Positions 1 to 64,000 of a DNA stretch of 64,000 nt are shown here, piece by piece (the first letter of the stretch is position 1; the number at the start of each line of letters is the position of its first letter). The notes below the pieces were generated by a model, which worked only from the letters and a program-made list of their open reading frames with translations, had not been told where the DNA came from and made no database searches. The translations under genes were made by a program, and so were the position numbers. The stretch is from contig JADKIU010000002.1 in the NCBI GenBank assembly GCA_016722565.1, positions 1,030,119 to 1,094,118 of the forward strand, in the 5' to 3' direction. The stretch is from Bacteroidota bacterium (lineage in GTDB: Bacteria; Bacteroidota; Bacteroidia; 2-12-FULL-35-15).

Positions 1-612
1 TTTCTCACTTTGCACCATTGTATCTAATCGGTATGAAGTTGTTTCCAAGGAAGTAATGGCCAACTTAATGCTCTCAAAACTTTTCGCAAGATTTTGACGT
101 GCACTTTCATTAAAAACTTGTTGTACAACCACCATTACCGAATCAATAGAAGAAATTAAACCTACTGCTTTTTCTTGCAATGGAGCAATGGTTTTATTTA
201 CTGCGGTTTTTAAATCGTCTTCCTGAGCGGAAACCAATGTATCACCACTTTCGGCATAAGTGATTCCCTTGCCAAGTATTAATTGAACCGCTTTGGAACC
301 TAAGATGTCGGAGCTAACCACCTTTGCAACAGAATTACGAGGAACTTTTACATCATTATCAAGCAACAGGGTAACAATTACGCTTGTAGAAGTATCATTC
401 GCCAAAACAATTTTCCCTACAATCCCAACTTTAAATCCATTAATCATTAAAGGATTTGCCTCTACCAATCCATCAATATTATTGTAGACTGCATAGAATT
501 TGCGCTGAGAAGAAAACAAATCCCTTCCTTTTAGAAAATTAAAGCCATAAATAAAACATCCAATGGCTAAGGTGGTGACAATTCCGACTTTTACTTCTTT
601 TGATAGTTTCAC
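1..612 (-). CDS. mlaD: MlaD/MCE-domain protein (lipid asymmetry ABC system substrate-binding component); 5' part only, the 3' end lies beyond the window start; probable GTG start at 610-612
   Basis: Reverse-strand translation from 612 gives (V/M)KLSKEVKVGIVTTLAIGCFIYGFNFLKG...SVIVTLLLDNDVKVPRNSVAKVVSSDILGSKAVQLILG..., an N-terminal TM helix followed by an MCE fold. Not in the ORF track because it is an edge-truncated ORF. Confidence 0.6.
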   Translation of the reverse strand, partial: MKLSKEVKVGIVTTLAIGCFIYGFNFLKGRDLFSSQRKFYAVYNNIDGLVEANPLMINGFKVGIVGKIVLANDTSTSVIVTLLLDNDVKVPRNSVAKVVSSDILGSKAVQLILGKGITYAESGDTLVSAQEDDLKTAVNKTIAPLQEKAVGLISSIDSVMVVVQQVFNESARQNLAKSFESIKLAITSLETTSYRLDTMVQSEK

Positions 613-657
613 TTTAAGACGTTAACGTTGTTGTGCAAATTTAATGAAATATTGCGA

Positions 658-1906
658 TTATTTAAGCGGAATTCTTTTCCCATCTTGCATTGCTATTACA
701 AATGCATCTTTGAACCCATTTTTTCGCAATAAAGCCTGTAGTTTAGCTGCATCAGCTTGGCTTTTACATTCACCTGAAGTATATTTATAAATCCCTCTAT
801 CGATATATTCTCCAGGCTTTTCCACTCCGGCAAATTTTTCAGAATTTAAGGGAATCGGCTTATCGGATGATGTTATCTGCACTTTATAGACAATTGGTGA
901 ATCAGATGTGTTTTTTGGCACTTCCGGAGTATCTTTTTTAACAACATCCTCTTCTTTGCCATCTGCTTTCACCGAATCCTTCTCCTCCTTCACAATTGGC
1001 GAAAGATTTCTACTAATTTCTTTCAATTCCAAAGAGTCCTCTTTCGTCATTTTATATGCCTCTTGCTTCTCGAAGGAGTCATCGTATTTCCTAGTAACCC
1101 CTTCTATTTCATCTTTATATTCTCTAAAAGCTCTAAATAAACCGGATGCGAGGTAGTCTTGACCTTTTGCCGAGCCCAAAAATTGCTCTTCAGAAGGGTT
1201 GGTCAAAAAACCAATCTCTGTTAATACACTTGGCATGTAGGATTTCCAAAGTACGAGTAGACTTGCACGTTTAACGCCTTTGTCTTTACGACCCACTTTT
1301 TGGCCATATTGTTTTTGCACTTTGGATGCAAAATTTAAACTCTGATCCACATAACTATCATTGAACATACTCATAATAATGTAGGATTCATCTGAATTAG
1401 GGTCAAATCCTTCGTAAGTTTTCACATAATCGTCCTCTAATAAAATGGCCGCATTTTCGCGTTGCGACATCCATCTTCCCTTTTTCATTTTTAATACCCA
1501 TTACGTAGGTTTCCGCACCGTGCGCATCGTTGTTGCAAATGTCTTTTTTTAACTTTTTATCTCTATAACAAGCAGAATTGCAGTGGATACTGATGAATAA
1601 GTCGGCTTTCGCACGATTAGCAATATTTGCTCTTTCTTGAAGGGAAGGGAAAATATCTGTTTTACGGGTATAAACGACCTTTACATCTTTCATGTTTTCT
1701 TCGATGTATTTACCGAATTTAAGAGCGACAGCCAATGCGATATCCTTCTCCTTGTATTTAACACCATGGCACCCTGGATCTTTTCCGCCATGCCCTGCAT
1801 CGATAACAATGGTTTTAACCGCAAATATTGGCTTGAATTTTGAAGAGAACGAGCTCACCAAAAAACAGGCGAAAAACAGAAACGATATAGAAAGTAATTT
1901 TTTCAA
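658..1906 (-). CDS. N-acetylmuramoyl-L-alanine amidase (Amidase_3 catalytic domain + C-terminal SPOR domain), split into two ORFs by a frameshift near 1450-1470
   Basis: The N-terminal ORF (1403..1906) has a signal peptide and IVIDAGHGGKDPG...SIHCNS...GAETYVMG (Amidase_3). The C-terminal ORF (658..1488) continues with SQRENAAILLEDDY...LTNPSEE and ends in a SPOR-like YKVQI...FKDAFVIAMQDGKRIPLK. The junction reads ...KMDVATR | ENAAILLE in two frames, consistent with a 1-base indel. Confidence 0.75.
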
Positions 1907-2032
1907 TGTTTTTTTGTGTAATTAGCAACAATTTAATGTTGGCAAACGGCTATTGTCCTTTGCCAATTGTTTGTTTTTTTACTTAGTTTTGAACCTGATC
2001 AATTGTACTAAAACCAAAATTACTAGTTAAAA

Positions 2033-4558
2033 TTGCGTATTGCTTCGCTAAAATCATTTTTTATCCTCGTTAGTTTGTTAATAACTGCAACGAGCTCGGC
2101 ATTTGTAATGAATGCTTTGCCTGTTGATACCATTGTAAAAACAATCGATACTGTTCCGCAAAAAAAGGAGGGCAAACCCTTTCTTGAGGAAAAAGTAATC
2201 TACAGCGCTACCGATTCTATGCTCATCGACCGAGCTAATCAAAAAGCATACCTTTATAATAATGCGTTAGTAATTTATGATGGATTGAATCTAAAAGCGG
2301 GTTATATTGAGATTGATTTCAAAAACAATGTTGTATATGCCACCACGATGAAAGATAGCGCTGGCAAAGACATTCAGAAGCCGGTATTTGAACAGGGAGC
2401 TGATAAATTTACAGCCGGAAAAATCACCTATAACTTTAATACGAAGAAAGGAAAGATTGTAGATGTGATTACCCAGCAAGGCGAAGGTTACATCCATGGA
2501 CGAGATATAAAGAAAGACACCAACAATGTGTATTATGTAGGGCACGGAAAATATACTACCTGCGATTTGGAGCATCCCCATTTTTATATCGGAGCTAAAA
2601 AAATAAAAGTAATTCCGGATGATAAAATTGTAACAGGTCCGGCTGTACTTTATTTAGCAGACATCCCTACCCCTTTGGCTATTCCTTTTGGATACTTCCC
2701 AAACAAAAAAGGCAGAGCCTCCGGTATATTAATGCCTACCTATGGTGAATCACTCAACTTCGGATTCTTTTTGAAAGACGGAGGATTTTACTTTGGAATG
2801 AACGAATATGTTGATTTGGCGCTGAGAGGCGATGTTTATTCCAATGGTGGTTTCGGAGCAAAAGCAGCAAGCAGTTATAAAAAGCGCTATCGCTATAATG
2901 GAGGATTAAGTATCAATTATTCTCGCATCATTGAGGGCGACAAAGAATTACCAAATTCCATCACTCGCAACGACTTTTTTGTACGATGGAATCATCAGCA
3001 AGATCCAAAATCAAGACCGAACAGTCGTTTTTCCGCCAATGTAAATGCAGGAAGTAGTTCCTATAACAAATACAACGGAAATGTAACAGGCGATTATTTA
3101 TCCAATACTTTTCAATCGAATATTTCGTATTCCAAATCCTTTTCCGGAACACCCTTTAATTTTTCAGCGAATGCACGACACAGTCAAAATACCATTACAA
3201 AAAAGGTTGATGTCAGCTTACCCGAATTGGCTTTAAATATGAATCGTATTTATCCCTTCAAAGGCAAAAATAGTGTAGGTACAAAATGGTATGATAAAAT
3301 TGGTTTGAGTGCAACCGCCAATGCCAGAAACGATATCAATACCTATGATACGTTGTTGTTTACTGACCGTACCTTGCGACAAATGAAAAACGGTGTTCGA
3401 TTTACAATGCCCATCAGCACCTCTTTTAATGTGTTGAAGTATTTCACATTAACACCCACCATTAATACCGCTAGCAATATTTATTTTGAAACCATTCAAA
3501 AAAGATACGACCCGAATATTAATTATGTTTTTACAGATACAATTGTTGGAGCAAAAATGGCAAATGATTTTAGTGTATCCACCGGATTAAGTACTCGTTT
3601 GTATGGCGATTACTTTTTCAGAACCAAACGCCTAAAACAAATACGACACGTTGCTACCCCACATTAAGTGCAAGTTATCGCCCCGACTTTAGTGAAAGCG
3701 GATACGGCTATTATAAAAGTGTGCAAACAGATGCATTAGGAACAGAGCAGAAATATTCTATTTTTCAAAATGGAATTTATGGTTCACCACAAGCTGGAAA
3801 ATCAGGATTAATCGGATTTAATTTAAACAATTCCATTGAAGCCAAAATCCGACAGCATACGGATTCGGGGAACGTAGATAAAAAAATAAGTCTATTGGAA
3901 AGTTTCAACATTGGCATGTCGTACAACTTAGCTGCAGAAAATTTCAATTGGTCATCCATCAATATCAATGGGCGTACACGGTTGTTTAATCGTTTGGACA
4001 TAAACGCAACAGCATTAATTGATCCGTATCAGATTGATTCAATAGGAAACAGAATTGAAAGTTTGAATACAAGAACAATGAAAATCGGTAGAATTACCAA
4101 TTCCAACGTTTCTTTGAGCAAATTTTAGAAGCAAAGATGGTGATGCAAACAAACCCAAAACCAGCACAGTGGGAACACAAGACGAATTAGATTTTATTAA
4201 TGCGCACCGCGATGCCTATGTCGACTTTAATGTACCATGGAATTTGAATGTGTATTACAATATCAATTATAGCAAACCCGGCATTACTGAAACGGTTTCA
4301 CAATCGGTGACTTTTAACGGTGATTTAAGTTTAACAAAAAAATGGAAAATCAGTTTATCCTCCGGTTATGATTTTACACAAAGAAAAATGACGTTAACCT
4401 CCGTAAATGTTTACCGAGATTTACATTGCTGGGAAATGCGTTTTAATTGGGTACCTTTCGGTTTCCGTCAAAGTTTTTCCATCGATATCAATGTCAAATC
4501 TTCTGTGTTGAGAGATTTGAAATTAAGTAGAAGAAGAGGCTGGCAGGATTATCAATAA
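2033..4558 (+). CDS. lptD: LptD/OstA-like outer-membrane LPS-assembly protein (Bacteroidetes type), read across two homopolymer frameshifts (about 3657-3660 C4; about 4123-4126 T4)
   Basis: Signal peptide plus an OstA-like N-terminal domain (KAYLYNNALVIYDGLNLKAGYIEIDFKNNVVYA). Three consecutive ORFs (2033..3667, 3721..4128, 4169..4558) read through once one C is added to CCCC at 3657-3660 (...VATPTLSASYRPDF...) and one T is removed from TTTT at 4123-4126 (...SLSKFRSKDGDANKP...). The C-terminal beta-barrel region ends ...RRRGWQDYQ. Confidence 0.65.
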
Positions 4559-4606
4559 GTAACTAGGTGACTAAGTGACTAGGTGACTAGGTGACTAGGT
4601 GACTAT
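4559..4606. repeat. Tandem octanucleotide repeat (GTGACTAG-like) x6, in the promoter region upstream of ridA
   Basis: Units read gtaactag gtgactaa gtgactag gtgactag gtgactag gtgactat. A related array lies at 61610-61657 and an inverted partial array at 61726-61749. Confidence 0.9.
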
Positions 4607-4650
4607 GGAATTAAGGAGTAAATTTATAGATTCTTAAAAATAATAATACC

Positions 4651-5028
4651 ATGAAAAAAATTATTACATCAAAAAATGCACCGGCACCAATTGGGCCATA
4701 TAGTCATGCGGTACAATTCGGCAATATGTTATTCGTGAGCGGACAAGTAGGAAAACATCCAGTAACTGGAGAGTTGATGCTTGCGGATATTAAAACAGAA
4801 ACCACACAAGTAATGGAAAACGTAAAAGGCATTTTAACCGATGCCGGAATGGATTTTACCAATATTGTGAAAACGACCATCTTTTTAACGGACATGAACA
4901 ATTTTGCTTCAGTAAATGAAGTATACGGTTCTTATTTCAAGGGTGATTATCCTGCGAGAGAAACGGTGCAAGTATCGAAACTTCCGTTGAATGTAAATGT
5001 AGAAATTAGTGTAACAGCGATTAAGTAA
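4651..5028 (+). CDS. ridA: RidA/YjgF/L-PSP family reactive-intermediate deaminase
   Basis: 125 aa; GPYSHAV...LFVSGQ...ETVQV... is a full-length match to the RidA family. Confidence 0.85.
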   Translation: MKKIITSKNAPAPIGPYSHAVQFGNMLFVSGQVGKHPVTGELMLADIKTETTQVMENVKGILTDAGMDFTNIVKTTIFLTDMNNFASVNEVYGSYFKGDYPARETVQVSKLPLNVNVEISVTAIK

Positions 5029-5051
5029 TCGAAAACAGATTTGACAAATAA

Positions 5052-5095
5052 ATAACCCTCTTTGCGTTTTGGAAAGAGGGTTATTTTATTTTTTA
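5052..5095. terminator. Bidirectional rho-independent terminator between ridA (+) and the 5093..5521 (-) gene
   Basis: Hairpin aaccctcttt-gcgttttgg-aaagagggtt followed by a T-run, with an A-run in front of it. Confidence 0.7.
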
Positions 5096-5521
5096 TATTT
5101 TCGTTTGCTGCAATTGCGTTTTATAGCCTGCAATTTTAACCCAATAAATAATCCAGCAGACCAAACCACCTAAAGCGGCCAATCCTCCAAGAAAAGGGAT
5201 AATACTGCAACAATAAAGAATACAATAGGTAAGTCCGATACTATAACCGGGACGATCTTCCGTTTGTTGAATCCCTCTTGAAATAAATTCGGCTTTTAAA
5301 GAATCTGCAATTCGATTTACAACAATAAACGACCATACCAAACCAAACAGCGGTATTAATATCAACCAAACTTGACCGGGAGGTAATTTTTGATTTTGCG
5401 GACTCACTTCATTCAACGTTTTTTGCAACGTCAACAAGTAAAAAATTTGAGGGATTAATCCAATTGCAATTCCTACAATAACCAAAAGAATTATAAGGCT
5501 CACTGTTGCTGCTTCATCCAT
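5093..5521 (-). CDS. Hypothetical multi-pass membrane protein
   Basis: 142 aa with about four hydrophobic helices. No recognisable catalytic motif. Confidence 0.45.
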   Translation of the reverse strand: MDEAATVSLIILLVIVGIAIGLIPQIFYLLTLQKTLNEVSPQNQKLPPGQVWLILIPLFGLVWSFIVVNRIADSLKAEFISRGIQQTEDRPGYSIGLTYCILYCCSIIPFLGGLAALGGLVCWIIYWVKIAGYKTQLQQTKI

Positions 5522-5556
5522 GATAAATTGATTTATAAAAATTAATACTTAATGAA

Positions 5557-6027
5557 CTACGACATGTGTTTTAAATTGATGGCATACATCACGATAAAAG
5601 CAATTGGAATAGCGGCTCCCAAGAGCATAAAACCACTAAATCCCATTAATATTCCGGGGATTGCAATTCCCAAAATTTGTCCACATACATAGGCATAAAA
5701 ACCAACTTTACGCAATTTCCACATCATTAATGCACCAAAAAGGCAGAATAGATTTGAACCAATAGCAGTTAAAGCAAGTGGAAGTGCATTCAATGCATTT
5801 TGATGCCCCATTTCCATAAGCGAACCCAGAAAACCTTCTGTTGGTAGATTCCCACCCGACATTTCCATCATCGTTTCGTATTCTTCCAAGGCATAAGGTG
5901 CTTTTATTAGGCTATACAACCCACTTACAAGGCCCAATCCTACAGCAATAAATGTTAAAATACAAAGTACTTTTAAAAACTGAGGCAACTTTGCGGGCAC
6001 CATATTCTCATTATTTATATCTTCCAT
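5557..6027 (-). CDS. Small 4-TM membrane protein, paralog 1 of a tandem triplet
   Basis: Shares P..L..LCIL(T/S)FIA.G and MWKL(R/Q)K.GF.Y motifs with 6116..6580 and 6793..7236. Confidence 0.55.
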   Translation of the reverse strand: MEDINNENMVPAKLPQFLKVLCILTFIAVGLGLVSGLYSLIKAPYALEEYETMMEMSGGNLPTEGFLGSLMEMGHQNALNALPLALTAIGSNLFCLFGALMMWKLRKVGFYAYVCGQILGIAIPGILMGFSGFMLLGAAIPIAFIVMYAINLKHMS

Positions 6028-6061
6028 AATAGTTGTTTTTGATACTGGTTACAAACGTAGT

Positions 6062-6100
6062 AAAATAAAAAACACTCCCGATTAGAGGAGTGTTTTTATT
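6062..6100. terminator. Rho-independent terminator (bidirectional) downstream of the 6116..6580 gene
   Basis: Hairpin acactcc-cgattag-aggagtgt flanked by an A-run and a T5 run. Confidence 0.6.
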
Positions 6101-6115
6101 AAAAAGTCGTATTGA

Positions 6116-6580
6116 CTATTTCATTGCTTTTGTATTCAAGAAATACATTACGATGAATGCCGCAGAAATAACGATACCCATGATAGATGCAGCGAAACCT
6201 GAATAAACGATTCCCATAATTAAAGAAACTACAGTTGCTCCAGTATATAACATGAAGCCAGATTTTTGCAATTTCCACATTTTGATAACTCCGAAAAGAG
6301 CAACAATTGTAGTTAAGAAACCAACAATAATATAAGCCCAAGTTAAACCAACTCCAGGAGTTGCTGCCATAGCTGTATTCATTGCTTCACTCATTTCAGA
6401 TGACATTTCAGATGACATACCTTCCATTCCAGAAGAAACAGCGGTAGCTGCACCCATTAATCCAATAACTGCAATGTATCCAAGGATTGCGAAACCCGCT
6501 GCGATAAAAGATAAGATACACAATACTGTTAAAAATACTGGTCTTTTTGCGGCTTCACCGCCATTGTTTGTTTGTTCCAT
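6116..6580 (-). CDS. Small 4-TM membrane protein, paralog 2 (contains a low-complexity SSEMSSEMSE insert)
   Basis: The same conserved N-terminal helix and MWKLQKSGF motif as its two neighbours. Confidence 0.55.
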   Translation of the reverse strand: MEQTNNGGEAAKRPVFLTVLCILSFIAAGFAILGYIAVIGLMGAATAVSSGMEGMSSEMSSEMSEAMNTAMAATPGVGLTWAYIIVGFLTTIVALFGVIKMWKLQKSGFMLYTGATVVSLIMGIVYSGFAASIMGIVISAAFIVMYFLNTKAMK

Positions 6581-6792
6581 AGTTTTTTGTTTTTAGTTTT
6601 TATTTAGTTTATAGTTGAAATTCTTTAGCTAATAAAAAAAAAGGCCGTTCATCCAAAAGTCGGGTTCAATATGTTATTAACAAGTTATTAGTTAATACAT
6701 GACAACAATCATAAAAAGTCATCATTTCTAACTGATTATCAAACAATTTGACAATTAATTTAACACATCAATCAAGGAGAAAAAAAGCTGCA

Positions 6793-7236
6793 TTATTTCA
6801 TAAATTTTAAATAGAATGCATAAAAACTGATGAATGCAAGTGAAAAAAAGATTGCATACCAGCTGATGGTGATGTCCAAAAATAACTTCGGAACAAACAT
6901 AATCATCAAATTAGAAAAAGCATAAAAGTGAAAACCGAGCTTTTTTAAATTCCACATAAGTATTGCTCCGGTTAAAGAAACGAACGTAAAAAACAACGTA
7001 GTTAAATAATACCCCCAACCGGCTTCAATAACACGTAAACTTTCTCTCATTGCCTCTTCGTCATAGCCCGGAGATGACAGCATGAATTCTTTCATCGTTT
7101 CCGCAGTAAGAGGAGTGATAATACTCGACAAGATTCCTAAACCGGTAAAAATAAAGGTAAGGATACATAAAATTGTTAACGAGCGGGGACGTTTTATTTC
7201 TTCATTATTAGGGGTTTGCTCTTCCATAGTGTCCAT
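6793..7236 (-). CDS. Small 4-TM membrane protein, paralog 3
   Basis: Carries RSLTILCILTFIFTGLGIL and MWNLKKLGFHFY, the same family as 5557..6027 and 6116..6580. Confidence 0.55.
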   Translation of the reverse strand: MDTMEEQTPNNEEIKRPRSLTILCILTFIFTGLGILSSIITPLTAETMKEFMLSSPGYDEEAMRESLRVIEAGWGYYLTTLFFTFVSLTGAILMWNLKKLGFHFYAFSNLMIMFVPKLFLDITISWYAIFFSLAFISFYAFYLKFMK

Positions 7237-7241
7237 ATCGA

Positions 7242-8992
7242 TTAATATTTATTGGCACTCCACAATTCAAAATTCTTTTTTTGCTCTTCACTCACGCCAT
7301 TCGCTTTGCGCATCTTCATCGTTTTGTAAAACGATTTCGGTTGAGGAACTAATTCAGCTGTCTTTACAATTCCATTCGTTGCAAAAACAATTTTTTCGGT
7401 TGCATTACCAAAGTAATTGCACCACTCTGTAAAGTTGGTTCCACTTCCATCGGGTTTTATCTGAACATCGTTAATTGAAATCAAATCATCATTGAGTGCA
7501 ATCCCAGCTTTATCAGCAACCGAATCCATGTAAACTGCAGTCACTTTACAAATACCAGCTACCTCATTTACCTTTATTCCCAAAGCATGTTCATTGAATT
7601 TCGAATTGGGTTCTTGTTGTAATTCACAACCAATATAATTCATCGCCTCTTTTAGCAATGGTTCATAATCGTTTTTACCATTGATATAATTAGTATAAAT
7701 TACATCGTAGGACTGGCCAGCAAACTGCTCTACAGCCATTTTATAGTCGACATCCGAATACCCTTTCCCTTTCAAAGCAAACTGTTCATTCAAATGGCGC
7801 ATCACATCATCCAACGAATGTTTGTTTTGAGAATTTTTACGAATAAACATATCGGTAACAAAGGCCAATAAATTTCCTTCATCATAAATATTCGTTTTAC
7901 GGTTTGGAATTCCCGGAGCATATCCATCTAACCATGTATCAAAGGAGGAGTCGGCAACCGACAAATTAAATCGTCCGAAATTATCGAAATGTTTTTGCAA
8001 ACGCTCATCAAAGGTTTTAAAATATTGCTGTTCGGTAAATACCCCGATCGGAAAAGTAAATAATCACCATAATAGGTCGTTACGCCTTCACAAACATATC
8101 CCAATTTGGAATAATTTTCTTTTGTGTAGTCATAGGGCTGCATCTCAATCGGGCGAATGGTTTTAATGTTCCAGGCATGGAATAACTCATGAGAACAAAC
8201 ACCCAATACATCTTCATACAAATCGCCTTTCATCAAATTGTATCCCGGACCGAGTGCTAAAACGGTGGATGTGGTATGTTCCACTCCATGGTAAGTGCGA
8301 TAAGGTGTTATCTGAAATAAAAAATGATAGGCATCAAAGGGAGCCTGCTTCATCATTTCCAACTGATGATTGCAAAATTTAATAAAATCGGTATTTAGCT
8401 TTGCCCAATCGGGTTTGCATTCTCCCTGAAACCAAAGATTAAATTCTTTCCCCGCACATACAAACTGATTGTGCTGTAAAGATGGAGAAGCGATAAACGG
8501 AGAATCGGCCAGTTCATGATAATCTTTTGCAACAAAGCATTTCACTCCTTTATCATTTGAAGGAGATGATGAAAGCCCGCATGCTACTTTGTAATCGGCA
8601 GGAAGATTTATTTCCAAATAACATTTTTCATTGGTTTTTTCAGGAATAAAAACACAGCAATTTACCGGATTCATGTATAGTTGTGTTGCATCCAAAAAGG
8701 TAGATCCGGCATTTAAATCCAATGCATAATAATTGTATTTCACATGCAATTCGGATATGCCTTTGGTATCTACTTTCCAACAATCTTTTGTAATTTTTCG
8801 GAAGTTTAATGAATTTCCTTTTTCATCAAAAGCAGCCCACTTTTGTACATTTTTTGCAAAATTCCCTAATTCATATCTTCCTGGACGCCATGCCGGTAGT
8901 TGAATAAGTGTTTCGGGTTGACTTACTTCACTGATGAACTCAATATCAATAAAGTGTTGATGTGGCTTGGTGTAGGATACGCTATATTTCAT
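7242..8992 (-). CDS. Peptidase M61 (glycyl aminopeptidase family) with C-terminal PDZ domain, split by a frameshift at C4 run 8042-8045
   Basis: HEXXH zinc motif in ...GVCSHELFHAWNIK. ORF 7928..8992 ends ...YLLFRSG and ORF 7242..8000 continues ...FTEQQYFKTFDERLQKHFDNFGRFNLSVADSSFDTWLDGY. Adding one G (plus-strand C at 8042-8045) joins them in frame. Confidence 0.75.
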
Positions 8993-9163
8993 AATTACGG
9001 ATAAAAATCGACTGAATTTAAAACGAAATTACTAATTACAAGCGATAAAATAGAAGGATTCGTAAATTCGTAAAGATTCGTTATCTGTACCAGTTTTTTT
9101 GTTACTTTCGTATCTTAAGTATCTTTAAAAATTCAATAATTCTAATTTATAATCTCAAAGCTT

Positions 9164-10549
9164 ATGAGTTACGATTTAATAGTAGTAGGAAGCGGTCCCG
9201 GTGGTTATGTGGCTGCAATCAGAGCATCACAATTAGGCTTAAAAACAGCCATCATTGAACGCGAAAACCTAGGAGGTATTTGTTTAAATTGGGGATGTAT
9301 CCCAACCAAAGCCTTATTAAAAAGTGCACAGGTATTTGAATATTTAAATCATGCTTCAGACTACGGAATTACTGTAAAAGGCGGAGAAGCCGATTTCCCT
9401 GCGGTTGTAAAACGCAGTAGAGATGTGGCTGACGGAATGAGCAAAGGTGTTCAATTTTTGATGAAAAAGAATAAAATTGATGTCATTACCGGAACTGGAA
9501 AAATCAAAGCAGGTAAAAAAGTAGATGTAACTGCCGATGGTAAAACGACTACTTATGAAGCAAAACATATTATTATAGCAACGGGTGCACGTTCACGCGT
9601 ATTGCCAAACCTTCCGCAAGATGGTAAAAAAATTATTGGATACCGTGAGGCATTAACGTTACCGAAAATGCCAAAATCAATGGTTGTTGTTGGTTCAGGT
9701 GCAATTGGAAGTGAGTTTGCATACTTTTATGCGACCATGGGAACGAAAGTTACCTTGGTAGAATTCCTGCCAAGCATTGTTCCTGTTGAAGACGCAGAAG
9801 TGTCGAAACAATTGGAGCGTTCATTCAAAAAAATGGGGATTGATGTGATGACGGAAGCAAATGTGGAAAGTGTGGATACAAAAGGAGGAGATTGCAAAGT
9901 AAAAATCAAAACAAAAGCTGGCGAAAAAATTGTTGAAGCAGAAATCGTTTTATCTGCCGTAGGAATTCAAGCAAACATTGAAAACTTAGGTTTAGAAGAA
10001 ACTGGAATTGCAACCGACAAAGGAAAAATTTTAACAAATCCGTTTTACCAAACAAACATCCCCGGATATTATGCCATTGGTGATTGTGTTGGCGGACAAG
10101 CCTTGGCACATGTTGCATCAGCAGAAGGAATTATTTGTGTAGAAAAAATTGCTGGACACCATCCAGAACCATTAGATTATAATAACATTCCGGGATGTAC
10201 CTATTGCCAACCAGAAATTGCATCAGTAGGTATGACCGAAGCAAAAGCAAAAGAAGCAGGCAAAGAAATTAAGATTGGTAAATTCCCATTTTCTGCTAGC
10301 GGTAAAGCAAGTGCTGCCGGTGCAAAAGATGGATTTGTGAAGTTAATTTTTGATGCAAAATATGGTGAATTATTAGGAGCGCATATGATTGGTGCGAATG
10401 TTACCGAAATGATTGCTGAAATTGTAGCAATCCGTAAATTGGAAACAACCGGTCATGAATTAATCAAAACGGTTCACCCGCATCCAACCATGAGTGAAGC
10501 CATTATGGAAGCCGCTGCTGCTGCTTATGGTGAAGTGATTCACATGTAA
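9164..10549 (+). CDS. lpdA: Dihydrolipoyl dehydrogenase (E3 component)
   Basis: GSGPGGYVAAIRA FAD-binding motif, redox-active CLNWGCIPTK disulfide, full-length 461 aa and C-terminal HPHPTMSE. Confidence 0.95.
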   Translation: MSYDLIVVGSGPGGYVAAIRASQLGLKTAIIERENLGGICLNWGCIPTKALLKSAQVFEYLNHASDYGITVKGGEADFPAVVKRSRDVADGMSKGVQFLMKKNKIDVITGTGKIKAGKKVDVTADGKTTTYEAKHIIIATGARSRVLPNLPQDGKKIIGYREALTLPKMPKSMVVVGSGAIGSEFAYFYATMGTKVTLVEFLPSIVPVEDAEVSKQLERSFKKMGIDVMTEANVESVDTKGGDCKVKIKTKAGEKIVEAEIVLSAVGIQANIENLGLEETGIATDKGKILTNPFYQTNIPGYYAIGDCVGGQALAHVASAEGIICVEKIAGHHPEPLDYNNIPGCTYCQPEIASVGMTEAKAKEAGKEIKIGKFPFSASGKASAAGAKDGFVKLIFDAKYGELLGAHMIGANVTEMIAEIVAIRKLETTGHELIKTVHPHPTMSEAIMEAAAAAYGEVIHM

Positions 10550-10570
10550 GTTCACGATAAAAAATCAAAT

Positions 10571-10606
10571 AAAAAGCTCGACAAAATGTCGGGCTTTTTT
10601 TATTTT
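10571..10606. terminator. Bidirectional rho-independent terminator between the convergent lpdA and 10600..11004 genes
   Basis: Hairpin agctcgaca-aaa-tgtcgggct followed by T7. Confidence 0.7.
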
Positions 10607-11004
10607 AGATCTGCTATTCTTTTTTGCTCTCGCAACCATTCCAATGCGGCAGGGGCATCCGAAAACAAACGCGTTTTTGCAATCGGTTTATGAAATTTTA
10701 TGATGAAGTTCCCTACCAGTTTGTTCGCGATCGAATTGACAAGCACCGCTTGTGCCAACATATTTTTTTGCGCCTCAGGAGTTGAGCCCCATTCGCGAGC
10801 TTCTTTTGAAACTTCAATATTTACACGTGCGTCAATCATTGCAACAAATGGCTTTCCTTGAGTAAGCGACCACGACATTTGCTGCATATTCTTTGATTCC
10901 ACAAGATCAATTTCTGTATTTTCAAACAACGTAATATGAATGATTCCATCTTCGATCATTGTAAAAGATGCACATTTTGTTGTTTTTGTTGAAAATTCAG
11001 CCAT
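10600..11004 (-). CDS. Hypothetical protein, paralog pair with 11100..11477 (possible SpoIIAA/STAS-like fold)
   Basis: Shared C-terminal motif S(I/L)ANKLVGNF(I/F)IK.HKP...TR.FS....A..WL with its paralog. Confidence 0.45.
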   Translation of the reverse strand: MAEFSTKTTKCASFTMIEDGIIHITLFENTEIDLVESKNMQQMSWSLTQGKPFVAMIDARVNIEVSKEAREWGSTPEAQKNMLAQAVLVNSIANKLVGNFIIKFHKPIAKTRLFSDAPAALEWLREQKRIADLK

Positions 11005-11099
11005 TAGTAGAAATACCTATCATGCAAATATAGAAATATCAATGCAGGATAATCTACTTTCCTTTTTAGAAATTATTTAAATGAAACGGATGAGAGGGG

Positions 11100-11477
11100 T
11101 TATCGTTTAGAAGCAATCTGTGTTCTTAACCATTTTACAGCTTCCTTTTCATTAGAGAAAATACGAGTAGGATAAAGCGGCTTATGTGATTTTATAAAAA
11201 AATTACCCACTAATTTATTGGCCAAAGAGTCGGTTAATATTGCTGCAGCAATTCGTTTGGGAGAAACAGCAAAAGCATCACGCGCTTCTTTACTAATTGT
11301 ACCTGTTTTTGACGCATCAAATACCGTCACATATTCTTTCCCCTTAGCTAATTCGGAAGCCGCAAGAATCATTTCCTGAGCATCCTTCAATTCAATATCA
11401 ATTCCATCTGTCATGCAAACCTTAATAATTTGCGGCTCAAGCAATTCAAGATAAAATTTAGGGGATGTACTCATATT
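11100..11477 (-). CDS. Hypothetical protein, paralog of 10600..11004; start placed at the internal MSTSPKF
   Basis: Aligns along its length to its neighbour. The first 26 codons of the long ORF overlap the upstream gene and are not conserved. Confidence 0.45.
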   Translation of the reverse strand, partial: NMSTSPKFYLELLEPQIIKVCMTDGIDIELKDAQEMILAASELAKGKEYVTVFDASKTGTISKEARDAFAVSPKRIAAAILTDSLANKLVGNFFIKSHKPLYPTRIFSNEKEAVKWLRTQIASKR

Positions 11478-11499
11478 TTGCTGCAAATTTACAACTTCA

Positions 11500-11832
11500 T
11501 CAATGTGCATCAAAGAAATAACGATTATTTTTCTTGGTATGCATCTTATGTTCAATTAACTGCAATGCTTCATCAACTAACAAAGCAGGTATTTCATGTG
11601 TCGTGCCATTTTCAACAACCTGTTGCATATAAATCAACGCATTGTTATCCTGGAGATACTCCTTCGCTCTGAATGAAATAAAATTACGGTTACCTGCTAA
11701 ATAAACCACTACATAAAAAGAGTCTTCCAGATCAAATGCCAATACTGCATCAATATCAAAACGCTGGGGCAAAGCATCTGCTTTTTCTAAAAGCAGATAA
11801 ATCAAATTATTATCATTTGAAATCTCAATCAT
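11500..11832 (-). CDS. Hypothetical 110-aa protein, probably co-transcribed with rsmB and the two paralogs
   Basis: ORF only. It is packed tightly between rsmB (4-bp overlap) and the 11100..11477 start. Confidence 0.35.
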   Translation of the reverse strand: MIEISNDNNLIYLLLEKADALPQRFDIDAVLAFDLEDSFYVVVYLAGNRNFISFRAKEYLQDNNALIYMQQVVENGTTHEIPALLVDEALQLIEHKMHTKKNNRYFFDAH

Positions 11833-13027
11833 TTTTTTTCAGCTTCGCCATATAAAACCCATCAAAACCTTCACTCGGTAGGATCTTTCGATCTTCAATC
11901 AACTCGAAATTTTTATTTTTCTCCAAAAAGGTTTCTACTTGTCGCTGATTCTCGCTTGGCAAAATACTACAGGTTGCATAAACCATAACACCACCCGGTT
12001 TCAAAAGTTGAGAATAATTTTGAAGAATCTGTTGCTGTGTTTTTGTAATTCCTTCGATAAACTCCAAACTCAACTTCCATTTTGCATCTGGGTTTCTGCG
12101 AATCACGCCCAGCCCGGTGCAAGGCACATCTAACAACAACCGATCGGCCGTATTTTTTAATTTTAAAAGCGCTGCATCATTAATTAATTGTGTTTTAATA
12201 ATACGCACCCCTCCTCTATCTGCACGTTTTTTCAGTTCCAGTAATTTGCGTTCTTCCACATCCATTGAAATGATGTTTCCGGTATTGTTTATCATTGCCG
12301 CCATGTGTAAGGATTTCCCTCCCGCTCCTGCACAAGCATCAATCACTGTCATTCCTTCTTTCAAATCCAAAAAAGGAGCGATTAATTGAGAAGAGGCATC
12401 TTGAATTTCAAACAAACCTTGTTTGTATTCAGTTAGGTTTTGTAAATTTTGTCGTTTCACCAATACCAATGCATCCGGATAATCGCCAACAGGAAATGTT
12501 TCAATAGATTGTTCGGCTAATAAATGTTTTAATTGAACCGAATTTGTTTTTAAGGTGTTTACACGAAGTACAACTTGTGCTTCCTTATTTAATTCATGAA
12601 TTTCTTTTTCCCAAACAGTTTCCCCTAACTCTCGTGTGGCTACTTCATCCAACCAATCCGGTATAGATTCCCGATATTTTCGCGTTTTTTTTACCTGTTC
12701 CGCATTTTTCAGAATATGAGTCTTCTCTATTCCTTTAAACTCTTCCCAATCTGGTAGTTCAACTTCCTTCAATAATTGCCAGGCAGCAAACAATTCATAA
12801 TAATGTGGGGTATCTGTTCCATCTCCTTTATCAAGCGTGTGCACCAAAAACCGCCACCAACGTACCATTTCGTATACATTTTCGGCAATAAATCGTCTGT
12901 CGCGTGAGCCCCAGCGTGAATTTTGTTTGAGTACTTGTTCTACAGCCTTATCCGCATAAACACCCTGTACAAAAATTTGTTGAAGGGTTTCAATGACAGC
13001 ACTTACAAGCGATTTGTGGAGTTTCAT
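11825..13027 (-). CDS. rsmB: 16S rRNA (cytosine-C5)-methyltransferase, NOL1/NOP2/Sun family
   Basis: SAM-binding motif DACAGAGGKS, catalytic LLLDVPCTGLGVIRRNPD, and an N-terminal NusB-like region. Confidence 0.85.
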   Translation of the reverse strand: MKLHKSLVSAVIETLQQIFVQGVYADKAVEQVLKQNSRWGSRDRRFIAENVYEMVRWWRFLVHTLDKGDGTDTPHYYELFAAWQLLKEVELPDWEEFKGIEKTHILKNAEQVKKTRKYRESIPDWLDEVATRELGETVWEKEIHELNKEAQVVLRVNTLKTNSVQLKHLLAEQSIETFPVGDYPDALVLVKRQNLQNLTEYKQGLFEIQDASSQLIAPFLDLKEGMTVIDACAGAGGKSLHMAAMINNTGNIISMDVEERKLLELKKRADRGGVRIIKTQLINDAALLKLKNTADRLLLDVPCTGLGVIRRNPDAKWKLSLEFIEGITKTQQQILQNYSQLLKPGGVMVYATCSILPSENQRQVETFLEKNKNFELIEDRKILPSEGFDGFYMAKLKKND

Positions 13028-13115
13028 TTTATTAACAAAGTAATTGTGTAAAAATACACAATCGGGAGTAAATTATGCCTATTTATACTCGTCAAAAAAT
13101 AGTATTTTTGGGACA

Positions 13116-13736
13116 ATGAACTTCTCCTCAAAACTAATCGAAGAAGCTGTAAACGAATTTAGTAAGTTGCCCGGGGTGGGAAAACGTACTGCGTTGCGCT
13201 TTGTGTTGCATTTAATGAAACAAGATGCAGCTGAAGTGAACAAATTTGGCGGTGCCTTTATTAAGCTCCGTAACGAACTCCGTTATTGCGAAAAATGCCA
13301 CAATGTTTCAGACAAACCTTTGTGCGAAGTTTGTGTGAACCCACACAGAGATAACAGCGTTATTTGTGTTGTAGAAGATATCCGCGATGTGATGGCCATT
13401 GAGAACACCCAACAATATCGTGGCGTTTATCACGTTTTAGGTGGAATTATTTCTCCAATGGATGGAATTGGTCCAAGTGACTTGAATATCGAAACGCTTG
13501 TTAAAAAGGCAACCTCCGGAGAAATCAAAGAAGTGATAATGGCTTTAAGCACAACTATGGAAGGCGATACAACCAATTTTTATATCTATAAACGGTTAAA
13601 AGAATTCAATGTAACAGTGTCCACCATTGCCCGTGGAATTTCAATTGGCGATGAATTGGAATATGCAGATGAAGTAACGCTTGGTCGTTCTATTGTCAAT
13701 CGTACACTCTACGAAAACTCCTTATCATTCAAATGA
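13116..13736 (+). CDS. recR: Recombination protein RecR
   Basis: HhH ([12 protein letters not shown]), C4 zinc finger [16 protein letters not shown], and a Toprim region [15 protein letters not shown]. Start taken at [12 protein letters not shown] within the longer ORF. Confidence 0.9.
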
Positions 13737-14668
13737 AGTTAACAGTCGTAATTGTCAATTACAACGTTCAACATTTTTTAGAGCAATGCCTACATTCAGT
13801 TCGCAAAGCTTCAAAAAATGTATCGACTGAAATTTTCGTAGTCGACAACAACTCTGTTGACGGCTCCGTGAACATGGTGAAAGAAAAGTTTCCGGAAGTT
13901 CAACTAATAGAAAACAAAAAAAACACCGGATTTTCCTTTGCAAACAATCAAGCCATGCGCATTGCAAAAGGTGAATACGTTTTATTATTAAATCCGGATA
14001 CCGTTGTTGAAGAAGATACATTTGAAAAAGTAGTCGGATTTATGGATACACATCTGGATGCGGGTGGATTAGGTGTAAAAATGCTGGATGGGAAAGGAAA
14101 TTTCCTACCGGAATCAAAACGCGGACTGCCTACTCCATCGGTTGCCTTTTATAAAATCTTCGGATTTTCTCGTTTATTCCCAAAGTCAAAAACATTCGGA
14201 AAATATCACCTCGGCTTTTTAGATAAAGATAAAACGCATGCGGTAGAAATTCTTTCCGGAGCATTTATGCTCATGCGTAAAACCACACTCGATAAAGTTG
14301 GTTTATTGGATGAGACCTTTTTTATGTATGGAGAAGATATTGATTTATCCTATCGTATTATTTTAGGCGGATACAAAAACTACTACTTCCCTGAAACCCG
14401 CATTATTCACTACAAAGGAGAAAGCACAAAAAAGAGCAGCATCAACTACGTATTTGTATTTTACAAAGCGATGGTCATTTTTGCCAACAAGCATTTTTCA
14501 CAAAACAATGCAAAACTCTTTTCATTCTTAATCAATATCGCCATCTATTTAAGAGCCGGAGCAGCCATCTTTATCCGTTTTCTTAAATCCATTGCATTAC
14601 CGGCATTCGACTTTACATTGATAATGACCGGCTTATTATTAATCAAAGATTATTACGAAAAAATATAA
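13733..14668 (+). CDS. Glycosyltransferase family 2. It probably continues into 14671..15678 across an A6/A7 homopolymer at 14656-14661.
   Basis: VVIVNYN...[10 protein letters not shown]...LNPDT GT-A motifs. Inserting one A at 14656-14661 gives ...[37 protein letters not shown]..., in frame with the next ORF. Confidence 0.7.
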
Positions 14669-14670
14669 AG

Positions 14671-15678
14671 TTCATCGAAGGAGGTTCCTATTCGGCTGCC
14701 CTCACCTCTATTGCTTTTCCGGCATATATCATCATTTGGATGTTCACCGTTTATTTAAGTGGTGGTTACGACAAACCCATTCGTTTGTTTAGAGTGATTC
14801 GAGGAATTTTGGTGGGAACAGGAATTATTTTAATTGGTTATTCACTTTTACCGGAAGCCTATCGTTTCTCCCGCGCATTAATTATTTTAGGAATGGGTTG
14901 GGTGGTATTGTCGTATTTGATTTCTCGCTTGGCTTTTCACTTTGCCGGATTGAAATCGTTCAGCTTAAATCCTGATAAAAGCAAACGTATTGCAATCATT
15001 GGCCAGCAAGAGGAATACGAGCGTGTAAGTCAATTGCTTAAACAAACAAACATCAACACCAGCTTCCTTGTTTTTATTAGTGCGAACGATAAAGGGAATA
15101 CACATCCTGATTTTGTTGGCAACATTAACCAAATTGAAGAGGTCATTGAAATTTACAAAATCAATGAAGTGATTTTTTGTTCACGCGATATTTCTTCTCA
15201 AGGTATTATCGATTATATGCATACCCTCGTATCTGAAAATGTAGATTTTAAGATTGCACCTCCCGAAAGTTTATCCATCATTGGCAGCAATTCCATTGAC
15301 ACTGCAGGCGATTTGTATATCATTGATGTGAATTCCATCGGGAAACCAAAAAACAAACGCAACAAACGACTGTTTGATATCTTGTCTTCCATCCTCATCA
15401 TTGCCTTTTCACCGCTACTCGTTTTGATTCAAGATAACAAAGCCGGTTTTGTTAAAAACATGTTTGCTGTGTTGTTTGGATTCAAATCCTGGGTAGGTTA
15501 CGGCAACGACAAACACGATCATCTTCCTAAATTACGTCCATCAGCGCTCTCACCTGCTGATGCGATAAAAAACATCGCCATCAATGCCGACACCCGAAAT
15601 CGTTTGCATTTAGCGTATTCCAAAGATTATAAAATCGAGAATGATTTGAATATTGTTTGGAAAGGGATTAAAAATTAG
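14671..15678 (+). CDS. Membrane domain resembling the N-terminal half of WbaP-type sugar transferases (TM helices + CoA-binding-like region + KRLFDIL..S..I...SP), but without a complete catalytic C-terminus. Likely the C-terminal part of the preceding GT2 gene.
   Basis: TM helices; the NINQIEEVIEIYKINEVIFCS and KRLFDILSSILIIAFSPLLVL motifs; the C-terminus ends after about 100 aa without the usual sugar-transferase core. Confidence 0.45.
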   Translation, partial: FIEGGSYSAALTSIAFPAYIIIWMFTVYLSGGYDKPIRLFRVIRGILVGTGIILIGYSLLPEAYRFSRALIILGMGWVVLSYLISRLAFHFAGLKSFSLNPDKSKRIAIIGQQEEYERVSQLLKQTNINTSFLVFISANDKGNTHPDFVGNINQIEEVIEIYKINEVIFCSRDISSQGIIDYMHTLVSENVDFKIAPPESLSIIGSNSIDTAGDLYIIDVNSIGKPKNKRNKRLFDILSSILIIAFSPLLVLIQDNKAGFVKNMFAVLFGFKSWVGYGNDKHDHLPKLRPSALSPADAIKNIAINADTRNRLHLAYSKDYKIENDLNIVWKGIKN

Positions 15679-15722
15679 GGAACTAAGGCAACCAATCTGC
15701 GTTGAAAACGTCATCATTTAGG

Positions 15723-16328
15723 ATGCAGATAATTTCTACTAAAATTTCAAAGCAATTTATTCTAATTTTATGCATGCTCATTGGCTTGCATACTCAAACA
15801 AATGCTCAAACTTCTTTCAACACACTCAACATACTTCCAGGGGTAAAAATTGGCTATAATTTTGGATCTGGATTAGACTTTGGAGCTCACCTAGGATTTA
15901 CATTTTTTAATTACACTGTTTCTGGAACTGAATCAGGAGCTGGTATTGACATCGCTTATGATTATTTTTTTGGTCATACGTATCTCAGAGGAAAAAAAAG
16001 AACAACATTCAAAACAATTGGAATTAGTCTTTTGAACAACACAAACAACCAAGTTGTTTCAAAATTAGGCCTTTCGAAAACATCTGTTAAATGGGGATTT
16101 GACAATCGCAACAAATCCGAATCAAAAAGCTGGGGCTATAATGCAGATATTAGTTATTCACCACTAAAAAACGGTTTATTTATCGGATATCATGTATTTC
16201 AGGTAAATAATGCTTGTATGGGTTTAGGGGTGAATCATTCGAATATTTTTTACGCTGCTTATCGATATCCCGTAAGCTTTATTTTAAAAGACCCAATGGC
16301 AGTTAATTTTCCAAATCAAAATAAATAA
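15723..16328 (+). CDS. Hypothetical secreted/outer-membrane protein
   Basis: Signal peptide ...LHTQTNAQ. Gly/aromatic-rich, with a beta-barrel-like composition. Confidence 0.4.
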   Translation: MQIISTKISKQFILILCMLIGLHTQTNAQTSFNTLNILPGVKIGYNFGSGLDFGAHLGFTFFNYTVSGTESGAGIDIAYDYFFGHTYLRGKKRTTFKTIGISLLNNTNNQVVSKLGLSKTSVKWGFDNRNKSESKSWGYNADISYSPLKNGLFIGYHVFQVNNACMGLGVNHSNIFYAAYRYPVSFILKDPMAVNFPNQNK

Positions 16329-16333
16329 AACAA

Positions 16334-17746
16334 CTACCGAACAAACTTCCCACTCACCACTTCGCTTCCCACTACTCCTTTTAGAATGTAAACACCTGCT
16401 GGAAATCCGTTGAAATCGATCACCGAAATACCTTGTCCGATTTTTTTAGTAAGCAGCAATTTCCCTGTCACATCATAAATGTAAATATCAACTGAATGGA
16501 GCGAAGTTGCGCACGTAACTGTTCCATCGTGCATCCAATAGTGAAATTCATTTTTCAAATCGGATACTTCATTTATACCAATAGGAATTGAAAATTCATG
16601 TGCACCAATATCGATTGTACCACTTATTAATCTTAAAATTTCATTCGCTGGGTGTGAATATTCTTTGTCAGGTGTTAATGGGAAACCGGAATTCGCAAGT
16701 CCAGGATTTGTTCCAGAATTAACAGCTATCGAACTTGGGATAAGATGATAATCATACGAACTTGGACTCACAAAACCCATTGTTACAATGCTGGTTGCGC
16801 GAATATTATTCGAACTATCTATAACGGTTGCAGCTCCTGAAAGAGACGTTCCCGGTCCTGCAAAAATATTATTATACGATTTATACAAATCTAAACCCGA
16901 AGCAGGCAAAGAAATGAACGTTCCGGAGGAGCGATCATTCACAACTGTATTGTTCACAAAATAAAATTCTTGTGGTCCCGGATTTGTCAATCCTTCCAAT
17001 CCATAACCTACGATTCCGGAGTTGGTCGAATTAGGTCCTTGCTCAATTACATTCCCAATCACATAACTGGTTCCACCATTCGGAAGATCAATTTCTCTAC
17101 TGGCATTTCCGGTTGCTTCATTGCTGAGTCGGTTATACATCACATAGTTCACATGCGCTCTGCTTTTCAATTCATGCCCAATGTTACAATGATGTGTATA
17201 GTTGTAACGAAAAATCAATGTATCAATATTGTTGATGTACAGATTATGCGTGTAGCCATCACCAAAACCATTGTTACTAAATTCGGTATACTCTACAATA
17301 ATCTTACTTGGATTTAATGTTCCTGCAAGAATGCCATTTTCATTATCATGAAAATAACAATGACTAACGGTTAGGTTCAGACCTTCTTGTCGGATACCGG
17401 CACCATTTTCGGAAGGACAGGCACACAAAGAAAATTCTATCCATTCTACTTTGGTGTTGTTTCCACCAATCACCCAAATTGCCTTTCCACCCCAACTTAA
17501 TCCGTTTGCTTTTAGATGCGCCATTCCACCCACACCGCGCAGCAACAAATTATTGGCTGTCCAATGCGCTACATCGGAATTATATATTCCTGCATCAATA
17601 GAAACCGTATCTCCATTTGCAACTAATGTAGAAACCTGACTTGGTAAGGTATAAAAACGACTAGGCCCCACTAACCAATTGGTTGAATAAGAAGATTGGA
17701 GAATGAAAAGAAATAAAAGAATACTACCGATTTTTATCGTTTTCAT
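16334..17746 (-). CDS. Secreted right-handed beta-helix (pectate-lyase-fold) protein with T9SS/Por C-terminal sorting domain
   Basis: Signal peptide; repeated N.G....N parallel beta-helix motifs; C-terminal about 80 aa ...GVYILKGVVGSEVVSGKFVR typical of a T9SS CTD. Confidence 0.7.
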   Translation of the reverse strand: MKTIKIGSILLFLFILQSSYSTNWLVGPSRFYTLPSQVSTLVANGDTVSIDAGIYNSDVAHWTANNLLLRGVGGMAHLKANGLSWGGKAIWVIGGNNTKVEWIEFSLCACPSENGAGIRQEGLNLTVSHCYFHDNENGILAGTLNPSKIIVEYTEFSNNGFGDGYTHNLYINNIDTLIFRYNYTHHCNIGHELKSRAHVNYVMYNRLSNEATGNASREIDLPNGGTSYVIGNVIEQGPNSTNSGIVGYGLEGLTNPGPQEFYFVNNTVVNDRSSGTFISLPASGLDLYKSYNNIFAGPGTSLSGAATVIDSSNNIRATSIVTMGFVSPSSYDYHLIPSSIAVNSGTNPGLANSGFPLTPDKEYSHPANEILRLISGTIDIGAHEFSIPIGINEVSDLKNEFHYWMHDGTVTCATSLHSVDIYIYDVTGKLLLTKKIGQGISVIDFNGFPAGVYILKGVVGSEVVSGKFVR

Positions 17747-17801
17747 GATTTCAATTATTAATGAATTAGCAATTTAAAACAATAAATGCTCTTGGGTAAG
17801 T

Positions 17802-18335
17802 TTATTTCACAAATAGTTTTGGATGACTTCCTGATGATTTAACCTGAAGTAGAATATCAAACAACTTCGCAGTAGCTACAGCATCGCCTTCCGCTCTGTG
17901 TCTTGCGTTATTCGGGATATTCAATGCATCACATATTTTCCCTAAGCTATATGATTTATGACCGGGAATTAGTTTTCTGCTTAATTGGACAGTACATAAC
18001 TTCTTTCGTTCGAAATGAAAACCTAAGGAAGCGAATTCTGCTTTGATGAAATTATAATCGAAACTCACATTGTGAGCAACAAAGGTTTTATTGTCGGTGA
18101 GTTCGTGAATTTTTTTTGCGACTTGATGAAATTTTGGAGCTCCAACTACCATTTCGTTGGTAATACCGGTAATATCTGTATATAAAGGGGAGATATAACA
18201 TTCCGGATCAATGAGAGTAGAAAATTTATCGACCACACTTAATCCATCATGAATTAAAATACAGATTTCGGTGATGCGTCCTGTAGGATAATTGAATTTA
18301 CCTCCGCAGGTTTCTATATCGATGATGGCAAACAT
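17802..18335 (-). CDS. DnaQ-like 3'-5' exonuclease (DEDDh, epsilon-subunit family), stand-alone domain; paralog of the N-terminus of 19588..20967
   Basis: MFAIIDIETCGG (Exo I), FVAHNVSFDYNF (Exo II), HRAEGDAVATAKLF (Exo III). About 75% identical to residues 1-170 of the 459-aa neighbour. Confidence 0.85.
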   Translation of the reverse strand: MFAIIDIETCGGKFNYPTGRITEICILIHDGLSVVDKFSTLIDPECYISPLYTDITGITNEMVVGAPKFHQVAKKIHELTDNKTFVAHNVSFDYNFIKAEFASLGFHFERKKLCTVQLSRKLIPGHKSYSLGKICDALNIPNNARHRAEGDAVATAKLFDILLQVKSSGSHPKLFVK

Positions 18336-18376
18336 TGTTGCAAAGATATGATTTTGACACAGAGACTCGTGTTTTT

Positions 18377-18460
18377 AGCCACAGATTCACAGATTAAAAT
18401 TTTCAAATTAGAAATCTCACCAATTATTTTCTAAAACAGAAAATCTGTGAATCTGTGGCT
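18377..18460. repeat. Perfect 19-20 bp inverted repeat (AGCCACAGATTCACAGATT ... AATCTGTGAATCTGTGGCT) with a 46-nt spacer, lying between the lexA-like stop and the exo177 start. Each arm contains a tandem CACAGATT x2.
   Basis: The arms at 18377-18395 and 18442-18460 are exact reverse complements, as read directly from the sequence. Confidence 0.9.
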
Positions 18461-18465
18461 ACCCA

Positions 18466-19224
18466 CTATTTTCCCATTTCAACGCGGAATGACTGCAAGA
18501 AACGAATCATGCTTTCCAAGTTTAAGTCTTGTGGTTTAAACTCACCAATATTTAAGCTGCATACAAAGCTCCAAACTTCGATGATGTTTTCTGTTTTAAC
18601 CGGATATGGACTATACACAGGATTATCTGAGTGAAACTGGAATACATCGTTCGATTTTTTATCTTCACGATACAGGCGTTTGTACACCACTCCATCTTCT
18701 TTGGTAAGGATGATATAGGTTTGTCCGTCTTTTATTTCTTTCATCGACTCCACATATTTACCCACTACGAATGTTCCATCTTTTAGTAATGGCATAGAAT
18801 CCCCTTTTATGGAGAATGCACGGTGTTTGCCAACAATTTTAAATGGGAGGTTCATGATTGGCAGATCCTCGATAAATTCAGGATCGGCATACCCATTTAA
18901 ATAACCGGCAACCGCTTTTGCAGGAACCACTTCTACCAGGTCTTGATTTTGACGATCAACAATCACAGGAAACAGGATTCTGTTTTTCCCGATTTCGAGC
19001 AATGACTCCGGATCCGTTTTTGCCAAATCACCTCTCACCAATGCATCAATGGCAATGTGAAAATGATCTGCAATTTTGATTAATAAATCATAAGGAGGCT
19101 CAGCTCTTCCTTCTTCATAAGATCCTAATCGAGAGCGGGAAATATCCAATTCATCCGCTAACTGAGTTTGAGATAATTTTTTTAGTGCTCTCAGAACACT
19201 AATGTTTTTGGCTATTTTTGACAT
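18466..19224 (-). CDS. LexA-like / phage-CI-like transcriptional repressor (N-terminal HTH_XRE, C-terminal S24 peptidase with Ser-Lys dyad)
   Basis: HTH: LSQTQLADELDISRSRLGSYEEGR. S24: ...AFSIKGDSMPLL... then ...GVVYKRL. The start is placed at the internal MSKIAKNISVL because the upstream part of the ORF track entry overlaps the promoter. Confidence 0.8.
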   Translation of the reverse strand: MSKIAKNISVLRALKKLSQTQLADELDISRSRLGSYEEGRAEPPYDLLIKIADHFHIAIDALVRGDLAKTDPESLLEIGKNRILFPVIVDRQNQDLVEVVPAKAVAGYLNGYADPEFIEDLPIMNLPFKIVGKHRAFSIKGDSMPLLKDGTFVVGKYVESMKEIKDGQTYIILTKEDGVVYKRLYREDKKSNDVFQFHSDNPVYSPYPVKTENIIEVWSFVCSLNIGEFKPQDLNLESMIRFLQSFRVEMGK

Positions 19225-19238
19225 TGCTAATATATTTA

Positions 19239-19266
19239 GCACAAATATACTAAATATATTTGCACA
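19239..19266 (-). promoter_or_regulatory. Putative promoter/operator of the lexA-like gene: imperfect palindrome CAAATATA-N5-TATATTTG, providing a TATATTTG (-7 box) on the coding strand about 20 bp upstream of the ATG. Near-identical motif upstream of dinB.
   Basis: The plus strand reads gcacaaatatactaaatatatttgcaca; compare 21035-21058. Confidence 0.5.
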
Positions 19267-19300
19267 TTTGCAAATGTAAATCAAAAAATGTTTTGTTTGT

Positions 19301-19320
19301 GTCCCGATAACTATCGGGAT
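19301..19320. repeat. Palindromic element GTCCCGATAACTATCGGGAT (member of a dispersed 20-bp palindrome family)
   Basis: Other copies lie at 19425-19442, 55679-55696 and 58584-58603. Confidence 0.85.
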
Positions 19321-19424
19321 AAGATTTTAAGATTTCGAATCGGGGTGCTGTTTTCAAGAAAAAAATAAACAATGCCATGGTTATTTAAATAATGAAACCA
19401 CCCCGATTTTTTTTCTCGACTTCG

Positions 19425-19442
19425 CTCGATAGCTATCGGGAC
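19425..19442. repeat. Palindromic element CTCGATAGCTATCGGGAC (same family); its flank GGGACGAAATG is the reverse complement of the flank of the 58584 copy
   Basis: Direct sequence comparison. Confidence 0.85.
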
Positions 19443-19587
19443 GAAATGGCAAAAGTCAATCTCGAAATGACAATAATAAAATAATCATCGCGAGGCGCGA
19501 GGCAATTTCGGAAAAGTAATTGAAAGAGATTGTCTCGCTGCCTTCACAATGAGAGAAGCCACCAAAACTCAAAATACCATATCCTCC

Positions 19588-20967
19588 TCAATCTAATCCA
19601 AGTGGATATAACTTAATTTTTGGGTTTTGTTTTAAAAAACCTCTAACTAAATCATTCGCATCCGGGAAGTAGGTGCATCGTTTCACATAGTTTTTAAAGT
19701 CATTGGGCGAATTTATTTCTACTGTTATATCAAAATAACCAACTCCTCTCACAACATTCTCTTCAATAAGAATAACCGATTTCTCTCCAAGCACTTTCCC
19801 TTTATCGATAATCACAAAATCCGAATATGGAAGCAGATACTGCTGCATCAGTTCATTTGCGCGCTTATTATAAATGACTACCTCTTCTTCTCCGGCACAA
19901 ATGCCATTGCATTTTTTTATCTGATGATTAAAACAAATTGAACCGGCTTCCGTTAATCCACAGTACAGCAAACACAAATCATTTTCATCCAATAAGGTTT
20001 CTAACTTTTCACGTGCAGCAAAATAGGAATTAAAAGACATCAAGGGCGATTGTGCATCGGCATATTCTACCAATTTAAAATTGATGATCCCTTTGTCATC
20101 TTTAAACCAATCAATACTATGTGTAAATGAATCGGATTTTCGCTGGCGATTATATTTGGGTTTATGCTTTTTTATTTCTTCGGCCTCCATAAGCAATGCG
20201 ATCAATTCACTTCCGGTAGCAACAAAATCAACATTATACAATTCGTTCAACATTTTCCTGCCTTTCTGTTCTTTTGTATTAAAGTGGCTCATGGCTCTGT
20301 TGTATGCATTTACACTTTTGCCGATGTATATGATTTGTTGATCTTGATCCAAAAAATAATATACACCACACTCTTCCGGAAGTTTATTTAGAATATATTT
20401 TTTAATCTTATCAATTCGTCTTACCATCAATTCGTCAACCCCTTTGGTTTTGTATTGAGGATGATCGCTTTTGATTTGCATTAATCGGTCAAACAATTTT
20501 GCTGTTGCAACAGCATCTCCTTCCGCTCTGTGTCGGTCTTCAATTTCGATCCCCAACGATTCACAAAGATTTCCGAGACTATACGACTTCTTACCGGGAA
20601 TTAATTTCCTGCTCAAACGAACAGTACACAGCGTGTCGCGTTTAAATTTCGCCCCAAATGAATTAAACTCTTCTTTTATAAATCCATAATCAAACCCCAC
20701 ATTGTGTGCTACAAAAATCTTGTTCTCTGTCATCTCCCATATTTTTTTGGCAACTTCAGGAAAGGTTGGCGCATCTTGTACCATTTCATTTGTAATTCCT
20801 GAAATACGAGTAAATGTTGGATGAATATAACATTGTGGATTTATCAATGTCGAGAATTTATCTACTACAGTCAACCCATCGTGGATTAAAATACAGATTT
20901 CAATTACATGTCCTCTTCTGTATTCAAATTTCCCTCCGCAGGTTTCTATGTCGATGATGGCAAACAT
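19588..20967 (-). CDS. Fusion protein: N-terminal DnaQ-like 3'-5' exonuclease + C-terminal GIY-YIG nuclease with UvrC-N-like Cys motif (Cho-like/Rv2191-like architecture)
   Basis: Exo motifs MFAIIDIETCGG / FVAHNVGFDYGF / HRAEGDAVATAKLF. GIY-YIG: CGVYYFLDQDQQIIYIGKSVNAYNRAMSHF. The UvrC-like ICFNHQIKKCNGICAG sits after the GIY-YIG. Confidence 0.8.
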   Translation of the reverse strand: MFAIIDIETCGGKFEYRRGHVIEICILIHDGLTVVDKFSTLINPQCYIHPTFTRISGITNEMVQDAPTFPEVAKKIWEMTENKIFVAHNVGFDYGFIKEEFNSFGAKFKRDTLCTVRLSRKLIPGKKSYSLGNLCESLGIEIEDRHRAEGDAVATAKLFDRLMQIKSDHPQYKTKGVDELMVRRIDKIKKYILNKLPEECGVYYFLDQDQQIIYIGKSVNAYNRAMSHFNTKEQKGRKMLNELYNVDFVATGSELIALLMEAEEIKKHKPKYNRQRKSDSFTHSIDWFKDDKGIINFKLVEYADAQSPLMSFNSYFAAREKLETLLDENDLCLLYCGLTEAGSICFNHQIKKCNGICAGEEEVVIYNKRANELMQQYLLPYSDFVIIDKGKVLGEKSVILIEENVVRGVGYFDITVEINSPNDFKNYVKRCTYFPDANDLVRGFLKQNPKIKLYPLGLD

Positions 20968-21034
20968 TGTTAATATTTTCTTTGGCGCTACAAGCCCTTT
21001 AATTAGAAGGATACAAAGGTTACTAAAATACTTG

Positions 21035-21058
21035 GCACAAAATTACTAAATATATTGG
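21035..21058 (+). promoter_or_regulatory. Putative promoter/operator upstream of dinB-dnaE2 (ggcacaaaattactaaatatattgg), 22/24 identical to the lexA-like upstream motif, with a partial direct repeat ttactaaaata at 21020-21030
   Basis: Aligns as GCACAAA(W)(W)TACTAAATATATT(K)G with 19239-19262. It sits 45-68 bp upstream of the dinB ATG in a divergent intergenic region shared with the exo-GIY-YIG gene. Confidence 0.45.
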
Positions 21059-21102
21059 TAATTTCAAATCGAAATTAATTCGCTACTCCAATTCTCAAAA
21101 AA

Positions 21103-22260
21103 ATGAATAAGCGCACGATTGTCCATATGGATTTGGATTCTTTTTTTGTATCCGTTGAACGCTTAAACAATAGCAGCCTTAACGGAAAACCCGTAATTAT
21201 AGGAGGTACATCCGACAGAGGGGTTGTGGCATCTTGCAGTTATGAAGCACGACAATTTGGTGTTCATTCCGCAATGCCGGCAAGAATGGCCAAACAACTC
21301 TGCCCACAGGCCATCTTTGTTCAGGGCGACTATGATGAATATTCCAAACACTCCAACATTGTTACAGAAATTATAAATGAACAAAGTCCGATTGTTGAAA
21401 AAGCAAGTATAGACGAACACTATCTTGATATTACCGGGATGGAACGCTATGTTAAACCAAGCATGCAATGGACGCATGAGTTAAGAGAACGGATCATCAA
21501 ACAATCCGGATTACCCATTTCATTTGGTTTATCTGCCAACAAAACTGTTTCTAAAATTGCGACCGGTGAATCCAAACCGAATGGAGAATTAAGCGTTGAC
21601 CATGGATTAGAAAAACTTTTTCTGAGCCCGCTTTCTATTAGAAAAATTCCGGGAATAGGTGATAAAACGTACATGCTGTTGCGCAACATGGGAATTGAAA
21701 GAGTGCAAACCATTCAACAAATGCCCATCGAAATGATGACAAGTGTTCTGGGAGAGAATGGTCAAACTATTTGGAAAAAATCAAACGGAATTGACAATTC
21801 TCCTGTTGAACCTTATTCTGAAAGAAAAAGCATTAGCAAGGAAACAACTTTTGATAAAGATACTACAGATATTAAAAAACTAAAGCAGCATATTGTTACA
21901 ATGGTTTTTGATTTGGCATTTCAACTCCGCAAGGAAAAAAAAGTAACCGGTTGCATTGTACTAAAATTACGTTATACCGATTTCCAAACACATACATTTC
22001 AATGTAAAATCGCACATACCTCTTCCGATCATATTCTACTAACGAAAGCAATGGAAGTATTTGAAAAAAATTACTCCCGCAGAGTACTCATCCGTTTAAT
22101 AGGAATCAAACTAACGAATCTAGCAGCTGGCTACAATCAAATTCATTTATTTGATGATACGGAAGAAATGGTAAAACTATATCAAGCAATGGATAAAATC
22201 CGTTTGCGGTATGGAGAAGATGCAATAAAAAGAAGTATCAGCTTAGGTAAAAAACGATAA
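21103..22260 (+). CDS. dinB: Y-family DNA polymerase IV (DinB type, catalytic residues retained)
   Basis: HMDLDSFFVSVE (catalytic Asp pair), SIDEHYLDIT (catalytic D-E), little-finger region. Similar to DinB along its full length, unlike ImuB, which lacks these residues. Confidence 0.85.
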   Translation: MNKRTIVHMDLDSFFVSVERLNNSSLNGKPVIIGGTSDRGVVASCSYEARQFGVHSAMPARMAKQLCPQAIFVQGDYDEYSKHSNIVTEIINEQSPIVEKASIDEHYLDITGMERYVKPSMQWTHELRERIIKQSGLPISFGLSANKTVSKIATGESKPNGELSVDHGLEKLFLSPLSIRKIPGIGDKTYMLLRNMGIERVQTIQQMPIEMMTSVLGENGQTIWKKSNGIDNSPVEPYSERKSISKETTFDKDTTDIKKLKQHIVTMVFDLAFQLRKEKKVTGCIVLKLRYTDFQTHTFQCKIAHTSSDHILLTKAMEVFEKNYSRRVLIRLIGIKLTNLAAGYNQIHLFDDTEEMVKLYQAMDKIRLRYGEDAIKRSISLGKKR

Positions 22261-25191
22261 ATGATACTAAATGCGCATACATATTATAGCTTACGATATG
22301 GAACACTATCCATTGAGGAAGTAGTGCAAGCTGCGCTTGACAACAACTACGAAGCGATTGCAATTACCGATATTAATAATTCTTCAGGGGTTTTAGAATT
22401 TGTAAAGGTTTGTTTTGAAAAATGCATCAAGCCAATTGTTGGCATGGAGTTTCGAAATGGAGACGAACTTCAGTTTATTGCCATCGCTAAAAACAATGAT
22501 GGATTTAAGGAAATTAATGAATTAATGACAGCATGCAACATTTCATGCACAACAATTCCAAAACGAGCTGAATTGCACAACTGTTATATCATTTATACTT
22601 ATTCAAAAGCCACAACAGAGGAGTTAAAAGAAAACGAATTTATTGGAATTCGTTCCAATCAAATCAATAAAATACTTTTTGATTCTGAAAAACAAAAAAG
22701 TAAATATGTCATCTTGCAATCACTTACCTACGACAATCAAAAAGGGTATGATGTGCACCAAAAATTATGTGCAGTAGGCCACAACTTACTTTTATCACAA
22801 CTAAAGCCGGAAAATACTGCAGGCAATGACGAACACCCCATACCAAGAAAGCTGTTATTGAAAAAATTTGAAGAGCTACCGCAATTGATTAAAAACACAA
22901 AAATAATTGTGGAGAATTGTTGTTTCAACTTCGATTTTAAATCCAATAAAAATAAAAAAACATTTACCGGAAATAAAAACGATGATACGTTACTTCTTCA
23001 AAAATTAGCATACGATGGCCTCACATTCAGATATGGAGCAAACAACAAGATAGCCAAACAACGAGTTGATAATGAATTGGCAATTATCAACAATCTTGAT
23101 TTTTCCGCATATTTTTTAATCACGTGGGATATTGTCCGATATTCCATGTCGAGAGGATACTATCATGTAGGACGAGGAAGCGGTGCAAACAGCGTGGTTG
23201 CATATTGCTTAAGAATTACTGACGTTTGCCCGATTGAACTGGATCTCTATTTCGAACGTTTTTTAAATCCAAAAAGAAAGTCGCCTCCGGATTTTGATAT
23301 TGATTATAGCTGGAAAGAACGAGATGATGTTATTGATTATATTTTTAAACGATACGGCAGAAAACATACCGCCCTGCTAGGCACAATGTCAACCTTTAAA
23401 GACCGGTCGATTATTCGCGAATTGGGAAAAATCTATGGATTACCAAAAGAAGACATTGACCGATTAATCAAAGATCCGAATTCGGCACTCAATGAAAATG
23501 AAATTTGCAAAACCATTCTCAGTTATTATAGTGAAATAGAAAACTATCCGAATACAAGAAGCATTCATGCAGGTGGAATTTTAATTTCAGAAGAGCCACT
23601 CACCGCCTATTGCGCCTTAGACATGCCTCCCAAAGGTTTTCCAACCACGCAATTCGACATGTATTTGGCCGAAGATATTGGTTTAGACAAACTCGATGTT
23701 TTAAGCCAGAGAGGCATCGGACATATAAAAGAAGCGGCAGAAATTGTAAAACAAAACAAAGGCATATCGATTGATGTTCACGACATCAATAAATTTAAAA
23801 CCGATAAAAAAGTTCAAGCACAATTATTGTCGGGCAACACAATTGGTTGTTTTTATGTGGAAAGCCCTGCGATGCGCGGATTACTCAAAAAACTAAATTG
23901 TGACAATTACCTTACATTGGTAGCTGCAAGCTCAATCATCCGCCCTGGAGTAGCAAGGAGTGGCATGATGAAAGCATATATTCAACGATCACACAACCCT
24001 GAAAGCTTTGAATATCTACATCCGGTTATGAAAGAGCAGCTGAAGGATACATTTGGTGTAATGGTATACCAAGAAGATGTTTTAAAAGTTGGACATTACT
24101 TTGGAGGATTGGATTTGGCCGATGCGGATGTACTAAGAAGAATGATGAGTGGAAAATCAAGAAACAAAAAGCATTTAGAAGAAATAGAAGCTAAATTTTT
24201 CAACCATTGTAAAGAACAAAAATACCCCGAACACATTTCGAATGAAGTATGGCGGCAAATAGAATCTTTTGCAGGTTACAGCTTTAGCAAAGCGCATTCA
24301 GCAAGCTATGCTGTTGAAAGCTACCAAAGTTTATATCTAAAATCCTATTTCCCAATGGAATTTATGGTCGCTGTCATCAACAACTTCGGAGGTTTTTACA
24401 ATACACGAATCTATGTAAACGAAGCCCAAATGTCAGGTGCTGAAGTACATTTACCTTGTGTTAATAAAAGTACATATACAACCAATATCCATGGGAAAGA
24501 CATTCACCTTGGATTTATACATTTAAAAAGCTTAGAAGAAAAAATTGGACAAACAATTGAATCTGAACGAAACAAAAATGGGAACTATACATCCTTAGAG
24601 GATTTCCTAAAACGTATTCAAATTGGGATTGAACAACTTATTATTCTCATTCGTATTAATGCATTCCGATTTACAAAAAAAAACAAACGACAACTATTGT
24701 GGGAAGCACATTTGCTAATGGGACAAAATCAAACAAAACACAGTTCTATGTTATTCGAGCCTCCTAAAAGTGACTTTACGCTACCACCATTGGAATACAA
24801 CAAAATCGAAGATGCGTATGATGAAATAGAATTACTCGGATTTACAACAACATTAAATCCTTTCGATTTACTTAAAACGGCAAGTCGTGAAAGCCTCAGA
24901 GCAAAAGAACTGATACATTTTACAGGAAAACAAATTCGAATCATGGGCAACTATGTAACGTACAAACCAGTAAGAACAATCAATGGGGACCAGATGGCTT
25001 TCGGAACATTTTTAGATATGGATGGTTGTTTTTTTGATACCGTTAACTTTCCACCTAGCTTAAAAAAATTCCCATTCACAGGATCCGGTGTATATCTGAT
25101 TTCGGGAAAAGTAGTTGAGGAATTCGGATTTCCGAGTATTGAAGTAGAAAAAATGGCTCGATTACCAATACAACCTGACCCAAGAAATTAA
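22261..25191 (+). CDS. dnaE2: Error-prone DNA polymerase DnaE2 (ImuC; PolIII-alpha family, PHP domain N-terminus, about 976 aa)
   Basis: PHP domain (HTYYSLRYGT...ITDINN), polymerase core (GRGSGANSVVAYCLRITDV...DFDIDY), about 1000 aa rather than 1160. Its ATG directly follows the dinB TAA (coupled). Confidence 0.85.
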   Translation: MILNAHTYYSLRYGTLSIEEVVQAALDNNYEAIAITDINNSSGVLEFVKVCFEKCIKPIVGMEFRNGDELQFIAIAKNNDGFKEINELMTACNISCTTIPKRAELHNCYIIYTYSKATTEELKENEFIGIRSNQINKILFDSEKQKSKYVILQSLTYDNQKGYDVHQKLCAVGHNLLLSQLKPENTAGNDEHPIPRKLLLKKFEELPQLIKNTKIIVENCCFNFDFKSNKNKKTFTGNKNDDTLLLQKLAYDGLTFRYGANNKIAKQRVDNELAIINNLDFSAYFLITWDIVRYSMSRGYYHVGRGSGANSVVAYCLRITDVCPIELDLYFERFLNPKRKSPPDFDIDYSWKERDDVIDYIFKRYGRKHTALLGTMSTFKDRSIIRELGKIYGLPKEDIDRLIKDPNSALNENEICKTILSYYSEIENYPNTRSIHAGGILISEEPLTAYCALDMPPKGFPTTQFDMYLAEDIGLDKLDVLSQRGIGHIKEAAEIVKQNKGISIDVHDINKFKTDKKVQAQLLSGNTIGCFYVESPAMRGLLKKLNCDNYLTLVAASSIIRPGVARSGMMKAYIQRSHNPESFEYLHPVMKEQLKDTFGVMVYQEDVLKVGHYFGGLDLADADVLRRMMSGKSRNKKHLEEIEAKFFNHCKEQKYPEHISNEVWRQIESFAGYSFSKAHSASYAVESYQSLYLKSYFPMEFMVAVINNFGGFYNTRIYVNEAQMSGAEVHLPCVNKSTYTTNIHGKDIHLGFIHLKSLEEKIGQTIESERNKNGNYTSLEDFLKRIQIGIEQLIILIRINAFRFTKKNKRQLLWEAHLLMGQNQTKHSSMLFEPPKSDFTLPPLEYNKIEDAYDEIELLGFTTTLNPFDLLKTASRESLRAKELIHFTGKQIRIMGNYVTYKPVRTINGDQMAFGTFLDMDGCFFDTVNFPPSLKKFPFTGSGVYLISGKVVEEFGFPSIEVEKMARLPIQPDPRN

Positions 25192-25342
25192 AAATTAATC
25201 CTGTCGGAACAAGACAAACAACACAATAAAAAATAGTATTTATAACCGCAACAGATTTCTATCACAATGGATTAGCACTAAATTCCCTCTCATTTTCAAA
25301 AAATCTGCTATATTTACGATAGAATTTATGCATAACAACACT

Positions 25343-28300
25343 ATGAAGAAGTTAATCTTTATTGCACTGACATTATTTTCATTTTCCGAAGGTTTATTTG
25401 CTCAGTTTCCTGAATCTAATTTCCAAAGTAGCAGTAATCAATACTATTGGAAAAACCGCAAACCATATGAAGGCTATTGGCAACAAGATGTGCATTATAA
25501 AATAAATGCCTCACTGGATGACAAAACCGATATTGTTGAAGCAACAGAAGAATTAACCTATTACAATAATTCTCCGGACGAACTCCCGTTCGTATATTTT
25601 CATTTATACAACAATGCTCAAACAAAAGGTTCCTATCTGGAAGACCTTTATAAAAACAACGACATCAAAGTAAAATTCGGTAAATACCAGGAGCAAGGAT
25701 TAGGAACCGTGGTTTCAAAAATTACTGCAAATGGGGTGGATCTTAAAATGGAATTGGACAATACCGTTTTAAAAGTATACCTCCCTACTCCATTAAAATC
25801 AGGAGAAAACATCACTTTCAAATTAAATTTCAAAACGTATTTCGACAATGGCTCCATCCGTAACCGAATGAAAATGTTCAATGCATTCGGCTATAAACAT
25901 TATGATGTGGTGCATTGGTATCCGCGTATTTCTGTTTATGACCGTAAAGCCGGTTGGGATACCGACCAACACATGGATCATGAATTTTATGGCGATTATG
26001 GAACATTTGATGTCGCATTTACTTTTCCCAACAACTATGTTTTGGATGCAACAGGAATGTTGTTAAATAAAAAAGACGTATTGCCGGACGATTTACGCGC
26101 TAAATTAGACATCAAGAATTTCGTTAAAAAACCATGGAATGAAAAACCATCGGTAGTGATTGAGCCCAACGGAACAACAAAAACATGGATGTTTCATGCG
26201 GAAAATGTGCACGATTTTGCTTTAACGGCTGACCCAACTTATCGTATCAGCGAAACAGAATGGAATGGAATCAAATGTATTGCACTTGTGCAGGAACCCC
26301 ATGTTGCAGGATGGCTGAATGCCGCTGAATACACGTCAAAAATTATCAAAGTAAATTCCGAAGATTTTGGAATGTATGGCTATAAAAAAATGGTGGTAGC
26401 CGATGCACAAGACGGAATGGAATACCCTATGGTAACACTCTGCGGAGGTTTCGACCCCAATTACCGTGATTTATTTGTACATGAAATTAGTCATAATTGG
26501 TTTTTCGGAATGGTTGGTTCCAACGAAACCTACCGTCCTTCTTTGGATGAAGGATTTACACAATTCATCACCAACTGGACCTATGAACGCATTGATGGAA
26601 AACAACGCATCGCTTATTTGCCAAAATCAAATTATGTAAAACGTTTTACCGAACCGGATTATGTTCGCAACAGTGAAGTATACAATGGCTACATGAATTC
26701 TGCTACAAAAGATGTAGAAACATTTATGAATTTACATTCCGACATGTACAATGGCGCTATCCGCCATGGCGGTGGCTATTCACAAGTGTACATGAAAACA
26801 GCAACCATGTTGTATAATTTGCAATACACATTAGGCGACTCCCTATTCAAAGCTGCGATTAGTAATTATTTTAATCAATGGAAATTTGCCCATCCACATG
26901 TGGAAGACTTTAGAAACTCTGTGATTCAATACAAGCATGTTGATTTGAATTGGTTTTTTGATGAATGGATGGAAACCTCTAAAACAATCGACTATACAGT
27001 AAAATCTGTGAAAAAAGGTAAGGGAGATGATGCATACAAAGTAACGTTTGAACGCAAAGGAATGCAAATGCCAATTGATTTTGCGGTTGTCGGGAAAAAC
27101 GATAGTGTTTACTATTATCACATTCCAAACACCTGGTTTGTTAAACAAACAAAATCGAAAGTGTTACCTCGTTGGATTGGCTGGGACAATGTGCAAAAAA
27201 CATATACCACAGAGTTAACCATTCCCGGAGGGATAGCCAATGTGATCATTGATCCAAGCACCCGTTTGGCAGATGTAAACATGCTCAACAACAATCAAAA
27301 ATTTCCAATCAAATACCGATTCGATTCTAAAATTTATAATCCATCCGATTGGACACGCTATGAATTATTTGCCCGCCCGGATGTTTGGTACAACGGGTAT
27401 GACGGACTGAAAGTAGGACTCAACATGAATGGTAACTACATGGCTTACAAACATATTTTTGATGCAACAGTTTGGTTCAACACAGGTATTGCACACAACT
27501 ATTTAGATACCGCAACGGAAAACAATGCAAAAGATTTATACGACAATGTTAGTTTCCGAATTAACTATCGCACAGCTACAGATAAATTCATGAAGGGATC
27601 GTCTTTCTACTTCTCAGCAAAAGCTTTGGATGGATTGAATGGATATACCGTAGGCTTTGATAGAAAAGACATCAAAGGCAAAAACAAAATTTATTTGTAC
27701 TTCAAATCAATGTACAGAAAAGGATTGAATGATATTCCATATTTATTATTACCAAAAGAATGGACACCCAACCAATTGAACAATACATTAAATGTGGGAC
27801 TTGAACATGCTTACAACTATTCAGCTGGTACAGGAAACATCAATTTAGGACTACGCTCTTCTGCAATAATGAGTGATTACGATTTCCAATCGATAAACTT
27901 AACAATCAACAATCACACAAAATTATGGCGTTTATTGTTAAACACTCGCGTGTATGGACAATACGGAACAGGAACGAATTGGGCAAATGAATCCTCTTTA
28001 TTTTTAGCCGGTGCTAACCCGGAAGAAATGATGGAAAATAAATACACGCGTTCACAAGGCTTTTTTGATCCGGCTTGGGCTGAAGTTGGTGCAACAACTA
28101 ATATTTTTCATCACGGAGGAGGATTAAACTTAAGAGGCTATTCTGGCTACCTTGCTCCACAAATTCAAAGTGATGGAACGGTGGTATATACCTACAAAGG
28201 AAATACTGGAGCAGCTGTAAATGCAGAACTTGAGTTTAGTGGAATTGTTAAAGTAAAAAGACAAAACTGGTTTACAAAAACATTTAAACTAACTACTTAC

Positions 28301-28543
28301 TTATTTGGTGACGCAGGTATTATCAATTATAGTGCAGCAACAGACCCTGTTTTAAAAATGTCAGACTTGCGAGCTGATGCAGGAGTTGGAGCAACCTTAA
28401 CCATCAAAAAATTTGGGCCACTACAAACTGTCAATCCATTAACTATCCGTTTTGACATGCCACTTTTCTTAAATAAAATTCCGGCAACCGATGCTGGATA
28501 TGTTCAATATCGTTTTGTAATTGGTGTCAACCGAGCATTCTAA
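25343..28543 (+). CDS. Secreted M1-family zinc metallopeptidase (aminopeptidase-N-like), large multidomain protein
   Basis: Signal peptide MKKLIFIALTLFSFSEGLFAQ; GMEYP (GAMEN-like); HEISHNWF (HEXXH) with LDEGFTQF (Glu 18-19 residues downstream). Confidence 0.7.
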   Translation: MKKLIFIALTLFSFSEGLFAQFPESNFQSSSNQYYWKNRKPYEGYWQQDVHYKINASLDDKTDIVEATEELTYYNNSPDELPFVYFHLYNNAQTKGSYLEDLYKNNDIKVKFGKYQEQGLGTVVSKITANGVDLKMELDNTVLKVYLPTPLKSGENITFKLNFKTYFDNGSIRNRMKMFNAFGYKHYDVVHWYPRISVYDRKAGWDTDQHMDHEFYGDYGTFDVAFTFPNNYVLDATGMLLNKKDVLPDDLRAKLDIKNFVKKPWNEKPSVVIEPNGTTKTWMFHAENVHDFALTADPTYRISETEWNGIKCIALVQEPHVAGWLNAAEYTSKIIKVNSEDFGMYGYKKMVVADAQDGMEYPMVTLCGGFDPNYRDLFVHEISHNWFFGMVGSNETYRPSLDEGFTQFITNWTYERIDGKQRIAYLPKSNYVKRFTEPDYVRNSEVYNGYMNSATKDVETFMNLHSDMYNGAIRHGGGYSQVYMKTATMLYNLQYTLGDSLFKAAISNYFNQWKFAHPHVEDFRNSVIQYKHVDLNWFFDEWMETSKTIDYTVKSVKKGKGDDAYKVTFERKGMQMPIDFAVVGKNDSVYYYHIPNTWFVKQTKSKVLPRWIGWDNVQKTYTTELTIPGGIANVIIDPSTRLADVNMLNNNQKFPIKYRFDSKIYNPSDWTRYELFARPDVWYNGYDGLKVGLNMNGNYMAYKHIFDATVWFNTGIAHNYLDTATENNAKDLYDNVSFRINYRTATDKFMKGSSFYFSAKALDGLNGYTVGFDRKDIKGKNKIYLYFKSMYRKGLNDIPYLLLPKEWTPNQLNNTLNVGLEHAYNYSAGTGNINLGLRSSAIMSDYDFQSINLTINNHTKLWRLLLNTRVYGQYGTGTNWANESSLFLAGANPEEMMENKYTRSQGFFDPAWAEVGATTNIFHHGGGLNLRGYSGYLAPQIQSDGTVVYTYKGNTGAAVNAELEFSGIVKVKRQNWFTKTFKLTTYLFGDAGIINYSAATDPVLKMSDLRADAGVGATLTIKKFGPLQTVNPLTIRFDMPLFLNKIPATDAGYVQYRFVIGVNRAF

Positions 28544-28557
28544 AAAAAATAAAAAAC

Positions 28558-29316
28558 ATGAAAAAATTAATCACATTCTCTTTTCTAATTTTAACCGGCA
28601 CAATTGCTGTCGCTCAATCAAACGATGAGCAATATGCAAAGGCACTGAAGTTAAAAACAGAATTAAAATACAAAGAAGCATTTCCAATGTTTCAAGCATT
28701 GCTAAAATCGGATTCTAACAATGTCAACTACTTACAGTATGCCAGTTATTGTTATTCGAAATACGGCTACTATTATGTTGCTGCAGAAGCTGAAAAAATG
28801 AAGCATTATACAAGTGCAGAATACCTTGCTAAAAAAGCAATCAAAATCAATGAAGCAAGTGCCGATGCACATTATGCATATGCAATGGCGTTAGGACGAA
28901 TCAATGAAAATGCAAGTTCAAAACAAAAAATTGCCAATGCCAAGCTAATCAAAGCGCAAGCCGACAGAGCCATTGCTCTAAATCCTAAATTAGCAGGAGC
29001 GCATCATATTCTTGGTCGCTGGCACAGAACGATTGCTAACTTCAGCGCTATTGAGAAGGCGATGATTAACTCGTTTTTTGGTGGTGTTCCTCCGGGTGGC
29101 TCTCACGAAGATGCTATTAAGTCATTTATGACAGCAATTAGTTTGGAGCCTAAATACATGAACCATCAATATGAATTGGCTCAAACCTATTACGATATGG
29201 GTAAAAAGGTAGAAGCTAAACTTTGGGCAAAAAAAGCATTAGAAATTACACCTTCCAATGAAGATGACATCAAAGCAAAAAAAGATTGTGAAGCTTTGTT
29301 AAAGAAATTGAATTAA
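28558..29316 (+). CDS. Secreted TPR-like repeat protein
   Basis: Signal peptide; helical repeat pattern with conserved A..Y..A and L.P motifs. Confidence 0.45.
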   Translation: MKKLITFSFLILTGTIAVAQSNDEQYAKALKLKTELKYKEAFPMFQALLKSDSNNVNYLQYASYCYSKYGYYYVAAEAEKMKHYTSAEYLAKKAIKINEASADAHYAYAMALGRINENASSKQKIANAKLIKAQADRAIALNPKLAGAHHILGRWHRTIANFSAIEKAMINSFFGGVPPGGSHEDAIKSFMTAISLEPKYMNHQYELAQTYYDMGKKVEAKLWAKKALEITPSNEDDIKAKKDCEALLKKLN

Positions 29317-29407
29317 GAATTCATTTATAATCTTCCGCTCCGCTCAGAAATACAATTCATTTGTATGATTGGCGGAGCCGAACTATTTTAAGACGTTGCT
29401 TTTGCAT

Positions 29408-30877
29408 TTAGTCTCCTTTATGGAAAGGTAAATATTTATGAAATTCAGGAACAATTTTCATTACGTATGCTAGTCCTACATAGGTAACCGTGATAACACT
29501 CGTCTTCACTACCATTGCAATAATTCCGGATTCAATAGTTGGCAATAAAAAAGTTATTCCAAAAGACAATCCAATCACCAACAGGATTTTCAAACTGGAT
29601 AAATCATAGGGCTGCATCTTATAAAAAATCAATATCAATAAAAACTTCGTTACATTATACAATACTGCCAACGCTCCCGTTACCAAAGCGGCTCCAATCA
29701 TTCCATAAACAGGAATCAGCCAGAGGTTAAAGATTAATGCTAGCACCATCAATACGATTAACAAAACTGTGCCATAAAGATATTTGGGCGAATTAAAAAT
29801 AATCGAAGTATTTACTCCCGTTGAAACATTTAAAAAGGCCGCACAACAGGATATGATTGTAACAGTAGCACCTTTATGATATTCTTCCGGCAACAAACCT
29901 AATAGTTCATGCACATTACTAATTATTCCCACCAACAAAATTCCACTTACCAACATCAAATATTTCACCGATTGATAATAGATTTTTTTTATGCTTTCAA
30001 AATCCTCGTTTGCGAATGCTTGCGCAACTTTCGAATGAGAAATACGTTCCAACGAGTTCAAGGGTATTTCAATGATCAATGAAATATATGCTGCTACTGC
30101 AAAAACACCTACATACGATAAATCCCAGTACTTGCCGATGATTACCGCATCCAAATGTTTTAAACTCAAGGAGGCAACATTGCTAAGTGTTAAAAACAAA
30201 CCATACCCAATTAATTTGTTCAATCCTACCCCTCTCAAGTAATGATTATCAATTTTAAGTGATGGTCTATCAATTTTATACAAATATCCACACATCCAGA
30301 TGGTTTGTAATAAATAGCTAAAAACAAAAAGGTGAATAAACTGAGAAAGCGATAGTAGTTTAAAATAATAAAAGACAATCAAAACAATAAAGAGTACACG
30401 TGATAAAATGCCTTCTAAAAATGTAATGATGGTTGTTTTAAAAAGCGATGATGAATATGCATTTAAAGCCATATTTACGCCCATAATGGTGGCAAACGGA
30501 AGTATCAAATCAAAATAATAGGTAAACATGGGTGATTGTTCTACATATTGACGAACAATCATGTCCTTAAAAGAATACACCAATACACCACAAACGATTG
30601 TCCCAACAAGTGGAAAAAGCATCATAAAACCAAAATAACCGTGGTGTCGTTTGTCTTCGTTTCTAAAAAAAGGAAAATATCGGGTTGTGATACTACTTAC
30701 TCCTAATGGTAAAATGGTTGCTAATAAACTGGCTGCAGCAACCAAAATTCTTGTTAATCCAAGTTCCTCGGGCTTTAAAAGATTCGGTTGAATAAACATT
30801 AAGCTCACAAAGCCAATAACAACACCAATATAGGTAATAAGTGTATTCTGAATTCCTTGCTTTTTAATTGTGCTCAA
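29408..30877 (-). CDS. wzx: Oligosaccharide flippase (MOP/Wzx family), 489 aa, paralog of 42499..43968
   Basis: About 12 TM helices; shares RYFPFFRNEDKRHHGYF and C-terminal MQPYDLSSLKI with the second copy. Confidence 0.7.
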   Translation of the reverse strand: MSTIKKQGIQNTLITYIGVVIGFVSLMFIQPNLLKPEELGLTRILVAAASLLATILPLGVSSITTRYFPFFRNEDKRHHGYFGFMMLFPLVGTIVCGVLVYSFKDMIVRQYVEQSPMFTYYFDLILPFATIMGVNMALNAYSSSLFKTTIITFLEGILSRVLFIVLIVFYYFKLLSLSQFIHLFVFSYLLQTIWMCGYLYKIDRPSLKIDNHYLRGVGLNKLIGYGLFLTLSNVASLSLKHLDAVIIGKYWDLSYVGVFAVAAYISLIIEIPLNSLERISHSKVAQAFANEDFESIKKIYYQSVKYLMLVSGILLVGIISNVHELLGLLPEEYHKGATVTIISCCAAFLNVSTGVNTSIIFNSPKYLYGTVLLIVLMVLALIFNLWLIPVYGMIGAALVTGALAVLYNVTKFLLILIFYKMQPYDLSSLKILLVIGLSFGITFLLPTIESGIIAMVVKTSVITVTYVGLAYVMKIVPEFHKYLPFHKGD

Positions 30878-30924
30878 TGTGATTTTTTATTGGTGTAACG
30901 ATTTTCTGCCGAAAAAATTGCGAA

Positions 30925-31674
30925 TCACGTCATCGACTTTTTCGACAATCTATGAACAGGGAAACGAAATAAAATATACAAATGATTTAGGATTGTCATA
31001 AAAAAACCATAGTGTTTCGACATGATATTAAAACGTTCAAAAAGTGCCTTTTTTCTCCGTTTGTTAGACGTACCACCTTCTAAAAATTTAGAAATGTAAT
31101 TTTTCGTATTTACAATTCGAATTGATTTTTTCAAAATCGAAATCACCCAATCAATATCTGCACTAACGGAATAAGAAGTATCATAGGCCTCACACAAACT
31201 TCGTTTAGCAATAAAGGATTGATGAGAGACACACATTCCGTACTTCAAGCTCTTCCAATTCAGCTGCTCCGGGGGACTTAACCTTCTGTCGCCAAGCAGA
31301 TCTCCTTTTTGATTAACCACAGCAGTATTTCCATAATAAACATCTGCATCACCAAAAGAAAAAACAGACGCAATGGTTTCGTTGGCGAACAACTCATCAC
31401 CTGCATTTAAAAAAAGAACATAATCACCGGTAGCAACATTTAATCCTTTATTCATTGCATCATAAATCCCATTGTCTTTACCCGAAAGAATTACGGCTAT
31501 TTTAGACTGATATTTTTCAGCAATTTCGAGCGTACCATCCGAAGATGCACCATCAATAATAATGTACTCTACATTCGCATAGGTTTGATGAATGACACTT
31601 TTTATCGTGCGTTCAATCAATGAATGTCCGTTAAAAACAACAGTAATAATGCTTATTTTAGGATTAAATTGCAT
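30925..31674 (-). CDS. Glycosyltransferase family 2
   Basis: ISIITVVFNG...IIIDGASSDGT...DxD-like motif, and a QSF...KRS tail typical of GT2. Confidence 0.8.
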   Translation of the reverse strand: MQFNPKISIITVVFNGHSLIERTIKSVIHQTYANVEYIIIDGASSDGTLEIAEKYQSKIAVILSGKDNGIYDAMNKGLNVATGDYVLFLNAGDELFANETIASVFSFGDADVYYGNTAVVNQKGDLLGDRRLSPPEQLNWKSLKYGMCVSHQSFIAKRSLCEAYDTSYSVSADIDWVISILKKSIRIVNTKNYISKFLEGGTSNKRRKKALFERFNIMSKHYGFFMTILNHLYILFRFPVHRLSKKSMT

Positions 31675-32403
31675 TTACTTTTTATAAAAAATGCCGTTAC
31701 ATTGTAATACTTTTCCTGTCACATTATCCGTGAAAGCTGGTACAATACTGGTTAATACAAAGCCTTTTTGCTCCATATACTCCAACACTTGAGGTAGCAA
31801 CCATGTTTGATTTTCATATAACGGCACTAGCGAAATCTCCATTTCAATCCCTTTTGCCAGAGCAATCATTTCTGAAGCTCCTTTTAGCACTTCTTGCTCA
31901 AACCCTTGCACATCAATTTTCAAAAAAATGTTTTTTGAAGAACCGATATACGTTTTTGCAATTTCATCCAATGGATAAACAGTCACTTTCTCCTTTCCAA
32001 TAATCTTGGATTCAGGGGCGCCTTCAATATGTGTGTCCAACATGGTTAGAAGCGTGCTGCTAACCGAATTGGCAGAAATATTAATTTCAATTTCTTCCTT
32101 TTTTGAACCAATTGCGCAACGCGGAGCCACTGTCCAATTTGTATGGGATTTACTTGCATTTTCAATAATTGAATGAACAGATGACAAAGGTTCAAACGAA
32201 ACAATTTTCTGCTGATACCCAACATCCATTATTCCTGTAGCATATTGCCCTTTATTTGCTCCAATATCAAAAACCAAATCAATGCTATAGTGTTCGAATA
32301 GTTTAATACGTCTCAAATCTTCACTTGTAGCAGCATTGTACTTGCGTATTAAAATTCCGAAATTTTGAAATATTTTTTTTGTGATTCGTTCAAAGCTATT
32401 CAT
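31675..32403 (-). CDS. FkbM-family SAM-dependent methyltransferase (start uncertain; the ORF extends to 32541)
   Basis: The DLVFDIGANKGQYA motif and overall FkbM architecture. Confidence 0.65.
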   Translation of the reverse strand: MNSFERITKKIFQNFGILIRKYNAATSEDLRRIKLFEHYSIDLVFDIGANKGQYATGIMDVGYQQKIVSFEPLSSVHSIIENASKSHTNWTVAPRCAIGSKKEEIEINISANSVSSTLLTMLDTHIEGAPESKIIGKEKVTVYPLDEIAKTYIGSSKNIFLKIDVQGFEQEVLKGASEMIALAKGIEMEISLVPLYENQTWLLPQVLEYMEQKGFVLTSIVPAFTDNVTGKVLQCNGIFYKK

Positions 32404-32522
32404 TGCATCAAAAGTATTAGACTGCAATATTAAGGAATTTTGGGATGGTTTGGGAATTTTAAGTCCGCTAAAACCATTAAAAAACAAACCAATAAAGCAT
32501 AATTTTATTACATTTGTGAAGC

Positions 32523-33395
32523 ATGTCAGCTGAAAAATCATATAAAGAAGTGAGTGGATTTATCACTCAAATTGCAAACACTTGCATTTCTGTTTTAAAG
32601 GTATTTGTCCGCTCTAAATTCGGAGTGCATTTACCAACAGCTCAGGAAGAAACATGTATTGTATTGGGAAACGGCCCCTCACTTAAAAAATCATTTGAGA
32701 ACCATCCCGATTTTTTCACAAAGCATTCATTGATTTGCGTGAACAACTTTTCGCTTACACAATACTATGAAAAATTACAGCCAAAGTATTATGTGATGTT
32801 GGATCCAGGATACTGGTTTGGAAACAACCAAACGGTGATTGATACGATTAACTGCATCCAAACAAAAACAACTTGGGAAATGCATTTACTCCTGCCACCT
32901 GCTGCAAAAAAATCGGTTTTGCTTCAGCAACTGATTGAAAAAAACAAGAACATCCATCCTACTTATTTTAACTATACAGTTTTTAAAGGGTTCAAAAATA
33001 TTGCTCATCGTTTTTACAAAAAGAACTTGGCCATGATTCAAAGTCAGAATGTTTTGGTTGCCTCCGTTTTTCTAGGAATAAACATGGGATATAAAAAAGT
33101 GTATGTTTTTGGAGCAGATCATACCTGGCATGAAAATTTGCATGTGGATGAGAACAATGTTCTTTGCTTGAAAAATGTGCATTTTTATGAAAACGAAGAG
33201 CTAATAAAATACACTCCCTTCTATAAGGGAGTTCATACGAAAGAAACATTCCGTATGGACGAAATTCTAGTGACATGGGGAAAAACCTTTTATGGATATG
33301 TGGCATTGAATGAATATGCCGTTTCTCAGAATTGCACAATTTATAACGCAAGTGAAATTTCTTTTATAGACGCTTTTAAACGTATTAAACTGTAA
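32523..33395 (+). CDS. GT42/DUF115 (MAF_flag10)-like glycosyltransferase; candidate nonulosonic-acid (pseudaminic acid) transferase
   Basis: IVLGNGPSLK and VNNFSLTQYYEKL...MLDPGYW resemble the N-terminal motifs of Cst-II-type sialyltransferases and Maf proteins. Located beside the pse genes. Confidence 0.5.
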   Translation: MSAEKSYKEVSGFITQIANTCISVLKVFVRSKFGVHLPTAQEETCIVLGNGPSLKKSFENHPDFFTKHSLICVNNFSLTQYYEKLQPKYYVMLDPGYWFGNNQTVIDTINCIQTKTTWEMHLLLPPAAKKSVLLQQLIEKNKNIHPTYFNYTVFKGFKNIAHRFYKKNLAMIQSQNVLVASVFLGINMGYKKVYVFGADHTWHENLHVDENNVLCLKNVHFYENEELIKYTPFYKGVHTKETFRMDEILVTWGKTFYGYVALNEYAVSQNCTIYNASEISFIDAFKRIKL

Positions 33396-33398
33396 ATC

Positions 33399-34079
33399 AT
33401 GCTCGCTATTTTTAATAACCCTTCCACACATTGGTTCCGCTGGCTTTTCACAAAATGGAATCTTGAATTCAAATACCGTAAGCAAAAGTTAAAGTTGGAA
33501 TACATGGTGGAAATAAATAACTGCACCTTTAACAATTATAATACTATATACAAATATTCCCGTTTACGCGACTCTTCCTTTGGTGATTTCAGTTATGCCG
33601 CACGCAATTGTCAAATTTATAATACCAAAGTTGGCAAATTCACCTGCATTGGCCCTAATGTAAATACTGGCATGGGTGCTCATCCTTCAGCAGATTTTGT
33701 ATCCAGCCACCCGCTTTTCTATTCTACATTGGGTCAAAGCTCTGGAATGGTGATTGTAGACAAAAATCTTTTTGATGAATTTCCAGAAACCGCTATTGGC
33801 AATGATGTTTGGATAGGAAACAATGTAACAATTAAATACGGTGTAAACATTGGCAATGGAGCCATTATTGGTTCAGGAGCCGTTGTTACGAAGGATGTTG
33901 AACCTTACAGTATTGTGGGCGGTGTTCCAGCAAAAGTGATCAAATATCGATTCACAGACGAACAGATTGATTTTTTACAACAGTTCAAATGGTGGGACAA
34001 AGATCTTGAATGGTTGAAAGCAAATAAAGATAAGTTCCAAAATATTGGCGAATTTATGGCTCAAAATCCAATAAAATAA
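33399..34079 (+). CDS. Hexapeptide-repeat (LbH) acetyltransferase
   Basis: GNDVWIGNNVTIKYGVNIGNGAIIGSGAVVTKDVEPYSIVGGVPAKVIKYRF. Confidence 0.8.
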   Translation: MLAIFNNPSTHWFRWLFTKWNLEFKYRKQKLKLEYMVEINNCTFNNYNTIYKYSRLRDSSFGDFSYAARNCQIYNTKVGKFTCIGPNVNTGMGAHPSADFVSSHPLFYSTLGQSSGMVIVDKNLFDEFPETAIGNDVWIGNNVTIKYGVNIGNGAIIGSGAVVTKDVEPYSIVGGVPAKVIKYRFTDEQIDFLQQFKWWDKDLEWLKANKDKFQNIGEFMAQNPIK

Positions 34080-34170
34080 GAGCTTTTACTGCTATTCATC
34101 CAATCTTCAAAATCTTTGGTATTTCGCTAAACTCTGCTTATTTTTGGGTTTTATTTGAAAACCCTAAAAT

Positions 34171-35187
34171 ATGTTAGATTTAAACGGCAAATCAATTTTA
34201 ATTACCGGAGGTACCGGCTCATTAGGAAAGCATTTAACTAAAAATATTCTCTCCAAATTTCCCAAAGTAAAACGCTTGGTCATCTTCTCCAGAGATGAGC
34301 AAAAGCAATTTGAAATGGCACAAGAGTATTCTCACGCAAAATATCCGGCTATTCGTTACTTTATTGGCGATGTCAGAGATTTTGATCGTTTGAAAAAAGC
34401 ATTTACTGAGATTGATTACGTTATTCATGCTGCTGCCATGAAACATGTTCCCATTGCCGAATACAATCCGATGGAATGCGTAAAAACAAATGTACTGGGA
34501 GCAGAAAACGTTATCAATGCATCTATGGAAATGGGAATAAAAAATGTAGTTGCCTTATCTACAGACAAAGCAGCCGCTCCTATTAACTTATACGGTGCTA
34601 CAAAATTATGTTCAGACAAATTATTTGTAGCAGCAAATAACATCAGAGGAAAAGCAGATATTAAATTTTCTGTTGTGCGTTATGGAAATGTAATGGGTTC
34701 TAATGGCTCTGTAATTCCATTCTTTATGAAAAAGAAGAAAGAAGGTGTTTTGCCAATTACAGACCCAAATATGACACGCTTCAACATATCACTTCAAGGT
34801 GGGGTAGACATGGTTTTACATGCTATGGAAACAGCCTGGGGTGGAGAAATATTTGTACCTAAAATACCTTCATACAAAATTACCGATGTAGCAAAAGCGA
34901 TTGCCCCTGATTGCAAACAGGAAGTGATTGGCATCCGCCCTGGAGAAAAAGTGCACGAAGAAATGATTACTTCTTCCGATTCATTTTCAACATACGATTT
35001 AGGAAAATATTACGCGATACTACCACAGGTTCCCTGCTTTAAAATTGAAGATTTTACAAAACATTTTAATGCAAAATTAGTTCCGCAAGGATTTCAGTAT
35101 AACTCAGGTGAAAACACTGAATGGGTGAACGTTGATGAAATAAGAAAATTAATTGTGGAACATGTTGATTCGGAATTCACAGTTTAA
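34171..35187 (+). CDS. pseB: UDP-N-acetylglucosamine 4,6-dehydratase (inverting), PseB/FlaA1
   Basis: ILITGGTGSLGK, SRDEQKQFEM, YFIGDVRD, HAAAMKHVPIAEYNP, LYGATKLCSDKLFVAANN, GEIFVPKIPS. Near-collinear with PseB along its length. Confidence 0.9.
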   Translation: MLDLNGKSILITGGTGSLGKHLTKNILSKFPKVKRLVIFSRDEQKQFEMAQEYSHAKYPAIRYFIGDVRDFDRLKKAFTEIDYVIHAAAMKHVPIAEYNPMECVKTNVLGAENVINASMEMGIKNVVALSTDKAAAPINLYGATKLCSDKLFVAANNIRGKADIKFSVVRYGNVMGSNGSVIPFFMKKKKEGVLPITDPNMTRFNISLQGGVDMVLHAMETAWGGEIFVPKIPSYKITDVAKAIAPDCKQEVIGIRPGEKVHEEMITSSDSFSTYDLGKYYAILPQVPCFKIEDFTKHFNAKLVPQGFQYNSGENTEWVNVDEIRKLIVEHVDSEFTV

Positions 35188-35235
35188 CCAACTTTTCTAT
35201 AACAAACCTTAATCTTTACTTATTAATTAAATATA

Positions 35236-36813
35236 ATGCGCTCATATTACAGTCATTTGCAAGCGGTAAAAAGTACAGGAGAAGAAGTACTTATAACTCA
35301 AAAGCCGACCTTTAGATCATCGGCTATATTTCCCGTTTTACACAACAATGACTATTCATCAAAAGTTGTTTTTATGGGTTATTGGCTCTTGAAAAGAAAC
35401 ATCAAAGAAATAGGATTGCTTTATACCCTTCGAAGTGCCGAAGGAACAATATTATCTAGAAAATATTTACTTATAGATTCTGCCAAAGCATTTTCAATTC
35501 AATTAAGCGAATTCAGCGATAGTATTGATACTAATTTTATTGGTTCATTAGAGCTTGAAATATTTTCAACACAAGATCTTGTTTATCCTTATCCTGCATT
35601 TGTTCTGATTTATTTTGGAGATCATTTTTCCACAGCTGTTCATACGGTTGGTCGCATTTATAACGACATGGAGGATCTTGCAAAAAACGAAGAATATAAA
35701 GTTCGTGAATCAGGGTTTGATATATACGGCAATGATAATTTATCCCCTTTTGTTGCTTTTACTAATGGGCCAGTCAAAAACGACCAACCACAAATCACTT
35801 ATGAAATTAATGGTCCTGAACAAAAAACTGTCAAGGGCTCCTTCAATATATCTCAAGTAAAACCATTCGAAACTGTTTTTATAAAACTAAAAGAACATAT
35901 AGATCTTGCAACTATTTTAAACGGGGAAGCTGGCTCAATCAAAATCGGACATAACCTAGAAGGCTTCTTCCCAAGATTTGCAGTTGGTAATTTTGACGAA
36001 CATAAAAAATCAGTGAGTATCACACATTCTTACTACGACTGCTCTTCATTATCAGATGAAAAATCTTTTTGGAATCGTAAAGATGAACTAATGAACGACA
36101 GTTCTGTTTCCATTCCGCTTTATATAACAGGAAATTTGTATACACGAATTGCTATTTACCCGATTTTTTCACCTTCCGACTTCTCACTTTCATATGCTTT
36201 TTATAATGAGAGCGGACAACTTATAAAGTTCTTGGAGCACTATCACTTGATAAAAAGCGATGAAAATGCATACGAACAAATCGACTTCAAATCAATTCTT
36301 CAAAAAGAAAAGATTGACCTCGACAAACCAAAAACCGTTAATCTTATCTGTAACTGGCAAGACAAAAACAAGATTCCAACACGTGTCAAATTTGGATTAA
36401 ATATTGGAAAAGAAAGCGAAACACCTGAACTACCAACTAACATCTGTTTTGCACCTCAATTAGGAAATCCTGCTGTTTTGAAAAAAACAGGAACTTTCCG
36501 CTGGGCTCCTTTTATCAATATTGGAAGGTCAGAAGTTGTATTAACCAACTCCTCTTCGCTAAAGCAATATTCAACGCCTGCGAATGTGAAATTAAGTTTT
36601 CATAGAGAATGTGATGATCAAAGGATTCATCGGGAAATTAGTATTCCAGGCAATGGAAGTTTAACAATCGATTTGGGAACAGACAAAGAAATATCTTCTT
36701 TTTTAAATGAAAAAAGCGGATGGTTAACAGCGGTTTCTGATAATCCATTTTTAAACGGCTACTATTTTGATTTTTTTGAAAGCGGCTCAGTTGGAGCTGA
36801 TCATATATTTTAA
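35236..36813 (+). CDS. Hypothetical 525-aa soluble protein of unknown function embedded in the pse locus
   Basis: No recognisable motifs (no PLP, Rossmann or TM signature). Gene order and tight spacing with pseB and the methyltransferase suggest co-transcription. Confidence 0.4.
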   Translation: MRSYYSHLQAVKSTGEEVLITQKPTFRSSAIFPVLHNNDYSSKVVFMGYWLLKRNIKEIGLLYTLRSAEGTILSRKYLLIDSAKAFSIQLSEFSDSIDTNFIGSLELEIFSTQDLVYPYPAFVLIYFGDHFSTAVHTVGRIYNDMEDLAKNEEYKVRESGFDIYGNDNLSPFVAFTNGPVKNDQPQITYEINGPEQKTVKGSFNISQVKPFETVFIKLKEHIDLATILNGEAGSIKIGHNLEGFFPRFAVGNFDEHKKSVSITHSYYDCSSLSDEKSFWNRKDELMNDSSVSIPLYITGNLYTRIAIYPIFSPSDFSLSYAFYNESGQLIKFLEHYHLIKSDENAYEQIDFKSILQKEKIDLDKPKTVNLICNWQDKNKIPTRVKFGLNIGKESETPELPTNICFAPQLGNPAVLKKTGTFRWAPFINIGRSEVVLTNSSSLKQYSTPANVKLSFHRECDDQRIHREISIPGNGSLTIDLGTDKEISSFLNEKSGWLTAVSDNPFLNGYYFDFFESGSVGADHIF

Positions 36814-36830
36814 TTTTAAACATTCAATCA

Positions 36831-37469
36831 ATGAAAACAAAACAAATTGACTTTTGGAAAAGCGATTTCGGAAAAGAATACACAGATAGATGTTCACGCT
36901 CAGCCGAAGAGTGGGATAAATTTTATGTCAATACCTGGGGAAAAACAAAAATAGAAATGAATCAAAGTTTTCTTGGTTCCTTATCAAAAGATATAAAGAT
37001 ATTAGAAGTAGGTTGTAATACTGGAATGCAATTAAACGGATTGCAGCGTATGAACTTTGAAAATATTTATGGAGTAGAACTTCAATCTTATGCTGTTGAA
37101 GAAGCAAAAAAATATACAAAGAATATAAATATTATTTGCGGCTCAGGGTTTGACCTTCCTTTTAAAGATAAGTATTTTGATGTAGTTTGCACCAATGGAG
37201 TTCTTATACATATTTCACCTGATGATTTACCAAAAATAATGAGCGAGATGTATCGATGCTCAAAAAAATATATTTGGGGTTTTGAATACTTTGCAGAAAA
37301 TATTACGGAGATAGATTATCGTGGAAACAAAAATTATCTATGGAAAGCCGACTATGCAAGCTTGTTTATGAAACAGTTTCCCGATTTAAAATTGGTTAAA
37401 CGTGAAAAATATCCATACATAACCAATCCAGAGAATGTTGATCACATGTACCTTTTAGAAAAACAATAA
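36831..37469 (+). CDS. Class I SAM-dependent methyltransferase (resembles the pseudaminic-acid-biosynthesis-associated methylase family)
   Basis: ILEVGCNTGMQL motif I and DVVCTNGVLIHI motif; about 210 aa. Confidence 0.6.
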   Translation: MKTKQIDFWKSDFGKEYTDRCSRSAEEWDKFYVNTWGKTKIEMNQSFLGSLSKDIKILEVGCNTGMQLNGLQRMNFENIYGVELQSYAVEEAKKYTKNINIICGSGFDLPFKDKYFDVVCTNGVLIHISPDDLPKIMSEMYRCSKKYIWGFEYFAENITEIDYRGNKNYLWKADYASLFMKQFPDLKLVKREKYPYITNPENVDHMYLLEKQ

Positions 37470-37472
37470 GCC

Positions 37473-38279
37473 GTGATGACACCAGTTTCTATTAACAATT
37501 TTTTTAATGACAAAAACCCTTGGACACTGCGTTTGTTGGGGCATGTCCCTTTCCAGAAAAACAGAGATATTGAACAAGTAGAAAACGAATATAACTTAGA
37601 CAAATATGCTAAACTTCTTGCATTTGACTTTAAAACGGTTGAAGAATATAAAGCGAAAGAATTTGAATTAGGTGGCATGAATCCAATAACTGGAGAAATG
37701 CATATTTCATGTGGCGAAGAGATATTTAAAACAAGTGTAAAAGTTGCCAGAGAAAAATATTACGAACTAATTTTATCAACTTTAAAAAAATACCCATCAA
37801 AAAATTATTGTGAACTAGGCTGTGGCTATGGTTACAATCTACATTTAATCGGTAGCAACGCCTACGGAGGTGAGTATTCAATAAACGCAGTAAATCTTGG
37901 AAAAAAAATAGGCTTACCTGTAACCGAATTCAATTACTACAACGAAAAAGATTATGATTTTATAATGCCTGACACAACTATTTTTACAGCTCATAGCATT
38001 GAACAAATTCCTGATGCTACAATTATCATCAACAATCTGGAAAAACAAAAATCAAAAATAAATTATGTTGTTCACTTCGAACCCACTGTAATAAAAGAGC
38101 GAACAAGCCTGCTTGGACTAATGCGGAACAAATACATGGAACTGAATGATTATAACAGAAATCTATTGACCATCTTGCAAGAAAGAAACGACATAGAAAT
38201 TCTGGAATTAAACAAAGATATTTTCGGATTGGTTCCATTAAATACAACCAACCTGATTGTTTGGAAATTTAAAAAATAA
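37473..38279 (+). CDS. Second SAM-dependent methyltransferase-like protein
   Basis: ELGCGYGYNL (motif I) with a downstream acidic-loop pattern. Confidence 0.45.
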   Translation: MMTPVSINNFFNDKNPWTLRLLGHVPFQKNRDIEQVENEYNLDKYAKLLAFDFKTVEEYKAKEFELGGMNPITGEMHISCGEEIFKTSVKVAREKYYELILSTLKKYPSKNYCELGCGYGYNLHLIGSNAYGGEYSINAVNLGKKIGLPVTEFNYYNEKDYDFIMPDTTIFTAHSIEQIPDATIIINNLEKQKSKINYVVHFEPTVIKERTSLLGLMRNKYMELNDYNRNLLTILQERNDIEILELNKDIFGLVPLNTTNLIVWKFKK

Positions 38280-38282
38280 CAC

Positions 38283-39020
38283 GTGCCTGCTACTACTCCA
38301 CATATCGGTATCATTTCACAAGCAAGAATGACGAGTTCCCGTTTACCTGGAAAAATTTTTAAGAAAATCAACAGAAAATCATTGTTACAATACCATATTG
38401 AACGGTTACAAAAAACAGGGTTCGACATTGCAATTGCCACTACAACAAATGCAACGGATGATGTTGTTGCTGATTTTGCAGCCAAACAAACCATTGCTTG
38501 TCACCGTGGAAGCGAAAACAATGTACTCAGCAGATTTTACCAAACTGCTATAAAATTCAACTATGATATTATTGTAAGGGTAACTTCCGACTGCCCCTTA
38601 ATAGATCAACATCTTATTCGAAATGCTGTGGAAAAATACATGCAATTCAACAACCCCAATTTATATATTAGCAATAGTATTGAACGGACATTTGCAAGAG
38701 GTTTTGATTTTGAAATATTTTCATTTCAATTGTTAGAAGATGCCTTCAAAAATGCGACTGACAAATCAGATCTGGAACATGTTACGCCTTACATTTGGAA
38801 AAACAAATCTGGAAAAACTGATTTCTATTTCATAAAACAAACCACTGACAACAGTCACCTCAGAATAACAGTGGATACATCCGAAGATTTTGAATTAATC
38901 AAAGTTTTAATTGAAAAACATCAGGCAGATACATTACCTTATTCAGAAATAGAAACTATTCTATTGAAGCACCCTGAACTGGTTGCTTTGAACGCACACA
39001 TCGAACAGAAAAAAGCTTAA
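38283..39020 (+). CDS. Cytidylyltransferase of the CTP_transf_3 family (SpsF/PseF-like; likely CMP-pseudaminic acid synthetase)
   Basis: IGIISQARMTSSRLPGK nucleotide-binding motif; about 245 aa; position within the pse locus. Confidence 0.6.
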   Translation: MPATTPHIGIISQARMTSSRLPGKIFKKINRKSLLQYHIERLQKTGFDIAIATTTNATDDVVADFAAKQTIACHRGSENNVLSRFYQTAIKFNYDIIVRVTSDCPLIDQHLIRNAVEKYMQFNNPNLYISNSIERTFARGFDFEIFSFQLLEDAFKNATDKSDLEHVTPYIWKNKSGKTDFYFIKQTTDNSHLRITVDTSEDFELIKVLIEKHQADTLPYSEIETILLKHPELVALNAHIEQKKA

Positions 39021-39024
39021 CAAC

Positions 39025-39863
39025 ATGGCAAAAGAACTCAATATCGACAAAGCAAGTTTTGAAAGAGACGGATATGTTGTGGTGAAAAACGTTTTCACAG
39101 CAGAAGAAATTAACACCTTGCGAAAAGAAGCATATCAACAATACGAAATCGACAAAGAGAAAAAGTTGGACTTTCTGGTTACCAACATGAAAACAAAAGC
39201 GAAATACACTCGTGGAGATTTATTGAGCAAAGAACTACTGCGTCATGCGTTATTAGACGAACGTATTTTAAAAATTGCAAAAACCATTCTAGGAAAAATG
39301 AAATAATCTATTTTGGAGACAGTTCATATCAAATTGGAACGGGAACACGTGGCTTTCACCGCGATTGCATCGACCGCACAAATTTGGATGGACCAGATTG
39401 GCAAGGTGAGTATACGTTGGTGCGATTAGGAATTTATTTGCAGGATCATAAAAATTATAGCGGAGGATTAAAAATAAAATTGGGAACCCACAAACAAGCT
39501 GACGGAAAACCAGTTTTTGTAGACAGCGAAGTGGGTGATGTTGCAATCTGGAGTTTAAAAACCGTTCACAGTGGAAATGCTGTACGACTAAAATTATTTC
39601 CGAATTATTCAATCAACACTTCGGGAAAAGAAAATATAATTCCAGAATTTCTTAAAAAAGATCAGCAGCACGAACGGATTTCTTTATTCATGACGTATGC
39701 TTTAAAATCCAGTCATTTAGACCGTTACATCAACGAGTATACATTAAAAAGAAAAGACACAATTGAACATGCGAAAGCATCTAAGTTCGATGATTCGGTA
39801 GTTTCATTGGCCAAACAAAGAGGCGTAGAGATTCTGAAACCAATCCCCGAATACGGTGGTTAA
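39025..39863 (+). CDS. PhyH-family Fe(II)/2-oxoglutarate dioxygenase, split by a homopolymer frameshift at A5 run 39294-39298
   Basis: N-terminal ERDGYVVVKNVF. Adding one A gives ...ILGKNEIIYFGDSSYQIGTGTRGFHRDCID... (HxD), continuing into WSLKTVHSGNA (distal His). Confidence 0.65.
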
Positions 39864-39875
39864 TTTTTCAACGAC

Positions 39876-41384
39876 ATGCAGTTCAAAATGAAACGTAAAA
39901 TAATATTTCGCGCTGATGGTGGAAAGTCAATCGGAATGGGGCATGTTGTTCGAAGTTGTGCATTGGCAGCAATGTTGAAAGATAATTTCACTATTGTTTT
40001 TGCCATCCAACAGCCGATTGAAAGCGTTTTGAAAACAATTCATTCTGTAACAGAAACGATTCTGCACCTTCCGCTTACCGAAGATTTTGATCAGGATGCT
40101 GTCAACTTCTCAGAGTTTTTGGAATCAACGGATATTGTTGTTTTGGATGGTTATAACTTTAAAACCGATTACCAAAAAACGATTCAAAAAAAAGGCTGTA
40201 AATTACTTGTAATTGATGATCTTCATAGCTGGCATCACTTTGCTGATGCAATTTTAAACCATGCAGACGGAATAAAAGAGTCGGTTTATTCAAAAGAAAA
40301 TAACAGCAAACTCTATCTTGGTTTAGATTATGTTTTGTTACGCAAACCATTTTTGGAAAATACCTCAGAAACAAGAAAAATAAGTGCTGTTAAAAAAGCA
40401 TTTATCAGTATGGGAGCTGCGGATATAAATAATCTGACACAGAAATTTACTGAAGGACTTATTCAAATAAAGGAGATTGAAGAAATACATCTCATGCTGG
40501 GTTCCATCAATCCAAACCTTACAAGCATTGATACTCTCATTGCAAACAATAAACAAATTAAAATAATCAAACACTTTGAAATTTCGGCTGAACAATTAGC
40601 TGACTTGCTAAAAAAGTGCGACATCGCTATTTGTCCTGCCAGCAGCATCTCACTTGAATGCTGTGCAATTGGAATCGGATTGATTTCCGGCTACACTGCC
40701 GAAAATCAAAAAGGAATACTTCAGGGATTGGCAAATAAAAATGTCATTCTCAATTTAGGTGATTTTAATGAAATAGCAGTAGCAACAATTACTGCAGAGC
40801 TAAAAAGAATCGTTGACACGCCTCAACAATTAAATCAACTAATCGAAAATCAGAAAAAGTTGATTGACGGAAATTCCCCAGCAAGATTGCTAAAAATAGT
40901 TAAAGAGCTGATTTCCGAGAAAATACACTTTAGATTTGCAAAGGAAACGGATGTTGATGTTTATTACAAATGGACCAACGACCCTGCTGTGAGAATTAAT
41001 TCATACAATCAGTCAGAAGTTACGTATGAAAATCATGTAAAATGGTTTCATTCGAAATTAGCTTCTCAGAATTGTTTTATGTATTATTTTTTAAACGAAG
41101 AAAACATTCCTATCGGGCAAATACGCATTGAGAAAGGTGAAAAAGAGACGGTAATCGGAATATCAATCGACTCGACACAGCGTGGAAAAGGCCTTGCAAG
41201 TAGAATGCTTAAAATGGCTTCTGAAGATTACTTAAAAAAGCATACCTTAGAAGTGATTACTGCATACATTAAAGTAGAAAACACATCCTCCTATCAGAGT
41301 TTTATTAAAGCTGGTTACGGGAACGAAGAGCTGGTTACCGAGCAAGGAAGTAAGAGTTATAAATTAATAAAAAAATCAGTTTAG
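39876..41384 (+). CDS. pseG: PseG (UDP-6-deoxy-AltdiNAc hydrolase, GT-B-like) fused to a C-terminal GNAT acetyltransferase (PseH-like)
   Basis: N-terminal KIIFRADGGKSIGMGHVVRSCALAAML (PseG signature). The C-terminal 150 aa has a GNAT fold (...IGQIRIEKGEKETVIGISIDSTQRGKGLASRML...). Confidence 0.75.
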   Translation: MQFKMKRKIIFRADGGKSIGMGHVVRSCALAAMLKDNFTIVFAIQQPIESVLKTIHSVTETILHLPLTEDFDQDAVNFSEFLESTDIVVLDGYNFKTDYQKTIQKKGCKLLVIDDLHSWHHFADAILNHADGIKESVYSKENNSKLYLGLDYVLLRKPFLENTSETRKISAVKKAFISMGAADINNLTQKFTEGLIQIKEIEEIHLMLGSINPNLTSIDTLIANNKQIKIIKHFEISAEQLADLLKKCDIAICPASSISLECCAIGIGLISGYTAENQKGILQGLANKNVILNLGDFNEIAVATITAELKRIVDTPQQLNQLIENQKKLIDGNSPARLLKIVKELISEKIHFRFAKETDVDVYYKWTNDPAVRINSYNQSEVTYENHVKWFHSKLASQNCFMYYFLNEENIPIGQIRIEKGEKETVIGISIDSTQRGKGLASRMLKMASEDYLKKHTLEVITAYIKVENTSSYQSFIKAGYGNEELVTEQGSKSYKLIKKSV

Positions 41385-41385
41385 A

Positions 41386-42426
41386 ATGACTGACATAAAA
41401 ATTGGAAACTACATCATAGGAAATGGCCACAAGCCATTTATCATTGCTGAAATGAGCGGCAACCATAATCAATCGCTTGACCGAGCATTGGAATTGGTAG
41501 ATGCGGCAGCCGAAGCAGGTGCTCATGCATTAAAACTTCAAACGTACACTGCAGATACAATCACAATGAAAGGTGCAATGACCATTGACGATAAAAATTC
41601 TTTGTGGAATGGAAAGGAGCTACACGATCTTTACAAAATGGCTTATACTCCATGGGAATGGCACAAAGCAATATTTGACCGGGCAAAAGAAAAAGGAATG
41701 ATTGCATTCAGCTCTCCCTTCGATGAGACTGCAGTAGATTTTTTAGAATCGCTGAATGTTCCCCTCTATAAAATCGCATCGTTTGAAAACACACATCACC
41801 CTTTATTGAAAAAAGTCGCTGCCACCGGAAAACCTGTTATCATTTCAAGTGGCGTAACAACTCGTGAAGACATTACAGAAAGTATCGAAGTATTGAGAAA
41901 AGCAGGTTGCAAAAACATTATTTTATTAAAATGCACCAGTACATATCCTGCAACTCCCGAAAACACAAATCTTTTAACGATTCCTGATTTCATAAATTCA
42001 TTCAACTGTATTGTGGGATTATCCGATCACACCATGGGAGTTGGTGCGTCTGTTGCAGCTGTTGCATTGGGAGCAAGAGTAATAGAGAAACATTTTACGC
42101 TCAGAAGAGCTGACGGAGGTGTTGACAGTGCTTTTTCATTAGAACCGGAAGAATTGAAATCCTTGGTTGTTGAAACTGAACGAGCTTTTTTATCATTAGG
42201 AGAAATTCAAAAAGGAATTTTACCTGCTGAGGAAAAAAGCGTACAATTCAAGCGCTCCATCTTTGTTTCTAAAGACGTAAAAAAGGGAGAAATCTTATCT
42301 GCAGAAAATTTAAAAATTATTCGCCCAGCAAAAGGCTTAACACCAAAGCATTGGGATGAAGTGGTTGGAAAAACCGCAAAAGCAGATATAAAAGCTGGAA
42401 CGCCTTTAAGCTGGGACTGCATCTAA
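41386..42426 (+). CDS. pseI: Pseudaminic acid synthase (NeuB family)
   Basis: NeuB TIM-barrel motifs (IIAEMSGNHNQSL, KIASFE, GLSDHT) and a C-terminal SAF domain. Confidence 0.85.
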   Translation: MTDIKIGNYIIGNGHKPFIIAEMSGNHNQSLDRALELVDAAAEAGAHALKLQTYTADTITMKGAMTIDDKNSLWNGKELHDLYKMAYTPWEWHKAIFDRAKEKGMIAFSSPFDETAVDFLESLNVPLYKIASFENTHHPLLKKVAATGKPVIISSGVTTREDITESIEVLRKAGCKNIILLKCTSTYPATPENTNLLTIPDFINSFNCIVGLSDHTMGVGASVAAVALGARVIEKHFTLRRADGGVDSAFSLEPEELKSLVVETERAFLSLGEIQKGILPAEEKSVQFKRSIFVSKDVKKGEILSAENLKIIRPAKGLTPKHWDEVVGKTAKADIKAGTPLSWDCI

Positions 42427-42498
42427 AATTTAGGAATAAGGATTATTAAATAATTAAAGTAAATCCTAATTCTAAAAATCCTTAATCCGGAATTTCAA

Positions 42499-43968
42499 AT
42501 GGGAATAATAGAAAAACAAGCTACAAAAAATGCCATCTACTCTTATTTAGGAGCAGGCTTAGGCTTTTTTACAGTTATGTGGATGGCGCACCTTTTAACT
42601 CCTGCCGAAAATGGCGCCAGAGGCTTGTTAATTTCCTACTCCGCTTTGTTTGCTCAATTTGCTAACCTAGGTTTTACTTCTGTGACCAATCGTTTTTTTC
42701 CTTATTTCAGAAATAAAGAAAAAGGACATCATGGATTTTTATTTTATGCCCTCATCATTACTCTCATTGGCTTTTTATTATGCTATATTGTTTTCATTTT
42801 TCTTCAACCACAACTCATTGAAAAAAGCCAGGAAAAATCTCCCCTATTTATTACATTTTTGTATTACCTAATGCCATTAACTTTTTTCACTGTATTCTTT
42901 AATATATTCGATAGTTACTTAAGAGCATGTTATAGCTCTGTTATTGGATCCTTTAGTAAGGATTTTTTACAAAGAGTGCTAATTCTCATTGTGCTGACGT
43001 TCTATTTTTTAAAACTAATCGACTTCAAAGTTTTTATTCTACTTTACATTGTTGTCACATGCTTATCAACTATCATATTGCTAGTTTATATCATTTTGCA
43101 AAAAGAATGGCATGTAAGACCTGTCCGCGGTTTTATGAGTAAGGAACTGAGAACAGAAATGGTGAAGCTGGGCACCTACTCCATCCTTGCGGGTGGCGCA
43201 GGAGCAGTAGTTCTTAACATTGATGCCATAATGGTTAATTCTATATTGGGTGAAGAAAAAACAGGAATCTATTCCATTGCTTTTCAAATCGGTACCATCA
43301 TTTTAATTCCCGCGCGCTCGTTGTATCGTATCATGACCAGTATAGTAGCAGAAGCATTCAAAAAAGACGATATCAAAGAAGTTGCAGCACTTTACAGAAA
43401 GTCATGTAATAGTCAATTAGCTATTGGAATATTATTGTTTATCGGAGTGTTTGTGAATATTGACAATATTATGCAGTTAATACCAGCAGAATATGCATCC
43501 GGGAAAAACGTAATTTTAATTTTGAGTTTAGGTTATTTAATAGAAATGGCAACCGGCATCAATCAAGTGATTATCGCAAATTCAAAATACTATAAGTACG
43601 ATACATTTTTCGTATTCTTGATGGTAGGGGTTGTTATCATTGCCAACCTCATCTTTATTCCTATTTATGGGATCATGGGGTCAGCAATTGCAACAGCGCT
43701 TACTGTTTCCGCAAACAATTTTTTACGCTTCTTATTTTTAAAAATAAAATACAACATGCAACCTTATGATCTCAATTCACTAAAAATTATTCTGATTGCA
43801 GTGGTGTCTATCCTTCCAAGTTTGTTCATTCCCGCACTCAACAAATACGTTGATATCGTTTTAAGGAGTGGAATTGTAGGTGGTATATTTATTTTATTAA
43901 TGCTAAAAACAGAAGCAACACCGGAATTGAATAATAAAATCCGAAAAAATCTGAAACGGTTTTTATGA
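42499..43968 (+). CDS. Second Wzx-like oligosaccharide flippase (MOP family), paralog of 29408..30877
   Basis: 489 aa; NRFFPYFRNKEKGHHGF and NMQPYDLNSLKI motifs shared with the first copy. Confidence 0.65.
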   Translation: MGIIEKQATKNAIYSYLGAGLGFFTVMWMAHLLTPAENGARGLLISYSALFAQFANLGFTSVTNRFFPYFRNKEKGHHGFLFYALIITLIGFLLCYIVFIFLQPQLIEKSQEKSPLFITFLYYLMPLTFFTVFFNIFDSYLRACYSSVIGSFSKDFLQRVLILIVLTFYFLKLIDFKVFILLYIVVTCLSTIILLVYIILQKEWHVRPVRGFMSKELRTEMVKLGTYSILAGGAGAVVLNIDAIMVNSILGEEKTGIYSIAFQIGTIILIPARSLYRIMTSIVAEAFKKDDIKEVAALYRKSCNSQLAIGILLFIGVFVNIDNIMQLIPAEYASGKNVILILSLGYLIEMATGINQVIIANSKYYKYDTFFVFLMVGVVIIANLIFIPIYGIMGSAIATALTVSANNFLRFLFLKIKYNMQPYDLNSLKIILIAVVSILPSLFIPALNKYVDIVLRSGIVGGIFILLMLKTEATPELNNKIRKNLKRFL

Positions 43969-43971
43969 CTT

Positions 43972-46269
43972 TTATCTTATTAAACTTACAAAACCAGTAA
44001 GTGCTTCGACATCATCTCCACGTTCTTTAACGCTCAGAATATAATAGTAAAGACCCGCATTTGCCATTACATTATCTTTATCACCACCATTCCATACAAC
44101 ACTTTCTGGATCATTTGTTTCAAACACCAATTGTCCCCATCGATTAAATATTAGCAATTCATAAACATAACAATTTGAAAAATAGTTAATCCTGAATTCA
44201 TCATTTATTCCATCTCCATTTGGAGTAAATACATTGGGAATTTGGATAGAAGATTCAACAATAGAAGCAACTGTTACAACTTGCTGAATTGAATCAGAAC
44301 ATTGAAAACCAGGATTAGTAGTAAAAACAACATTATAAACTCCATCTGAATAATTATTTATAGGGTTTTCTAGCGTACTATAAACGCCATTACCAAAATC
44401 CCAGAAATAAGATTGAGCTCCTACAGACAAATTTTGAAACAAAATTTGGTGTTCACATTCATCATATGAAAACGAAAATAAAGCTGGAACATAATCAGCA
44501 ACAGTAACAATAACTGTATCTATATCATCCAAACAAAAAACTCCCGAAGCAGAAACAAAGTATACAGATGTTGACGAAGGCGTAACTGTAATGGATGGAG
44601 CACTTGCTGAACTGGCTCCAGACCAAATGTAGGTTGAAGCACCAGAAGCTGTTAAAGTAACACTTTGACCTGAACAAATGCTCGTTAATCCTGAAACAGA
44701 TATATTAGGCTGGGGTTCAACAAAAACCAATACGGTGTCCGTATCATTGCCACAGGCATTTGTTAACCCTGTTACATAATAAGTTGTTGTTAAAGTTGGG
44801 GAAACAAGAACACTTGAACCGATCGAACTAATTCCTCCTGACCAAACATAAGCTGTGCTACCTGAACTACTTAATGTTAAAGATTGTCCTGAACAAATAC
44901 TATCAGAAGCAGAAGTTGAAATATTCACTAACTCATCAACAACTACTGTAATTGTATCCAACAAAATACCACAACTAGATGTATCGCCTATAACATAATA
45001 TGTCGTAGTTACCAAAGGGGAAACAATAATAGTACTTGAGGTTGAACTATCACCTCCAGCCCATTGATAAATAGAGCTACCTGTTGCTGTTAACGTTGTA
45101 CTTTGACCTAAACATATTTCATTTATTCCAGTAATATTTATGTTTGGCGAAGTAGTAACTTTTATCATAAAATTAGGAATCCCGGCTAAACTCATCTTTC
45201 CAGAAAGTGAAAGAGTTGAACTAGAATAACCACAAGCTAAGCCTAAAACATTTGGGTTATTAATAACATCAAGATTAGTAGGACCAGTTGAGCCAGTTGT
45301 GGTTTTCGCAACATAAATTTTGCCATCAACTCCAAGTTGCATAGCGCATAAATAATCTATACCCGTTCCAACCAAAACAGAAGAAGCTATAACTGCAGCC
45401 GGAGAACCTGCTAATAAATTGAATTGAAACACCTGCTTTGAAAGAGCACTACTACAATAAAGTACATTTCCATTTGGGGAGAATTCAACTCCAGAACAGA
45501 TATTGAAAGTAGGAGAACTAATTGAAATAGGATTAGAAAGTATACCTAAATTAATATCAAAATCAAAAACTTCAAATTTCTTATAATCACCCATCGCCAA
45601 AGCAACTTTATGACCTTGTTGAGAAAACTTCATTGACCCGATTGAATTCAAAGTTGATCCAGAATGAATACTACCTACACTGCTAATAACGCTTGGACTA
45701 ATACCTGATGTGGTTATCCGATCAGCAAAAAAATTACTTGTTCCCCACTCATGTGATAACAACCAAATGTTTCCATCACATCCTTGTATGGCAGTTTGTT
45801 TTTCAGATACAATACTATGCAATAAAACATTCTTTGCGGAGGAAACAACATCTCCAAAACCTGAATTTAAAGTCATATCAACGATTGAATACTTCATTGC
45901 TCCTCCAAGTTCATAAATGGTGAAAATATAATATTTATTTACATCCCCTGGAATGGGAACAATTAATGCCGACTGCGTAGTGGAGATATGACCTGACAAA
46001 CCTGTTCCGTTGGGCATCACACTATGACTTCGATCCCAAACAGTTATACCATCAGTATAGAAAAGTAAATTACCAAGATTATCACTTATTGTAGAACACC
46101 CCTCTTGAGTATTAAGCATACCATCTGTTAAAGCAACTGGAGACCCGGAATTAAAATCCAAACCAGCGTGATTACCGAAATACCAAATATTTTTTTCTCC
46201 TTGAGCGCACAACTCACCGGTTATAAATGGTAAATACAAGCATAGGATAAAAAATTTTAATCGGCTCAT
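43972..46269 (-). CDS. Large secreted adhesin-like protein with four internal Ig/PKD-like repeats of about 70 aa and a gliding-motility-associated (T9SS type B) C-terminal domain
   Basis: Signal peptide; repeated ...TTTYYV(I/T)G...C...DT(I/D)TV... units; C-terminal IPNVFTPNGDGINDEF...WNGG... signature. Confidence 0.7.
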   Translation of the reverse strand: MSRLKFFILCLYLPFITGELCAQGEKNIWYFGNHAGLDFNSGSPVALTDGMLNTQEGCSTISDNLGNLLFYTDGITVWDRSHSVMPNGTGLSGHISTTQSALIVPIPGDVNKYYIFTIYELGGAMKYSIVDMTLNSGFGDVVSSAKNVLLHSIVSEKQTAIQGCDGNIWLLSHEWGTSNFFADRITTSGISPSVISSVGSIHSGSTLNSIGSMKFSQQGHKVALAMGDYKKFEVFDFDINLGILSNPISISSPTFNICSGVEFSPNGNVLYCSSALSKQVFQFNLLAGSPAAVIASSVLVGTGIDYLCAMQLGVDGKIYVAKTTTGSTGPTNLDVINNPNVLGLACGYSSSTLSLSGKMSLAGIPNFMIKVTTSPNINITGINEICLGQSTTLTATGSSIYQWAGGDSSTSSTIIVSPLVTTTYYVIGDTSSCGILLDTITVVVDELVNISTSASDSICSGQSLTLSSSGSTAYVWSGGISSIGSSVLVSPTLTTTYYVTGLTNACGNDTDTVLVFVEPQPNISVSGLTSICSGQSVTLTASGASTYIWSGASSASAPSITVTPSSTSVYFVSASGVFCLDDIDTVIVTVADYVPALFSFSYDECEHQILFQNLSVGAQSYFWDFGNGVYSTLENPINNYSDGVYNVVFTTNPGFQCSDSIQQVVTVASIVESSIQIPNVFTPNGDGINDEFRINYFSNCYVYELLIFNRWGQLVFETNDPESVVWNGGDKDNVMANAGLYYYILSVKERGDDVEALTGFVSLIR

Positions 46270-46307
46270 AGAACAAGAATCAATACTAACAAATTAAATA
46301 TAACCAC

Positions 46308-48833
46308 TTATTCTTTCTTTCTCCAAGCCAAAAACAAGGCAATTCCGGCAAAAACAAACAAGGACAAACAACTTACCAGCGCAATTTTTTCGCCTGTGTA
46401 ATATTTTTGTGGCTCAAATTTAAATTCAACAGTATGCTTACCTGCAGGAACGCGCATTGCACGCAATACCCAATCGCCACAAAAAAACGTTTTCTTTTCT
46501 CCATCCACGTAGGCAACCCAATCCTTATAATAAATCTCAGAAAACACCGTCAATTGTTCTGAAGTTGAATTATAGGCATATGTCAAATGATTCGGTTTAT
46601 AGTCCGTTAATGTTATCGTAGCCGAAGGATCTGCCTTCGGAGTAAACCCTTCTAATTCTGATTTGTAGCGCTCATCCACCACAATTGTTGTTGCAGGATT
46701 AATTTCTCCGACCGCTTTCAACTCTTCATCTGCATTTTTCACCATCTTTACCTCATTCACAAACCATGCATTACCTAAAGCATATCTATTTTGAATGGGC
46801 TGAGCTGAAGGGTTGTAAATCAAATAACGCATGTTCAACATATTTAAAACACCTTGCTGCGCAAAAGTTGCTCGTAATGATGAATCAGTTGGATTCGAAT
46901 TTAAGGTTCCGATAATGTTGGAAATATTATTTCCAATATGCGCTTCTATTAATTCTTGATATCGTCTCAACTTTGCTGCATGATAACCGCCAATTGATTT
47001 ATGATAAAAAGAAGCTCGTGCTGTATTAAACGGGCCATTTTGTGTATCAGTAATGTCCAACACACGATAATTAGGATCTTTATCCTGCAACACCATTTTA
47101 TCCGCTTCCGTCATTGGGAAAGGATTCGTAACTTCTTTCTTGCTTGAAAAATTCTTATCATTCAAAAAAGTTTTATCTACCAACGCCAGATCAAACAATA
47201 TTAAAACACCCATTACCGGAATCAAAATTGCTTTACTAAGTTTCGATTTCACAAATAGCCATACCAGAATTGCACCTATCGAAATAAACAAAAAGCTACG
47301 GATCGCTTCCGATTTAAATATTGCGACACGTGCTGCTTCTATATTATCAAATATCTTATCTGCGATTTCTGCTCCGTTTGTTTTTGCATAGTTATTATAA
47401 ATATCCGCATCTCTGATCCATGTAAAATCAGACAACACCGTTGGCATCAGATAATACATGAGCGACAACCCACCCGTAAGTGCAAAAGAGATAATGAATG
47501 CATTTTGAAATGTAATTTCTTTTTGACTAAATGCCAATTTGATTTTTTGTTTGAAGATATCTGGGTTCTTTAATATTTTATCCAATGCTAATACAGCAAG
47601 AATCGGAATCGCTAACTCCGCAAGCACCAAAATCATTGAAACCGCTCTAAACTTATTATATCCAGGGAAATAATCTAAAAAGAAACTGGTTAACCACATC
47701 ATATTTTTCCCCCAAGCCAATGTGATAGAGAAAATTGTAATAGTCAACAAGGCCCATTTCATTCGCCCTTCTACAATAAACAGTCCGAGCACAAATAAGA
47801 AAACAACAATCGCTCCCGCATAAGGGGAAGATGTGGTTGGTTGCGCACCCCAATATTGTGGGAAATTAGAAACAACTTCTCTCATTTGAGGATCTAAATC
47901 CTTTAATGCCGACTTATTTTCTCCAATCAACATTCCATCGGTTCTTCCTTTAAATCCGGGAATCATCAAGGTCATGGTTTCGGCTTTACCTAAACTCCAT
48001 TGAGTGGCATAATCCTTATCCAAACCGGAAGTTTTATTGGTTTTGTCTGTCGACAATTCTGATGGACCGCGGATAGTTGATTTTGCATAATCATAGGTAT
48101 TCCACAAGTTAGATATATTACAGCCAATCGCCAATACACCTGCAATAACAAACACCAATAACCCTTTCAAAATATCCATGTATTGCTTTTGTCTGAAACG
48201 TGCTATCCACTCAAAAACAACATAAATCATACAACCCAATGCTAAATAATAAGCAATTTGGGGATGGTTGCACACCAATTCCAAAGCAAAAAACAATCCG
48301 GTTAATGCACCTCCTAATAAATATTGCCCTCTGCAAACCAAAATAACACCAGCAAAAACAGGTGCCATATAAGCAATTGCTAATGCCTGTGTATTATGCC
48401 CTGCATCAATAATCAAAAAGAAAAAGGCGGAGAAGCCAAAAGCTATCGCACCAACAATACTCAACCATTTATCCACTTTAAGCACCAACAATAAAATGAA
48501 AAAACCCATCATATAGGAAAACACCATATTGGCAGGTGTCGGGAATCCCAACATAAACGCATTTCTTAAGGGTGTAATTAAATTGGATGGATAGGTTATT
48601 GAAATCTGAAACGTTGGCATCCCTCCAAACATTGAATTCGTCCACAATGCCTCTTCGTTATATTTTTCACGGTGATCAACCACCTCTTTTGACATACCAC
48701 GGTTTTGAACCATATCACTTTGAACAATTGCTTTCCCTTTCAATAAAGGAGTAAAATAACCGAACGTCAGCACAATAAAAATTACAATTCCTGTAATAAT
48801 TGGCAAAAGTGATTTCAAATTAATGTTCTTCAT
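46308..48833 (-). CDS. YfhO-family polytopic membrane protein (841 aa)
   Basis: N-terminal YFTPLLKGKAIVQSDMVQNRGMSKE...EALWTNSMFGGMP, and more than 12 TM helices. Confidence 0.55.
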   Translation of the reverse strand: MKNINLKSLLPIITGIVIFIVLTFGYFTPLLKGKAIVQSDMVQNRGMSKEVVDHREKYNEEALWTNSMFGGMPTFQISITYPSNLITPLRNAFMLGFPTPANMVFSYMMGFFILLLVLKVDKWLSIVGAIAFGFSAFFFLIIDAGHNTQALAIAYMAPVFAGVILVCRGQYLLGGALTGLFFALELVCNHPQIAYYLALGCMIYVVFEWIARFRQKQYMDILKGLLVFVIAGVLAIGCNISNLWNTYDYAKSTIRGPSELSTDKTNKTSGLDKDYATQWSLGKAETMTLMIPGFKGRTDGMLIGENKSALKDLDPQMREVVSNFPQYWGAQPTTSSPYAGAIVVFLFVLGLFIVEGRMKWALLTITIFSITLAWGKNMMWLTSFFLDYFPGYNKFRAVSMILVLAELAIPILAVLALDKILKNPDIFKQKIKLAFSQKEITFQNAFIISFALTGGLSLMYYLMPTVLSDFTWIRDADIYNNYAKTNGAEIADKIFDNIEAARVAIFKSEAIRSFLFISIGAILVWLFVKSKLSKAILIPVMGVLILFDLALVDKTFLNDKNFSSKKEVTNPFPMTEADKMVLQDKDPNYRVLDITDTQNGPFNTARASFYHKSIGGYHAAKLRRYQELIEAHIGNNISNIIGTLNSNPTDSSLRATFAQQGVLNMLNMRYLIYNPSAQPIQNRYALGNAWFVNEVKMVKNADEELKAVGEINPATTIVVDERYKSELEGFTPKADPSATITLTDYKPNHLTYAYNSTSEQLTVFSEIYYKDWVAYVDGEKKTFFCGDWVLRAMRVPAGKHTVEFKFEPQKYYTGEKIALVSCLSLFVFAGIALFLAWRKKE

Positions 48834-49005
48834 AGATAGAATGCTTGTTTATTTTTTCAATGCCCACAAATATAAGCTAAAAAGCCTTTTGTAAAACCGA
48901 ATAAACTACTCCAGAATTTGTTAAAAATCCCTTTTTTTACCATTAAATAGGTAAGAATGGTCTCTAATATTTCCGTATTTTTGTGCTCGAAATCCTTCAA
49001 AAGAA

Positions 49006-49821
49006 ATGAAAAACTTAATTAATTCCGCTTATTTAAGCGAAGAAAAAATAAAAGAAATTCGTGCCCAATTCGAATCTGCTGTTCCCTGCAAACACATTGC
49101 ATTGCCCAATTTCCTTTTGGACGATGTTGCCAATACCCTTTACGAAAACTTCCCAAAACTGGAAGCCTTGAACGTAAAACGTAAAAGCATCAATGAAAAC
49201 AAATCGGAGGAATACCATCTTGACAGATACCATCCGCAATTTAATGAGTTGCGCGACTTTCTAAACTCTCCTGAAATGTATGCTTGGATGAGTAAAGTGA
49301 CCGGCACAGAAGGATTAAGCTCCACCTACGACTCATTGGGCTCAGGCGTTCATCAAGGTGGCCCAGGAAGTTTTGTGGATATCCATGTAGATGTGAACTC
49401 CAATACCGCAGCGAAATTGCACAGACGCTACAACCTATTGATTTATTTAAACAAACATTGGAAAGACGAATACGGTGGAGCCTTAGAATTTTGGGATAAG
49501 GATGTAAAAAATTGCATGTCGAAAGTGATGCCGTATTTTAATCAAGCAGCGATTATGGTTACGGACGAAACTTCCTACCATGGTTATGCAAAAATCAATA
49601 TCCCGGAAGGAGAAAGTCGAAAGTCATTCTATTGCTATTACTACACTCCTGTTGGAAAAGATTTTGTTTACCGCGACTCTCGCTTCAAAACTCGTCCGGA
49701 TGAAAGTATGACGAAAACAGCAATCACCGAAATAAAAGAAACCATAAAAATTAATGCGAAGAAATTTTTAAAATTCTTAGGTGTTACTTCTTTAGATTTT
49801 CAAGATAAAAACAAAAAATAA
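49006..49821 (+). CDS. 2OG-Fe(II) oxygenase superfamily protein (prolyl-hydroxylase-like)
   Basis: HVDVNS...H...R facial-triad-like spacing in FVDIHVDVNSNTAAKLHRRYNLLIYLNKHWKDEYGGALEF. Confidence 0.5.
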   Translation: MKNLINSAYLSEEKIKEIRAQFESAVPCKHIALPNFLLDDVANTLYENFPKLEALNVKRKSINENKSEEYHLDRYHPQFNELRDFLNSPEMYAWMSKVTGTEGLSSTYDSLGSGVHQGGPGSFVDIHVDVNSNTAAKLHRRYNLLIYLNKHWKDEYGGALEFWDKDVKNCMSKVMPYFNQAAIMVTDETSYHGYAKINIPEGESRKSFYCYYYTPVGKDFVYRDSRFKTRPDESMTKTAITEIKETIKINAKKFLKFLGVTSLDFQDKNKK

Positions 49822-50637
49822 TTGGAATTAAACGGAAAAATAGTTTGGATTACTGGAGCTTCATCAGGAATTGGTGAAGCTCTTGCATATACTGCTGCCA
49901 AAGAAGGCGCAAAACTTGTTTTATCCGCTCGTAGAGAAGAAGAACTGAAACGAGTTGCCGCAAATTGTTCCACAGGAATCCATTCGGATAAGATTGAAGA
50001 ACAAAATTATTTTGTACTTCCGCTTGATTTAGAACATACCGATAACATCGAAGAGCAAGTCAATTTGGTGATTCAAAAATTCGGACGAATTGATGTGCTC
50101 ATCAATAACAGCGGCATGGGACACCGCACCAAAGTGGTGAACACACCCACTGCCATCGACCGAAGAGTGATGGAAGTTAACTTTTTTGGCACCATCAACC
50201 TCACCAAAGCGGTTGCCAAAAGAATGCAACATCAAAAAAGCGGCAAACTGGTAGTTGTAACCAGTATTATGGGGAAATACGGGCTCCCACTCTATGCAAC
50301 TTATTCCGCTTCCAAACATGCTTTATTTGGTTTTTTTGAATCATTGCGACAAGAACTCTACAACGACAACGTAAGTGTGCTCATCGCCACTCCCGGCTTT
50401 ATCAATACTGATGTAAGCACCAAACTGCTAAAAGAAGACGGAACACCTTATGGTATCAAAAGCGATGCACAAGAAAAAGGGATGTCCGCATTGGATTGTG
50501 CAAAAGGAATTGTAAAAGCTATCAAAAACGACCGTGATCATAAATACATCGGTAAGTATGAAATTTTTTCAGTGTATGTAAAACAGTATTTCCCAAAATT
50601 GTTTTATAAGTTGATGCGAAAAATGACCAAAGACTAA
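49822..50637 (+). CDS. Short-chain dehydrogenase/reductase (SDR)
   Basis: TGASSGIGEA (TGxxxGxG), NNSG, YSASK catalytic motif. Confidence 0.85.
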   Translation: MELNGKIVWITGASSGIGEALAYTAAKEGAKLVLSARREEELKRVAANCSTGIHSDKIEEQNYFVLPLDLEHTDNIEEQVNLVIQKFGRIDVLINNSGMGHRTKVVNTPTAIDRRVMEVNFFGTINLTKAVAKRMQHQKSGKLVVVTSIMGKYGLPLYATYSASKHALFGFFESLRQELYNDNVSVLIATPGFINTDVSTKLLKEDGTPYGIKSDAQEKGMSALDCAKGIVKAIKNDRDHKYIGKYEIFSVYVKQYFPKLFYKLMRKMTKD

Positions 50638-50717
50638 TCAATATTAGTTTTCCTACTGACGAATATCATCTTTTTTATTCCCGATACTCCCTACCCTTGC
50701 AGCTGAATTGATTCAGT

Positions 50718-51755
50718 ATGCTGGGATTACAAGTAAACTCATTTGAAGTAAAGAACTTTTTTGTCCAAAAAATTGGTAAAAGCACCTTCGTTTGGCGCAT
50801 CGTTGAATTCCTGCAAGGACTTTCCTTTACACTTAACTATTGGATACACTACCAATTCAAGCTTTCTTCCAAAACCTCCATTACCGAAATCAACATCGAA
50901 TTTGTAAGCTATTGCAACCTCAGATGCATCCTCTGCTCACTCGATCACGAGAAAACAAAAGTGAGGATGAATCCGGAAACCTTAAAACACTTCTTCGAAG
51001 ACTTTCTAAGCGACAAACGCTTTCGAAGCGTCAAAACCATTCATCTTTATAATGCCGGGGAAGTTTTGTTACATCCAAAATTAGAAGAAATGCTTGCCAT
51101 TATCAAACAATACAAAGAGCAAGCAACTTCGAAAAGAATACATTTTCCAAAAATTGCTTTGCTCACCAATGCAACAATATTGGACAAGGAAAATTCCACA
51201 ATATTGATTGAATCGGGAGTGCTTGACAATATCCGATTCAGCATGGATGGCGGGAACAAGGAAAAATTTGAAGAAATGCGCCTACGAGCAAAGTGGGATG
51301 TATTTGTAAAAAACATTACCACCTTTTGTGAGCTCAATCATCAACAACCAAAACCTATCCCTACCGGAATTATAACTCTTGTTGAATATGAAAACAAACT
51401 AAACACCAAATGGATGAGTGATGAATTTAAAAAACTACTCCAAATGGTGGATGGCTATGAACTTCGATATGCGCACAACTGGGGCGGAGAAGTTGAAATT
51501 GAAGAACTAAAAAATAAAACTAAAAAAGAGTATAAAATTGGGTGCAGCTTGCTCATGCATCAATTAGTATTATTACCCAATGGCGACATTACCGTATGTT
51601 GTGCAGATTTAAATTCAAAAGGTGTAATTGGGAATATTTTAAAAGAAAAACTAGTTGATATCTATTCAAAACCTTTACGCTTAGAGATGCTTCAAAAATT
51701 CATGAATGGCAAAAAGAAAGAAATTGACTTGTGTAAAGACTGTGAAACGTTTTAA
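50718..51755 (+). CDS. Radical SAM enzyme with C-terminal SPASM/twitch-like Cys cluster
   Basis: CNLRCILC (CxxxCxxC) at residues about 66-73 after an unusual 60-aa N-terminal extension. The C-terminus carries CSLL...VCCADLN...CKDCE. Confidence 0.65.
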   Translation: MLGLQVNSFEVKNFFVQKIGKSTFVWRIVEFLQGLSFTLNYWIHYQFKLSSKTSITEINIEFVSYCNLRCILCSLDHEKTKVRMNPETLKHFFEDFLSDKRFRSVKTIHLYNAGEVLLHPKLEEMLAIIKQYKEQATSKRIHFPKIALLTNATILDKENSTILIESGVLDNIRFSMDGGNKEKFEEMRLRAKWDVFVKNITTFCELNHQQPKPIPTGIITLVEYENKLNTKWMSDEFKKLLQMVDGYELRYAHNWGGEVEIEELKNKTKKEYKIGCSLLMHQLVLLPNGDITVCCADLNSKGVIGNILKEKLVDIYSKPLRLEMLQKFMNGKKKEIDLCKDCETF

Positions 51756-51897
51756 TACAAACCAAAACACTAATCTGACAGAAGTCAGATTATAGTATCC
51801 AATCCTCTGACCAGCATCATTTATTCAACTAAACAAACCGTCTAATTTTGCTCGAGTGAATATTACTCTTTCAAATAAACAACTAAAATAAATTATC

Positions 51898-52743
51898 ATG
51901 AAAAAAATTACTCTTTTAGCGACTCTGATAGGATTATTTATTTCAACAACGAATTTGATTGCACAAATTCCAAACGGAACTTTTGAAAGTTGGGCAGTTG
52001 ATATTTATGGCGACAACAATCCTGTTAGCTGGACAACTACGAATAGTGATCCCGACATTAGTGTTACACCTTATTCACCCGCTTATGCCGGAACATATTC
52101 GATGAAAGTAAGCACATTTGATCCCGGCTTTATGGCAATTCCTGGTATTGCGGATGTTTCTTTCCCATACAGTCAACGCCCGACTCAGATTAATGCATGT
52201 TTTAAAGCGAACATCTTACCGGGCGACAAAGCCTATATCATTGTTGCATTATATCAAGGCGATTCAATTGTTGCTGCACCGGGAGATTGTTCATTTGTAA
52301 TCGACACCACAATCAGTACATTCACTTGTATGAGCTTTCCAATCACATACCAATCCGCATTAATACCTGACTCTGCTTACATCATGATTGTAGCAGGTTC
52401 AAGTTTTGCGCAATTGGGCACAAACATAATTGTAGATAATTTAACATTTAGCTTACCCGCGGATATCGCTACGTATAGTAACAATCAAAATAAAATTACC
52501 AGCTATCCAAATCCAACAAGCGCTGAAACATATATTGACCTGAATCTAAATTCCAAAAACAACATCGTTATTTCGGTGTGGGATGCAAAAGGAGCTCTCG
52601 TAAATACCATAAACGTGGGTGCAATTGCAGCAGGGAAGGAACAAATCACGTTAAACACAAACACATTAGAGAATGGAATTTACACGTATCATGTAAAAGG
52701 AGAAGACATTTCTTATTACGGTAAATTAATCGTTAATAAATAA
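51898..52743 (+). CDS. Secreted protein with T9SS/Por C-terminal sorting domain
   Basis: Signal peptide MKKITLLATLIGLFISTTNLIAQ and a C-terminal ...GIYTYHVKGEDISYYGKLIVNK CTD. Confidence 0.6.
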   Translation: MKKITLLATLIGLFISTTNLIAQIPNGTFESWAVDIYGDNNPVSWTTTNSDPDISVTPYSPAYAGTYSMKVSTFDPGFMAIPGIADVSFPYSQRPTQINACFKANILPGDKAYIIVALYQGDSIVAAPGDCSFVIDTTISTFTCMSFPITYQSALIPDSAYIMIVAGSSFAQLGTNIIVDNLTFSLPADIATYSNNQNKITSYPNPTSAETYIDLNLNSKNNIVISVWDAKGALVNTINVGAIAAGKEQITLNTNTLENGIYTYHVKGEDISYYGKLIVNK

Positions 52744-52756
52744 TTGGGAATTTGAT

Positions 52757-52790
52757 TTCTAAAAAATAACCCCGAGACATTCGGGATTTT
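52757..52790. terminator. Bidirectional rho-independent terminator
   Basis: aaaaaataa-ccccgag-acat-tcggg-atttttttt. Confidence 0.6.
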
Positions 52791-52990
52791 TTTTACTTTA
52801 TTTCTTCGAAATCAACATATTCTCCTTCATCATCTCCTACCGATTTCTTTTGAGGAGGCACATAATTCACAGTCGTTTCACCCTCTTTGCGAGAAGTATC
52901 TGATGATTGCTTTGCATTTTTTGAGCGGTAAGAATTTACACTGTTCAATATCCTCCAAACAATCCAAACAACTAATATGGTGTAAAAAAA
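52783..52990 (-). CDS. Small (about 68 aa) N-terminally membrane-anchored protein with an acidic C-terminal tail; the reading frame requires removing one base from the T7 run near the start
   Basis: With T6 it reads MKDIFYTILVVWIVWRILNSVNSYRSKNAKQSSDTSRKEGETTVNYVPPQKKSVGDDEGEYVDFEEIK. As assembled, the ATG frame stops after 41 codons. Confidence 0.4.
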
Positions 52991-53067
52991 TGTCTTTCAT
53001 TTTATGAATACAAATTTACGTTTTATTAATTATATGAATACATTTGTTCACATAAATATCTTTCTAC

Positions 53068-53730
53068 ATGCGATTAACATTAGCATTTATTGGTTCTATG
53101 TGGGTGCTTGCATCCTGTGCACCAACACGATTTGTAAAGCCACTGGCAAAAAAACAACATGCGGCCAACGTTTCATTGGGCGGCCCATTAATCAAATATG
53201 GAACAGCCACTGTCCCGATTCCCTTCCTTACCGCCAATTATGGTTACGGAATTGATAGCACGTTTACAGGATTTGCTTCTGTAAATATAACCTCCGCACT
53301 TTACGGAAATTTCCAATTGGAACTTGGAGCCACCAAACAAGTGCTCCAGCAGAAACAATACTTTCCGGGATTAAGCATTACACCTATCGCAAACATCATC
53401 TACAAGAACAAAGATGCCAGAAAACTATATCCGCAATTAGCCATCAATGCATTTTGGGAATACGGCAAACGAAAAAACATTGTGTATGTGGGTGTCGACA
53501 ATTGGTTTGAACTGGCTTCTAAACGCCAATATGAAATCAAACAAAAAAATCATTGGATGTTTATGCCGATGATTGGACATAGTTTCACCGGTAAAAAATG
53601 GAATTTCAACATCGAAGCAAAAGTAATTGCACCCAATTTATCCAACGAAAAATTGGTTGTAGATTATGTAACACCTTTAAATACAAAAGGTGCTTTTGGA
53701 GTATACTTAGGAATCACAAGAAAATTTTAA
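53068..53730 (+). CDS. Hypothetical lipoprotein
   Basis: Lipobox ...WVLASC; no recognisable catalytic motifs. Confidence 0.5.
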   Translation: MRLTLAFIGSMWVLASCAPTRFVKPLAKKQHAANVSLGGPLIKYGTATVPIPFLTANYGYGIDSTFTGFASVNITSALYGNFQLELGATKQVLQQKQYFPGLSITPIANIIYKNKDARKLYPQLAINAFWEYGKRKNIVYVGVDNWFELASKRQYEIKQKNHWMFMPMIGHSFTGKKWNFNIEAKVIAPNLSNEKLVVDYVTPLNTKGAFGVYLGITRKF

Positions 53731-53788
53731 AAACAATCTCTGCGTTCTCTGCGCCTTCTCAGCGGACTCAGCGGTAAAAATTTCACAA

Positions 53789-54679
53789 ATGAAAAAACTA
53801 TTTTATTTATCATCCATACTTTTATTATCAAGCTGCTTAACACTTGACGAAAATTTATTCAACAATTCTAAATTAGAATCTTACAAACTGGATAATTATA
53901 CCGGAGAAGTAGATTTTATACTCGACAACTCCTATCACATTCCGGATAGCCTCATTCACCTATTCACATTGCCCTCCAAAGCATCTGGCGAATCAAGCGC
54001 TACGACCATTTATGCCATTTACATTGGCGACATTGCACAAATTGCAACGGATACCGTAATCATGTATTGCCATGGTAACAAAGACCACATGGATTTTTAT
54101 TGGCAGCGCGCAAAATTATTGGCCAATACAAAAAATAAAAATCGTTTTGGAGTATTGATGATAGACTACCGCGGTTACGGCATGTCGGAAGGTGAACCAA
54201 CAGAAGCTGGTTTATATGCCGATGTGGATGCAGCATTAAACTGGCTAACAACAAAAGGTCTTTCCAACGAACGCTTAGTAATGTATGGATTTAGTATGGG
54301 CTCTGCTCCTGCAACAAAATTAAGCGCTGAAAACTGGAGCTTAAAACCTCAAAAATTAATTTTAGAAGCTCCTTTTGCATCTGCCGAAACAATGGTGCAA
54401 GATGGCTCCGGATTGGCCATGCCGGGCGACTTTTTCACAACACTCGAAATTAACAACGGAGAAAAAATCAAATCCGTTTCTCAACCTTTCTTTTGGGTAC
54501 ACGGTGAAGCAGATGATTTTTTAAATATTGATACGCATGGTGCACTAGTGTATAGCAACTACCAAGGAAGCTACAAAGAAGCACATCGAATTGCAGGAGC
54601 TGGTCATAGCACGGTTCCGCAAACTATGGGTTTTATAAATTACATGAATGCTTTGGGGGATTTTATTGTGTCACAGTAA
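53789..54679 (+). CDS. Alpha/beta-hydrolase fold lipoprotein (serine hydrolase)
   Basis: Lipobox LLSSC; nucleophile elbow GFSMGS; downstream Asp/His candidates. Confidence 0.65.
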   Translation: MKKLFYLSSILLLSSCLTLDENLFNNSKLESYKLDNYTGEVDFILDNSYHIPDSLIHLFTLPSKASGESSATTIYAIYIGDIAQIATDTVIMYCHGNKDHMDFYWQRAKLLANTKNKNRFGVLMIDYRGYGMSEGEPTEAGLYADVDAALNWLTTKGLSNERLVMYGFSMGSAPATKLSAENWSLKPQKLILEAPFASAETMVQDGSGLAMPGDFFTTLEINNGEKIKSVSQPFFWVHGEADDFLNIDTHGALVYSNYQGSYKEAHRIAGAGHSTVPQTMGFINYMNALGDFIVSQ

Positions 54680-54700
54680 TTTTTGATTATATTTATAGTG

Positions 54701-55660
54701 ATGAAACATTTACTCACTATTTTGTTATTAATTCTAGGATTAGGCTTAAAAGCTCAAACATCAGTATATCATCCTTTCCCCCAGATTAATTCATACTGGA
54801 ACATTAACAAAAGTTTTTATTGCTGGATTGGAATTCCAGAGTATATAACACAATCCTATTCTGTCATTGTTTCGAATGATACGACAATTGGATCAGAAAC
54901 ATATCACAAACTATTTATACCCTATTTAAGAAGTGATTCAACAGGTTGCACTAGTAATTCTGTTACTCAAGGTATTTATAAAGGGTGTATTCGAGAAGAT
55001 ATTTCAGCAAAAAAAGTATACTATGTTAAACCGTCTTTCAGCACAGAAAAGCTCTTATATGATTTTAATTTACAAGTAGGAGATACAATTTTCGGAGAAC
55101 TTGAAGCACCGACAAAAGACACAGTTATTTCAATTGACTCAATAGAAACATGGGGCTCTGGTGGAGGCTGGGTTAAACGATGGTTAATTAATTCATGTTA
55201 CAATATTTACATTATAGAAGGAGTTGGTTCTACTTATGGTCTTATTGAGCCATCTCCGGGTTGTGCACCTGATAATATGGAAAGAGATATCATGTGCATG
55301 GTTTGCACCCTCCCTACTACTGGCTATTATTATCCTGCTATCACTGATTGTGATATGATAACTTCTGTCAATTCAATTGCAAAGGATTACAATGTTGAAA
55401 TTTTTCCAAATCCCTCAAATAACTCATTTCAAATCGACTTCAAAAATCATTTATTTCAGGAACTTACTATTTCTAATTTACTTGGCGACATTGTTTTGAA
55501 AGAAAATATTCGTTCGCTAAATAAGTTATTTATTAAAGATCTCGACAACGGCATTTATATTCTTACTCTTGTAGATAAAGACGGTAAAAAACAAACAGAA
55601 AGATCATTTGCAGCAAAAAAAAAGACTGAAATCTCTTTCAGTCTTTTTGTTAAATATTAA
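54701..55660 (+). CDS. Secreted protein with T9SS C-terminal domain (the tail may be extended by a homopolymer error in the A9 run at 55616-55624)
   Basis: Signal peptide MKHLLTILLLILGLGLKAQ, and a C-terminal ...NGIYILTLVDKDGKKQTERSF CTD-like tail. Confidence 0.5.
   Translation: MKHLLTILLLILGLGLKAQTSVYHPFPQINSYWNINKSFYCWIGIPEYITQSYSVIVSNDTTIGSETYHKLFIPYLRSDSTGCTSNSVTQGIYKGCIREDISAKKVYYVKPSFSTEKLLYDFNLQVGDTIFGELEAPTKDTVISIDSIETWGSGGGWVKRWLINSCYNIYIIEGVGSTYGLIEPSPGCAPDNMERDIMCMVCTLPTTGYYYPAITDCDMITSVNSIAKDYNVEIFPNPSNNSFQIDFKNHLFQELTISNLLGDIVLKENIRSLNKLFIKDLDNGIYILTLVDKDGKKQTERSFAAKKKTEISFSLFVKY
55621..55652 (+). terminator. Rho-independent terminator overlapping the annotated 3' end of 54701..55660
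   Basis: aagactgaaa-tctc-tttcagtctt followed by TTTT. Confidence 0.55.
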
Positions 55661-55678
55661 TCCGAGTATATCTGTGCT

Positions 55679-55696
55679 CTCGATAGCTATCGGGAC
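55679..55696. repeat. Palindromic element CTCGATAGCTATCGGGAC immediately downstream of the carB stop
   Basis: The same family as 19301, 19425 and 58584. Confidence 0.85.
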
Positions 55697-55708
55697 TGTG
55701 GTGAGAAC

Positions 55709-58525
55709 CTATTTACTCAAGTACAAATTTCTCTCACTATAAATCGTGTGAAAGAATTCATCTGTCAAGTCATCAATGAAGTATATCGCCTCTCCAGTTG
55801 ATTTCATTTCCGGTCCAAGTTCTTTGGTTACTTCCGGGAACTTTTCATAGGAGAACACCGGAATTTTAATTGCGTATCCTTTTTTTCGAGGAGTGAATTT
55901 AAAGTCCTTCACTTTGGCGCCCAACATTACTTTTGTTGCATAGTTAACGTATGGCTCGTCATACGCTTTGGCGATAAACGGAACCGTACGCGATGCGCGT
56001 GGGTTTGCTTCAATGATATATACTACCTCATCCTTAATCGCGAACTGAATGTTCAACAACCCAACTGTTTTTAAAGCGATGGCAATTTTCTTGGTATGGT
56101 CTTCCATTTGCTTAATCACATTCTCACTTAAATCAAATGGTGGAAGAACAGCGTACGAATCACCGGAGTGAATTCCTGCAGGCTCAATGTGTTCCATCAT
56201 TCCAATAATGTAATTATCTGTTCCATCACAAATCGAATCACTCTCCGCTTCTATTGCTCCTTCTAAAAAGTGGTCCAACAATACTTGATTGCCCGGATGG
56301 TCTTTTAATAAATTCACAACATGTTGCTCCAACTCTTGCTCGTTGATCACAATCTTCATGTTTTGTCCACCCAATACATAACTCGGGCGCACCAACAATG
56401 GGAATCCTAATTCTTTTGATAATTCAACTGCTTGTTCTGCATCTTCAATTACTCCGAATTTCGGATATGGAATACCATTCTCTTTTAGCAAGTTCGAGAA
56501 ACTTCCTCTGTCTTCCGCCAAATCCAATGATTTATAATCGGTACCGATAATCTTAATTCCGTAGCGCTCTAACTTTTCTGCCAACTTCAATGCTGTTTGT
56601 CCGCCTAACTGCACAATCACACCTTCCGGTTTTTCATTTAAGATAATGTCGTAAATATGCTCCCAGAAAACCGGTTCGAAATATAATTTATCCGCTACAT
56701 TAAAATCGGTTGAAACTGTTTCAGGATTACAGTTAATCATAATCGTTTCGTAACCACATTCTTTGGCAGCTAATACTCCATGCACACAGCTATAGTCAAA
56801 TTCAATCCCTTGTCCGATACGATTCGGACCGCTTCCCAACACTACAATTTTTTTCTTGTCGGATGCAATGGATTCATTTTCATCTTCGAATGTACTGTAG
56901 TAATAAGGTGTTTTCGCTTCAAACTCAGCAGCACAGGTATCTACCAATTTGTAAACACGATTAATTTTCAAATCTCTTCGTTGGTTAAACACTTCACTCT
57001 CCAAACATTTCAATAAGTGAGCAATTTGTCTATCAGCATATCCTTTTTGTTTTGCTTCGTATAAAAGTTCACGCGGCAAATCTTTCAATGAATATTTCGA
57101 AATTTCATTCTCTAATAAAATCAACTCTTCAATTTGGTTTAAGAACCAAGGATCGATGCGGGTTAATTTTTGAATGGTTTTGATGGAAATCCCTAATTTG
57201 ATTGCATCATAGATGTGGAATAAACGATTCCAGCTCGGACGCTCCAAGCTTTTTAATAACTCATCTTGATTTTTTACTTCTTTACCATCTGCACCTAAAC
57301 CATTGCGTTTGATTTCTAAACTCTGACATGCTTTTTGCAAAGCTTCCTGGAAGCAACGTCCAATGCCCATTACTTCACCCACCGATTTCATCTGAAATCC
57401 TAATTCACGATTCGCGCCTTTGAATTTATCAAAGTTCCAACGTGGAATTTTCACAATGACATAATCCAATGTCGGCTCAAAAAAGGCCGAAGTAGATTTG
57501 GTAATTTGATTTTGTAATTCATCCAAATTAAATCCAATCGCCAGTTTAGCTGCAATTTTTGCAATCGGGTAACCGGTAGCTTTACTTGCTAATGCGGAAG
57601 AACGGGACACACGCGGATTGATTTCAATCGCGATAATATCTTCTGAATCATCCGGGTTCACCGCAAACTGCACATTACATCCACCCGCAAAATTCCCGAT
57701 GCTGCGCATCATTTTTATCGCCATGGTACGCATCTTCTGAAACGTACTATCGGACAAGGTCATTGCCGGTGCAACTGTGATACTATCTCCGGTATGAACA
57801 CCCATTGGATCGAAATTTTCAATCGAACAAATGATTACGACATTATCATTACTATCACGCAACAATTCCAACTCATATTCTTTCCAGCCCATAACGGCTT
57901 TATCAATCAATACTTCGTGGATTGGTGAAGTATGTAAACCTCTATCAATTGCTTTATCAAAATCTTCTTTTACGTATACTACTGAACCGCCACTTCCACC
58001 AAGGGTAAATGATGGACGAATTACCAATGGAAAACCAAACTCTTGAGCAATTTCTTTCCCTTCTAAAAACGAACGACAGATTTTAGATGGCGCCATGCTC
58101 ACTCCTATCGATTCCATGCGAGCACGGAACTTATCTCTATCTTCTGTAACTTCAATCGCTTCAATATCTACCCCAATCATTCGAACACCATACTTTTTCC
58201 AGATGCCCATCTCATCGCACTTCATCGCAAGGTTCAATGCAGTTTGTCCGCCTACTGATGGCAAAACCGCATCAATATCTTTGTTCTCTTCTAAAATCTT
58301 TACAATCGACTTCACTTCCATTGGCAACAGGTAAACATTCTCTGCTGTTACTTTATCGGTCATGATGGTAGCCGGATTCGAATTAATCAACGTTACTTTC
58401 ACTCCTTCTTCGCGTAACGAACGAGCGGCTTGCGAACCGGAATAATCAAATTCACATGCTTGTCCGATTACAATTGGACCGCTCCCGATGATTAAAACTG
58501 ACTTTATGGAATTATCTCTTGGCAT
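55709..58525 (-). CDS. carB: Carbamoyl-phosphate synthase large subunit
   Basis: 938 aa; duplicated ATP-grasp halves; N-terminal MPRDNSIKSVLIIGSGPIVIGQACEFDYSGSQA. Confidence 0.95.
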   Translation of the reverse strand: MPRDNSIKSVLIIGSGPIVIGQACEFDYSGSQAARSLREEGVKVTLINSNPATIMTDKVTAENVYLLPMEVKSIVKILEENKDIDAVLPSVGGQTALNLAMKCDEMGIWKKYGVRMIGVDIEAIEVTEDRDKFRARMESIGVSMAPSKICRSFLEGKEIAQEFGFPLVIRPSFTLGGSGGSVVYVKEDFDKAIDRGLHTSPIHEVLIDKAVMGWKEYELELLRDSNDNVVIICSIENFDPMGVHTGDSITVAPAMTLSDSTFQKMRTMAIKMMRSIGNFAGGCNVQFAVNPDDSEDIIAIEINPRVSRSSALASKATGYPIAKIAAKLAIGFNLDELQNQITKSTSAFFEPTLDYVIVKIPRWNFDKFKGANRELGFQMKSVGEVMGIGRCFQEALQKACQSLEIKRNGLGADGKEVKNQDELLKSLERPSWNRLFHIYDAIKLGISIKTIQKLTRIDPWFLNQIEELILLENEISKYSLKDLPRELLYEAKQKGYADRQIAHLLKCLESEVFNQRRDLKINRVYKLVDTCAAEFEAKTPYYYSTFEDENESIASDKKKIVVLGSGPNRIGQGIEFDYSCVHGVLAAKECGYETIMINCNPETVSTDFNVADKLYFEPVFWEHIYDIILNEKPEGVIVQLGGQTALKLAEKLERYGIKIIGTDYKSLDLAEDRGSFSNLLKENGIPYPKFGVIEDAEQAVELSKELGFPLLVRPSYVLGGQNMKIVINEQELEQHVVNLLKDHPGNQVLLDHFLEGAIEAESDSICDGTDNYIIGMMEHIEPAGIHSGDSYAVLPPFDLSENVIKQMEDHTKKIAIALKTVGLLNIQFAIKDEVVYIIEANPRASRTVPFIAKAYDEPYVNYATKVMLGAKVKDFKFTPRKKGYAIKIPVFSYEKFPEVTKELGPEMKSTGEAIYFIDDLTDEFFHTIYSERNLYLSK

Positions 58526-58583
58526 AACTGATTGTTGGTTCTTAGTTGTTTGTTGCTAGTAAGCTTGTTAGAACTGTCATTTC

Positions 58584-58603
58584 GTCCCGATAGCTATCGG
58601 GAG
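58584..58603. repeat. Palindromic element GTCCCGATAGCTATCGGGAG in the carB 5' leader region
   Basis: The same family; a perfect 16-bp core CCCGATAGCTATCGGG. Confidence 0.85.
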
Positions 58604-58712
58604 GAGTAGAAAAATCTTTTCTGCATAAATACTCACCTCATTATCGCTCACGAAATTACTTATAAAACCGCCTTTTCTTTAAAAATTCTATTAACAAGTT
58701 TTCAAGAAAAAA

Positions 58713-58755
58713 GGGCATAAAAAAAGCCTTTCCAATAACGGAAAGGCTTTTATAT
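58713..58755 (-). terminator. Rho-independent terminator of rpmH
   Basis: aagcctttcc-aataac-ggaaaggctt with flanking A/T runs. Confidence 0.65.
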
Positions 58756-58775
58756 TGATAGAAGTGAATCACTTT

Positions 58776-58937
58776 CTATTTATGTGTTTTTTCGTCAGAA
58801 ACTGTTAATTTTTTTCTTCCTTTAGCTCTACGAGAAGCTAATACTCTGCGACCATTTGCAGATGCCATTCTCTCACGGAAACCGTGTTTGTTTTTTCTTT
58901 TTTTAGTGGATGGCTGGTAAGTACGTAATGCTTTCAT
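58776..58937 (-). CDS. rpmH: 50S ribosomal protein L34
   Basis: Reverse translation gives [53 protein letters not shown], which is canonical L34. Absent from the ORF track because it is under 60 aa. Confidence 0.9.
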
Positions 58938-59191
58938 TATTTCTGTTATTGTTATGCTCTTCTTATTTTGAAGAACTATTAATTATTGTTCTTTTTCTAA
59001 ATTCGGACTGCAAAGATAGAAGTTTTTTCTTTTCTACAAACTTTTTAATGAAATTGATGTTATTAAACAGAAAATTCGCCTTTTTTAAGGTATTTCAGCT
59101 GCCCATCCGTCTTAGAAAAAGGGCAGAATTAACAGTAAAACACAAGCTCAGCGACAAAAAATCATACATTTGCACCACAATTTTTGAATAA

Positions 59192-60985
59192 ATGGCCAGA
59201 AAAGCGAAAGAAACAGACGATTTACCGAAAGCAAAAGTCAATAAAACCTCCTTAAAAAAGGCATTGCGTATATTCCAATATACCGGTAAACACAAGTGGA
59301 AGCTTTATTTAGGAATGGTCTTTTTGCTTTTGACAGGAGGTACTGCCTTACTTTTCCCAATGATGTTGGGAAATTTGATTAAAACAATCGAACAGAAGGA
59401 TTTTACTACCATTAACGACATTGGTATCTATTTGATAATTGTGTTGAGTTTACAATCGGTTTTCTCCTATTATCGAATTTACCTTTTTGTTAATTATACA
59501 GAAAACACCTTGGCCTCCCTTCGTCAAGCCGTTTATGCCCATTTGATTCAATTGCCAATGAGCTTTTTTGTGCAGCAGCGCGTTGGCGACTTAAACAGCC
59601 GTATGTCGGCTGATATTTCGCAAATTCAGGATACATTAACCACCACCATCGCAGAGTTTTTACGCCAGTTTATGCTGGTTGTGGGCGGAATCGCTTTATT
59701 ACTATATATTTCCCCAAAACTGACCTTAATGATGCTTGCCATTGTTCCGGTTGTTGCTGTTGCCGCAGTTATTTTCGGACGATTCATAAGAAAAACGTCT
59801 AAAAATGTACAGGAAAAAATTGCTGAATCCAATACGGTGATTGAAGAAACCCTTCAGGGAATTACCAATGTAAAAGCGTTCGCAAATGAGTTTTTTGAAA
59901 ATGCACGTTACAAGAAAAGCACTGAAGAAATTGTAAAAAATGCCATTAAAGGTGGCACCTACCGCGGTGGATTCGCTTCCTTTATCATTTTCTGTTTGTT
60001 TGGCTCCATCGTAGCTGTTATCTGGTATGGAGTATATCTGGCATCACAAAATCAATTGTTAATTGGCGACCTTATCTCCTTTATTCTTTATTCAGCATTT
60101 GTAGGTGCCTCTTTTGGTGGTATTGCCGAATTGTATGCACAAATTCAAAAAGCAATCGGTTCGGTTGAACGCGTTTTCGATATCTTAGATGAACATCCGG
60201 AAGCACTGGATATCAGCGGATCAAATACAAACATTAAACGTGTTGAAGGAAATGTTCGTTTTGATGAAGTGGCGTTTACCTACCCTTCCCGAAAAGAAAT
60301 TCAAGTATTAAAAAACATTACACTTACAGCAAAAAAAGGCGAAACCATCGCAATTGTCGGACCAAGTGGCTCCGGAAAATCTACCTTAATCGGATTATTA
60401 TTGCGCTTTTATGATCCTGAAAAAGGAACCTTATACATTGATGAAAAAGATGCCAAAAGTTACTCTTTAACTGAATTGCGTAATAACATGGCCATTGTAC
60501 CTCAAGATGTTTTATTGTTTGGTGGAACCATCAAAGAAAACATCGCTTATGGTAAACCGAATGCGACCATCGCAGAAATAGTCGAAGCAGCCCGAAAAGC
60601 AAATGCATTGGAATTTATTGACACCTTCCCGGAGAAATTCGAAACGGTTGTAGGCGAACGAGGAATAAAACTTTCGGGTGGACAGCGTCAACGCATTGCG
60701 ATTGCACGTGCTGTGTTAAAAGACCCAAGTATCTTAATCTTAGATGAAGCCACCAGCTCCCTCGATTCGGAATCGGAAAGAGTGGTACAGGAAGCATTGG
60801 ATAAATTAATGGTTGGACGCACTTCCTTTGTGATTGCGCATCGTTTATCGACCATCCGCAAGGCAGATAAGATTGTGGTTATCGACAAAGGTGCGGTACG
60901 TGAAGTGGGAACGCATGAAGAATTAATGCATCTGGATAATGGAATGTATCGTAGCTTGAGCAATTTGCAAATGCAATTGACTTAA
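59192..60985 (+). CDS. ABC transporter, fused permease/ATPase (MsbA-like lipid exporter family)
   Basis: Six N-terminal TM helices; Walker A GPSGSGKST; signature LSGGQRQRIAIARA; Walker B ILILDEATS. Confidence 0.85.
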   Translation: MARKAKETDDLPKAKVNKTSLKKALRIFQYTGKHKWKLYLGMVFLLLTGGTALLFPMMLGNLIKTIEQKDFTTINDIGIYLIIVLSLQSVFSYYRIYLFVNYTENTLASLRQAVYAHLIQLPMSFFVQQRVGDLNSRMSADISQIQDTLTTTIAEFLRQFMLVVGGIALLLYISPKLTLMMLAIVPVVAVAAVIFGRFIRKTSKNVQEKIAESNTVIEETLQGITNVKAFANEFFENARYKKSTEEIVKNAIKGGTYRGGFASFIIFCLFGSIVAVIWYGVYLASQNQLLIGDLISFILYSAFVGASFGGIAELYAQIQKAIGSVERVFDILDEHPEALDISGSNTNIKRVEGNVRFDEVAFTYPSRKEIQVLKNITLTAKKGETIAIVGPSGSGKSTLIGLLLRFYDPEKGTLYIDEKDAKSYSLTELRNNMAIVPQDVLLFGGTIKENIAYGKPNATIAEIVEAARKANALEFIDTFPEKFETVVGERGIKLSGGQRQRIAIARAVLKDPSILILDEATSSLDSESERVVQEALDKLMVGRTSFVIAHRLSTIRKADKIVVIDKGAVREVGTHEELMHLDNGMYRSLSNLQMQLT

Positions 60986-61608
60986 GGCATTGGTAAGAAA
61001 ACAACCTTCTTTGTTTCAAAAAATTCTTCCGTAAAATAATAGTGTAGGTTGTAGTAAGTGATGCGTTTTTCAAAGTCTTTCATCTCTTCTTTCAAATCGC
61101 CACCTTTCAAATACAAAATCCCGTTGGGTAAATTATTAAATTGATTTTTTGATACCTTATTCTGCACCCATCTGTAGAATGTAGGAAATTCAGTAACTGC
61201 ACGACTAACAATAAACTCAAATTTTTCTTTCACCTCCTCGGCACGCTTATGCTCTGCTCTTACATTTTTTAAACCTAGTGCTTGTGCAATCTCATTCACT
61301 ACTTTTATTTTTTTACCAATCTAATCGACTAAATAGAAATTCGTCTCCGGAAATAAAATCGCTAATGGAATTCCAGGGAATCCACCTCCACAGCCAACAT
61401 CCATCACATTTGTTTTCGGCTTAAATTGCATCACTTTCGCGATTCCCAAAGAGTGCAAAACGTGACGTTCATACAGCAAATCGATGTCTTTTCGGGAAAT
61501 AACATTGATTTGTGCATTCCACTCTTCATACAAGCTTTGCAATTTTGCAAACTGCTCTTGTTGAGTGGCTGTAATATCCGGGAAGTATTTGAGAATAATT
61601 GAAATCAA
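60982..61608 (-). pseudogene. rsmG: 16S rRNA m7G527 methyltransferase RsmG (GidB) interrupted by an in-frame TAG at 61321-61323 (expected Ser: ...FYLVD*IGKKIKVV...)
   Basis: The two ORFs 61321..61608 and 60982..61299 are in the same frame, separated only by the TAG. Motifs DVGCGGGFPGIPLAI (SAM-binding) and ...KGGDLKEE... are present. Confidence 0.55.
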
Positions 61609-61609
61609 A

Positions 61610-61657
61610 GTGAATAGGTAACTAGGTGATTAGGTGACTAAGTGAATAGGTAACGTG
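61610..61657. repeat. Degenerate tandem octamer array (gtgaatag gtaactag gtgattag gtgactaa gtgaatag gtaacgtg) directly upstream of the rsmG start
   Basis: The same 8-bp unit family as 4559-4606. Confidence 0.8.
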
Positions 61658-61725
61658 TATATTATATTTTAGTAAAGGATAAATCAAAACAAAAGTGATT
61701 GGGTGAGCACACTATACTTAATCAC

Positions 61726-61749
61726 ATAGTTACTTAGTCACCTAGTCAC
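61726..61749. repeat. Inverted copy (3 units) of the octamer repeat, forming an inverted-repeat pair with 61610-61657 across a 68-bp spacer
   Basis: atagttac ttagtcac ctagtcac is the reverse complement of gtgactag gtgactaa gtaactat. Confidence 0.8.
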
Positions 61750-61752
61750 TTT

Positions 61753-62370
61753 CTAAATTTTTCCATCGCTGTTCTTCAAAATATTTGCTAAAAACTCTCT
61801 TGCTCTAAACAACTGTGCTTTCACTGTTCCTAAAGGCAAATCTAATTTTTCAGCTATTTCTTCGTACGACAATTCATCAAAATAACGCATCTCCACTAAA
61901 ATACGGTAACGTGGTTTTAACTTCTCTACCACCTCACGCATGTGCTTCACCTTTTGCTTCTTCACCATGTTCTCCTCCGGGTTCAAGCCTTCTGCCTTAA
62001 TATCCATACTCATCTCCCCTCCTTCATCATTTTCAAATGTGCGGTCGATGGAGAAAGTTGTCATCTTTTTTCTTCTGATAAAATCAATACAGTTATTGGA
62101 TGCGATCTTAAATAACCATGTACTGAATGCATAATTTGGTGTATACTGGCTTAAACGTTTAAACGCTTTACCAAACGCTTCAATGGTCAAATCATCCGCA
62201 TCATCTTTGTTATTCACCATTTTTAGCAACATAAAATAAACCGAATCGCGGTAACGGCCCATCAATTCAGCATACGCTTTTTGATCGCCTTTATCCAAAG
62301 CTGCACGAATCAAATGATAATCGTGCACTGCTTTTACTGAAAGATTCGGGTCAAATTCTAATTCATCCAT
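61753..62370 (-). CDS. ECF-type RNA polymerase sigma-70 factor (sigma-E-like)
   Basis: Region 2 (DLTIEAFGKAFKRL...STWLFKIASNNCIDFIRR) and region 4 HTH (LSYEEIAEKLDLPLGTVKAQLFRAR). Confidence 0.85.
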   Translation of the reverse strand: MDELEFDPNLSVKAVHDYHLIRAALDKGDQKAYAELMGRYRDSVYFMLLKMVNNKDDADDLTIEAFGKAFKRLSQYTPNYAFSTWLFKIASNNCIDFIRRKKMTTFSIDRTFENDEGGEMSMDIKAEGLNPEENMVKKQKVKHMREVVEKLKPRYRILVEMRYFDELSYEEIAEKLDLPLGTVKAQLFRAREFLANILKNSDGKI

Positions 62371-62397
62371 AATAAACTCAACAAATTATTTTATGTT

Positions 62398-63531
62398 TTA
62401 TTTCCACTTATTCTTTTTCATCAACATATTCGATAAGGTAATCATCGGATAGATGAACAACAATAGCACTTCAATGATTGGCGCTAACAACAACAAATCC
62501 TTTTCTGCCAATTGCTTCATCGACTTGTTAAAGATAATCAATTGTATTAACAAACGCAAAGCAAAAAGCGACAATACGATAATCGGTTGAAATTGCAATA
62601 CCAAGGCTGTTGCAAACGAGATAAAGAATAAATACTGACTACCACTCACCATCATCAAACGAAATTTACTCCCTCCATTATAAAACTTAAACGTGGTCAC
62701 ATGTCTGCGCTTTTGACGGAACCACGATTTAAACGTTTTCTTTACGCGGGAAATGGTATGACTTTCAACACTTACCTCTATTTTTGAATTACGTTTGGTT
62801 GCTGCTTCGTTTACAAACAAATCGTCATCCCCGGATTCAATATGGTAATGAGATGCAAACCCTTTCATCTTAAAAAACAACGACTTCTTATACGCTAAAT
62901 TTCGCCCTGTTCCCATATAGGTTTTGCCCGCAAGCGCAAACGACAAAAACTGAATAGCAATCATAAACGTATCGTAACGGATAATTTTATTCAAAAAACC
63001 TTTTTGCTTTTCATAACCGCCATAGCCCAACACAATCTCCGTTTCATCCCTAAAGTGCTGCATCATATCTCGCAACCAATATTTGCTATTCGGGCGGCAA
63101 TCAGCATCCGTTAAAAGCATGTGTTCATTGTTTGCGCCTTTAATTCCCATCATCAATGCCACCTTTTTACCATGCGAATAGGTATCATCTTCTTTGATGG
63201 TCACTATTTTTAAATTGGAATGCTTTTTCGCAAACTCCTTTAAAAAATCTGCTGTATTGTCCCACGAACAATCATTCACCACCACAACCTCAAAATTGGG
63301 ATAATCCTGATCGAATATTAATGGTAAAAACTCAGCAAGGTTATCATCCTCATTTTTAGCACAAATAACAATGGAAGCAGGAGGCGTATTCGTTGGCAGC
63401 TCTTTCTTTTTATAAAATGCCAACCTGCTAAAAAAGCCTAAATAATACCACAACTGCACCAACAGCGCCAATGCAAACACTCCAAATGCTAACAACCCCA
63501 ATGAAAAGACTGTAAATACTGAAAAATCCAT
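62398..63531 (-). CDS. Membrane glycosyltransferase family 2
   Basis: VVVVNDCSWDNT...LLTDADC...; N- and C-terminal TM helices. Confidence 0.75.
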   Translation of the reverse strand: MDFSVFTVFSLGLLAFGVFALALLVQLWYYLGFFSRLAFYKKKELPTNTPPASIVICAKNEDDNLAEFLPLIFDQDYPNFEVVVVNDCSWDNTADFLKEFAKKHSNLKIVTIKEDDTYSHGKKVALMMGIKGANNEHMLLTDADCRPNSKYWLRDMMQHFRDETEIVLGYGGYEKQKGFLNKIIRYDTFMIAIQFLSFALAGKTYMGTGRNLAYKKSLFFKMKGFASHYHIESGDDDLFVNEAATKRNSKIEVSVESHTISRVKKTFKSWFRQKRRHVTTFKFYNGGSKFRLMMVSGSQYLFFISFATALVLQFQPIIVLSLFALRLLIQLIIFNKSMKQLAEKDLLLLAPIIEVLLLFIYPMITLSNMLMKKNKWK

Positions 63532-63656
63532 GTTTTATATCCTATCCTTTATTAAACCCTATAGTCACACAAAAATAGATTTAAGGTTCTTTAGTATTCT
63601 CTTATCTTTGCGATGATTTAAACAAAGTAATTAACAATGGGATGTATAATGTATGA

Positions 63657-64000
<344 letters not shown>

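Follow-up and report, generated by a model that had tools for sequence, protein, structure and literature searches.

Do the five genes lying between positions 17802 and 25191 of a 64-kb window from an uncultured Bacteroidota bacterium (the window being the whole stretch of DNA analyzed) belong together in the response to DNA damage, and is their arrangement new? The original prediction saw here an SOS-type mutagenesis and repair cluster, possibly regulated as a unit, and took it for an unusual variant that couples polymerases with proofreading-type exonucleases. We found all five open reading frames at the coordinates given below, with domains backed by Pfam and NCBIfam. The locus is a genuine DNA-damage (SOS) gene cluster, a reading upheld by its genes, its operator pairs and its conserved gene order, and the grouping is not due to chance: the same genes co-occur in dozens of Bacteroidota genomes. 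Gene identities, operon and, as a probable reading, co-regulation withstood scrutiny, whereas the unusual variant and the proofreading role did not.

The dinB-dnaE2 operon

The dinB gene (21103-22260, plus strand) encodes a 385-aa Y-family polymerase with the Pfam domains IMS (2.9e-46) and IMS_C. The protein scores 313 bits against the DNA polymerase IV model PRK02406 (cutoff 256), and its best PDB match (7yll_A, 3.9e-72) spans its full length. In an alignment with E. coli DinB, its DLD and SIDE motifs fall on the catalytic D8/D10 and D103/E104 region, confirming the retention of catalytic residues that had been proposed. By its sequence, the enzyme is a catalytically intact DinB type and not ImuB. 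Over 40 relatives conserve its C-terminal tail, in which a clamp-type QIHLF motif precedes LYQAMDKIRLRYGEDAIKR, a motif resembling the RecA N-terminus; the top PDB match of the tail profile is the RecA N-terminal helix, a weak hit (E = 0.009) to a multi-copy RecA fusion chain only. DinB-type polymerases of such pairs are known in the literature as Bacteroidetes PolY2 (PMC6511836).

The dinB TAA (22258-22260) is followed at once by the ATG (22261-22263) of the dnaE-like gene dnaE2 (22261-25191, plus strand), which bears out the abutting junction and tight operon of the original prediction; the junction measures at most 30 nt in 34 of 55 relatives. The product is a C-family polymerase of 976 aa with PHP, DNA_pol3_alpha, finger and HHH_6 domains (Pfam), and it falls below the cutoffs of the DnaE1 model (560 vs 1002) and of the classical error-prone DnaE2 model (488 vs 939 bits). 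Aligned to Taq Pol III alpha, it keeps PDFDIDYS and LDKLDVL with the catalytic aspartates intact, while the metal-ligand motif of its PHP domain is degenerate (H to N, D to Y, H to I). A tau-binding C-terminal domain is absent from the 976-aa polymerase. More than 8000 homologs are about 975-981 aa long, several of them labelled 'error-prone DNA polymerase' by JGI. On these features, the predicted protein is an accessory C-family polymerase of the kind that the literature calls DnaE2B.

Nucleases and repressor

The exo+GIY-YIG gene (19588-20967, minus strand) encodes a 459-aa Exo-Cho fusion nuclease in which a DEDDh exonuclease at the N-terminus is joined to a GIY-YIG domain of the UvrC/Cho type and a Cys-rich region. 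Pfam recognizes RNase_T (4.2e-32) and GIY-YIG (3.9e-06) and detects no UvrB-binding (UVR) domain; the DEDD exonuclease model PRK07883 matches at 1.2e-77, and the NCBIfam Cho model, matching residues 191-376 (5.7e-31), supports the Cho-like call made originally. Relative to L081, the closest relative (86% identity, with dS ~1 in its flanking genes), the gene and its promoter form an indel of ~1.55 kb (blastn).

Cho+Exo and Cho-like+Exo fusions were published in a 2006 survey of the GIY-YIG superfamily, which listed them in Actinobacteria and a few Betaproteobacteria (PMC1564403). They share the layout found here, with an epsilon-like DEDDh exonuclease ahead of the GIY-YIG (UvrC/Cho-type) and Cys-rich parts, and were proposed to make a 3' incision and then resect 3'->5' through the lesion; Cho-type nucleases act independently in nucleotide excision repair (PMC1564403). 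For the exonucleases first described as proofreading-type, we infer that a role as Cho-type excision nucleases equipped with a 3'-5' exonuclease domain is a better reading than one as proofreading subunits. The present fusion differs in its Bacteroidota lineage, in having no detected UVR domain, and in that the lineage also retains a Cho-less copy, exo177.

This standalone DEDDh (DnaQ/RNase_T-type) 3'-5' exonuclease (17802-18335, minus strand) was identified from its ORF and Pfam match (RNase_T, 5.8e-31), and its translation contains the motifs DIET, HNVSFD and HRAEGD. With the N-terminal exonuclease domain of the fusion it shares 71% identity, in line with the proposal of two DnaQ-type paralogs, one fused to GIY-YIG. 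Comparison with the L081 ortholog (94% protein identity, dN/dS 0.035, dS ~1) indicates strong purifying selection. At the exo177 position, downstream of lexA, four relatives (L002, L019, L082 and L084) carry the full-length exo+GIY-YIG gene.

The lexA-like gene was called at 18466-19284 (minus strand), with a TTG start at 19284. Its orthologs are 252 aa long, so the true start is almost certainly the ATG at 19224, giving a non-canonical (Bacteroidetes-type) LexA repressor of 252 aa (18466-19224, minus strand). The predicted domain pair stood (HTH_3, 2.2e-12; Peptidase_S24, 4.5e-10; Pfam) and only the start was revised. The HTH is of CI/XRE type with a weak Phage_CI_repr match, and the S24 domain presents a candidate scissile bond A105-G106, serine S143 in GDSM and lysine K182 in KRL. 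Sanchez-Osuna et al. (NAR 2021; PMC8565304) describe a repressor family with a CTAA-N5-TTAG operator, validated by EMSA in other species; the family is probably of phage origin, controls host SOS genes, and has a regulon that includes a dinB/polIII-alpha operon and a GIY-YIG exonuclease.

Paired operators and spacer elements

The lexA promoter and a putative autoregulatory operator form one module (19227-19262, minus strand). Its proximal box CTAAATATATTAG (19227-19239, minus strand), 2 nt upstream of the lexA ATG, is a perfect CTAA-N5-TTAG and the only such site in the window. A Bacteroidetes -7 element TATATTTG (19242-19249, minus strand) separates it from the distal box CAAATATATTTAG (19250-19262, minus strand), with 23 bp between the box centres. 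The operator region is identical to that of L081 at 62 of 62 positions, and relatives likewise carry two dyads 23 bp apart adjoining lexA, with half-sites that differ and co-vary. A second two-box SOS promoter module (21023-21058), homologous to the first by sequence comparison, occupies the divergent exo+GIY-YIG/dinB intergenic region. Its boxes CTAAAATACTTGG (21023-21035) and CTAAATATATTGG (21046-21058) have one mismatch each, lie 67 and 44 nt upstream of the dinB ATG, are again 23 bp apart and enclose a -7 element TAATTTTG (21038-21045, minus strand). In L081, the boxes are ~250 bp away from dinB.

Three of the four boxes deviate by one base from the published consensus (CAAA/CCAA for CTAA, minus strand), and sites with at most one mismatch are not enriched across the window (29 observed, 30.8 expected), so the argument for operators is one of position, pairing and homology. 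Pairs of boxes at a spacing of exactly 23 bp occur 3 times against 0.017 expected, and two or more arose in 0 of 300 simulations. A search for an exact plus-strand -7 element for dinB found none, so the position of its promoter is putative. With one LexA-type operator pair before lexA and another in the promoter region that exo+GIY-YIG shares with dinB, the cluster is probably co-regulated. Regulation as a unit, as first suggested, would take in lexA, exo+GIY-YIG and dinB-dnaE2. The exo177 gene has a -7-like element of its own, and a strong hairpin stands between it and lexA; no operator box of its own was found for exo177, so its SOS control is only putative.

That hairpin (18376-18461, minus strand) has a perfect 20-bp stem with arms at 18379 and 18442. 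Its fold energy is -41.5 kcal/mol (z = -6.0; 0 of 200 shuffles equally stable), and it matches no credible Rfam family. With no trailing U-run, it looks like a partial insulator or an element of the REP/MITE type. The corresponding position in L081 is taken by a Y1_Tnp gene. The spacer from the exo+GIY-YIG gene to the lexA promoter contains two conserved non-coding blocks (within 19330-19552), 98.8% (block A, 19330-19416) and 94% (block B, 19478-19552) identical to L081 and unique among all sequence compared, with fold z-scores of -2.7 to -4.6. Block A folds into a hairpin with a U8 run after it on the plus strand, and block B into one with a U-rich tail on the minus strand, where a terminator-like match lies at 19500-19488. 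The blocks probably act as a terminator or as an insulator separating the two units. Two CCCGATAnCTATCGGG palindromes (19301-19323 and 19420-19442) are inverted repeats found in the window only.

Gene order, known systems and alternative explanations

When the neighborhoods of dnaE2 homologs were compared, dinB lay directly upstream of dnaE2 in 52 of 74 related loci, 31 of which also have a divergent lexA-like gene, and the module proved near-universal across Bacteroidota orders. The exo+GIY-YIG gene lies within 10 kb of the module in only 12 of 80 loci; besides its place downstream of lexA, it directly follows dnaE2 in L020, L042 and L070 (gaps of 5-43 nt). The syntenic 24-kb neighborhood holds no RecA/ImuA-like gene, consistent with the reported absence of imuA. 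The arrangement is therefore standard and widespread in Bacteroidota, and it was published before: Timinskas and Venclovas described the 'unusual ... two apparently active polymerases, Bacteroidetes PolY2 group and DnaE2' (NAR 2019; PMC6511836), and their NAR 2026 survey names the pair 'DnaE2B-PolY-RecA' and finds Bacteroidetes DnaE2B in genomes without imuA and imuB (PMC12926913). By description (the published exemplar being Cellulophaga algicola ADV50500.1), the likeness covers an active Y-family polymerase whose C-terminal motif is RecA-NT-like and whose gene immediately precedes that of a short DnaE2 with a degenerate PHP and no C-terminal tau-binding domain; imuA, imuB and ImuB-C are not nearby, and the pair often adjoins lexA. 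Both surveys gave 0 matches for GIY-YIG or UvrC as to an Exo-Cho partner, and the nuclease embedded in the cluster, here and in relatives in two alternative gene orders, is the difference.

[quoted passage not shown] Shared are the CI-like HTH and S24 repressor architecture with Ala-Gly and Ser/Lys, a perfect CTAA-N5-TTAG in the repressor's own promoter, several boxes per promoter, the members (dinB-polIII-alpha operon, GIY-YIG DnaQ-like exonuclease, repressor) and half-sites that vary between paralogs and between orthologs, TTAC-N5-GTAA being one variant, also present in relatives here. The locus differs in its three one-base deviations, in the duplicated two-box promoter module and in the fixed 23-bp spacing around a -7 element, which was not found described in the passages drawn on here.

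The imuA-imuB-dnaE2 (ImuC) cassette of Mycobacterium, Caulobacter and Pseudomonas is likewise a LexA-controlled operon of a Y-family-fold protein and a second, non-replicative DnaE, with a presumed role in damage-induced translesion synthesis. That the locus is a variant of this lexA-imuA-imuB-dnaE2 cassette, with an ImuB-like inactive scaffold, would fit the placing of a Y-family gene just before a second dnaE, the LexA-type repressor and the JGI labels of several homologs, but is extremely improbable: the Y-family protein exceeds the DNA polymerase IV cutoff (NCBIfam) with all catalytic acidic residues kept, is only 385 aa long without an ImuB-C extension, and has no ImuA nearby, RecA being the presumed substitute. 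The polymerase, far below the classical DnaE2 cutoff, belongs to another DnaE2 subgroup, one found in genomes without imuA and imuB (PMC12926913), and the repressor is not homologous to the canonical LexA DNA-binding domain. At the sequence level, the inactive scaffold was rejected for the 385-aa protein. That the cluster is what remains of a prophage or mobile element, with a CI-like repressor and the polymerases and nucleases as cargo, rather than a host SOS core, is very unlikely too. The CI/XRE-like HTH, the small mobile-type repeats, the Y1_Tnp gene of L081 and a distant relative (L083) with dinB-dnaE2 beside RVT genes and an integrase speak for it, yet GC content is level throughout the window, ~25 kb of synteny with L081 is kept with housekeeping and envelope genes as flanks, and phage structural, integrase and replication genes are absent nearby. 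The module is spread across Bacteroidota orders, and the repressor family, though probably phage-derived, governs host SOS genes (PMC8565304).

The co-localization of exonucleases and polymerases poses a finer question. It stands at nearly even odds that it is merely regulatory or historical, with Exo-Cho serving DinB/DnaE2-independent excision repair and exo177 an unrelated housekeeping, non-SOS enzyme. The sparse linkage of exo+GIY-YIG to the module, the promoter and hairpin that set the boxless exo177 apart, and the independent repair role of Cho-type nucleases (PMC1564403) favor it; the linkage in two independent gene orders and the two-box promoter region common to exo+GIY-YIG and dinB argue against it.

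Altogether, with a probability of roughly 0.85, the cluster is a chromosomal core of the SOS regulon of this bacterium. With its parts and wiring already in the literature, it is a well-preserved example and no discovery. Its local novelties are minor: the duplicated SOS promoter module, a Cho-less paralog under strong purifying selection, and an Exo-Cho nuclease linked again and again to the polymerase operon. From the observed gene identities, catalytic motifs, operator positions and homology and gene-order conservation, we infer the following course of repression, cleavage, complex formation and nuclease action. A non-canonical LexA dimer would bind CTAA-N5-TTAG-type dyads, paired 23 bp apart and bracketing the -7 element, with one pair overlapping the repressor's own promoter for autoregulation. 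Upon DNA damage, RecA filaments would stimulate LexA self-cleavage at A105-G106, derepressing lexA (and possibly exo177 by read-through), the Exo-Cho nuclease and the dinB-dnaE2 operon. The operon would supply a DinB-type enzyme with clamp-binding and RecA-N-terminus-like motifs and a DnaE2B-type enzyme with a dead PHP domain, both predicted to be catalytically competent. A predicted ImuA/ImuB-independent DnaE2B-PolY-RecA translesion complex would unite the two with RecA, and Exo-Cho would presumably nick on the 3' side of bulky lesions and then resect 3'->5'.

The polymerase pair and its conservation across Bacteroidota

The cluster is a further case of an already described SOS arrangement. 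On the minus strand it comprises an exonuclease gene (exo177, 17802-18335), a lexA-like gene (18466-19224) and an exonuclease-GIY-YIG fusion, here called Exo-Cho (19588-20967). These are followed on the plus strand by dinB (21103-22260; 385 aa) and a dnaE-like gene (22261-25191; 976 aa). The five open reading frames stand exactly where the original prediction placed them, and profile searches (Pfam, NCBIfam) upheld their domain assignments. The lexA-like gene is present, but its start is almost certainly ATG 19224 rather than TTG 19284, since its orthologs are uniformly 252 aa long. While the anatomy and the SOS logic of the prediction were right, its view of the cluster as an unusual variant overstated the novelty: every element is already documented in the literature, which makes the observation an independent rediscovery. 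What is said below on repression, on cleavage, on the assembly of a complex and on the action of the nucleases is predicted from knowledge of the respective families.

The Y-family protein had been proposed to be an active DinB rather than an ImuB, and the alignment with E. coli DinB agrees. Its motifs hmDlDsFF and siDE fall on the catalytic carboxylates, and the alignment with 7yll_A, its best match of solved structure, spans the whole protein and takes in the C-terminal tail; both identify a DinB-type enzyme. It also scores 313 bits against the NCBIfam DNA polymerase IV model PRK02406 (cutoff 256). The tail carries a clamp-type motif, QIHLF, followed by LYQAMDKIRLRYGEDAIKR, with the pattern LYQAMDKIRxRFGxxAI kept in more than 40 relatives; the protein ends 30 residues past the clamp motif, with no extra domain. 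Pairwise BLASTP of the tail against E. coli RecA gave no alignment and was replaced by a profile search against 177,635 PDB sequences. There, the RecA N-terminal oligomerisation helix GQIEKQFGKGSIMR came first, as a weak match that reached E = 0.009 only on a multi-copy RecA chain. This weak match agrees with the RecA-NT motif reported for the PolY group (Timinskas and Venclovas; PMC6511836, PMC12926913).

The DnaE-like protein contains PHP, Pol III alpha, finger and HhH domains. Aligned to Taq Pol III alpha, it keeps the catalytic aspartate motifs (PDFDIDYS, LDKLDVL), and its PHP metal ligands are substituted (H to N, D to Y and H to I). Its C-terminus has no tau-binding domain, and its match to the DnaE1 model (1146 positions) reaches no further than position 1029. 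In its active site, substituted PHP domain and missing tau-binding domain, it is consistent with published Bacteroidetes DnaE2.

Together, the two genes resemble the DnaE2B-PolY-RecA module in the catalytic acidic residues of an active PolY and in the operonic adjacency of polY and dnaE2; as predicted, the dnaE ATG directly follows the dinB TAA. The published Bacteroidetes pair likewise comes without ImuA or ImuB-C (Timinskas and Venclovas, 2019, 2026). The classical imuA-imuB-dnaE2 cassette differs in three respects. Its Y-family member is dead and carries ImuB-C, whereas the catalytic residues are present here and ImuB-C is absent. It includes a RecA-like imuA, whereas none was found, in line with the prediction, among the window ORFs flanking the cluster or the called genes of the syntenic 23-kb locus L081, the closest long relative (86% identity). 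Finally, its polymerase fits the error-prone DnaE2 model NF004225, whereas the window polymerase reaches 488 bits where 939 are required, under its score with the replicative DnaE1 model (560 bits), which is itself below the curated cutoff. The syntenic neighbourhood of the cluster holds no RecA/ImuA-like gene and no second dnaE.

In Bacteroidota, the 976-aa polymerase has more than 8000 homologs, about 975-981 aa long, which make up a very large family. By DnaE2 identity, named genome representatives reach 70% at most, and the one 99% match is from an ENA metagenome contig. A scan of one genome per species returned at least 598 loci. We fetched 80 of them, including Flavobacterium, Chryseobacterium, Pedobacter, Mucilaginibacter, Chitinophaga, Saprospiraceae and many Bacteroidales MAGs, and 74 had enough upstream sequence. 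The gene-neighbourhood comparison bears out the pairing: dinB lies directly upstream of dnaE2 in 52 of the 74 loci, in reverse order in 5, further off in 5 and is missing from 12. A divergent lexA-like gene stands beside dinB in 31 of the 52 dinB-dnaE2 loci. The two genes overlap or abut at 13 of 55 junctions and lie within 30 nt of each other at 34 of 55. In L047, L056, L058, L076, L078 and L080 (Chitinophagaceae-type loci and some others), dnaE2 precedes dinB by about 30-120 nt, so that the pairing is kept with its order inverted. Another relative, L083 (72% identity; regions 1411-5345 and 11858-16937), carries dinB-dnaE2 without an adjacent lexA; two RVT_1 (reverse transcriptase) genes lie upstream of the pair, and SRAP (SOS-response-associated peptidase), HTH_17 and phage-type integrase genes lie downstream. 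Given these RVT_1 and integrase neighbours, the polymerase pair may also travel on integrative elements.

The LexA-like repressor and its predicted operators

The repressor (252 aa) matches HTH_3 (2.2e-12) and, weakly, Phage_CI_repr at its N-terminus, and Peptidase_S24 (4.5e-10) at its C-terminus; Pfam gave no match to the LexA winged HTH (PF01726, LexA_DNA_bind). A single AG at residues 105-106 (AVAGY), GDSM at 141-144 and KRL at 182-184 provide a candidate scissile Ala-Gly bond and a candidate Ser-Lys dyad. Sanchez-Osuna et al. (2021; PMC8565304) showed that canonical LexA is absent from Bacteroidetes, where CI-like HTH+S24 repressors recognise CTAA-N5-TTAG or GGA-N5-TCC instead, with binding, damage induction and RecA-dependent cleavage demonstrated in other species. 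The same paper lists as regulon members a dinB/polIII-alpha operon, a GIY-YIG-containing DnaQ-like exonuclease and the repressor itself. The window repressor resembles the CTAA-N5-TTAG group in its CI/XRE HTH and S24 domains, AG and Ser-Lys residues, in a predicted operator within its own promoter (autoregulation), and in predicted operators upstream of dinB and the GIY-YIG exonuclease.

Exactly one perfect CTAA-N5-TTAG box occurs in the 64 kb, at 19227-19239, 2 nt upstream of the repressor ATG. Sites with at most one mismatch are not enriched across the window (29 observed versus 30.8 expected), so the case for the boxes has to be made from position, pairing and homology. The boxes come in pairs spaced by exactly 23 bp, one at 19227 and 19250 in the lexA promoter and one at 21023 and 21046 in the divergent Exo-Cho/dinB intergenic region, where each box has one mismatch. 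Read on the minus strand, the lexA module (CAAATATATTTAG-TATATTTGTG-CTAAATATATTAG) and the Exo-Cho module (CCAATATATTTAG-TAATTTTGTG-CCAAGTATTTTAG) are homologous, and both have a Bacteroidetes -7 element (TAnnTTTG) between the boxes. The window has three such 23-bp pairs where 0.017 are expected; in 300 simulations the count never rose to two. The lexA operator region is identical to L081 at 62 of 62 positions, while in the flanking genes synonymous divergence from L081 is close to saturation (dS 0.75-1.3). In 35 relatives in which lexA is divergent from dinB, two 4-N5-4 dyads lie 23 bp apart beside the lexA start, with differing half-sites (CTAC, ATTA, TTAC, CTAT and others). These agree with the operator divergence, including TTAC-N5-GTAA, reported in PMC8565304.

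The third 23-bp pair (32037/32060, spanning 32037-32072; CCAACATGGTTAG and CTAACCGAATTGG, one mismatch each) is located in coding sequence, within a Methyltransf_21-type gene, with GC-rich spacers and no -7 element between the boxes. We set it aside as an operator on its coding position and its lack of a promoter element; it is probably a non-functional chance occurrence, if a slightly odd one with 0.017 such pairs expected per window. The GGA-N5-TCC motif of the second Bacteroidetes LexA group was rejected as the operator here: it matches 15 times in the window versus 7.8 expected, but never in the cluster promoters, and its matches in the island all fall within coding sequence. Bacteroidota promoters follow a consensus other than that of sigma-70, and a sigma-70 promoter scan was uninformative (28 matches versus 32 expected).

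Among the related loci, L014, L037, L043, L053, L057, L060 and others have a perfect CTAA-N5-TTAG box upstream of dinB. Most of these have no adjacent lexA, as in Pedobacter, Mucilaginibacter and Nibribacter, and loci with an adjacent divergent lexA mostly have other dyads. The pattern points to private operators for LexA paralogs encoded at the locus, and to control of unlinked dinB-dnaE2 operons by the main CTAA-type LexA. In the window, exo177 has no operator; a perfect 20-bp hairpin parts it from lexA, and a -7-like element directly precedes its ATG. About 4 kb from the SOS cluster and in conserved synteny lies recR (13044-13736; RecR_HhH, Toprim and RecR_C in the L081 ortholog), near which no CTAA-type box was seen.

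Exo-Cho, exo177 and the local history of the locus

Exo-Cho (459 aa) combines an RNase_T domain (residues 4-159) with a GIY-YIG domain (200-273; Pfam). It matches the Cho model over 191-376 (5.7e-31) and the UvrC model over 193-371 (1.6e-23), both under the full-length cutoffs, and its orthologs carry Pfam UvrC_M. The subfamily is decided by the C-terminal domain, either a Cho-CTD or a UvrB-binding one; Pfam detected no UVR/UvrB-binding domain, and the last ~85 residues have no domain assignment. The protein resembles the Cho+Exo and Cho-like+Exo families in its DEDDh exonuclease fused to a UvrC/Cho-type GIY-YIG and a Cys-rich region. Exo+Cho fusions were catalogued in 2006 with a proposed incise-then-resect mechanism (PMC1564403). 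An Exo-Cho gene lies less than 10 kb away in 12 of the 80 loci, in two arrangements: downstream of lexA (L002, L019, L005, L062; also L082 and L084), or immediately after dnaE2 in the same orientation, 5-43 nt away (L020, L042, L070).

Profile searches assign exo177 to the RNase_T/DnaQ-type DEDDh exonucleases, and in translation the DEDDh motifs are intact in both exo177 and the fusion. With 94% protein identity to its L081 ortholog, exo177 has a dN/dS of 0.035, which together with the intact motifs rules out a decaying remnant or pseudogene. In more distant relatives a full-length Exo-Cho gene occupies the position of exo177, which is thus the positional counterpart of that gene minus the Cho half. 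L081 has exo176, Y1_Tnp and lexA on one strand, divergent from dinB and dnaE2, and no Exo-Cho gene; relative to it, the window holds an extra ~1.55 kb (~19553-21080) consisting of the Exo-Cho gene and the second two-box promoter. Pairwise, exo177 is 71% identical to the exonuclease half of the window fusion. The exonuclease domains of exo177, the window fusion and the L002 fusion share 68-70% identity with one another, which places the exonuclease duplication before the split of the window and L081. We infer that the layout could go back to a tandem duplication of an exoCho-lexA-promoter segment and to complementary losses after it. Synteny with L081 extends over about 25 kb of housekeeping and envelope genes and GC is flat across the window, so this is not a mobile island.

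Between lexA and exo177, a perfect hairpin with a 20-bp stem (18376-18461; CCACAGATTCACAGATT arms; -41.5 kcal/mol, z = -6) stands exactly where L081 has a 139-aa Y1_Tnp (IS200/RAYT-type) gene (7293-7712), and the Flavobacterium loci L048 and L070 contain short matches to its arms. Possibly the hairpin is a REP/MITE-type element with ties to the L081 Y1_Tnp. An Rfam scan of 17-26 kb gave only spurious sub-threshold matches to eukaryotic miRNA/snoRNA families, on this hairpin. Between the lexA promoter and the Exo-Cho 3' end, two non-coding blocks are 98.8% (A, 19330-19416) and 94% (B, 19478-19552) identical to L081, with flanking genes at dS ~1. Each is a hairpin followed by a U-rich tract, on the plus strand in A and the minus strand in B, and L081 has both in the leader of ~250 bp that separates dinB from the SOS boxes. 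Candidate roles are a leader/attenuator element or a bidirectional terminator; dispersed repeats are ruled out among the compared sequences, where the blocks occur only in the window and L081. The GTCCCGATAnCTATCGGGAC-type palindromes (19301-19323, 19420-19442, 55681 and 58586) behave in a REP-like manner, and the two in the lexA/Exo-Cho spacer (19301-19323 and 19420-19442) are missing from L081, which marks them as recent insertions.

A possible link between Exo-Cho and the polymerase pair

What goes beyond the cited papers is modest: the duplication of the two-box SOS promoter module, the split of the nuclease, with a Cho-less exonuclease under selection beside the full-length Exo-Cho, and the recurrent embedding of the Exo-Cho gene in the polymerase cluster. 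The polymerase surveys (PMC6511836, PMC12926913) make no mention of GIY-YIG or UvrC. One reading of this embedding is that Exo-Cho, here with exo177, serves as a dedicated accessory of an ImuA-independent DinB-DnaE2B translesion complex instead of being a mere co-regulated repair enzyme. We regard this as unlikely, at a probability of roughly 15%. Such an accessory could, for example, prepare or trim 3' ends at the lesion, or proofread in trans for a PHP-dead polymerase. An accessory role is compatible with the independent placement of the nuclease gene in a lexA-exoCho and in a dinB-dnaE2-exoCho operon, with the duplicated two-box SOS promoter that Exo-Cho and dinB are predicted to share in the window, and with the strong purifying selection on a lone exonuclease domain.

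DinB-DnaE2B forms a two-polymerase system that is damage-inducible, widespread in Bacteroidota and, to our knowledge, known from computational work only; clean natural examples aid the choice of model loci. Here, the SOS core is compact and annotated in full, and its predicted operators are clearly resolved. The duplicated operator/promoter module is natural material for dissecting operator architecture, and the separation of the exonuclease and Cho halves in this lineage amounts to a natural domain-dissection experiment. Altogether, the current understanding of the system is unchanged, and the value of the locus lies in confirmation and in a pointer to a putative link between Exo-Cho and DnaE2B-PolY.

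Follow-up and report, generated by a model that had tools for sequence, protein, structure and literature searches.

The window, i.e., the whole 64-kb stretch of Bacteroidota DNA analyzed here, contains two copies of a repeat, and we put at roughly 88% the probability that each copy is a compact SOS control cassette of a Bacteroidetes-type LexA and that these cassettes control lexA, exo-GIY-YIG, and dinB-dnaE2. The anatomy, conservation, and protein family on which this explanation is based come from the present analysis, and operator specificity and damage induction come from the literature on a homologue with 44% identity. Specifically, CTAA-N5-TTAG was validated by EMSA and mutagenesis as the operator of a Pontibacter actiniarum regulator (Sanchez-Osuna et al., NAR 2021, PMC8565304), for which the published regulon comprises the regulator itself, dinB/Y-family polymerases, and a GIY-YIG exonuclease, and specific binding as well as DNA-damage induction were demonstrated for P. 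actiniarum, S. agarivorans, and E. anophelis (PMC8565304). The cassettes are a new example of this known system, the non-canonical SOS box having been described since 2021.

The original prediction described a shared motif of ~25 bp in the lexA-like and dinB-dnaE2 promoter regions, and both strings that it quoted are present where it placed them. They are identical at 21 of 24 positions (19239-19262 versus 21035-21058) rather than at 22 as reported, and the consensus given for them has three degenerate positions. This degenerate 24-mer, GCACAAAWWTACTAAATATATTKG, occurs twice in the 64 kb and still only twice if 3 mismatches are allowed, while the count expected from 100 shuffles is 0. The shared motif exists, but it is longer than proposed, a repeat search having returned a 37-nt direct repeat (19224-19260 versus 21020-21056; 84% identity). 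Bacteroidetes promoters differ from the sigma-70 type and are of the -33/-7 type with the -7 consensus TAnnTTTG. In each copy of the repeat, a cassette is formed by two 13-bp CTAA-N5-TTAG-type palindromes, spaced 23 bp center to center, with a minus-strand Bacteroidetes -7 box between them (TATATTTG in the lexA copy and TAATTTTG in the second copy). The ~25-bp motif is, accordingly, not a single operator; it starts with the final base of one operator, continues through the -7 box in reverse complement, and finishes with the second operator. Similarly, what had been taken for a degenerate half-site repeat in front of the dinB copy is indeed a repeat, although not a half-site but a full second site (21023-21035), matched by 19227-19239 just beyond the lexA-side limit of the motif as first drawn.

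Cassette 1 lies in the lexA promoter. The lexA-proximal predicted operator O2, CTAATATATTTAG (19227..19239), is the window's sole exact match to CTAA-N5-TTAG and stops 2 nt short of the lexA ATG (19224). Between O2 and the lexA-distal predicted operator O1, CTAAATATATTTG (19250..19262; one mismatch), which is 23 bp from O2 and takes up the -33/-7 spacer, lies the lexA -7 box TATATTTG (19242..19249, minus strand), at a position where TAnnTTTG is conserved among relatives. A TTTG at 19271..19274 on the minus strand, read from the sequence 21 nt upstream of the -7 box, is the candidate -33 element. As originally noted, TATATTTG is present on both strands of this copy, i.e., at 19255-19262 on the plus strand and at 19242-19249 on the minus strand. 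The overlap of the operator region with the promoter of the lexA-like gene also supports the proposal that the S24 repressor could occlude its own promoter.

Cassette 2 lies within the 135-bp interval between exo-GIY-YIG and dinB, in agreement with the earlier placement of the motif in a divergent region shared with the exo-GIY-YIG gene. Here, the predicted operator proximal to exo-GIY-YIG, O2' (CTAAAATACTTGG; 21023..21035; one mismatch), is followed by the exo-GIY-YIG -7 box TAATTTTG (21038..21045, minus strand; read from the sequence) and by the predicted operator O1' (CTAAATATATTGG; 21046..21058; one mismatch), 23 bp from O2'; a TTTG -33 element precedes this -7 box by 19 nt, at 21065-21068 on the minus strand. 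In both cassettes, the orientation is that of a minus-strand promoter with consensus -33/-7 elements, serving lexA in the first and exo-GIY-YIG in the second. On the plus strand, O1' abuts a weak -7-like box of an inferred dinB-dnaE2 promoter, TAATTTCA (21059..21066), at a position where, in several relatives, a full TAnnTTTG directly follows O1 (for instance, TAATTTTG in L035, TAACTTTG in L046 and L007, and TATTTTTG in L047). The dinB promoter probably reads the opposite face of cassette 2. Because TAATTTCA is weak and a -33 element is not clear, the argument for direct control of dinB is one of conserved position only.

Of the four cassette sites, three have one mismatch each, and the half-site variants found in the window (TTGG, TTTG, CCAA, and CAAA) also occur in published site lists (PMC8565304). 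Allowing at most one mismatch, CTAA-N5-TTAG has 29 matches in the whole window, six of which are intergenic, and four of these six make up the two cassettes. The genes that these sites precede include those of translesion polymerases and a GIY-YIG exonuclease, and no further regulon members were detected in the window, where no intergenic site accompanies recR (13116-13736) or any of the remaining genes. One other pair with a 23-bp spacing, at 32037/32060, lies within an FkbM methyltransferase ORF and has G+C-rich spacers; we treated this pair as a chance occurrence despite an expectation of only ~0.013 such pairs.

The 252-aa protein encoded at 18466..19224 on the minus strand has the domain composition of a non-canonical, Bacteroidetes-type LexA, with an HTH_3 domain (PF01381; residues 11-60; E 1.8e-12) and a Peptidase_S24 domain (PF00717; residues 109-215; E 3.9e-10). 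The self-cleavage residues A106-G107, S143, and K182 are invariant in an alignment of 30 homologues. The winged-HTH LexA DNA-binding domain PF01726 had no Pfam match in this protein, the N-terminus of which is of the HTH_3/XRE type, and a search of NCBIfam profiles returned no model specific to this type of LexA, the top match being a phage RstR HTH below the cutoff. In comparisons restricted to the C-terminal domain, the protein is 43-44% identical (134-143 bits) to regulators of the CTAA group (WP_025606010, WP_011585264, and WP_014679698), including P. actiniarum WP_025606010 at 44% (E 4e-43, 134 bits), versus 27-31% (52-65 bits) for GGA-N5-TCC-group regulators (WP_075324850 and WP_013622346); the GGA-group reference set head-to-head with the CTAA reference scored 27% and 52 bits. 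By sequence, the repressor appears to fall in with the CTAA-type rather than the GGA-type Bacteroidetes LexA proteins.

Of 72 related genomes from other species, 65 carry a two-site cassette directly upstream of their lexA homologue, and a site at the position of O2 (-15/-14) is likewise present in 65 of 72. The paired CTAn-N5-nTAG sites are spaced by 23 bp in 52 loci and by 22 bp in 12, with TAnnTTTG between them; at the lexA -7 position, 37 of 39 unique relatives retain at least five of the six specified bases of this box, and in 25 of 39 a TTG precedes O1 by 6-9 nt. Among relatives with as little as 50% protein identity, no columns are more conserved than CTA/TAG, while the flanks are randomized. 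The half-sites switch jointly by clade, from CTAA/TTAG to CTAC/GTAG or CTAT/ATAG, and such joint change fits a palindrome recognized by a dimer. The recurrent gene order is dnaE2<-dinB<-|cassette|->lexA->exoGIY, with exo-GIY-YIG usually the gene immediately downstream of lexA and the cassette usually common to lexA and the divergent dinB-dnaE2 operon. In 38 of 80 related loci, dinB is encoded upstream of lexA on the other strand, and the gap between the two genes is 59-226 bp in the 21 loci in which it could be delimited (<80 bp in 11 of them), which is so short that one cassette must serve both directions. Nearly all named repressor-family matches and loci are Bacteroidota. Two loci have no title beyond "uncultured bacterium", and the bin names of four MAG contigs are from outside the phylum (Comamonas, Akkermansia, Limnohabitans, and Bifidobacteriaceae), which we take to be binning errors. 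The family appears to be restricted to Bacteroidota.

The original prediction assigned the motif to the S24/HTH lexA-like repressor as its operator; the function is supported, while the anatomy is different, with CTAA-N5-TTAG as the dyad and two sites per cassette. The dyad first proposed, CAAATATA-N5-TATATTTG, is centered on CTAAA and is indeed a perfect inverted repeat in the lexA copy (8 of 8 positions complementary). That this longer palindrome is the operator, recognized as a single site, is nevertheless extremely improbable, given that complementarity drops to 5 of 8 in the second copy and averages 48% in 39 relatives, about the level that we would assume for unrelated AT-rich arms, whereas CTAA-type dyads reach 81-90% in the same relatives. 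Moreover, published mutagenesis places binding at CTAA/TTAG with a rigid 5-bp spacer (PMC8565304). On grounds of poor conservation, we rejected this dyad as the operator; its symmetry is a by-product of the overlap between the -7 box, which supplies one arm, and the left part of O1, which supplies the other.

The two copies might also be alike solely as related promoter copies, sharing descent and generic -33/-7 elements but bound by no repressor. The middle of the shared block is in fact a -7 box, the polymerase/exonuclease module at cassette 2 has taken the place of a different gene when compared with the closest relative, and cassette 2 resembles the lexA cassettes of L004 and L007. However, CTA/TAG lie outside any promoter consensus and yet form the most conserved columns, the half-sites co-vary, and this 13-mer has been proven by experiment to act as an operator in a homologous system (PMC8565304), all of which make this account very unlikely. 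In addition, the architecture is found at only two promoters among ~52 ORFs in the window and at no other promoter there, and no other paired sites were present in 235 kb of related CTAA-type loci; this rarity rules out a generic promoter architecture and bears out the earlier view that the motif is more than promoter likeness. The similarity of the copies is still partly due to shared descent and to the embedded -7 box and not to operator constraint alone. Highly improbable, too, is that the sites serve another regulator whose gene lies elsewhere, for instance an HTH_3/S24 paralogue or a CI-like repressor from a prophage. Paralogy and motif divergence among paralogues are extensive in this family (PMC8565304), and only 64 kb of the genome are in view, but the cassette is physically linked to the lexA homologue in 65 of 72 species, the dyad type follows the clade of the adjacent protein, and the neighborhood is free of phage genes.

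Returning to control by the adjacent LexA, dimers of the 252-aa HTH_3/S24 protein would bind both 13-bp operators of each cassette; we infer such binding in the window's organism as well as cooperativity between the paired sites. At cassette 1, O1 would occupy the -33/-7 spacer and O2 would cover the region of the start site to within 2 nt of the ATG, start-site positions at the cassettes being predicted; because of this placement, the repressor would silence its own gene. The same layout at cassette 2 would drive the exonuclease/GIY-YIG gene on the minus strand. On the dinB side, O1' would abut the -7-like box and O2' would lie over the promoter farther upstream, so that the same two dimers would also repress the divergent dinB-dnaE2 operon. 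Upon DNA damage, RecA-stimulated self-cleavage at Ala106-Gly107, catalyzed by Ser143/Lys182, would release the repressor and induce the three transcription units.

The transcription units concerned include a 459-aa DEDDh exonuclease-GIY-YIG nuclease fusion (19588..20967, minus strand; Pfam RNase_T and GIY-YIG) downstream of the cassette 2 promoter and, divergent from cassette 2 on the plus strand, dinB (DNA polymerase IV; 21103-22260) followed by a dnaE2-like gene for an error-prone polymerase alpha subunit (22261-25191). Downstream of lexA lies a gene for a short, 177-aa DEDDh exonuclease paralogue (17802..18335, minus strand), separated from lexA by a 20-bp perfect hairpin (18376-18461). A recent tandem duplication within the window was considered as the source of the two copies and rejected, since DNA identity between the short exonuclease gene and the 5' portion of its exo-GIY-YIG counterpart is only 68% and since the cassettes differ in type, cassette 1 matching that of L001/L002 and cassette 2 that of L004/L007. 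We note that a replacement of the polymerase module is apparent from a comparison of the window with L001. Within the span of the finding and outside the operators, an orphaned leader hairpin is located at 19333..19418 on the plus strand; it is conserved, carries an invariant GCCATGGTT at its apex, and is followed by a T8 run. It had no Rfam match, and an Rfam scan of 17700-21200 gave only sub-threshold hairpin noise, with MIR172 at 18369-18468.

More speculatively, the fixed-phase cassette of two operators (O1, -7 box, O2; 23 bp) might be a portable bidirectional SOS switch, bound cooperatively by two CI-like LexA dimers in the manner of lambda CI at OR1-OR2 and moving with exchangeable mutagenesis modules. 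In the window, it might have come in together with an exoGIY-dinB-dnaE2 module taking the place of a lone Y-family polymerase gene, and the cassette remaining at lexA might still fire divergently into the orphaned leader (19333-19418, T8 end), giving an SOS-inducible small RNA of a family outside Rfam. We regard this extended scenario as doubtful.

The cassettes do not overturn current understanding; they provide a concrete regulatory circuit for an uncultured Bacteroidota genome, in which an autoregulated CI-like LexA would control an error-prone polymerase pair and a proofreading/GIY-YIG nuclease. They extend the 2021 description of the Bacteroidetes SOS response to a deep-branching MAG clade and sharpen it, in that the 22-23-bp register of the operators around the -7 box hardly varies and one cassette serves two divergent promoters. 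With CTA/TAG fixed, the fourth dyad position drifts by clade (A, C, or T), offering a natural series for the change of repressor specificity.

Compared to known systems, the window shares with canonical Escherichia coli LexA (CTGT-N8-ACAG) the logic of a self-cleaving, autoregulated S24 repressor and operators that overlap translesion polymerase promoters, often with more than one box per promoter, but its motif is unrelated, its promoters are of the Bacteroidetes -33/-7 type, and its repressor lacks the winged-HTH LexA_DNA_bind domain. With phage lambda CI at OR1-OR2 and OR2-OR3, it shares a CI-type HTH joined to an S24 domain and adjacent palindromic operators astride divergent promoters, at a center-to-center spacing of 23 bp in the window and 23-24 bp in lambda; it differs in being chromosomal and associated with repair genes and in having 13-bp rather than 17-bp operators and two sites rather than three. 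An Elizabethkingia anophelis paralogue with the operator TTAC-AAATT-GTAA (PMC8565304) illustrates drift of the dyad with retention of the 5-bp spacer, and this drift matches the CTAC/GTAG and CTAT/ATAG variants of the window's relatives, while the window itself keeps the ancestral CTAA/TTAG. The strict 23-bp two-site cassette around a -7 box and its bidirectional use are not discussed in the text of PMC8565304, although Table S5 of that study lists paired sites 19-23 bp apart, as in the window cassettes. Relative to the P. actiniarum system, the window represents an uncultured Bacteroidota lineage, the closest relative of which is a groundwater MAG, with 44% identity in the C-terminal domain and one mismatched half-site in three of four sites. 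The non-canonical LexA of P. actiniarum (WP_025606010.1) and that of the window both combine a PF01381 HTH with an S24 domain carrying AG/S/K, and the two systems have in common the 13-bp palindrome with its rigid 5-bp spacer, sites in the regulator's own promoter, and dinB/error-prone polymerases and a DEDDh-GIY-YIG exonuclease as targets, those of the window being predicted.

The two strings quoted in the original prediction from the lexA-like and dinB-dnaE2 promoter regions are both present (19239-19266 and 21035-21058), and they are identical at 21 rather than the claimed 22 of 24 positions. With ≤3 mismatches allowed, a scan of the window for the degenerate 24-mer gave exactly two occurrences, while shuffled sequences gave an expectation of 0. 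Using a repeat search, we found that the similarity exceeds the reported length and forms a direct repeat of 37 nt (19224-19260 versus 21020-21056, 84% identity). On the minus strand, which also encodes the repressor, the layout common to the two copies is TTTG, 19-21 nt containing operator O1, the -7 box TAnnTTTG, TG, and operator O2. O1 and O2 are each a 13-bp palindrome, and the palindrome-to-palindrome distance is 23 bp in both cassettes. In cassette 1, upstream of the repressor gene, O1 lies at 19250-19262 (CTAAATATATTTG), the -7 box at 19242-19249 on the minus strand (TATATTTG), and O2 at 19227-19239 (CTAATATATTTAG), ending 2 nt short of the start codon (ATG at 19224). In cassette 2, O1' lies at 21046-21058, the -7 box at 21038-21045 (TAATTTTG), and O2' at 21023-21035, with 55 nt separating O2' from the exonuclease/GIY-YIG start codon (ATG at 20967). 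Because of this shared layout, the "GCACAAA" of the original prediction corresponds to the reverse complement of the -7 box end plus TG. The "degenerate half-site repeat" exists but is a second full operator, and the inverted repeat proposed as the operator is on average only 48% complementary in 39 relatives versus 81-90% for the dyads. Thus, the observation was real and its functional reading essentially right, while the operator anatomy had been misassigned.

The regulatory system itself was published in 2021 (Sanchez-Osuna et al.), and the window provides a further example. CTAA-N5-TTAG, the operator of the noncanonical LexA of Bacteroidetes, was validated with the Pontibacter actiniarum protein using EMSA and site-directed mutagenesis; changes to the dyad or spacer length abolished binding, while changes to the spacer sequence were tolerated (PMC8565304). 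The regulon includes regulator genes, dinB/Y-family polymerases, and a GIY-YIG exonuclease homologous to the Pol III proofreading subunit, and mitomycin C induced the tested regulon genes, including those for the regulator and error-prone polymerases (PMC8565304). The mismatched half-sites TTGG, TTTG, CCAA, and CAAA also occur in the published site tables, in which pairs of sites with a spacing of 19-23 bp are likewise listed for promoters of polymerase, lexA, and repair genes; in the text, the authors refer to "two or more motif instances" only, and spacing, cooperativity, and promoter elements are not discussed (PMC8565304). We found no use of the motif name in any other paper of the library searched. 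By analogy with this homologous system, operator specificity and damage inducibility would carry over to the window, in which one of the four sites fits CTAA-N5-TTAG perfectly and three have a single mismatch.

The repressor gene (18466-19224, minus strand) encodes an HTH_3 and peptidase S24 protein. Because all homologues begin with MSKIAKNI, we assign the ATG at 19224 as the correct start codon. A106-G107, S143, and K182 are invariant in an alignment of 30 homologues, and a domain search detected no canonical LexA winged-HTH domain. Compared with the C-terminal portions available in Supplementary Data S5 of PMC8565304, the protein shares 43-44% identity (134-143 bits) with CTAA-group members, including the P. 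actiniarum protein, versus 27-31% (52-65 bits) with GGA-group members, and, therefore, belongs to the CTAA group. Between the lexA stop codon and a short DEDDh exonuclease gene (17802-18335, minus strand), there is a perfect 20-bp inverted repeat (18376-18395/18442-18461) with a 46-nt loop and no following T-run; possible functions are an attenuator, a processing site, or a protein-binding site. A -7-like box (TATCTTTG) lies 5 nt upstream of the short exonuclease ATG.

To analyze conservation, we used 80 loci from species-representative genomes encoding homologues with 50-96% identity, of which 72 with an unambiguous ATG were used for the site count. Two CTAn-N5-nTAG sites lie directly 5' of the start codon in 65 of these 72 loci, with a spacing of 23 bp in 52, 22 bp in 12, and 19 bp in L075, where the pair is probably spurious. 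For loci with a 23-bp pair (39 unique sequences), the consensus is TTA-CTAnnAnnTnTAG-TAnnTTTG-nG-CTAnAAnTTnTAG-CA-ATG; the -7 box and the CTA/TAG bases carry the most information, and the flanks show no conservation. The fourth dyad position is clade dependent (A/T, C/G, or T/A) and the half-sites switch together, a signature indicative of recognition by a symmetric dimer. In some clades of the repressor family (L021-L055 and other loci), CTAC-N5-GTAG or CTAT-N5-ATAG replaces CTAA-N5-TTAG, while the CTA/TAG bases, 5-bp spacer, and 22- to 23-bp two-site register are kept. Differences in the HTH region (e.g., SRSRLGSYEEGRAEP, TRARLGAYEEGRNEP, and TRSRIGGYEEARNEP) track dyad type and could indicate specificity-determining residues. 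This Bacteroidetes-specific repressor is also encoded on four contigs (L023, L033, L056, and L065) from MAGs that carry the names Comamonas, Akkermansia, Bifidobacteriaceae, and Limnohabitans; the four contigs are probably binning contaminants.

An alternative is that the motif represents a common promoter architecture found upstream of many unrelated genes. The window contains 29 matches to CTAA-N5-TTAG with ≤1 mismatch, of which six are intergenic, and four of these six are the cassette sites. Across 235 kb from 23 CTAA-type loci, paired sites occur exclusively 5' of lexA. Based on this rarity and the comparative results, the alternative fails. A third 23-bp pair of single-mismatch sites (32037-32049 and 32060-32072; chance expectation about 0.013) lies within an FkbM-type methyltransferase ORF (31675-32541, minus strand) in a polysaccharide-synthesis cluster and has G+C-rich spacers, in contrast to the real cassettes.

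L001, the closest relative of the window, shares ~80% DNA identity with it and is collinear except for one segment, in which L001 3811-5657, containing a single gene for a 422-aa Y-family polymerase, is replaced by 19557-25282. This 5.7-kb module comprises the gene for the DEDDh exonuclease fused to GIY-YIG (19588-20967, minus strand), cassette 2, dinB (DNA polymerase IV; 21103-22260, plus strand), and the gene for the DnaE2-like alpha subunit (22261-25191, plus strand). Cassette 1 is of the type in L001 and L002 (CAAA...; TATATTTG), while cassette 2 is of the type in L004 and L007 (CCAA...; TAAT-type box), and the exonuclease paralogues share 68% DNA identity. The differing types, paralogue identity, and module replacement rule out a recent duplication as the source of the two cassettes and indicate that they are old relatives united by module exchange. 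The similarity kept between them is attributable to constraint acting on the -7 box and operators. These data suggest that SOS mutagenesis modules are swapped along with their own operators.

The recurrent gene order is dnaE2<-dinB<-|cassette|->lexA->exoGIY, and in 38 of 80 loci, dinB is encoded 5' of lexA on the other strand. The dinB-lexA gap is 59-226 bp in the 21 loci in which it can be delimited and <80 bp in 11 of them; with such short gaps, a single cassette must serve both divergent promoters in these 21 loci. On the dinB side, several relatives have a full TAnnTTTG directly after O1. The corresponding box in the window (TAATTTCA, 21059-21066) is weaker and precedes the dinB ATG by 44 nt, similar to the distance in relatives; this conserved position supports the predicted control of dinB-dnaE2 by cassette 2, the internal consensus promoter of which is directed at the exonuclease gene.

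Downstream of cassette 1, we identified a conserved ~85-nt hairpin with an invariant apical GCCATGGTT (19333-19418, plus strand). Using a covariance model derived from six copies, we detected the hairpin in the window and, on the minus strand, in L001 (5820-5906), L002 (234-320), L003 (5472-5552), L004 (1441-1525), L007 (5821-5903), L010 (2871-2957), and L011 (5826-5910), and weakly in L005; no Rfam family matches the hairpin. In every case, the hairpin is encoded 5' of lexA, on the other strand. It is immediately followed on that strand by a Y-family polymerase gene in L001, L004, L005, L007, and L011, placing it there in the predicted leader of that gene. In the alignment, which was fitted to the model and in which one of nine rows is a reverse-strand match, 90.7% of cells are paired, and the covariation score is 0.323; shuffling gave 0.157 (0/500), and slid controls gave 0.04-0.09. 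Wobble (G-U) pairing favors the plus strand. The apical GCCATGGTT, which follows an A-rich tract, could be a mini-ORF (ATG GTT ATT stop). As a result of the module replacement, the window hairpin is an orphan; a T8 run follows it, and it could, therefore, be an SOS-controlled small transcript. A 16-bp palindrome (CCCGATAGCTATCGGG, ≤1 mismatch) occurs four times in the window versus 0.04 expected, always in intergenic regions, and may be a REP-like element. Two copies (19303-19318 and 19425-19440) lie on either side of the hairpin, giving a 145-nt nested palindrome, and two (55679-55694 and 58586-58601) flank the gene for the carbamoyl-phosphate synthase large subunit (55709-58525).

We propose that O1 and O2 would each be held by one repressor dimer, i.e., two dimers in all. 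At the lexA promoter, O1 would occupy the -33/-7 spacer and O2 would mask the region of the start site; the exonuclease gene would be blocked identically at cassette 2, the opposite face of which would shut the dinB promoter. Damage-activated RecA would cause self-cleavage at A106-G107 and derepression. Our data establish the sequence anatomy, its conservation, and the family assignment of the protein; in this scheme, we infer the start sites and cooperativity. Both the putative orphan leader RNA and the cassette as a fixed-phase bidirectional unit represent modest leads. The 23-bp register together with the CI-like DNA-binding domain makes cooperative binding plausible, if unproven. In spacing, the cassettes resemble the phage lambda CI system, in which the centre-to-centre spacing is 24 bp for OR1-OR2 and 23 bp for OR2-OR3, the latter matching the register of the cassettes.

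Follow-up and report, generated by a model that had tools for sequence, protein, structure and literature searches.

Our goal was to understand how a pseudaminic acid (Pse) operon can lack pseC, and what the 525-residue protein encoded in its place might do. The operon is found in a 64,000 nt stretch of DNA (hereafter, the window) from an uncultured Bacteroidota MAG, with locus tags IPP64_. Features of the region are listed in Table 1, where the 525-residue protein is named U525 and a nearby methyltransferase U268. Related loci are numbered with the prefix L. Note that a scan for sigma-70 promoters and terminators, which is ill-suited to Bacteroidota, returned fewer sites than a shuffled control.

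Table 1. Features of the glycan locus, in window coordinates
Feature	Position	Strand	Basis or remark
Wzx-type flippase (Polysacc_synt_3)	29408..30877	-	Pfam; divergent arm of glycan locus
GT2 glycosyltransferase	30925..31674	-	Pfam
FkbM-family methyltransferase	31675..32541	-	Pfam PF05050
MptE-like/DUF115 protein, 290 aa	32523..33395	+	PF01973, 34.4 bits vs cutoff 34.6; opens + strand operon
Hexapeptide-repeat acyltransferase (Vat/CatB-like)	33399..34079	+	profile matches
pseB, inverting UDP-GlcNAc 4,6-dehydratase	34171..35187	+	TIGR03589
AT-rich 48-bp pseB/U525 junction	35188..35235		no pseC remnant; relatives carry pseC here
U525, 525 aa, 59.6 kDa, soluble, predicted all-beta, unnamed family	35236..36813	+	homologues, context, model
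Pse biosynthesis-associated SAM methyltransferase	36831..37469	+	TIGR03587, 249.7 bits vs cutoff 112
U268, divergent class I SAM methyltransferase (predicted)	37473..38279	+	fold; no Pfam match
CTP_transf_3 cytidylyltransferase, pseF position	38283..39020	+	PF02348, 90 bits
PhyH-family Fe/2OG dioxygenase, split here	39025..39863	+	279 aa, intact in other assemblies
pseG fused to GNAT N-acetyltransferase domain (candidate for PseH role)	39876..41384	+	TIGR03590; GNAT part below PseH cutoff
pseI, pseudaminic acid synthase	41386..42426	+	TIGR03586
Second Wzx/MATE-type flippase, last gene of operon	42499..43968	+	profile search

PseB (TIGR03589, 513.4 bits, cutoff 407.75), PseG (TIGR03590, 204.5 bits, cutoff 153.55) and PseI (TIGR03586, 487.4 bits, cutoff 340.25, and under the NeuB cutoff) all exceed equivalog cutoffs. 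In this respect, the window resembles the canonical loci of Campylobacter jejuni, Helicobacter pylori and Tannerella forsythia ATCC 43037 (pseB-pseC-pseH-pseG-pseI-pseF). A GNAT domain and a CMP-sugar-type cytidylyltransferase are its candidates for the PseH and PseF roles. The GNAT domain matches Acetyltransf_3 (E = 8e-12) and scores 39.9 bits for TIGR03585 (PseH; cutoff 93.1). The cytidylyltransferase scores 19.8 bits for TIGR03584 (PseF; cutoff 205.7), and its orthologues hold the pseF position in related loci. The initial annotation had recognised pseB, a pseG-pseH fusion, pseI and a PseF-like cytidylyltransferase. The four genes are present at the stated coordinates, with a GNAT domain as the second part of the fusion. 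As in T. forsythia, the Pse genes sit in a glycan operon with flippases (PMC5378307). Unlike canonical loci, the window has no pseC within 64 kb and fuses PseG to the GNAT domain. It also has extra genes, for U525, two SAM methyltransferases, PhyH, the hexapeptide acyltransferase and the MptE-like protein.

PseC is a DegT-family PLP aminotransferase, and no gene of this type was detected in the 64 kb by tblastn with five bona fide PseC queries (best E = 0.31). Similarly, Pfam scans were applied to 37 of 49 ORFs with a length of 150 aa or more, including every ORF of at least 270 aa, and none of those scanned had an aminotransferase domain. The absence noted earlier for the locus therefore extends to the entire window. 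U525 starts 48 bp after the pseB stop codon, and nine contigs that were assembled independently, from different samples, and have 97.5-98.2% DNA identity to the window, show this junction too. Hence, misassembly of the junction was ruled out. We conclude that the loss of pseC from the locus is real. Note that, in the Bacteroidota species T. forsythia, pseC deletion removes the nonulosonate from its glycans (PMC5378307). We also searched for a relocated, native-type pseC, using PseC from a sister locus (L001) as the query. The MAG itself was recognised by an exact protein match (MBL0329772.1, IPP64_10225, on a contig of 1.26 Mb). Of 20 NCBI-sourced clusters looked up among the 120 closest of more than 8000 matches, none had an accession from the MAG (MBL03...). 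This negative is weak, because it is drawn from those best 120 matches.

Clustering at 50% identity divides the conserved U525 family into approximately 755 clusters, and length is close to 525 aa throughout. Since 495 homologues were found, and pN/pS is 0.04 between strains, the ORF must be a real gene. The protein is soluble, without a signal peptide, and its architecture is strictly single-copy, with constant length and no fusions. Neither U525 nor 55 homologues matched a Pfam or NCBIfam model, and there was no significant sequence or structure match to any PDB chain. The predicted structure is confident and all-beta, with tandem beta-sandwich or jelly-roll-like domains, for which faint Foldseek similarities are only to Ig-like, arrestin-like and capsid jelly-roll proteins. 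About 60 residues are invariant from Archaea to Bacteria, including many polar ones (His, Asp, Glu, Arg, Lys, Cys), and these positions are kept at the 34-45% identity seen across domains of life. Carriers come from eight or more bacterial and archaeal groups, among them environmental Chlamydiota. They also include SAR11 and ammonia-oxidising Thaumarchaeota, which are very abundant ocean microbes. This defines an unnamed family, with no assigned domain, that has a confident model, no PDB neighbour and a tie to nonulosonic acid loci. Because the model matches no solved structure, labelling U525 an enzyme rests on the conservation pattern and genomic context.

Several possible homes for U525 were discarded. 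DUF2961 is the UniRef name of one homologue, and 0 of 55 family members match the Pfam model, even at E <= 1. The DegT/DnrJ/EryC1 family, to which PseC belongs, was rejected because U525 matches neither PF01041 nor TIGR03588, has an all-beta model, and co-occurs with genuine PseC. Comparing halves of the protein with hhalign (N-terminal against C-terminal) gave E = 0.004 and a probability of 9%; for domain 2 against domain 4, the values were 4e-4 and 34%. These signals are too weak to claim internal duplication. Searches of the literature on the family, on TIGR03587, and on nonulosonates in SAR11 or Thaumarchaeota, returned nothing about U525.

The usual gene order, across 67 related loci, is pseB-pseC-U525-methyltransferase(s)-pseF. 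Canonical PseC accompanies U525 in 31 of 65 loci and is encoded directly upstream in 17. For L001, L012 and L020, pseC is between pseB and U525; for L024, it is two genes upstream of U525 and, for L032, downstream. The PseC proteins of these five loci score 457-480 bits for TIGR03588 (cutoff 423.5). The nearest relative of the window is L001, with a 78% identical U525 and the order pseB-pseC-U525. In a neighbour-joining tree, the U525 of the window is the sister of that from L001, inside a clade where this order prevails. U525 directly follows pseB, with no PseC in the DNA covered, in the window, L008, L010, L011 and L021; three of the latter four are on short contigs (2.5-9.8 kb). The pseC-less junctions separate in the tree (window, L008, and L010 with L011), which makes at least three separate origins. 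In these loci, U525 has no shared or convergent substitutions, and the window protein is unchanged at all columns with conservation of 95% or more. Hence, U525 appears to occupy the pseC position only through loss of the gene that once preceded it. Judged by gene neighbourhoods, U525 is a regular and widespread accessory gene of Pse loci, normally next to pseC.

Sister-type loci, from uncultured Bacteroidota, Spirosoma and Hymenobacter (L001, L003-L005, L012-L020, L024-L033, L044), match the window in genes, order and orientation. Identity to the window U525 is 56-78% for Bacteroidia and Spirosoma loci, and 44-47% for Hymenobacter loci. Equivalent values, for sister-type loci, are 58-87% for PseB and 60-84% for the methylase. 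Unlike the window, these loci have retained pseC, either immediately before U525 or close by, and many have a TylF-type O-methyltransferase where the window has U268. The TIGR03587 methylase, of which the window has a clear member, adjoins U525 in most Bacteroidota loci and is its most frequent neighbour. More generally, U525 usually has one or two SAM methyltransferases beside it; in 36 of 65 loci, one is no more than two genes away. What lies in the slot from pseC to pseF varies, since other loci carry different cassettes there. L077 has the PseB closest to that of the window (92%; hexapeptide acyltransferase 80%, cytidylyltransferase 75%, PseG-H 61%). In this locus, an Acyl_transf_3 gene comes after pseC, at the site taken in the window by U525, the methylase and U268. 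L085 carries still another cassette. The slot can therefore be viewed as a swappable tailoring cassette.

U525 is also present in loci without any pseB (L006, L007, Chlamydiota and Thaumarchaeota). In Chlamydiota and marine Thaumarchaeota, there are no Pse biosynthesis genes within 10 kb. In Chlamydiota-like loci, U525 is divergently oriented, with one to three large MptE-like+MORN proteins alongside. The idea that U525 might occur outside glycan loci, raised by the initial annotation, holds for marine Thaumarchaeota but not in general, as most U525 loci are nonulosonate-related.

Could the operon be a decaying remnant, in which the pathway died after pseC loss and other genes are becoming pseudogenes? 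Besides the missing pseC, two lesions fit this explanation. A 1-bp deletion from the A-run at 39294 breaks the PhyH frame, and another 1-bp A-run indel, at 41369, shifts the C-terminus of PseG-H. However, both indels are absent from five other same-species assemblies. Similar split genes elsewhere in the window (an M61 peptidase and Amidase_3) are as expected, because of homopolymer errors in long-read MAGs. Furthermore, every remaining operon gene is under purifying selection (pN/pS of 0-0.2). Values are 0 for PseB, 0.04 for U525, 0.07 for the methylase, 0.13 for U268, 0.08-0.15 for the cytidylyltransferase, 0.20 for PseG, 0.14 for GNAT and 0.04 for PseI, with both PhyH halves at or below 0.20. 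We rejected decay, as very improbable, on these values and the absence of the PhyH A-run indel from other assemblies. Hence, core genes such as pseC can leave a locus while the pathway stays selected, which calls for caution when pathway completeness is judged from MAGs.

The initial annotation had also raised the possibility that U525 substitutes for PseC. In this scenario, a PLP-independent or novel enzyme would aminate the PseB product, or bypass amination, after which pseC was no longer needed and disappeared. The placement of U525 right after pseB in five loci, recurrent pseC loss, failure to trace a relocated, native-type pseC to the MAG among the 20 clusters looked up, and the uncharacterised fold are all compatible with this. 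More broadly, U525 could be a new family, of unseen all-beta fold, acting on a 4-keto or 4-amino UDP-sugar. This would make PseC dispensable in such lineages and so explain its repeated loss right before U525; we consider it a long shot. Evidence against replacement comes from the 31 loci that keep both, usually adjacent, among them L001. Similarly, pseC-less loci have no specific substitutions in U525, conserved columns are unchanged, and U525 occurs where pseB does not. The short contigs of three pseC-less loci also count against it, and we know of no all-beta sandwich protein that acts as a transaminase. We conclude that replacement is highly unlikely. Comparison with related loci thus averts a wrong annotation of U525. 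Alternatively, the operon might make an amine-free variant nonulosonate, with a 7-hydroxy in place of the 7-acylamino group, if the 4-keto product of PseB were reduced, hydrolysed and condensed with PEP. This would fit with the lack of PseC in the window and a cytidylyltransferase that is not a PseF equivalog. The GNAT domain, being far under the PseH cutoff, need not be the N-acetyltransferase of a 4-amine. However, the operon encodes no additional SDR or ketoreductase, and PseG and PseI are well over equivalog cutoffs trained on diacetamido-sugar enzymes. Moreover, PseC is part of the orthologous L077, L001 and L003 backbones, which share the GNAT fusion, PhyH and cytidylyltransferase with the window. 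An amine is also required by the formyltransferase encoded in pseC-less L011. An amine-free product is therefore improbable. As for the variant nonulosonate suggested initially, a tailored Pse is plausible, given two methyltransferases, the PhyH dioxygenase and the hexapeptide acyltransferase; we obtained no evidence for the amine-free form.

A further explanation is that U525 is non-catalytic. It could be a beta-sandwich scaffold or binding protein, for instance one that carries or chaperones nonulosonate intermediates or Maf-type transferases. The tandem domains, and their faint structural likenesses, suit this role, as do the Chlamydiota-like loci, where MptE-like/MORN arrays have no biosynthesis genes nearby. 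However, so many invariant polar residues at such low identity, a strictly single-copy architecture without fusions, and a location inside biosynthetic operons, between enzyme genes, make a scaffold doubtful. We regard a new enzyme for tailoring nonulosonic acids, or a partner protein in that process, as the probable identity of U525, and a Pse intermediate as its probable substrate.

Our preferred reading, to which we assign a probability of roughly 0.65, is that a Pse operon lost pseC, that U525 is an accessory rather than a substitute, and that the C4 step is supplied from elsewhere in the genome. The ancestral order would have been MptE-like, acyltransferase, pseB, pseC, variable tailoring cassette, pseF, (PhyH), pseG-H, pseI and flippase. 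In this lineage, the cassette would be U525 with two SAM methyltransferases. On the mosaic pattern of identities, which is its sole basis, pseC was most likely lost during cassette exchange by recombination, leaving pseB 48 bp from U525. The GNAT/PseH domain, PseG, PseI and the cytidylyltransferase, which depend on the 4-amino sugar or act downstream, are intact and under purifying selection, suggesting that the pathway still runs. If so, the most likely source of C4 transamination would be an aminotransferase of the DegT family whose gene lies at another site in the genome; the initial annotation had listed such a location for pseC among its alternatives. We infer that U525 may work in the cytoplasm, either as a tailoring enzyme or as a partner that the adjacent methyltransferases require. 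Its target would be a UDP-sugar or a Pse intermediate formed after the PseC step and before the PseF step, and it would contribute to methylated or otherwise decorated Pse. The initial suggestion that U525 modifies the pathway fits this variable tailoring slot beside methyltransferases, with the PseC substitute part set aside. Once solved, the role of U525 would add a step to cell-surface sugar chemistry, which is relevant to interactions with phage, grazers and hosts.

Maf proteins (DUF115/MptE-like) are Pse/Leg transferases in flagellin glycosylation. U525 resembles them in neither sequence nor fold. The MptE-like product of the first operon gene is a candidate Pse transferase, because its domain is that of Maf-type nonulosonate transferases. 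Its orthologues have the same position in L001, L003, L004, L008, L012 and others. The Pse transferase of T. forsythia provides no precedent for this gene, since the paper attributes a TagB domain to it and does not mention 'DUF115' (PMC5378307).

The initial annotation omitted both SAM methyltransferases (36831-37469 and 37473-38279), which are within its stated range. A further correction is that PhyH is split in the window. For TIGR03587, the model name gives no partner or substrate, and full-text literature searches with the name or accession found nothing. U268 has only a marginal best Pfam hit (E = 0.084). Its AF2 model (pLDDT 93.7) gave 883 Foldseek matches in the PDB, all to methyltransferases, with a probability of 1.00 for KijD1, DnrK, BpumL and others. 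The ELGCGYG motif is invariant. With its predicted Rossmann-like fold and GxGxG motif, U268 is a class I SAM-dependent methyltransferase. In other assemblies, the protein is 267 aa long, with its start ATG at 37476.

The pseudaminic acid (Pse) genes form a single plus-strand operon, with intergenic gaps of at most 91 bp. A GC content of ~36%, and genes for proteins with C-terminal domains of type IX secretion (Por_Secre_tail, CHU_C), suggest that the window is from the Bacteroidota. The initial annotation held that the locus lacks a PseC-type aminotransferase (DegT family; TIGR03588), and our searches of the window bear this out. Tblastn with five genuine PseC queries, against all 64 kb, gave a best E-value of 0.31. 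Similarly, no aminotransferase domain was detected in the 37 ORFs scanned with Pfam, out of 49 that reach 150 aa; the 37 include every ORF of at least 270 aa.

Features of the window, with profile scores and, for operon genes compared, pN/pS
Feature	Place	Coordinates	Strand	Profile match	pN/pS
Amidase_3 gene, apparently split		658-1906	-
M61 glycyl aminopeptidase gene, apparently split		7242-8992	-
Y-family polymerase and DnaE2-like genes		21103-25191
Flippase, GT2 glycosyltransferase, FkbM methyltransferase	upstream of operon, divergent
Whole operon		32523-43968	+
MptE-like/DUF115 protein	operon gene 1		+
Hexapeptide acyltransferase	operon gene 2		+
PseB	operon gene 3	34171-35187	+	TIGR03589, 513 bits	0
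U525, 525-aa ORF	operon gene 4	35236-36813	+		0.04
Pseudaminic acid biosynthesis-associated methylase	operon gene 5	36831-37469	+	TIGR03587, 250 bits	0.07
U268, 268-aa ORF	operon gene 6	37473-38279	+	no Pfam match	0.13
CTP_transf_3 cytidylyltransferase (pseF position)	operon gene 7	38283-39020	+		0.08-0.15
PhyH dioxygenase, two ORFs	operon gene 8	39025-39863	+		0-0.06 (two halves)
PseG-GNAT fusion	operon gene 9		+	TIGR03590, 204.5 bits	0.20 (PseG domain), 0.14 (GNAT domain)
PseI	operon gene 10		+	TIGR03586, 487 bits	0.04
Flippase	last operon gene		+
Oxygenase, SDR, radical SAM and T9SS-sorted protein genes		49006-52743	+

The junction between pseB and U525 is real, and the operon is alive. The same layout, with 48 bp between the two genes, is common to nine contigs assembled independently from other samples (ENA YUYA23-1 series, ENA ERZ27257534, Logan SRR25727125, and JGI 3300006056). 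Five of the nine, 97.5-98.2% identical to the window, were compared with it to obtain pN/pS, which was low for all operon genes compared. Note that PhyH is split at position 39294, where an A-run of the window has a deletion of 1 bp (A5 in the window versus A6), and that the C-terminal residues of PseG-GNAT are altered by another A-run indel, at 41369. Neither indel occurs in five other assemblies of this species, where both genes are intact. Hence, the indels probably reflect homopolymer errors from long-read sequencing of the MAG, with no sign of gene decay. An exact protein match (MBL0329772.1, locus tag IPP64_10225) assigns the window to an NCBI MAG, on a contig of 1.26 Mb. Two unrelated genes, for an M61 glycyl aminopeptidase and Amidase_3, also look split by frameshifts. 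For the former, consecutive ORFs cover profile positions 2-74 and 73-118; for the latter, a pair of overlapping ORFs covers positions 1-99 and 93-171. Such splits are in keeping with indel errors throughout the assembly.

With no PseC at the locus, U525 had been offered as one possible replacement. A word-indexed search detected 495 U525 homologues, all of ~525 aa; every one is annotated as hypothetical. When 1.84 billion cluster representatives were searched with a profile, 755 clusters matched (E ≤ 1e-3); among 150 matches listed, full-length proteins are ~500-560 aa, without fusions, and shorter ones are fragment-like. We then used 67 U525 loci, from a scan of species-representative genomes, in which ORFs were called, proteins clustered, and HMMs built for Pse genes. 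The commonest order in Bacteroidota is pseB-pseC-U525-(TylF-type O-methyltransferase)-methylase-pseF-pseG(-H)-pseI. PseC is present in 31 of 65 loci, and is immediately upstream of U525 in 17. For loci L001, L012, and L020, the gene intervening between pseB and U525 scores 466-480 bits with the PseC equivalog model (cutoff 423.5). In L024 and L032, pseC lies two genes upstream of U525 and downstream of it, respectively, and likewise scores above this cutoff.

In a neighbour-joining tree of U525, the window protein is sister to that of L001 (78% identity), where the order is pseB-pseC-U525, and the two sit in a clade where this order is the rule. Junctions of pseB and U525 lacking pseC are separate on the tree, occurring in the window, in L008, and in L010 with L011. 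L021 also has such a junction, with a truncated U525 that was left off the tree. No distinguishing substitutions are common to U525 proteins from pseC-less loci, and the window protein matches the consensus at every column conserved at 95% or more. Taken together, the co-occurrence with PseC, the tree, and the absence of pseC-less-specific substitutions argue that U525 did not take over the PseC role; the proposed replacement is not supported. Rather, the sequence comparisons show that pseC has apparently dropped out in front of U525.

The PseB closest to that of the window (92%) is encoded by L077. Here, pseB and pseC are followed by genes for an Acyl_transf_3 membrane acyltransferase and then the cytidylyltransferase (75%), PhyH, and PseG-GNAT (61%). 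In L085, pseB-pseC precedes another insert (PhyH, HD, SDR, and kinase), then pseF. The window has U525 and methyltransferases in this place (L077 2830-7847 and L085 6979-13378 were compared with window positions 34171-39020). Because the inserts differ, the stretch between pseC and pseF in operons of related Bacteroidota is a variable tailoring slot, whose contents can be swapped. In the window, a U525-methylase-U268 cassette resembling those of L001 and L003 seems to sit in a backbone of the L077 type. From these mosaic identities, we infer that cassette exchange, with a left breakpoint at the pseB end, would have removed pseC.

The aminotransferase for this pathway is most likely encoded elsewhere in the genome. 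Favouring this, the downstream genes of the window are kept under selection, and their orthologues accompany PseC in L077, L001, and L003. Furthermore, L011 encodes a formyltransferase (11591-12526; Formyl_trans_N plus Formyl_trans_C) at the usual PseH place. Since this enzyme needs an amine, it counts toward amination still being needed, although L011 is without pseC. In Tannerella forsythia, also of the Bacteroidota, deletion of pseC results in loss of the nonulosonate from the glycan (PMC5378307). Finally, Pse pathway genes are often scattered. L006 and L007 have U525, pseG, GNAT, and a NeuB-cytidylyltransferase fusion, while pseB and pseC are absent from the DNA fetched (10 kb each side for L007). 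At several SAR11 loci, pseI is present but its surroundings contain neither pseB nor pseC. Simple relocation of the native pseC is weakly disfavoured: no accession from the source MAG occurs in 20 NCBI-sourced clusters looked up among the best 120, of more than 8000, nearest the L001 PseC. A DegT enzyme of greater divergence could still be responsible. A variant sugar, also raised in the initial annotation, is plausible only as decorated Pse. Note that a homologue clustering with the L011 formyltransferase, in which the domains were scanned, occurs in L032; this suggests that the Pse made by these loci, from Sphingobacteriaceae and Aureispira, is N-formylated.

The main interest of the locus is the uncharacterised, widely distributed, U525 family. 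The protein is soluble (highest 19-residue Kyte-Doolittle score, 1.03), with a pI of 5.7, a mass of 59.6 kDa, and no signal peptide. An AlphaFold2 model, from 55 sequences, is all-beta, with ~38 strands (pLDDT 90.6, pTM 0.91). The U525 profile has zero sequence matches in the PDB, and Foldseek found no meaningful match for the model (TM ≤0.14 for PDB and ≤0.16 for BFVD). As a positive control for this fold search, U268 was readily classed, with 883 matches. Based on its model (pLDDT 93.7), and Foldseek matches that include KijD1, DnrK, and BpumL, U268 is predicted to be a class I SAM methyltransferase. It has no significant Pfam or NCBIfam match, and its family, of at least 209 homologues, is mostly annotated as hypothetical. 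The U525 alignment has around 60 invariant columns, with His, Asp, Glu, Arg, Lys, or Cys at many (including E106, E108, H136, R140, D147, H264, D268, K385, C404, K417, D522, and H523); this pattern suggests an active site, or one that binds a specific ligand. In 36 of 65 loci, a gene for a SAM methyltransferase (TIGR03587 type, TylF type, or U268) is at most two genes away from U525. Our working model is that U525 may be a tailoring enzyme, or a required methyltransferase partner, acting on a UDP-sugar or Pse intermediate. We put the probability of an enzyme at about 45%, versus about 20% for a non-catalytic partner.

U525 accompanies Pse genes in Bacteroidota, two gammaproteobacterial MAGs, Omnitrophota, Peribacteria, Nitrosarchaeum, and several SAR11 loci; L030, L041, and L045 have a PseA-like amidotransferase gene nearby. 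Cultivable carriers of U525 include Spirosoma endophyticum DSM 26130 (L015), Spirosoma terrae KCTC 52035 (L016), and Hymenobacter terrenus (L024). In Nitrosarchaeum (L042), U525 is beside pseB, pseC, and a cytidylyltransferase. In marine Thaumarchaeota (L035, L039, L040), its neighbours are only housekeeping genes. At SAR11 loci (L045, L049, L053, L055-L057, L067), U525 adjoins a TylF-type methyltransferase, a SIS-domain protein, or a PseA-like amidotransferase. The family thus extends to marine plankton of very high abundance. Six Chlamydiota-like loci (L050, L051, L054, L064, L065, L066) have U525 divergent from one to three genes for large MptE-like/DUF115 proteins, of 580-1010 aa (around positions 10001-11600 where a 10 kb upstream flank existed). 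The one such L050 protein scanned has MORN repeats. No Pse biosynthesis genes were found within the fetched flanks of these six loci. This arrangement, being conserved, is a hint that environmental chlamydiae carry out glycosylation of the nonulosonate type.

Two further gene sets in the window are of note. A gene for a Y-family polymerase (IMS/ImuB or DinB-like, 385 aa) comes immediately before one for a DnaE2-like DNA polymerase III alpha paralogue (976 aa). The pair looks like an error-prone-polymerase cassette, for damage-induced mutagenesis. Elsewhere, four adjacent genes encode a 2OG-Fe(II) oxygenase, an SDR, a radical SAM/SPASM enzyme, and a small T9SS-sorted protein with a Por_Secre_tail, and might together modify peptides or secreted proteins.
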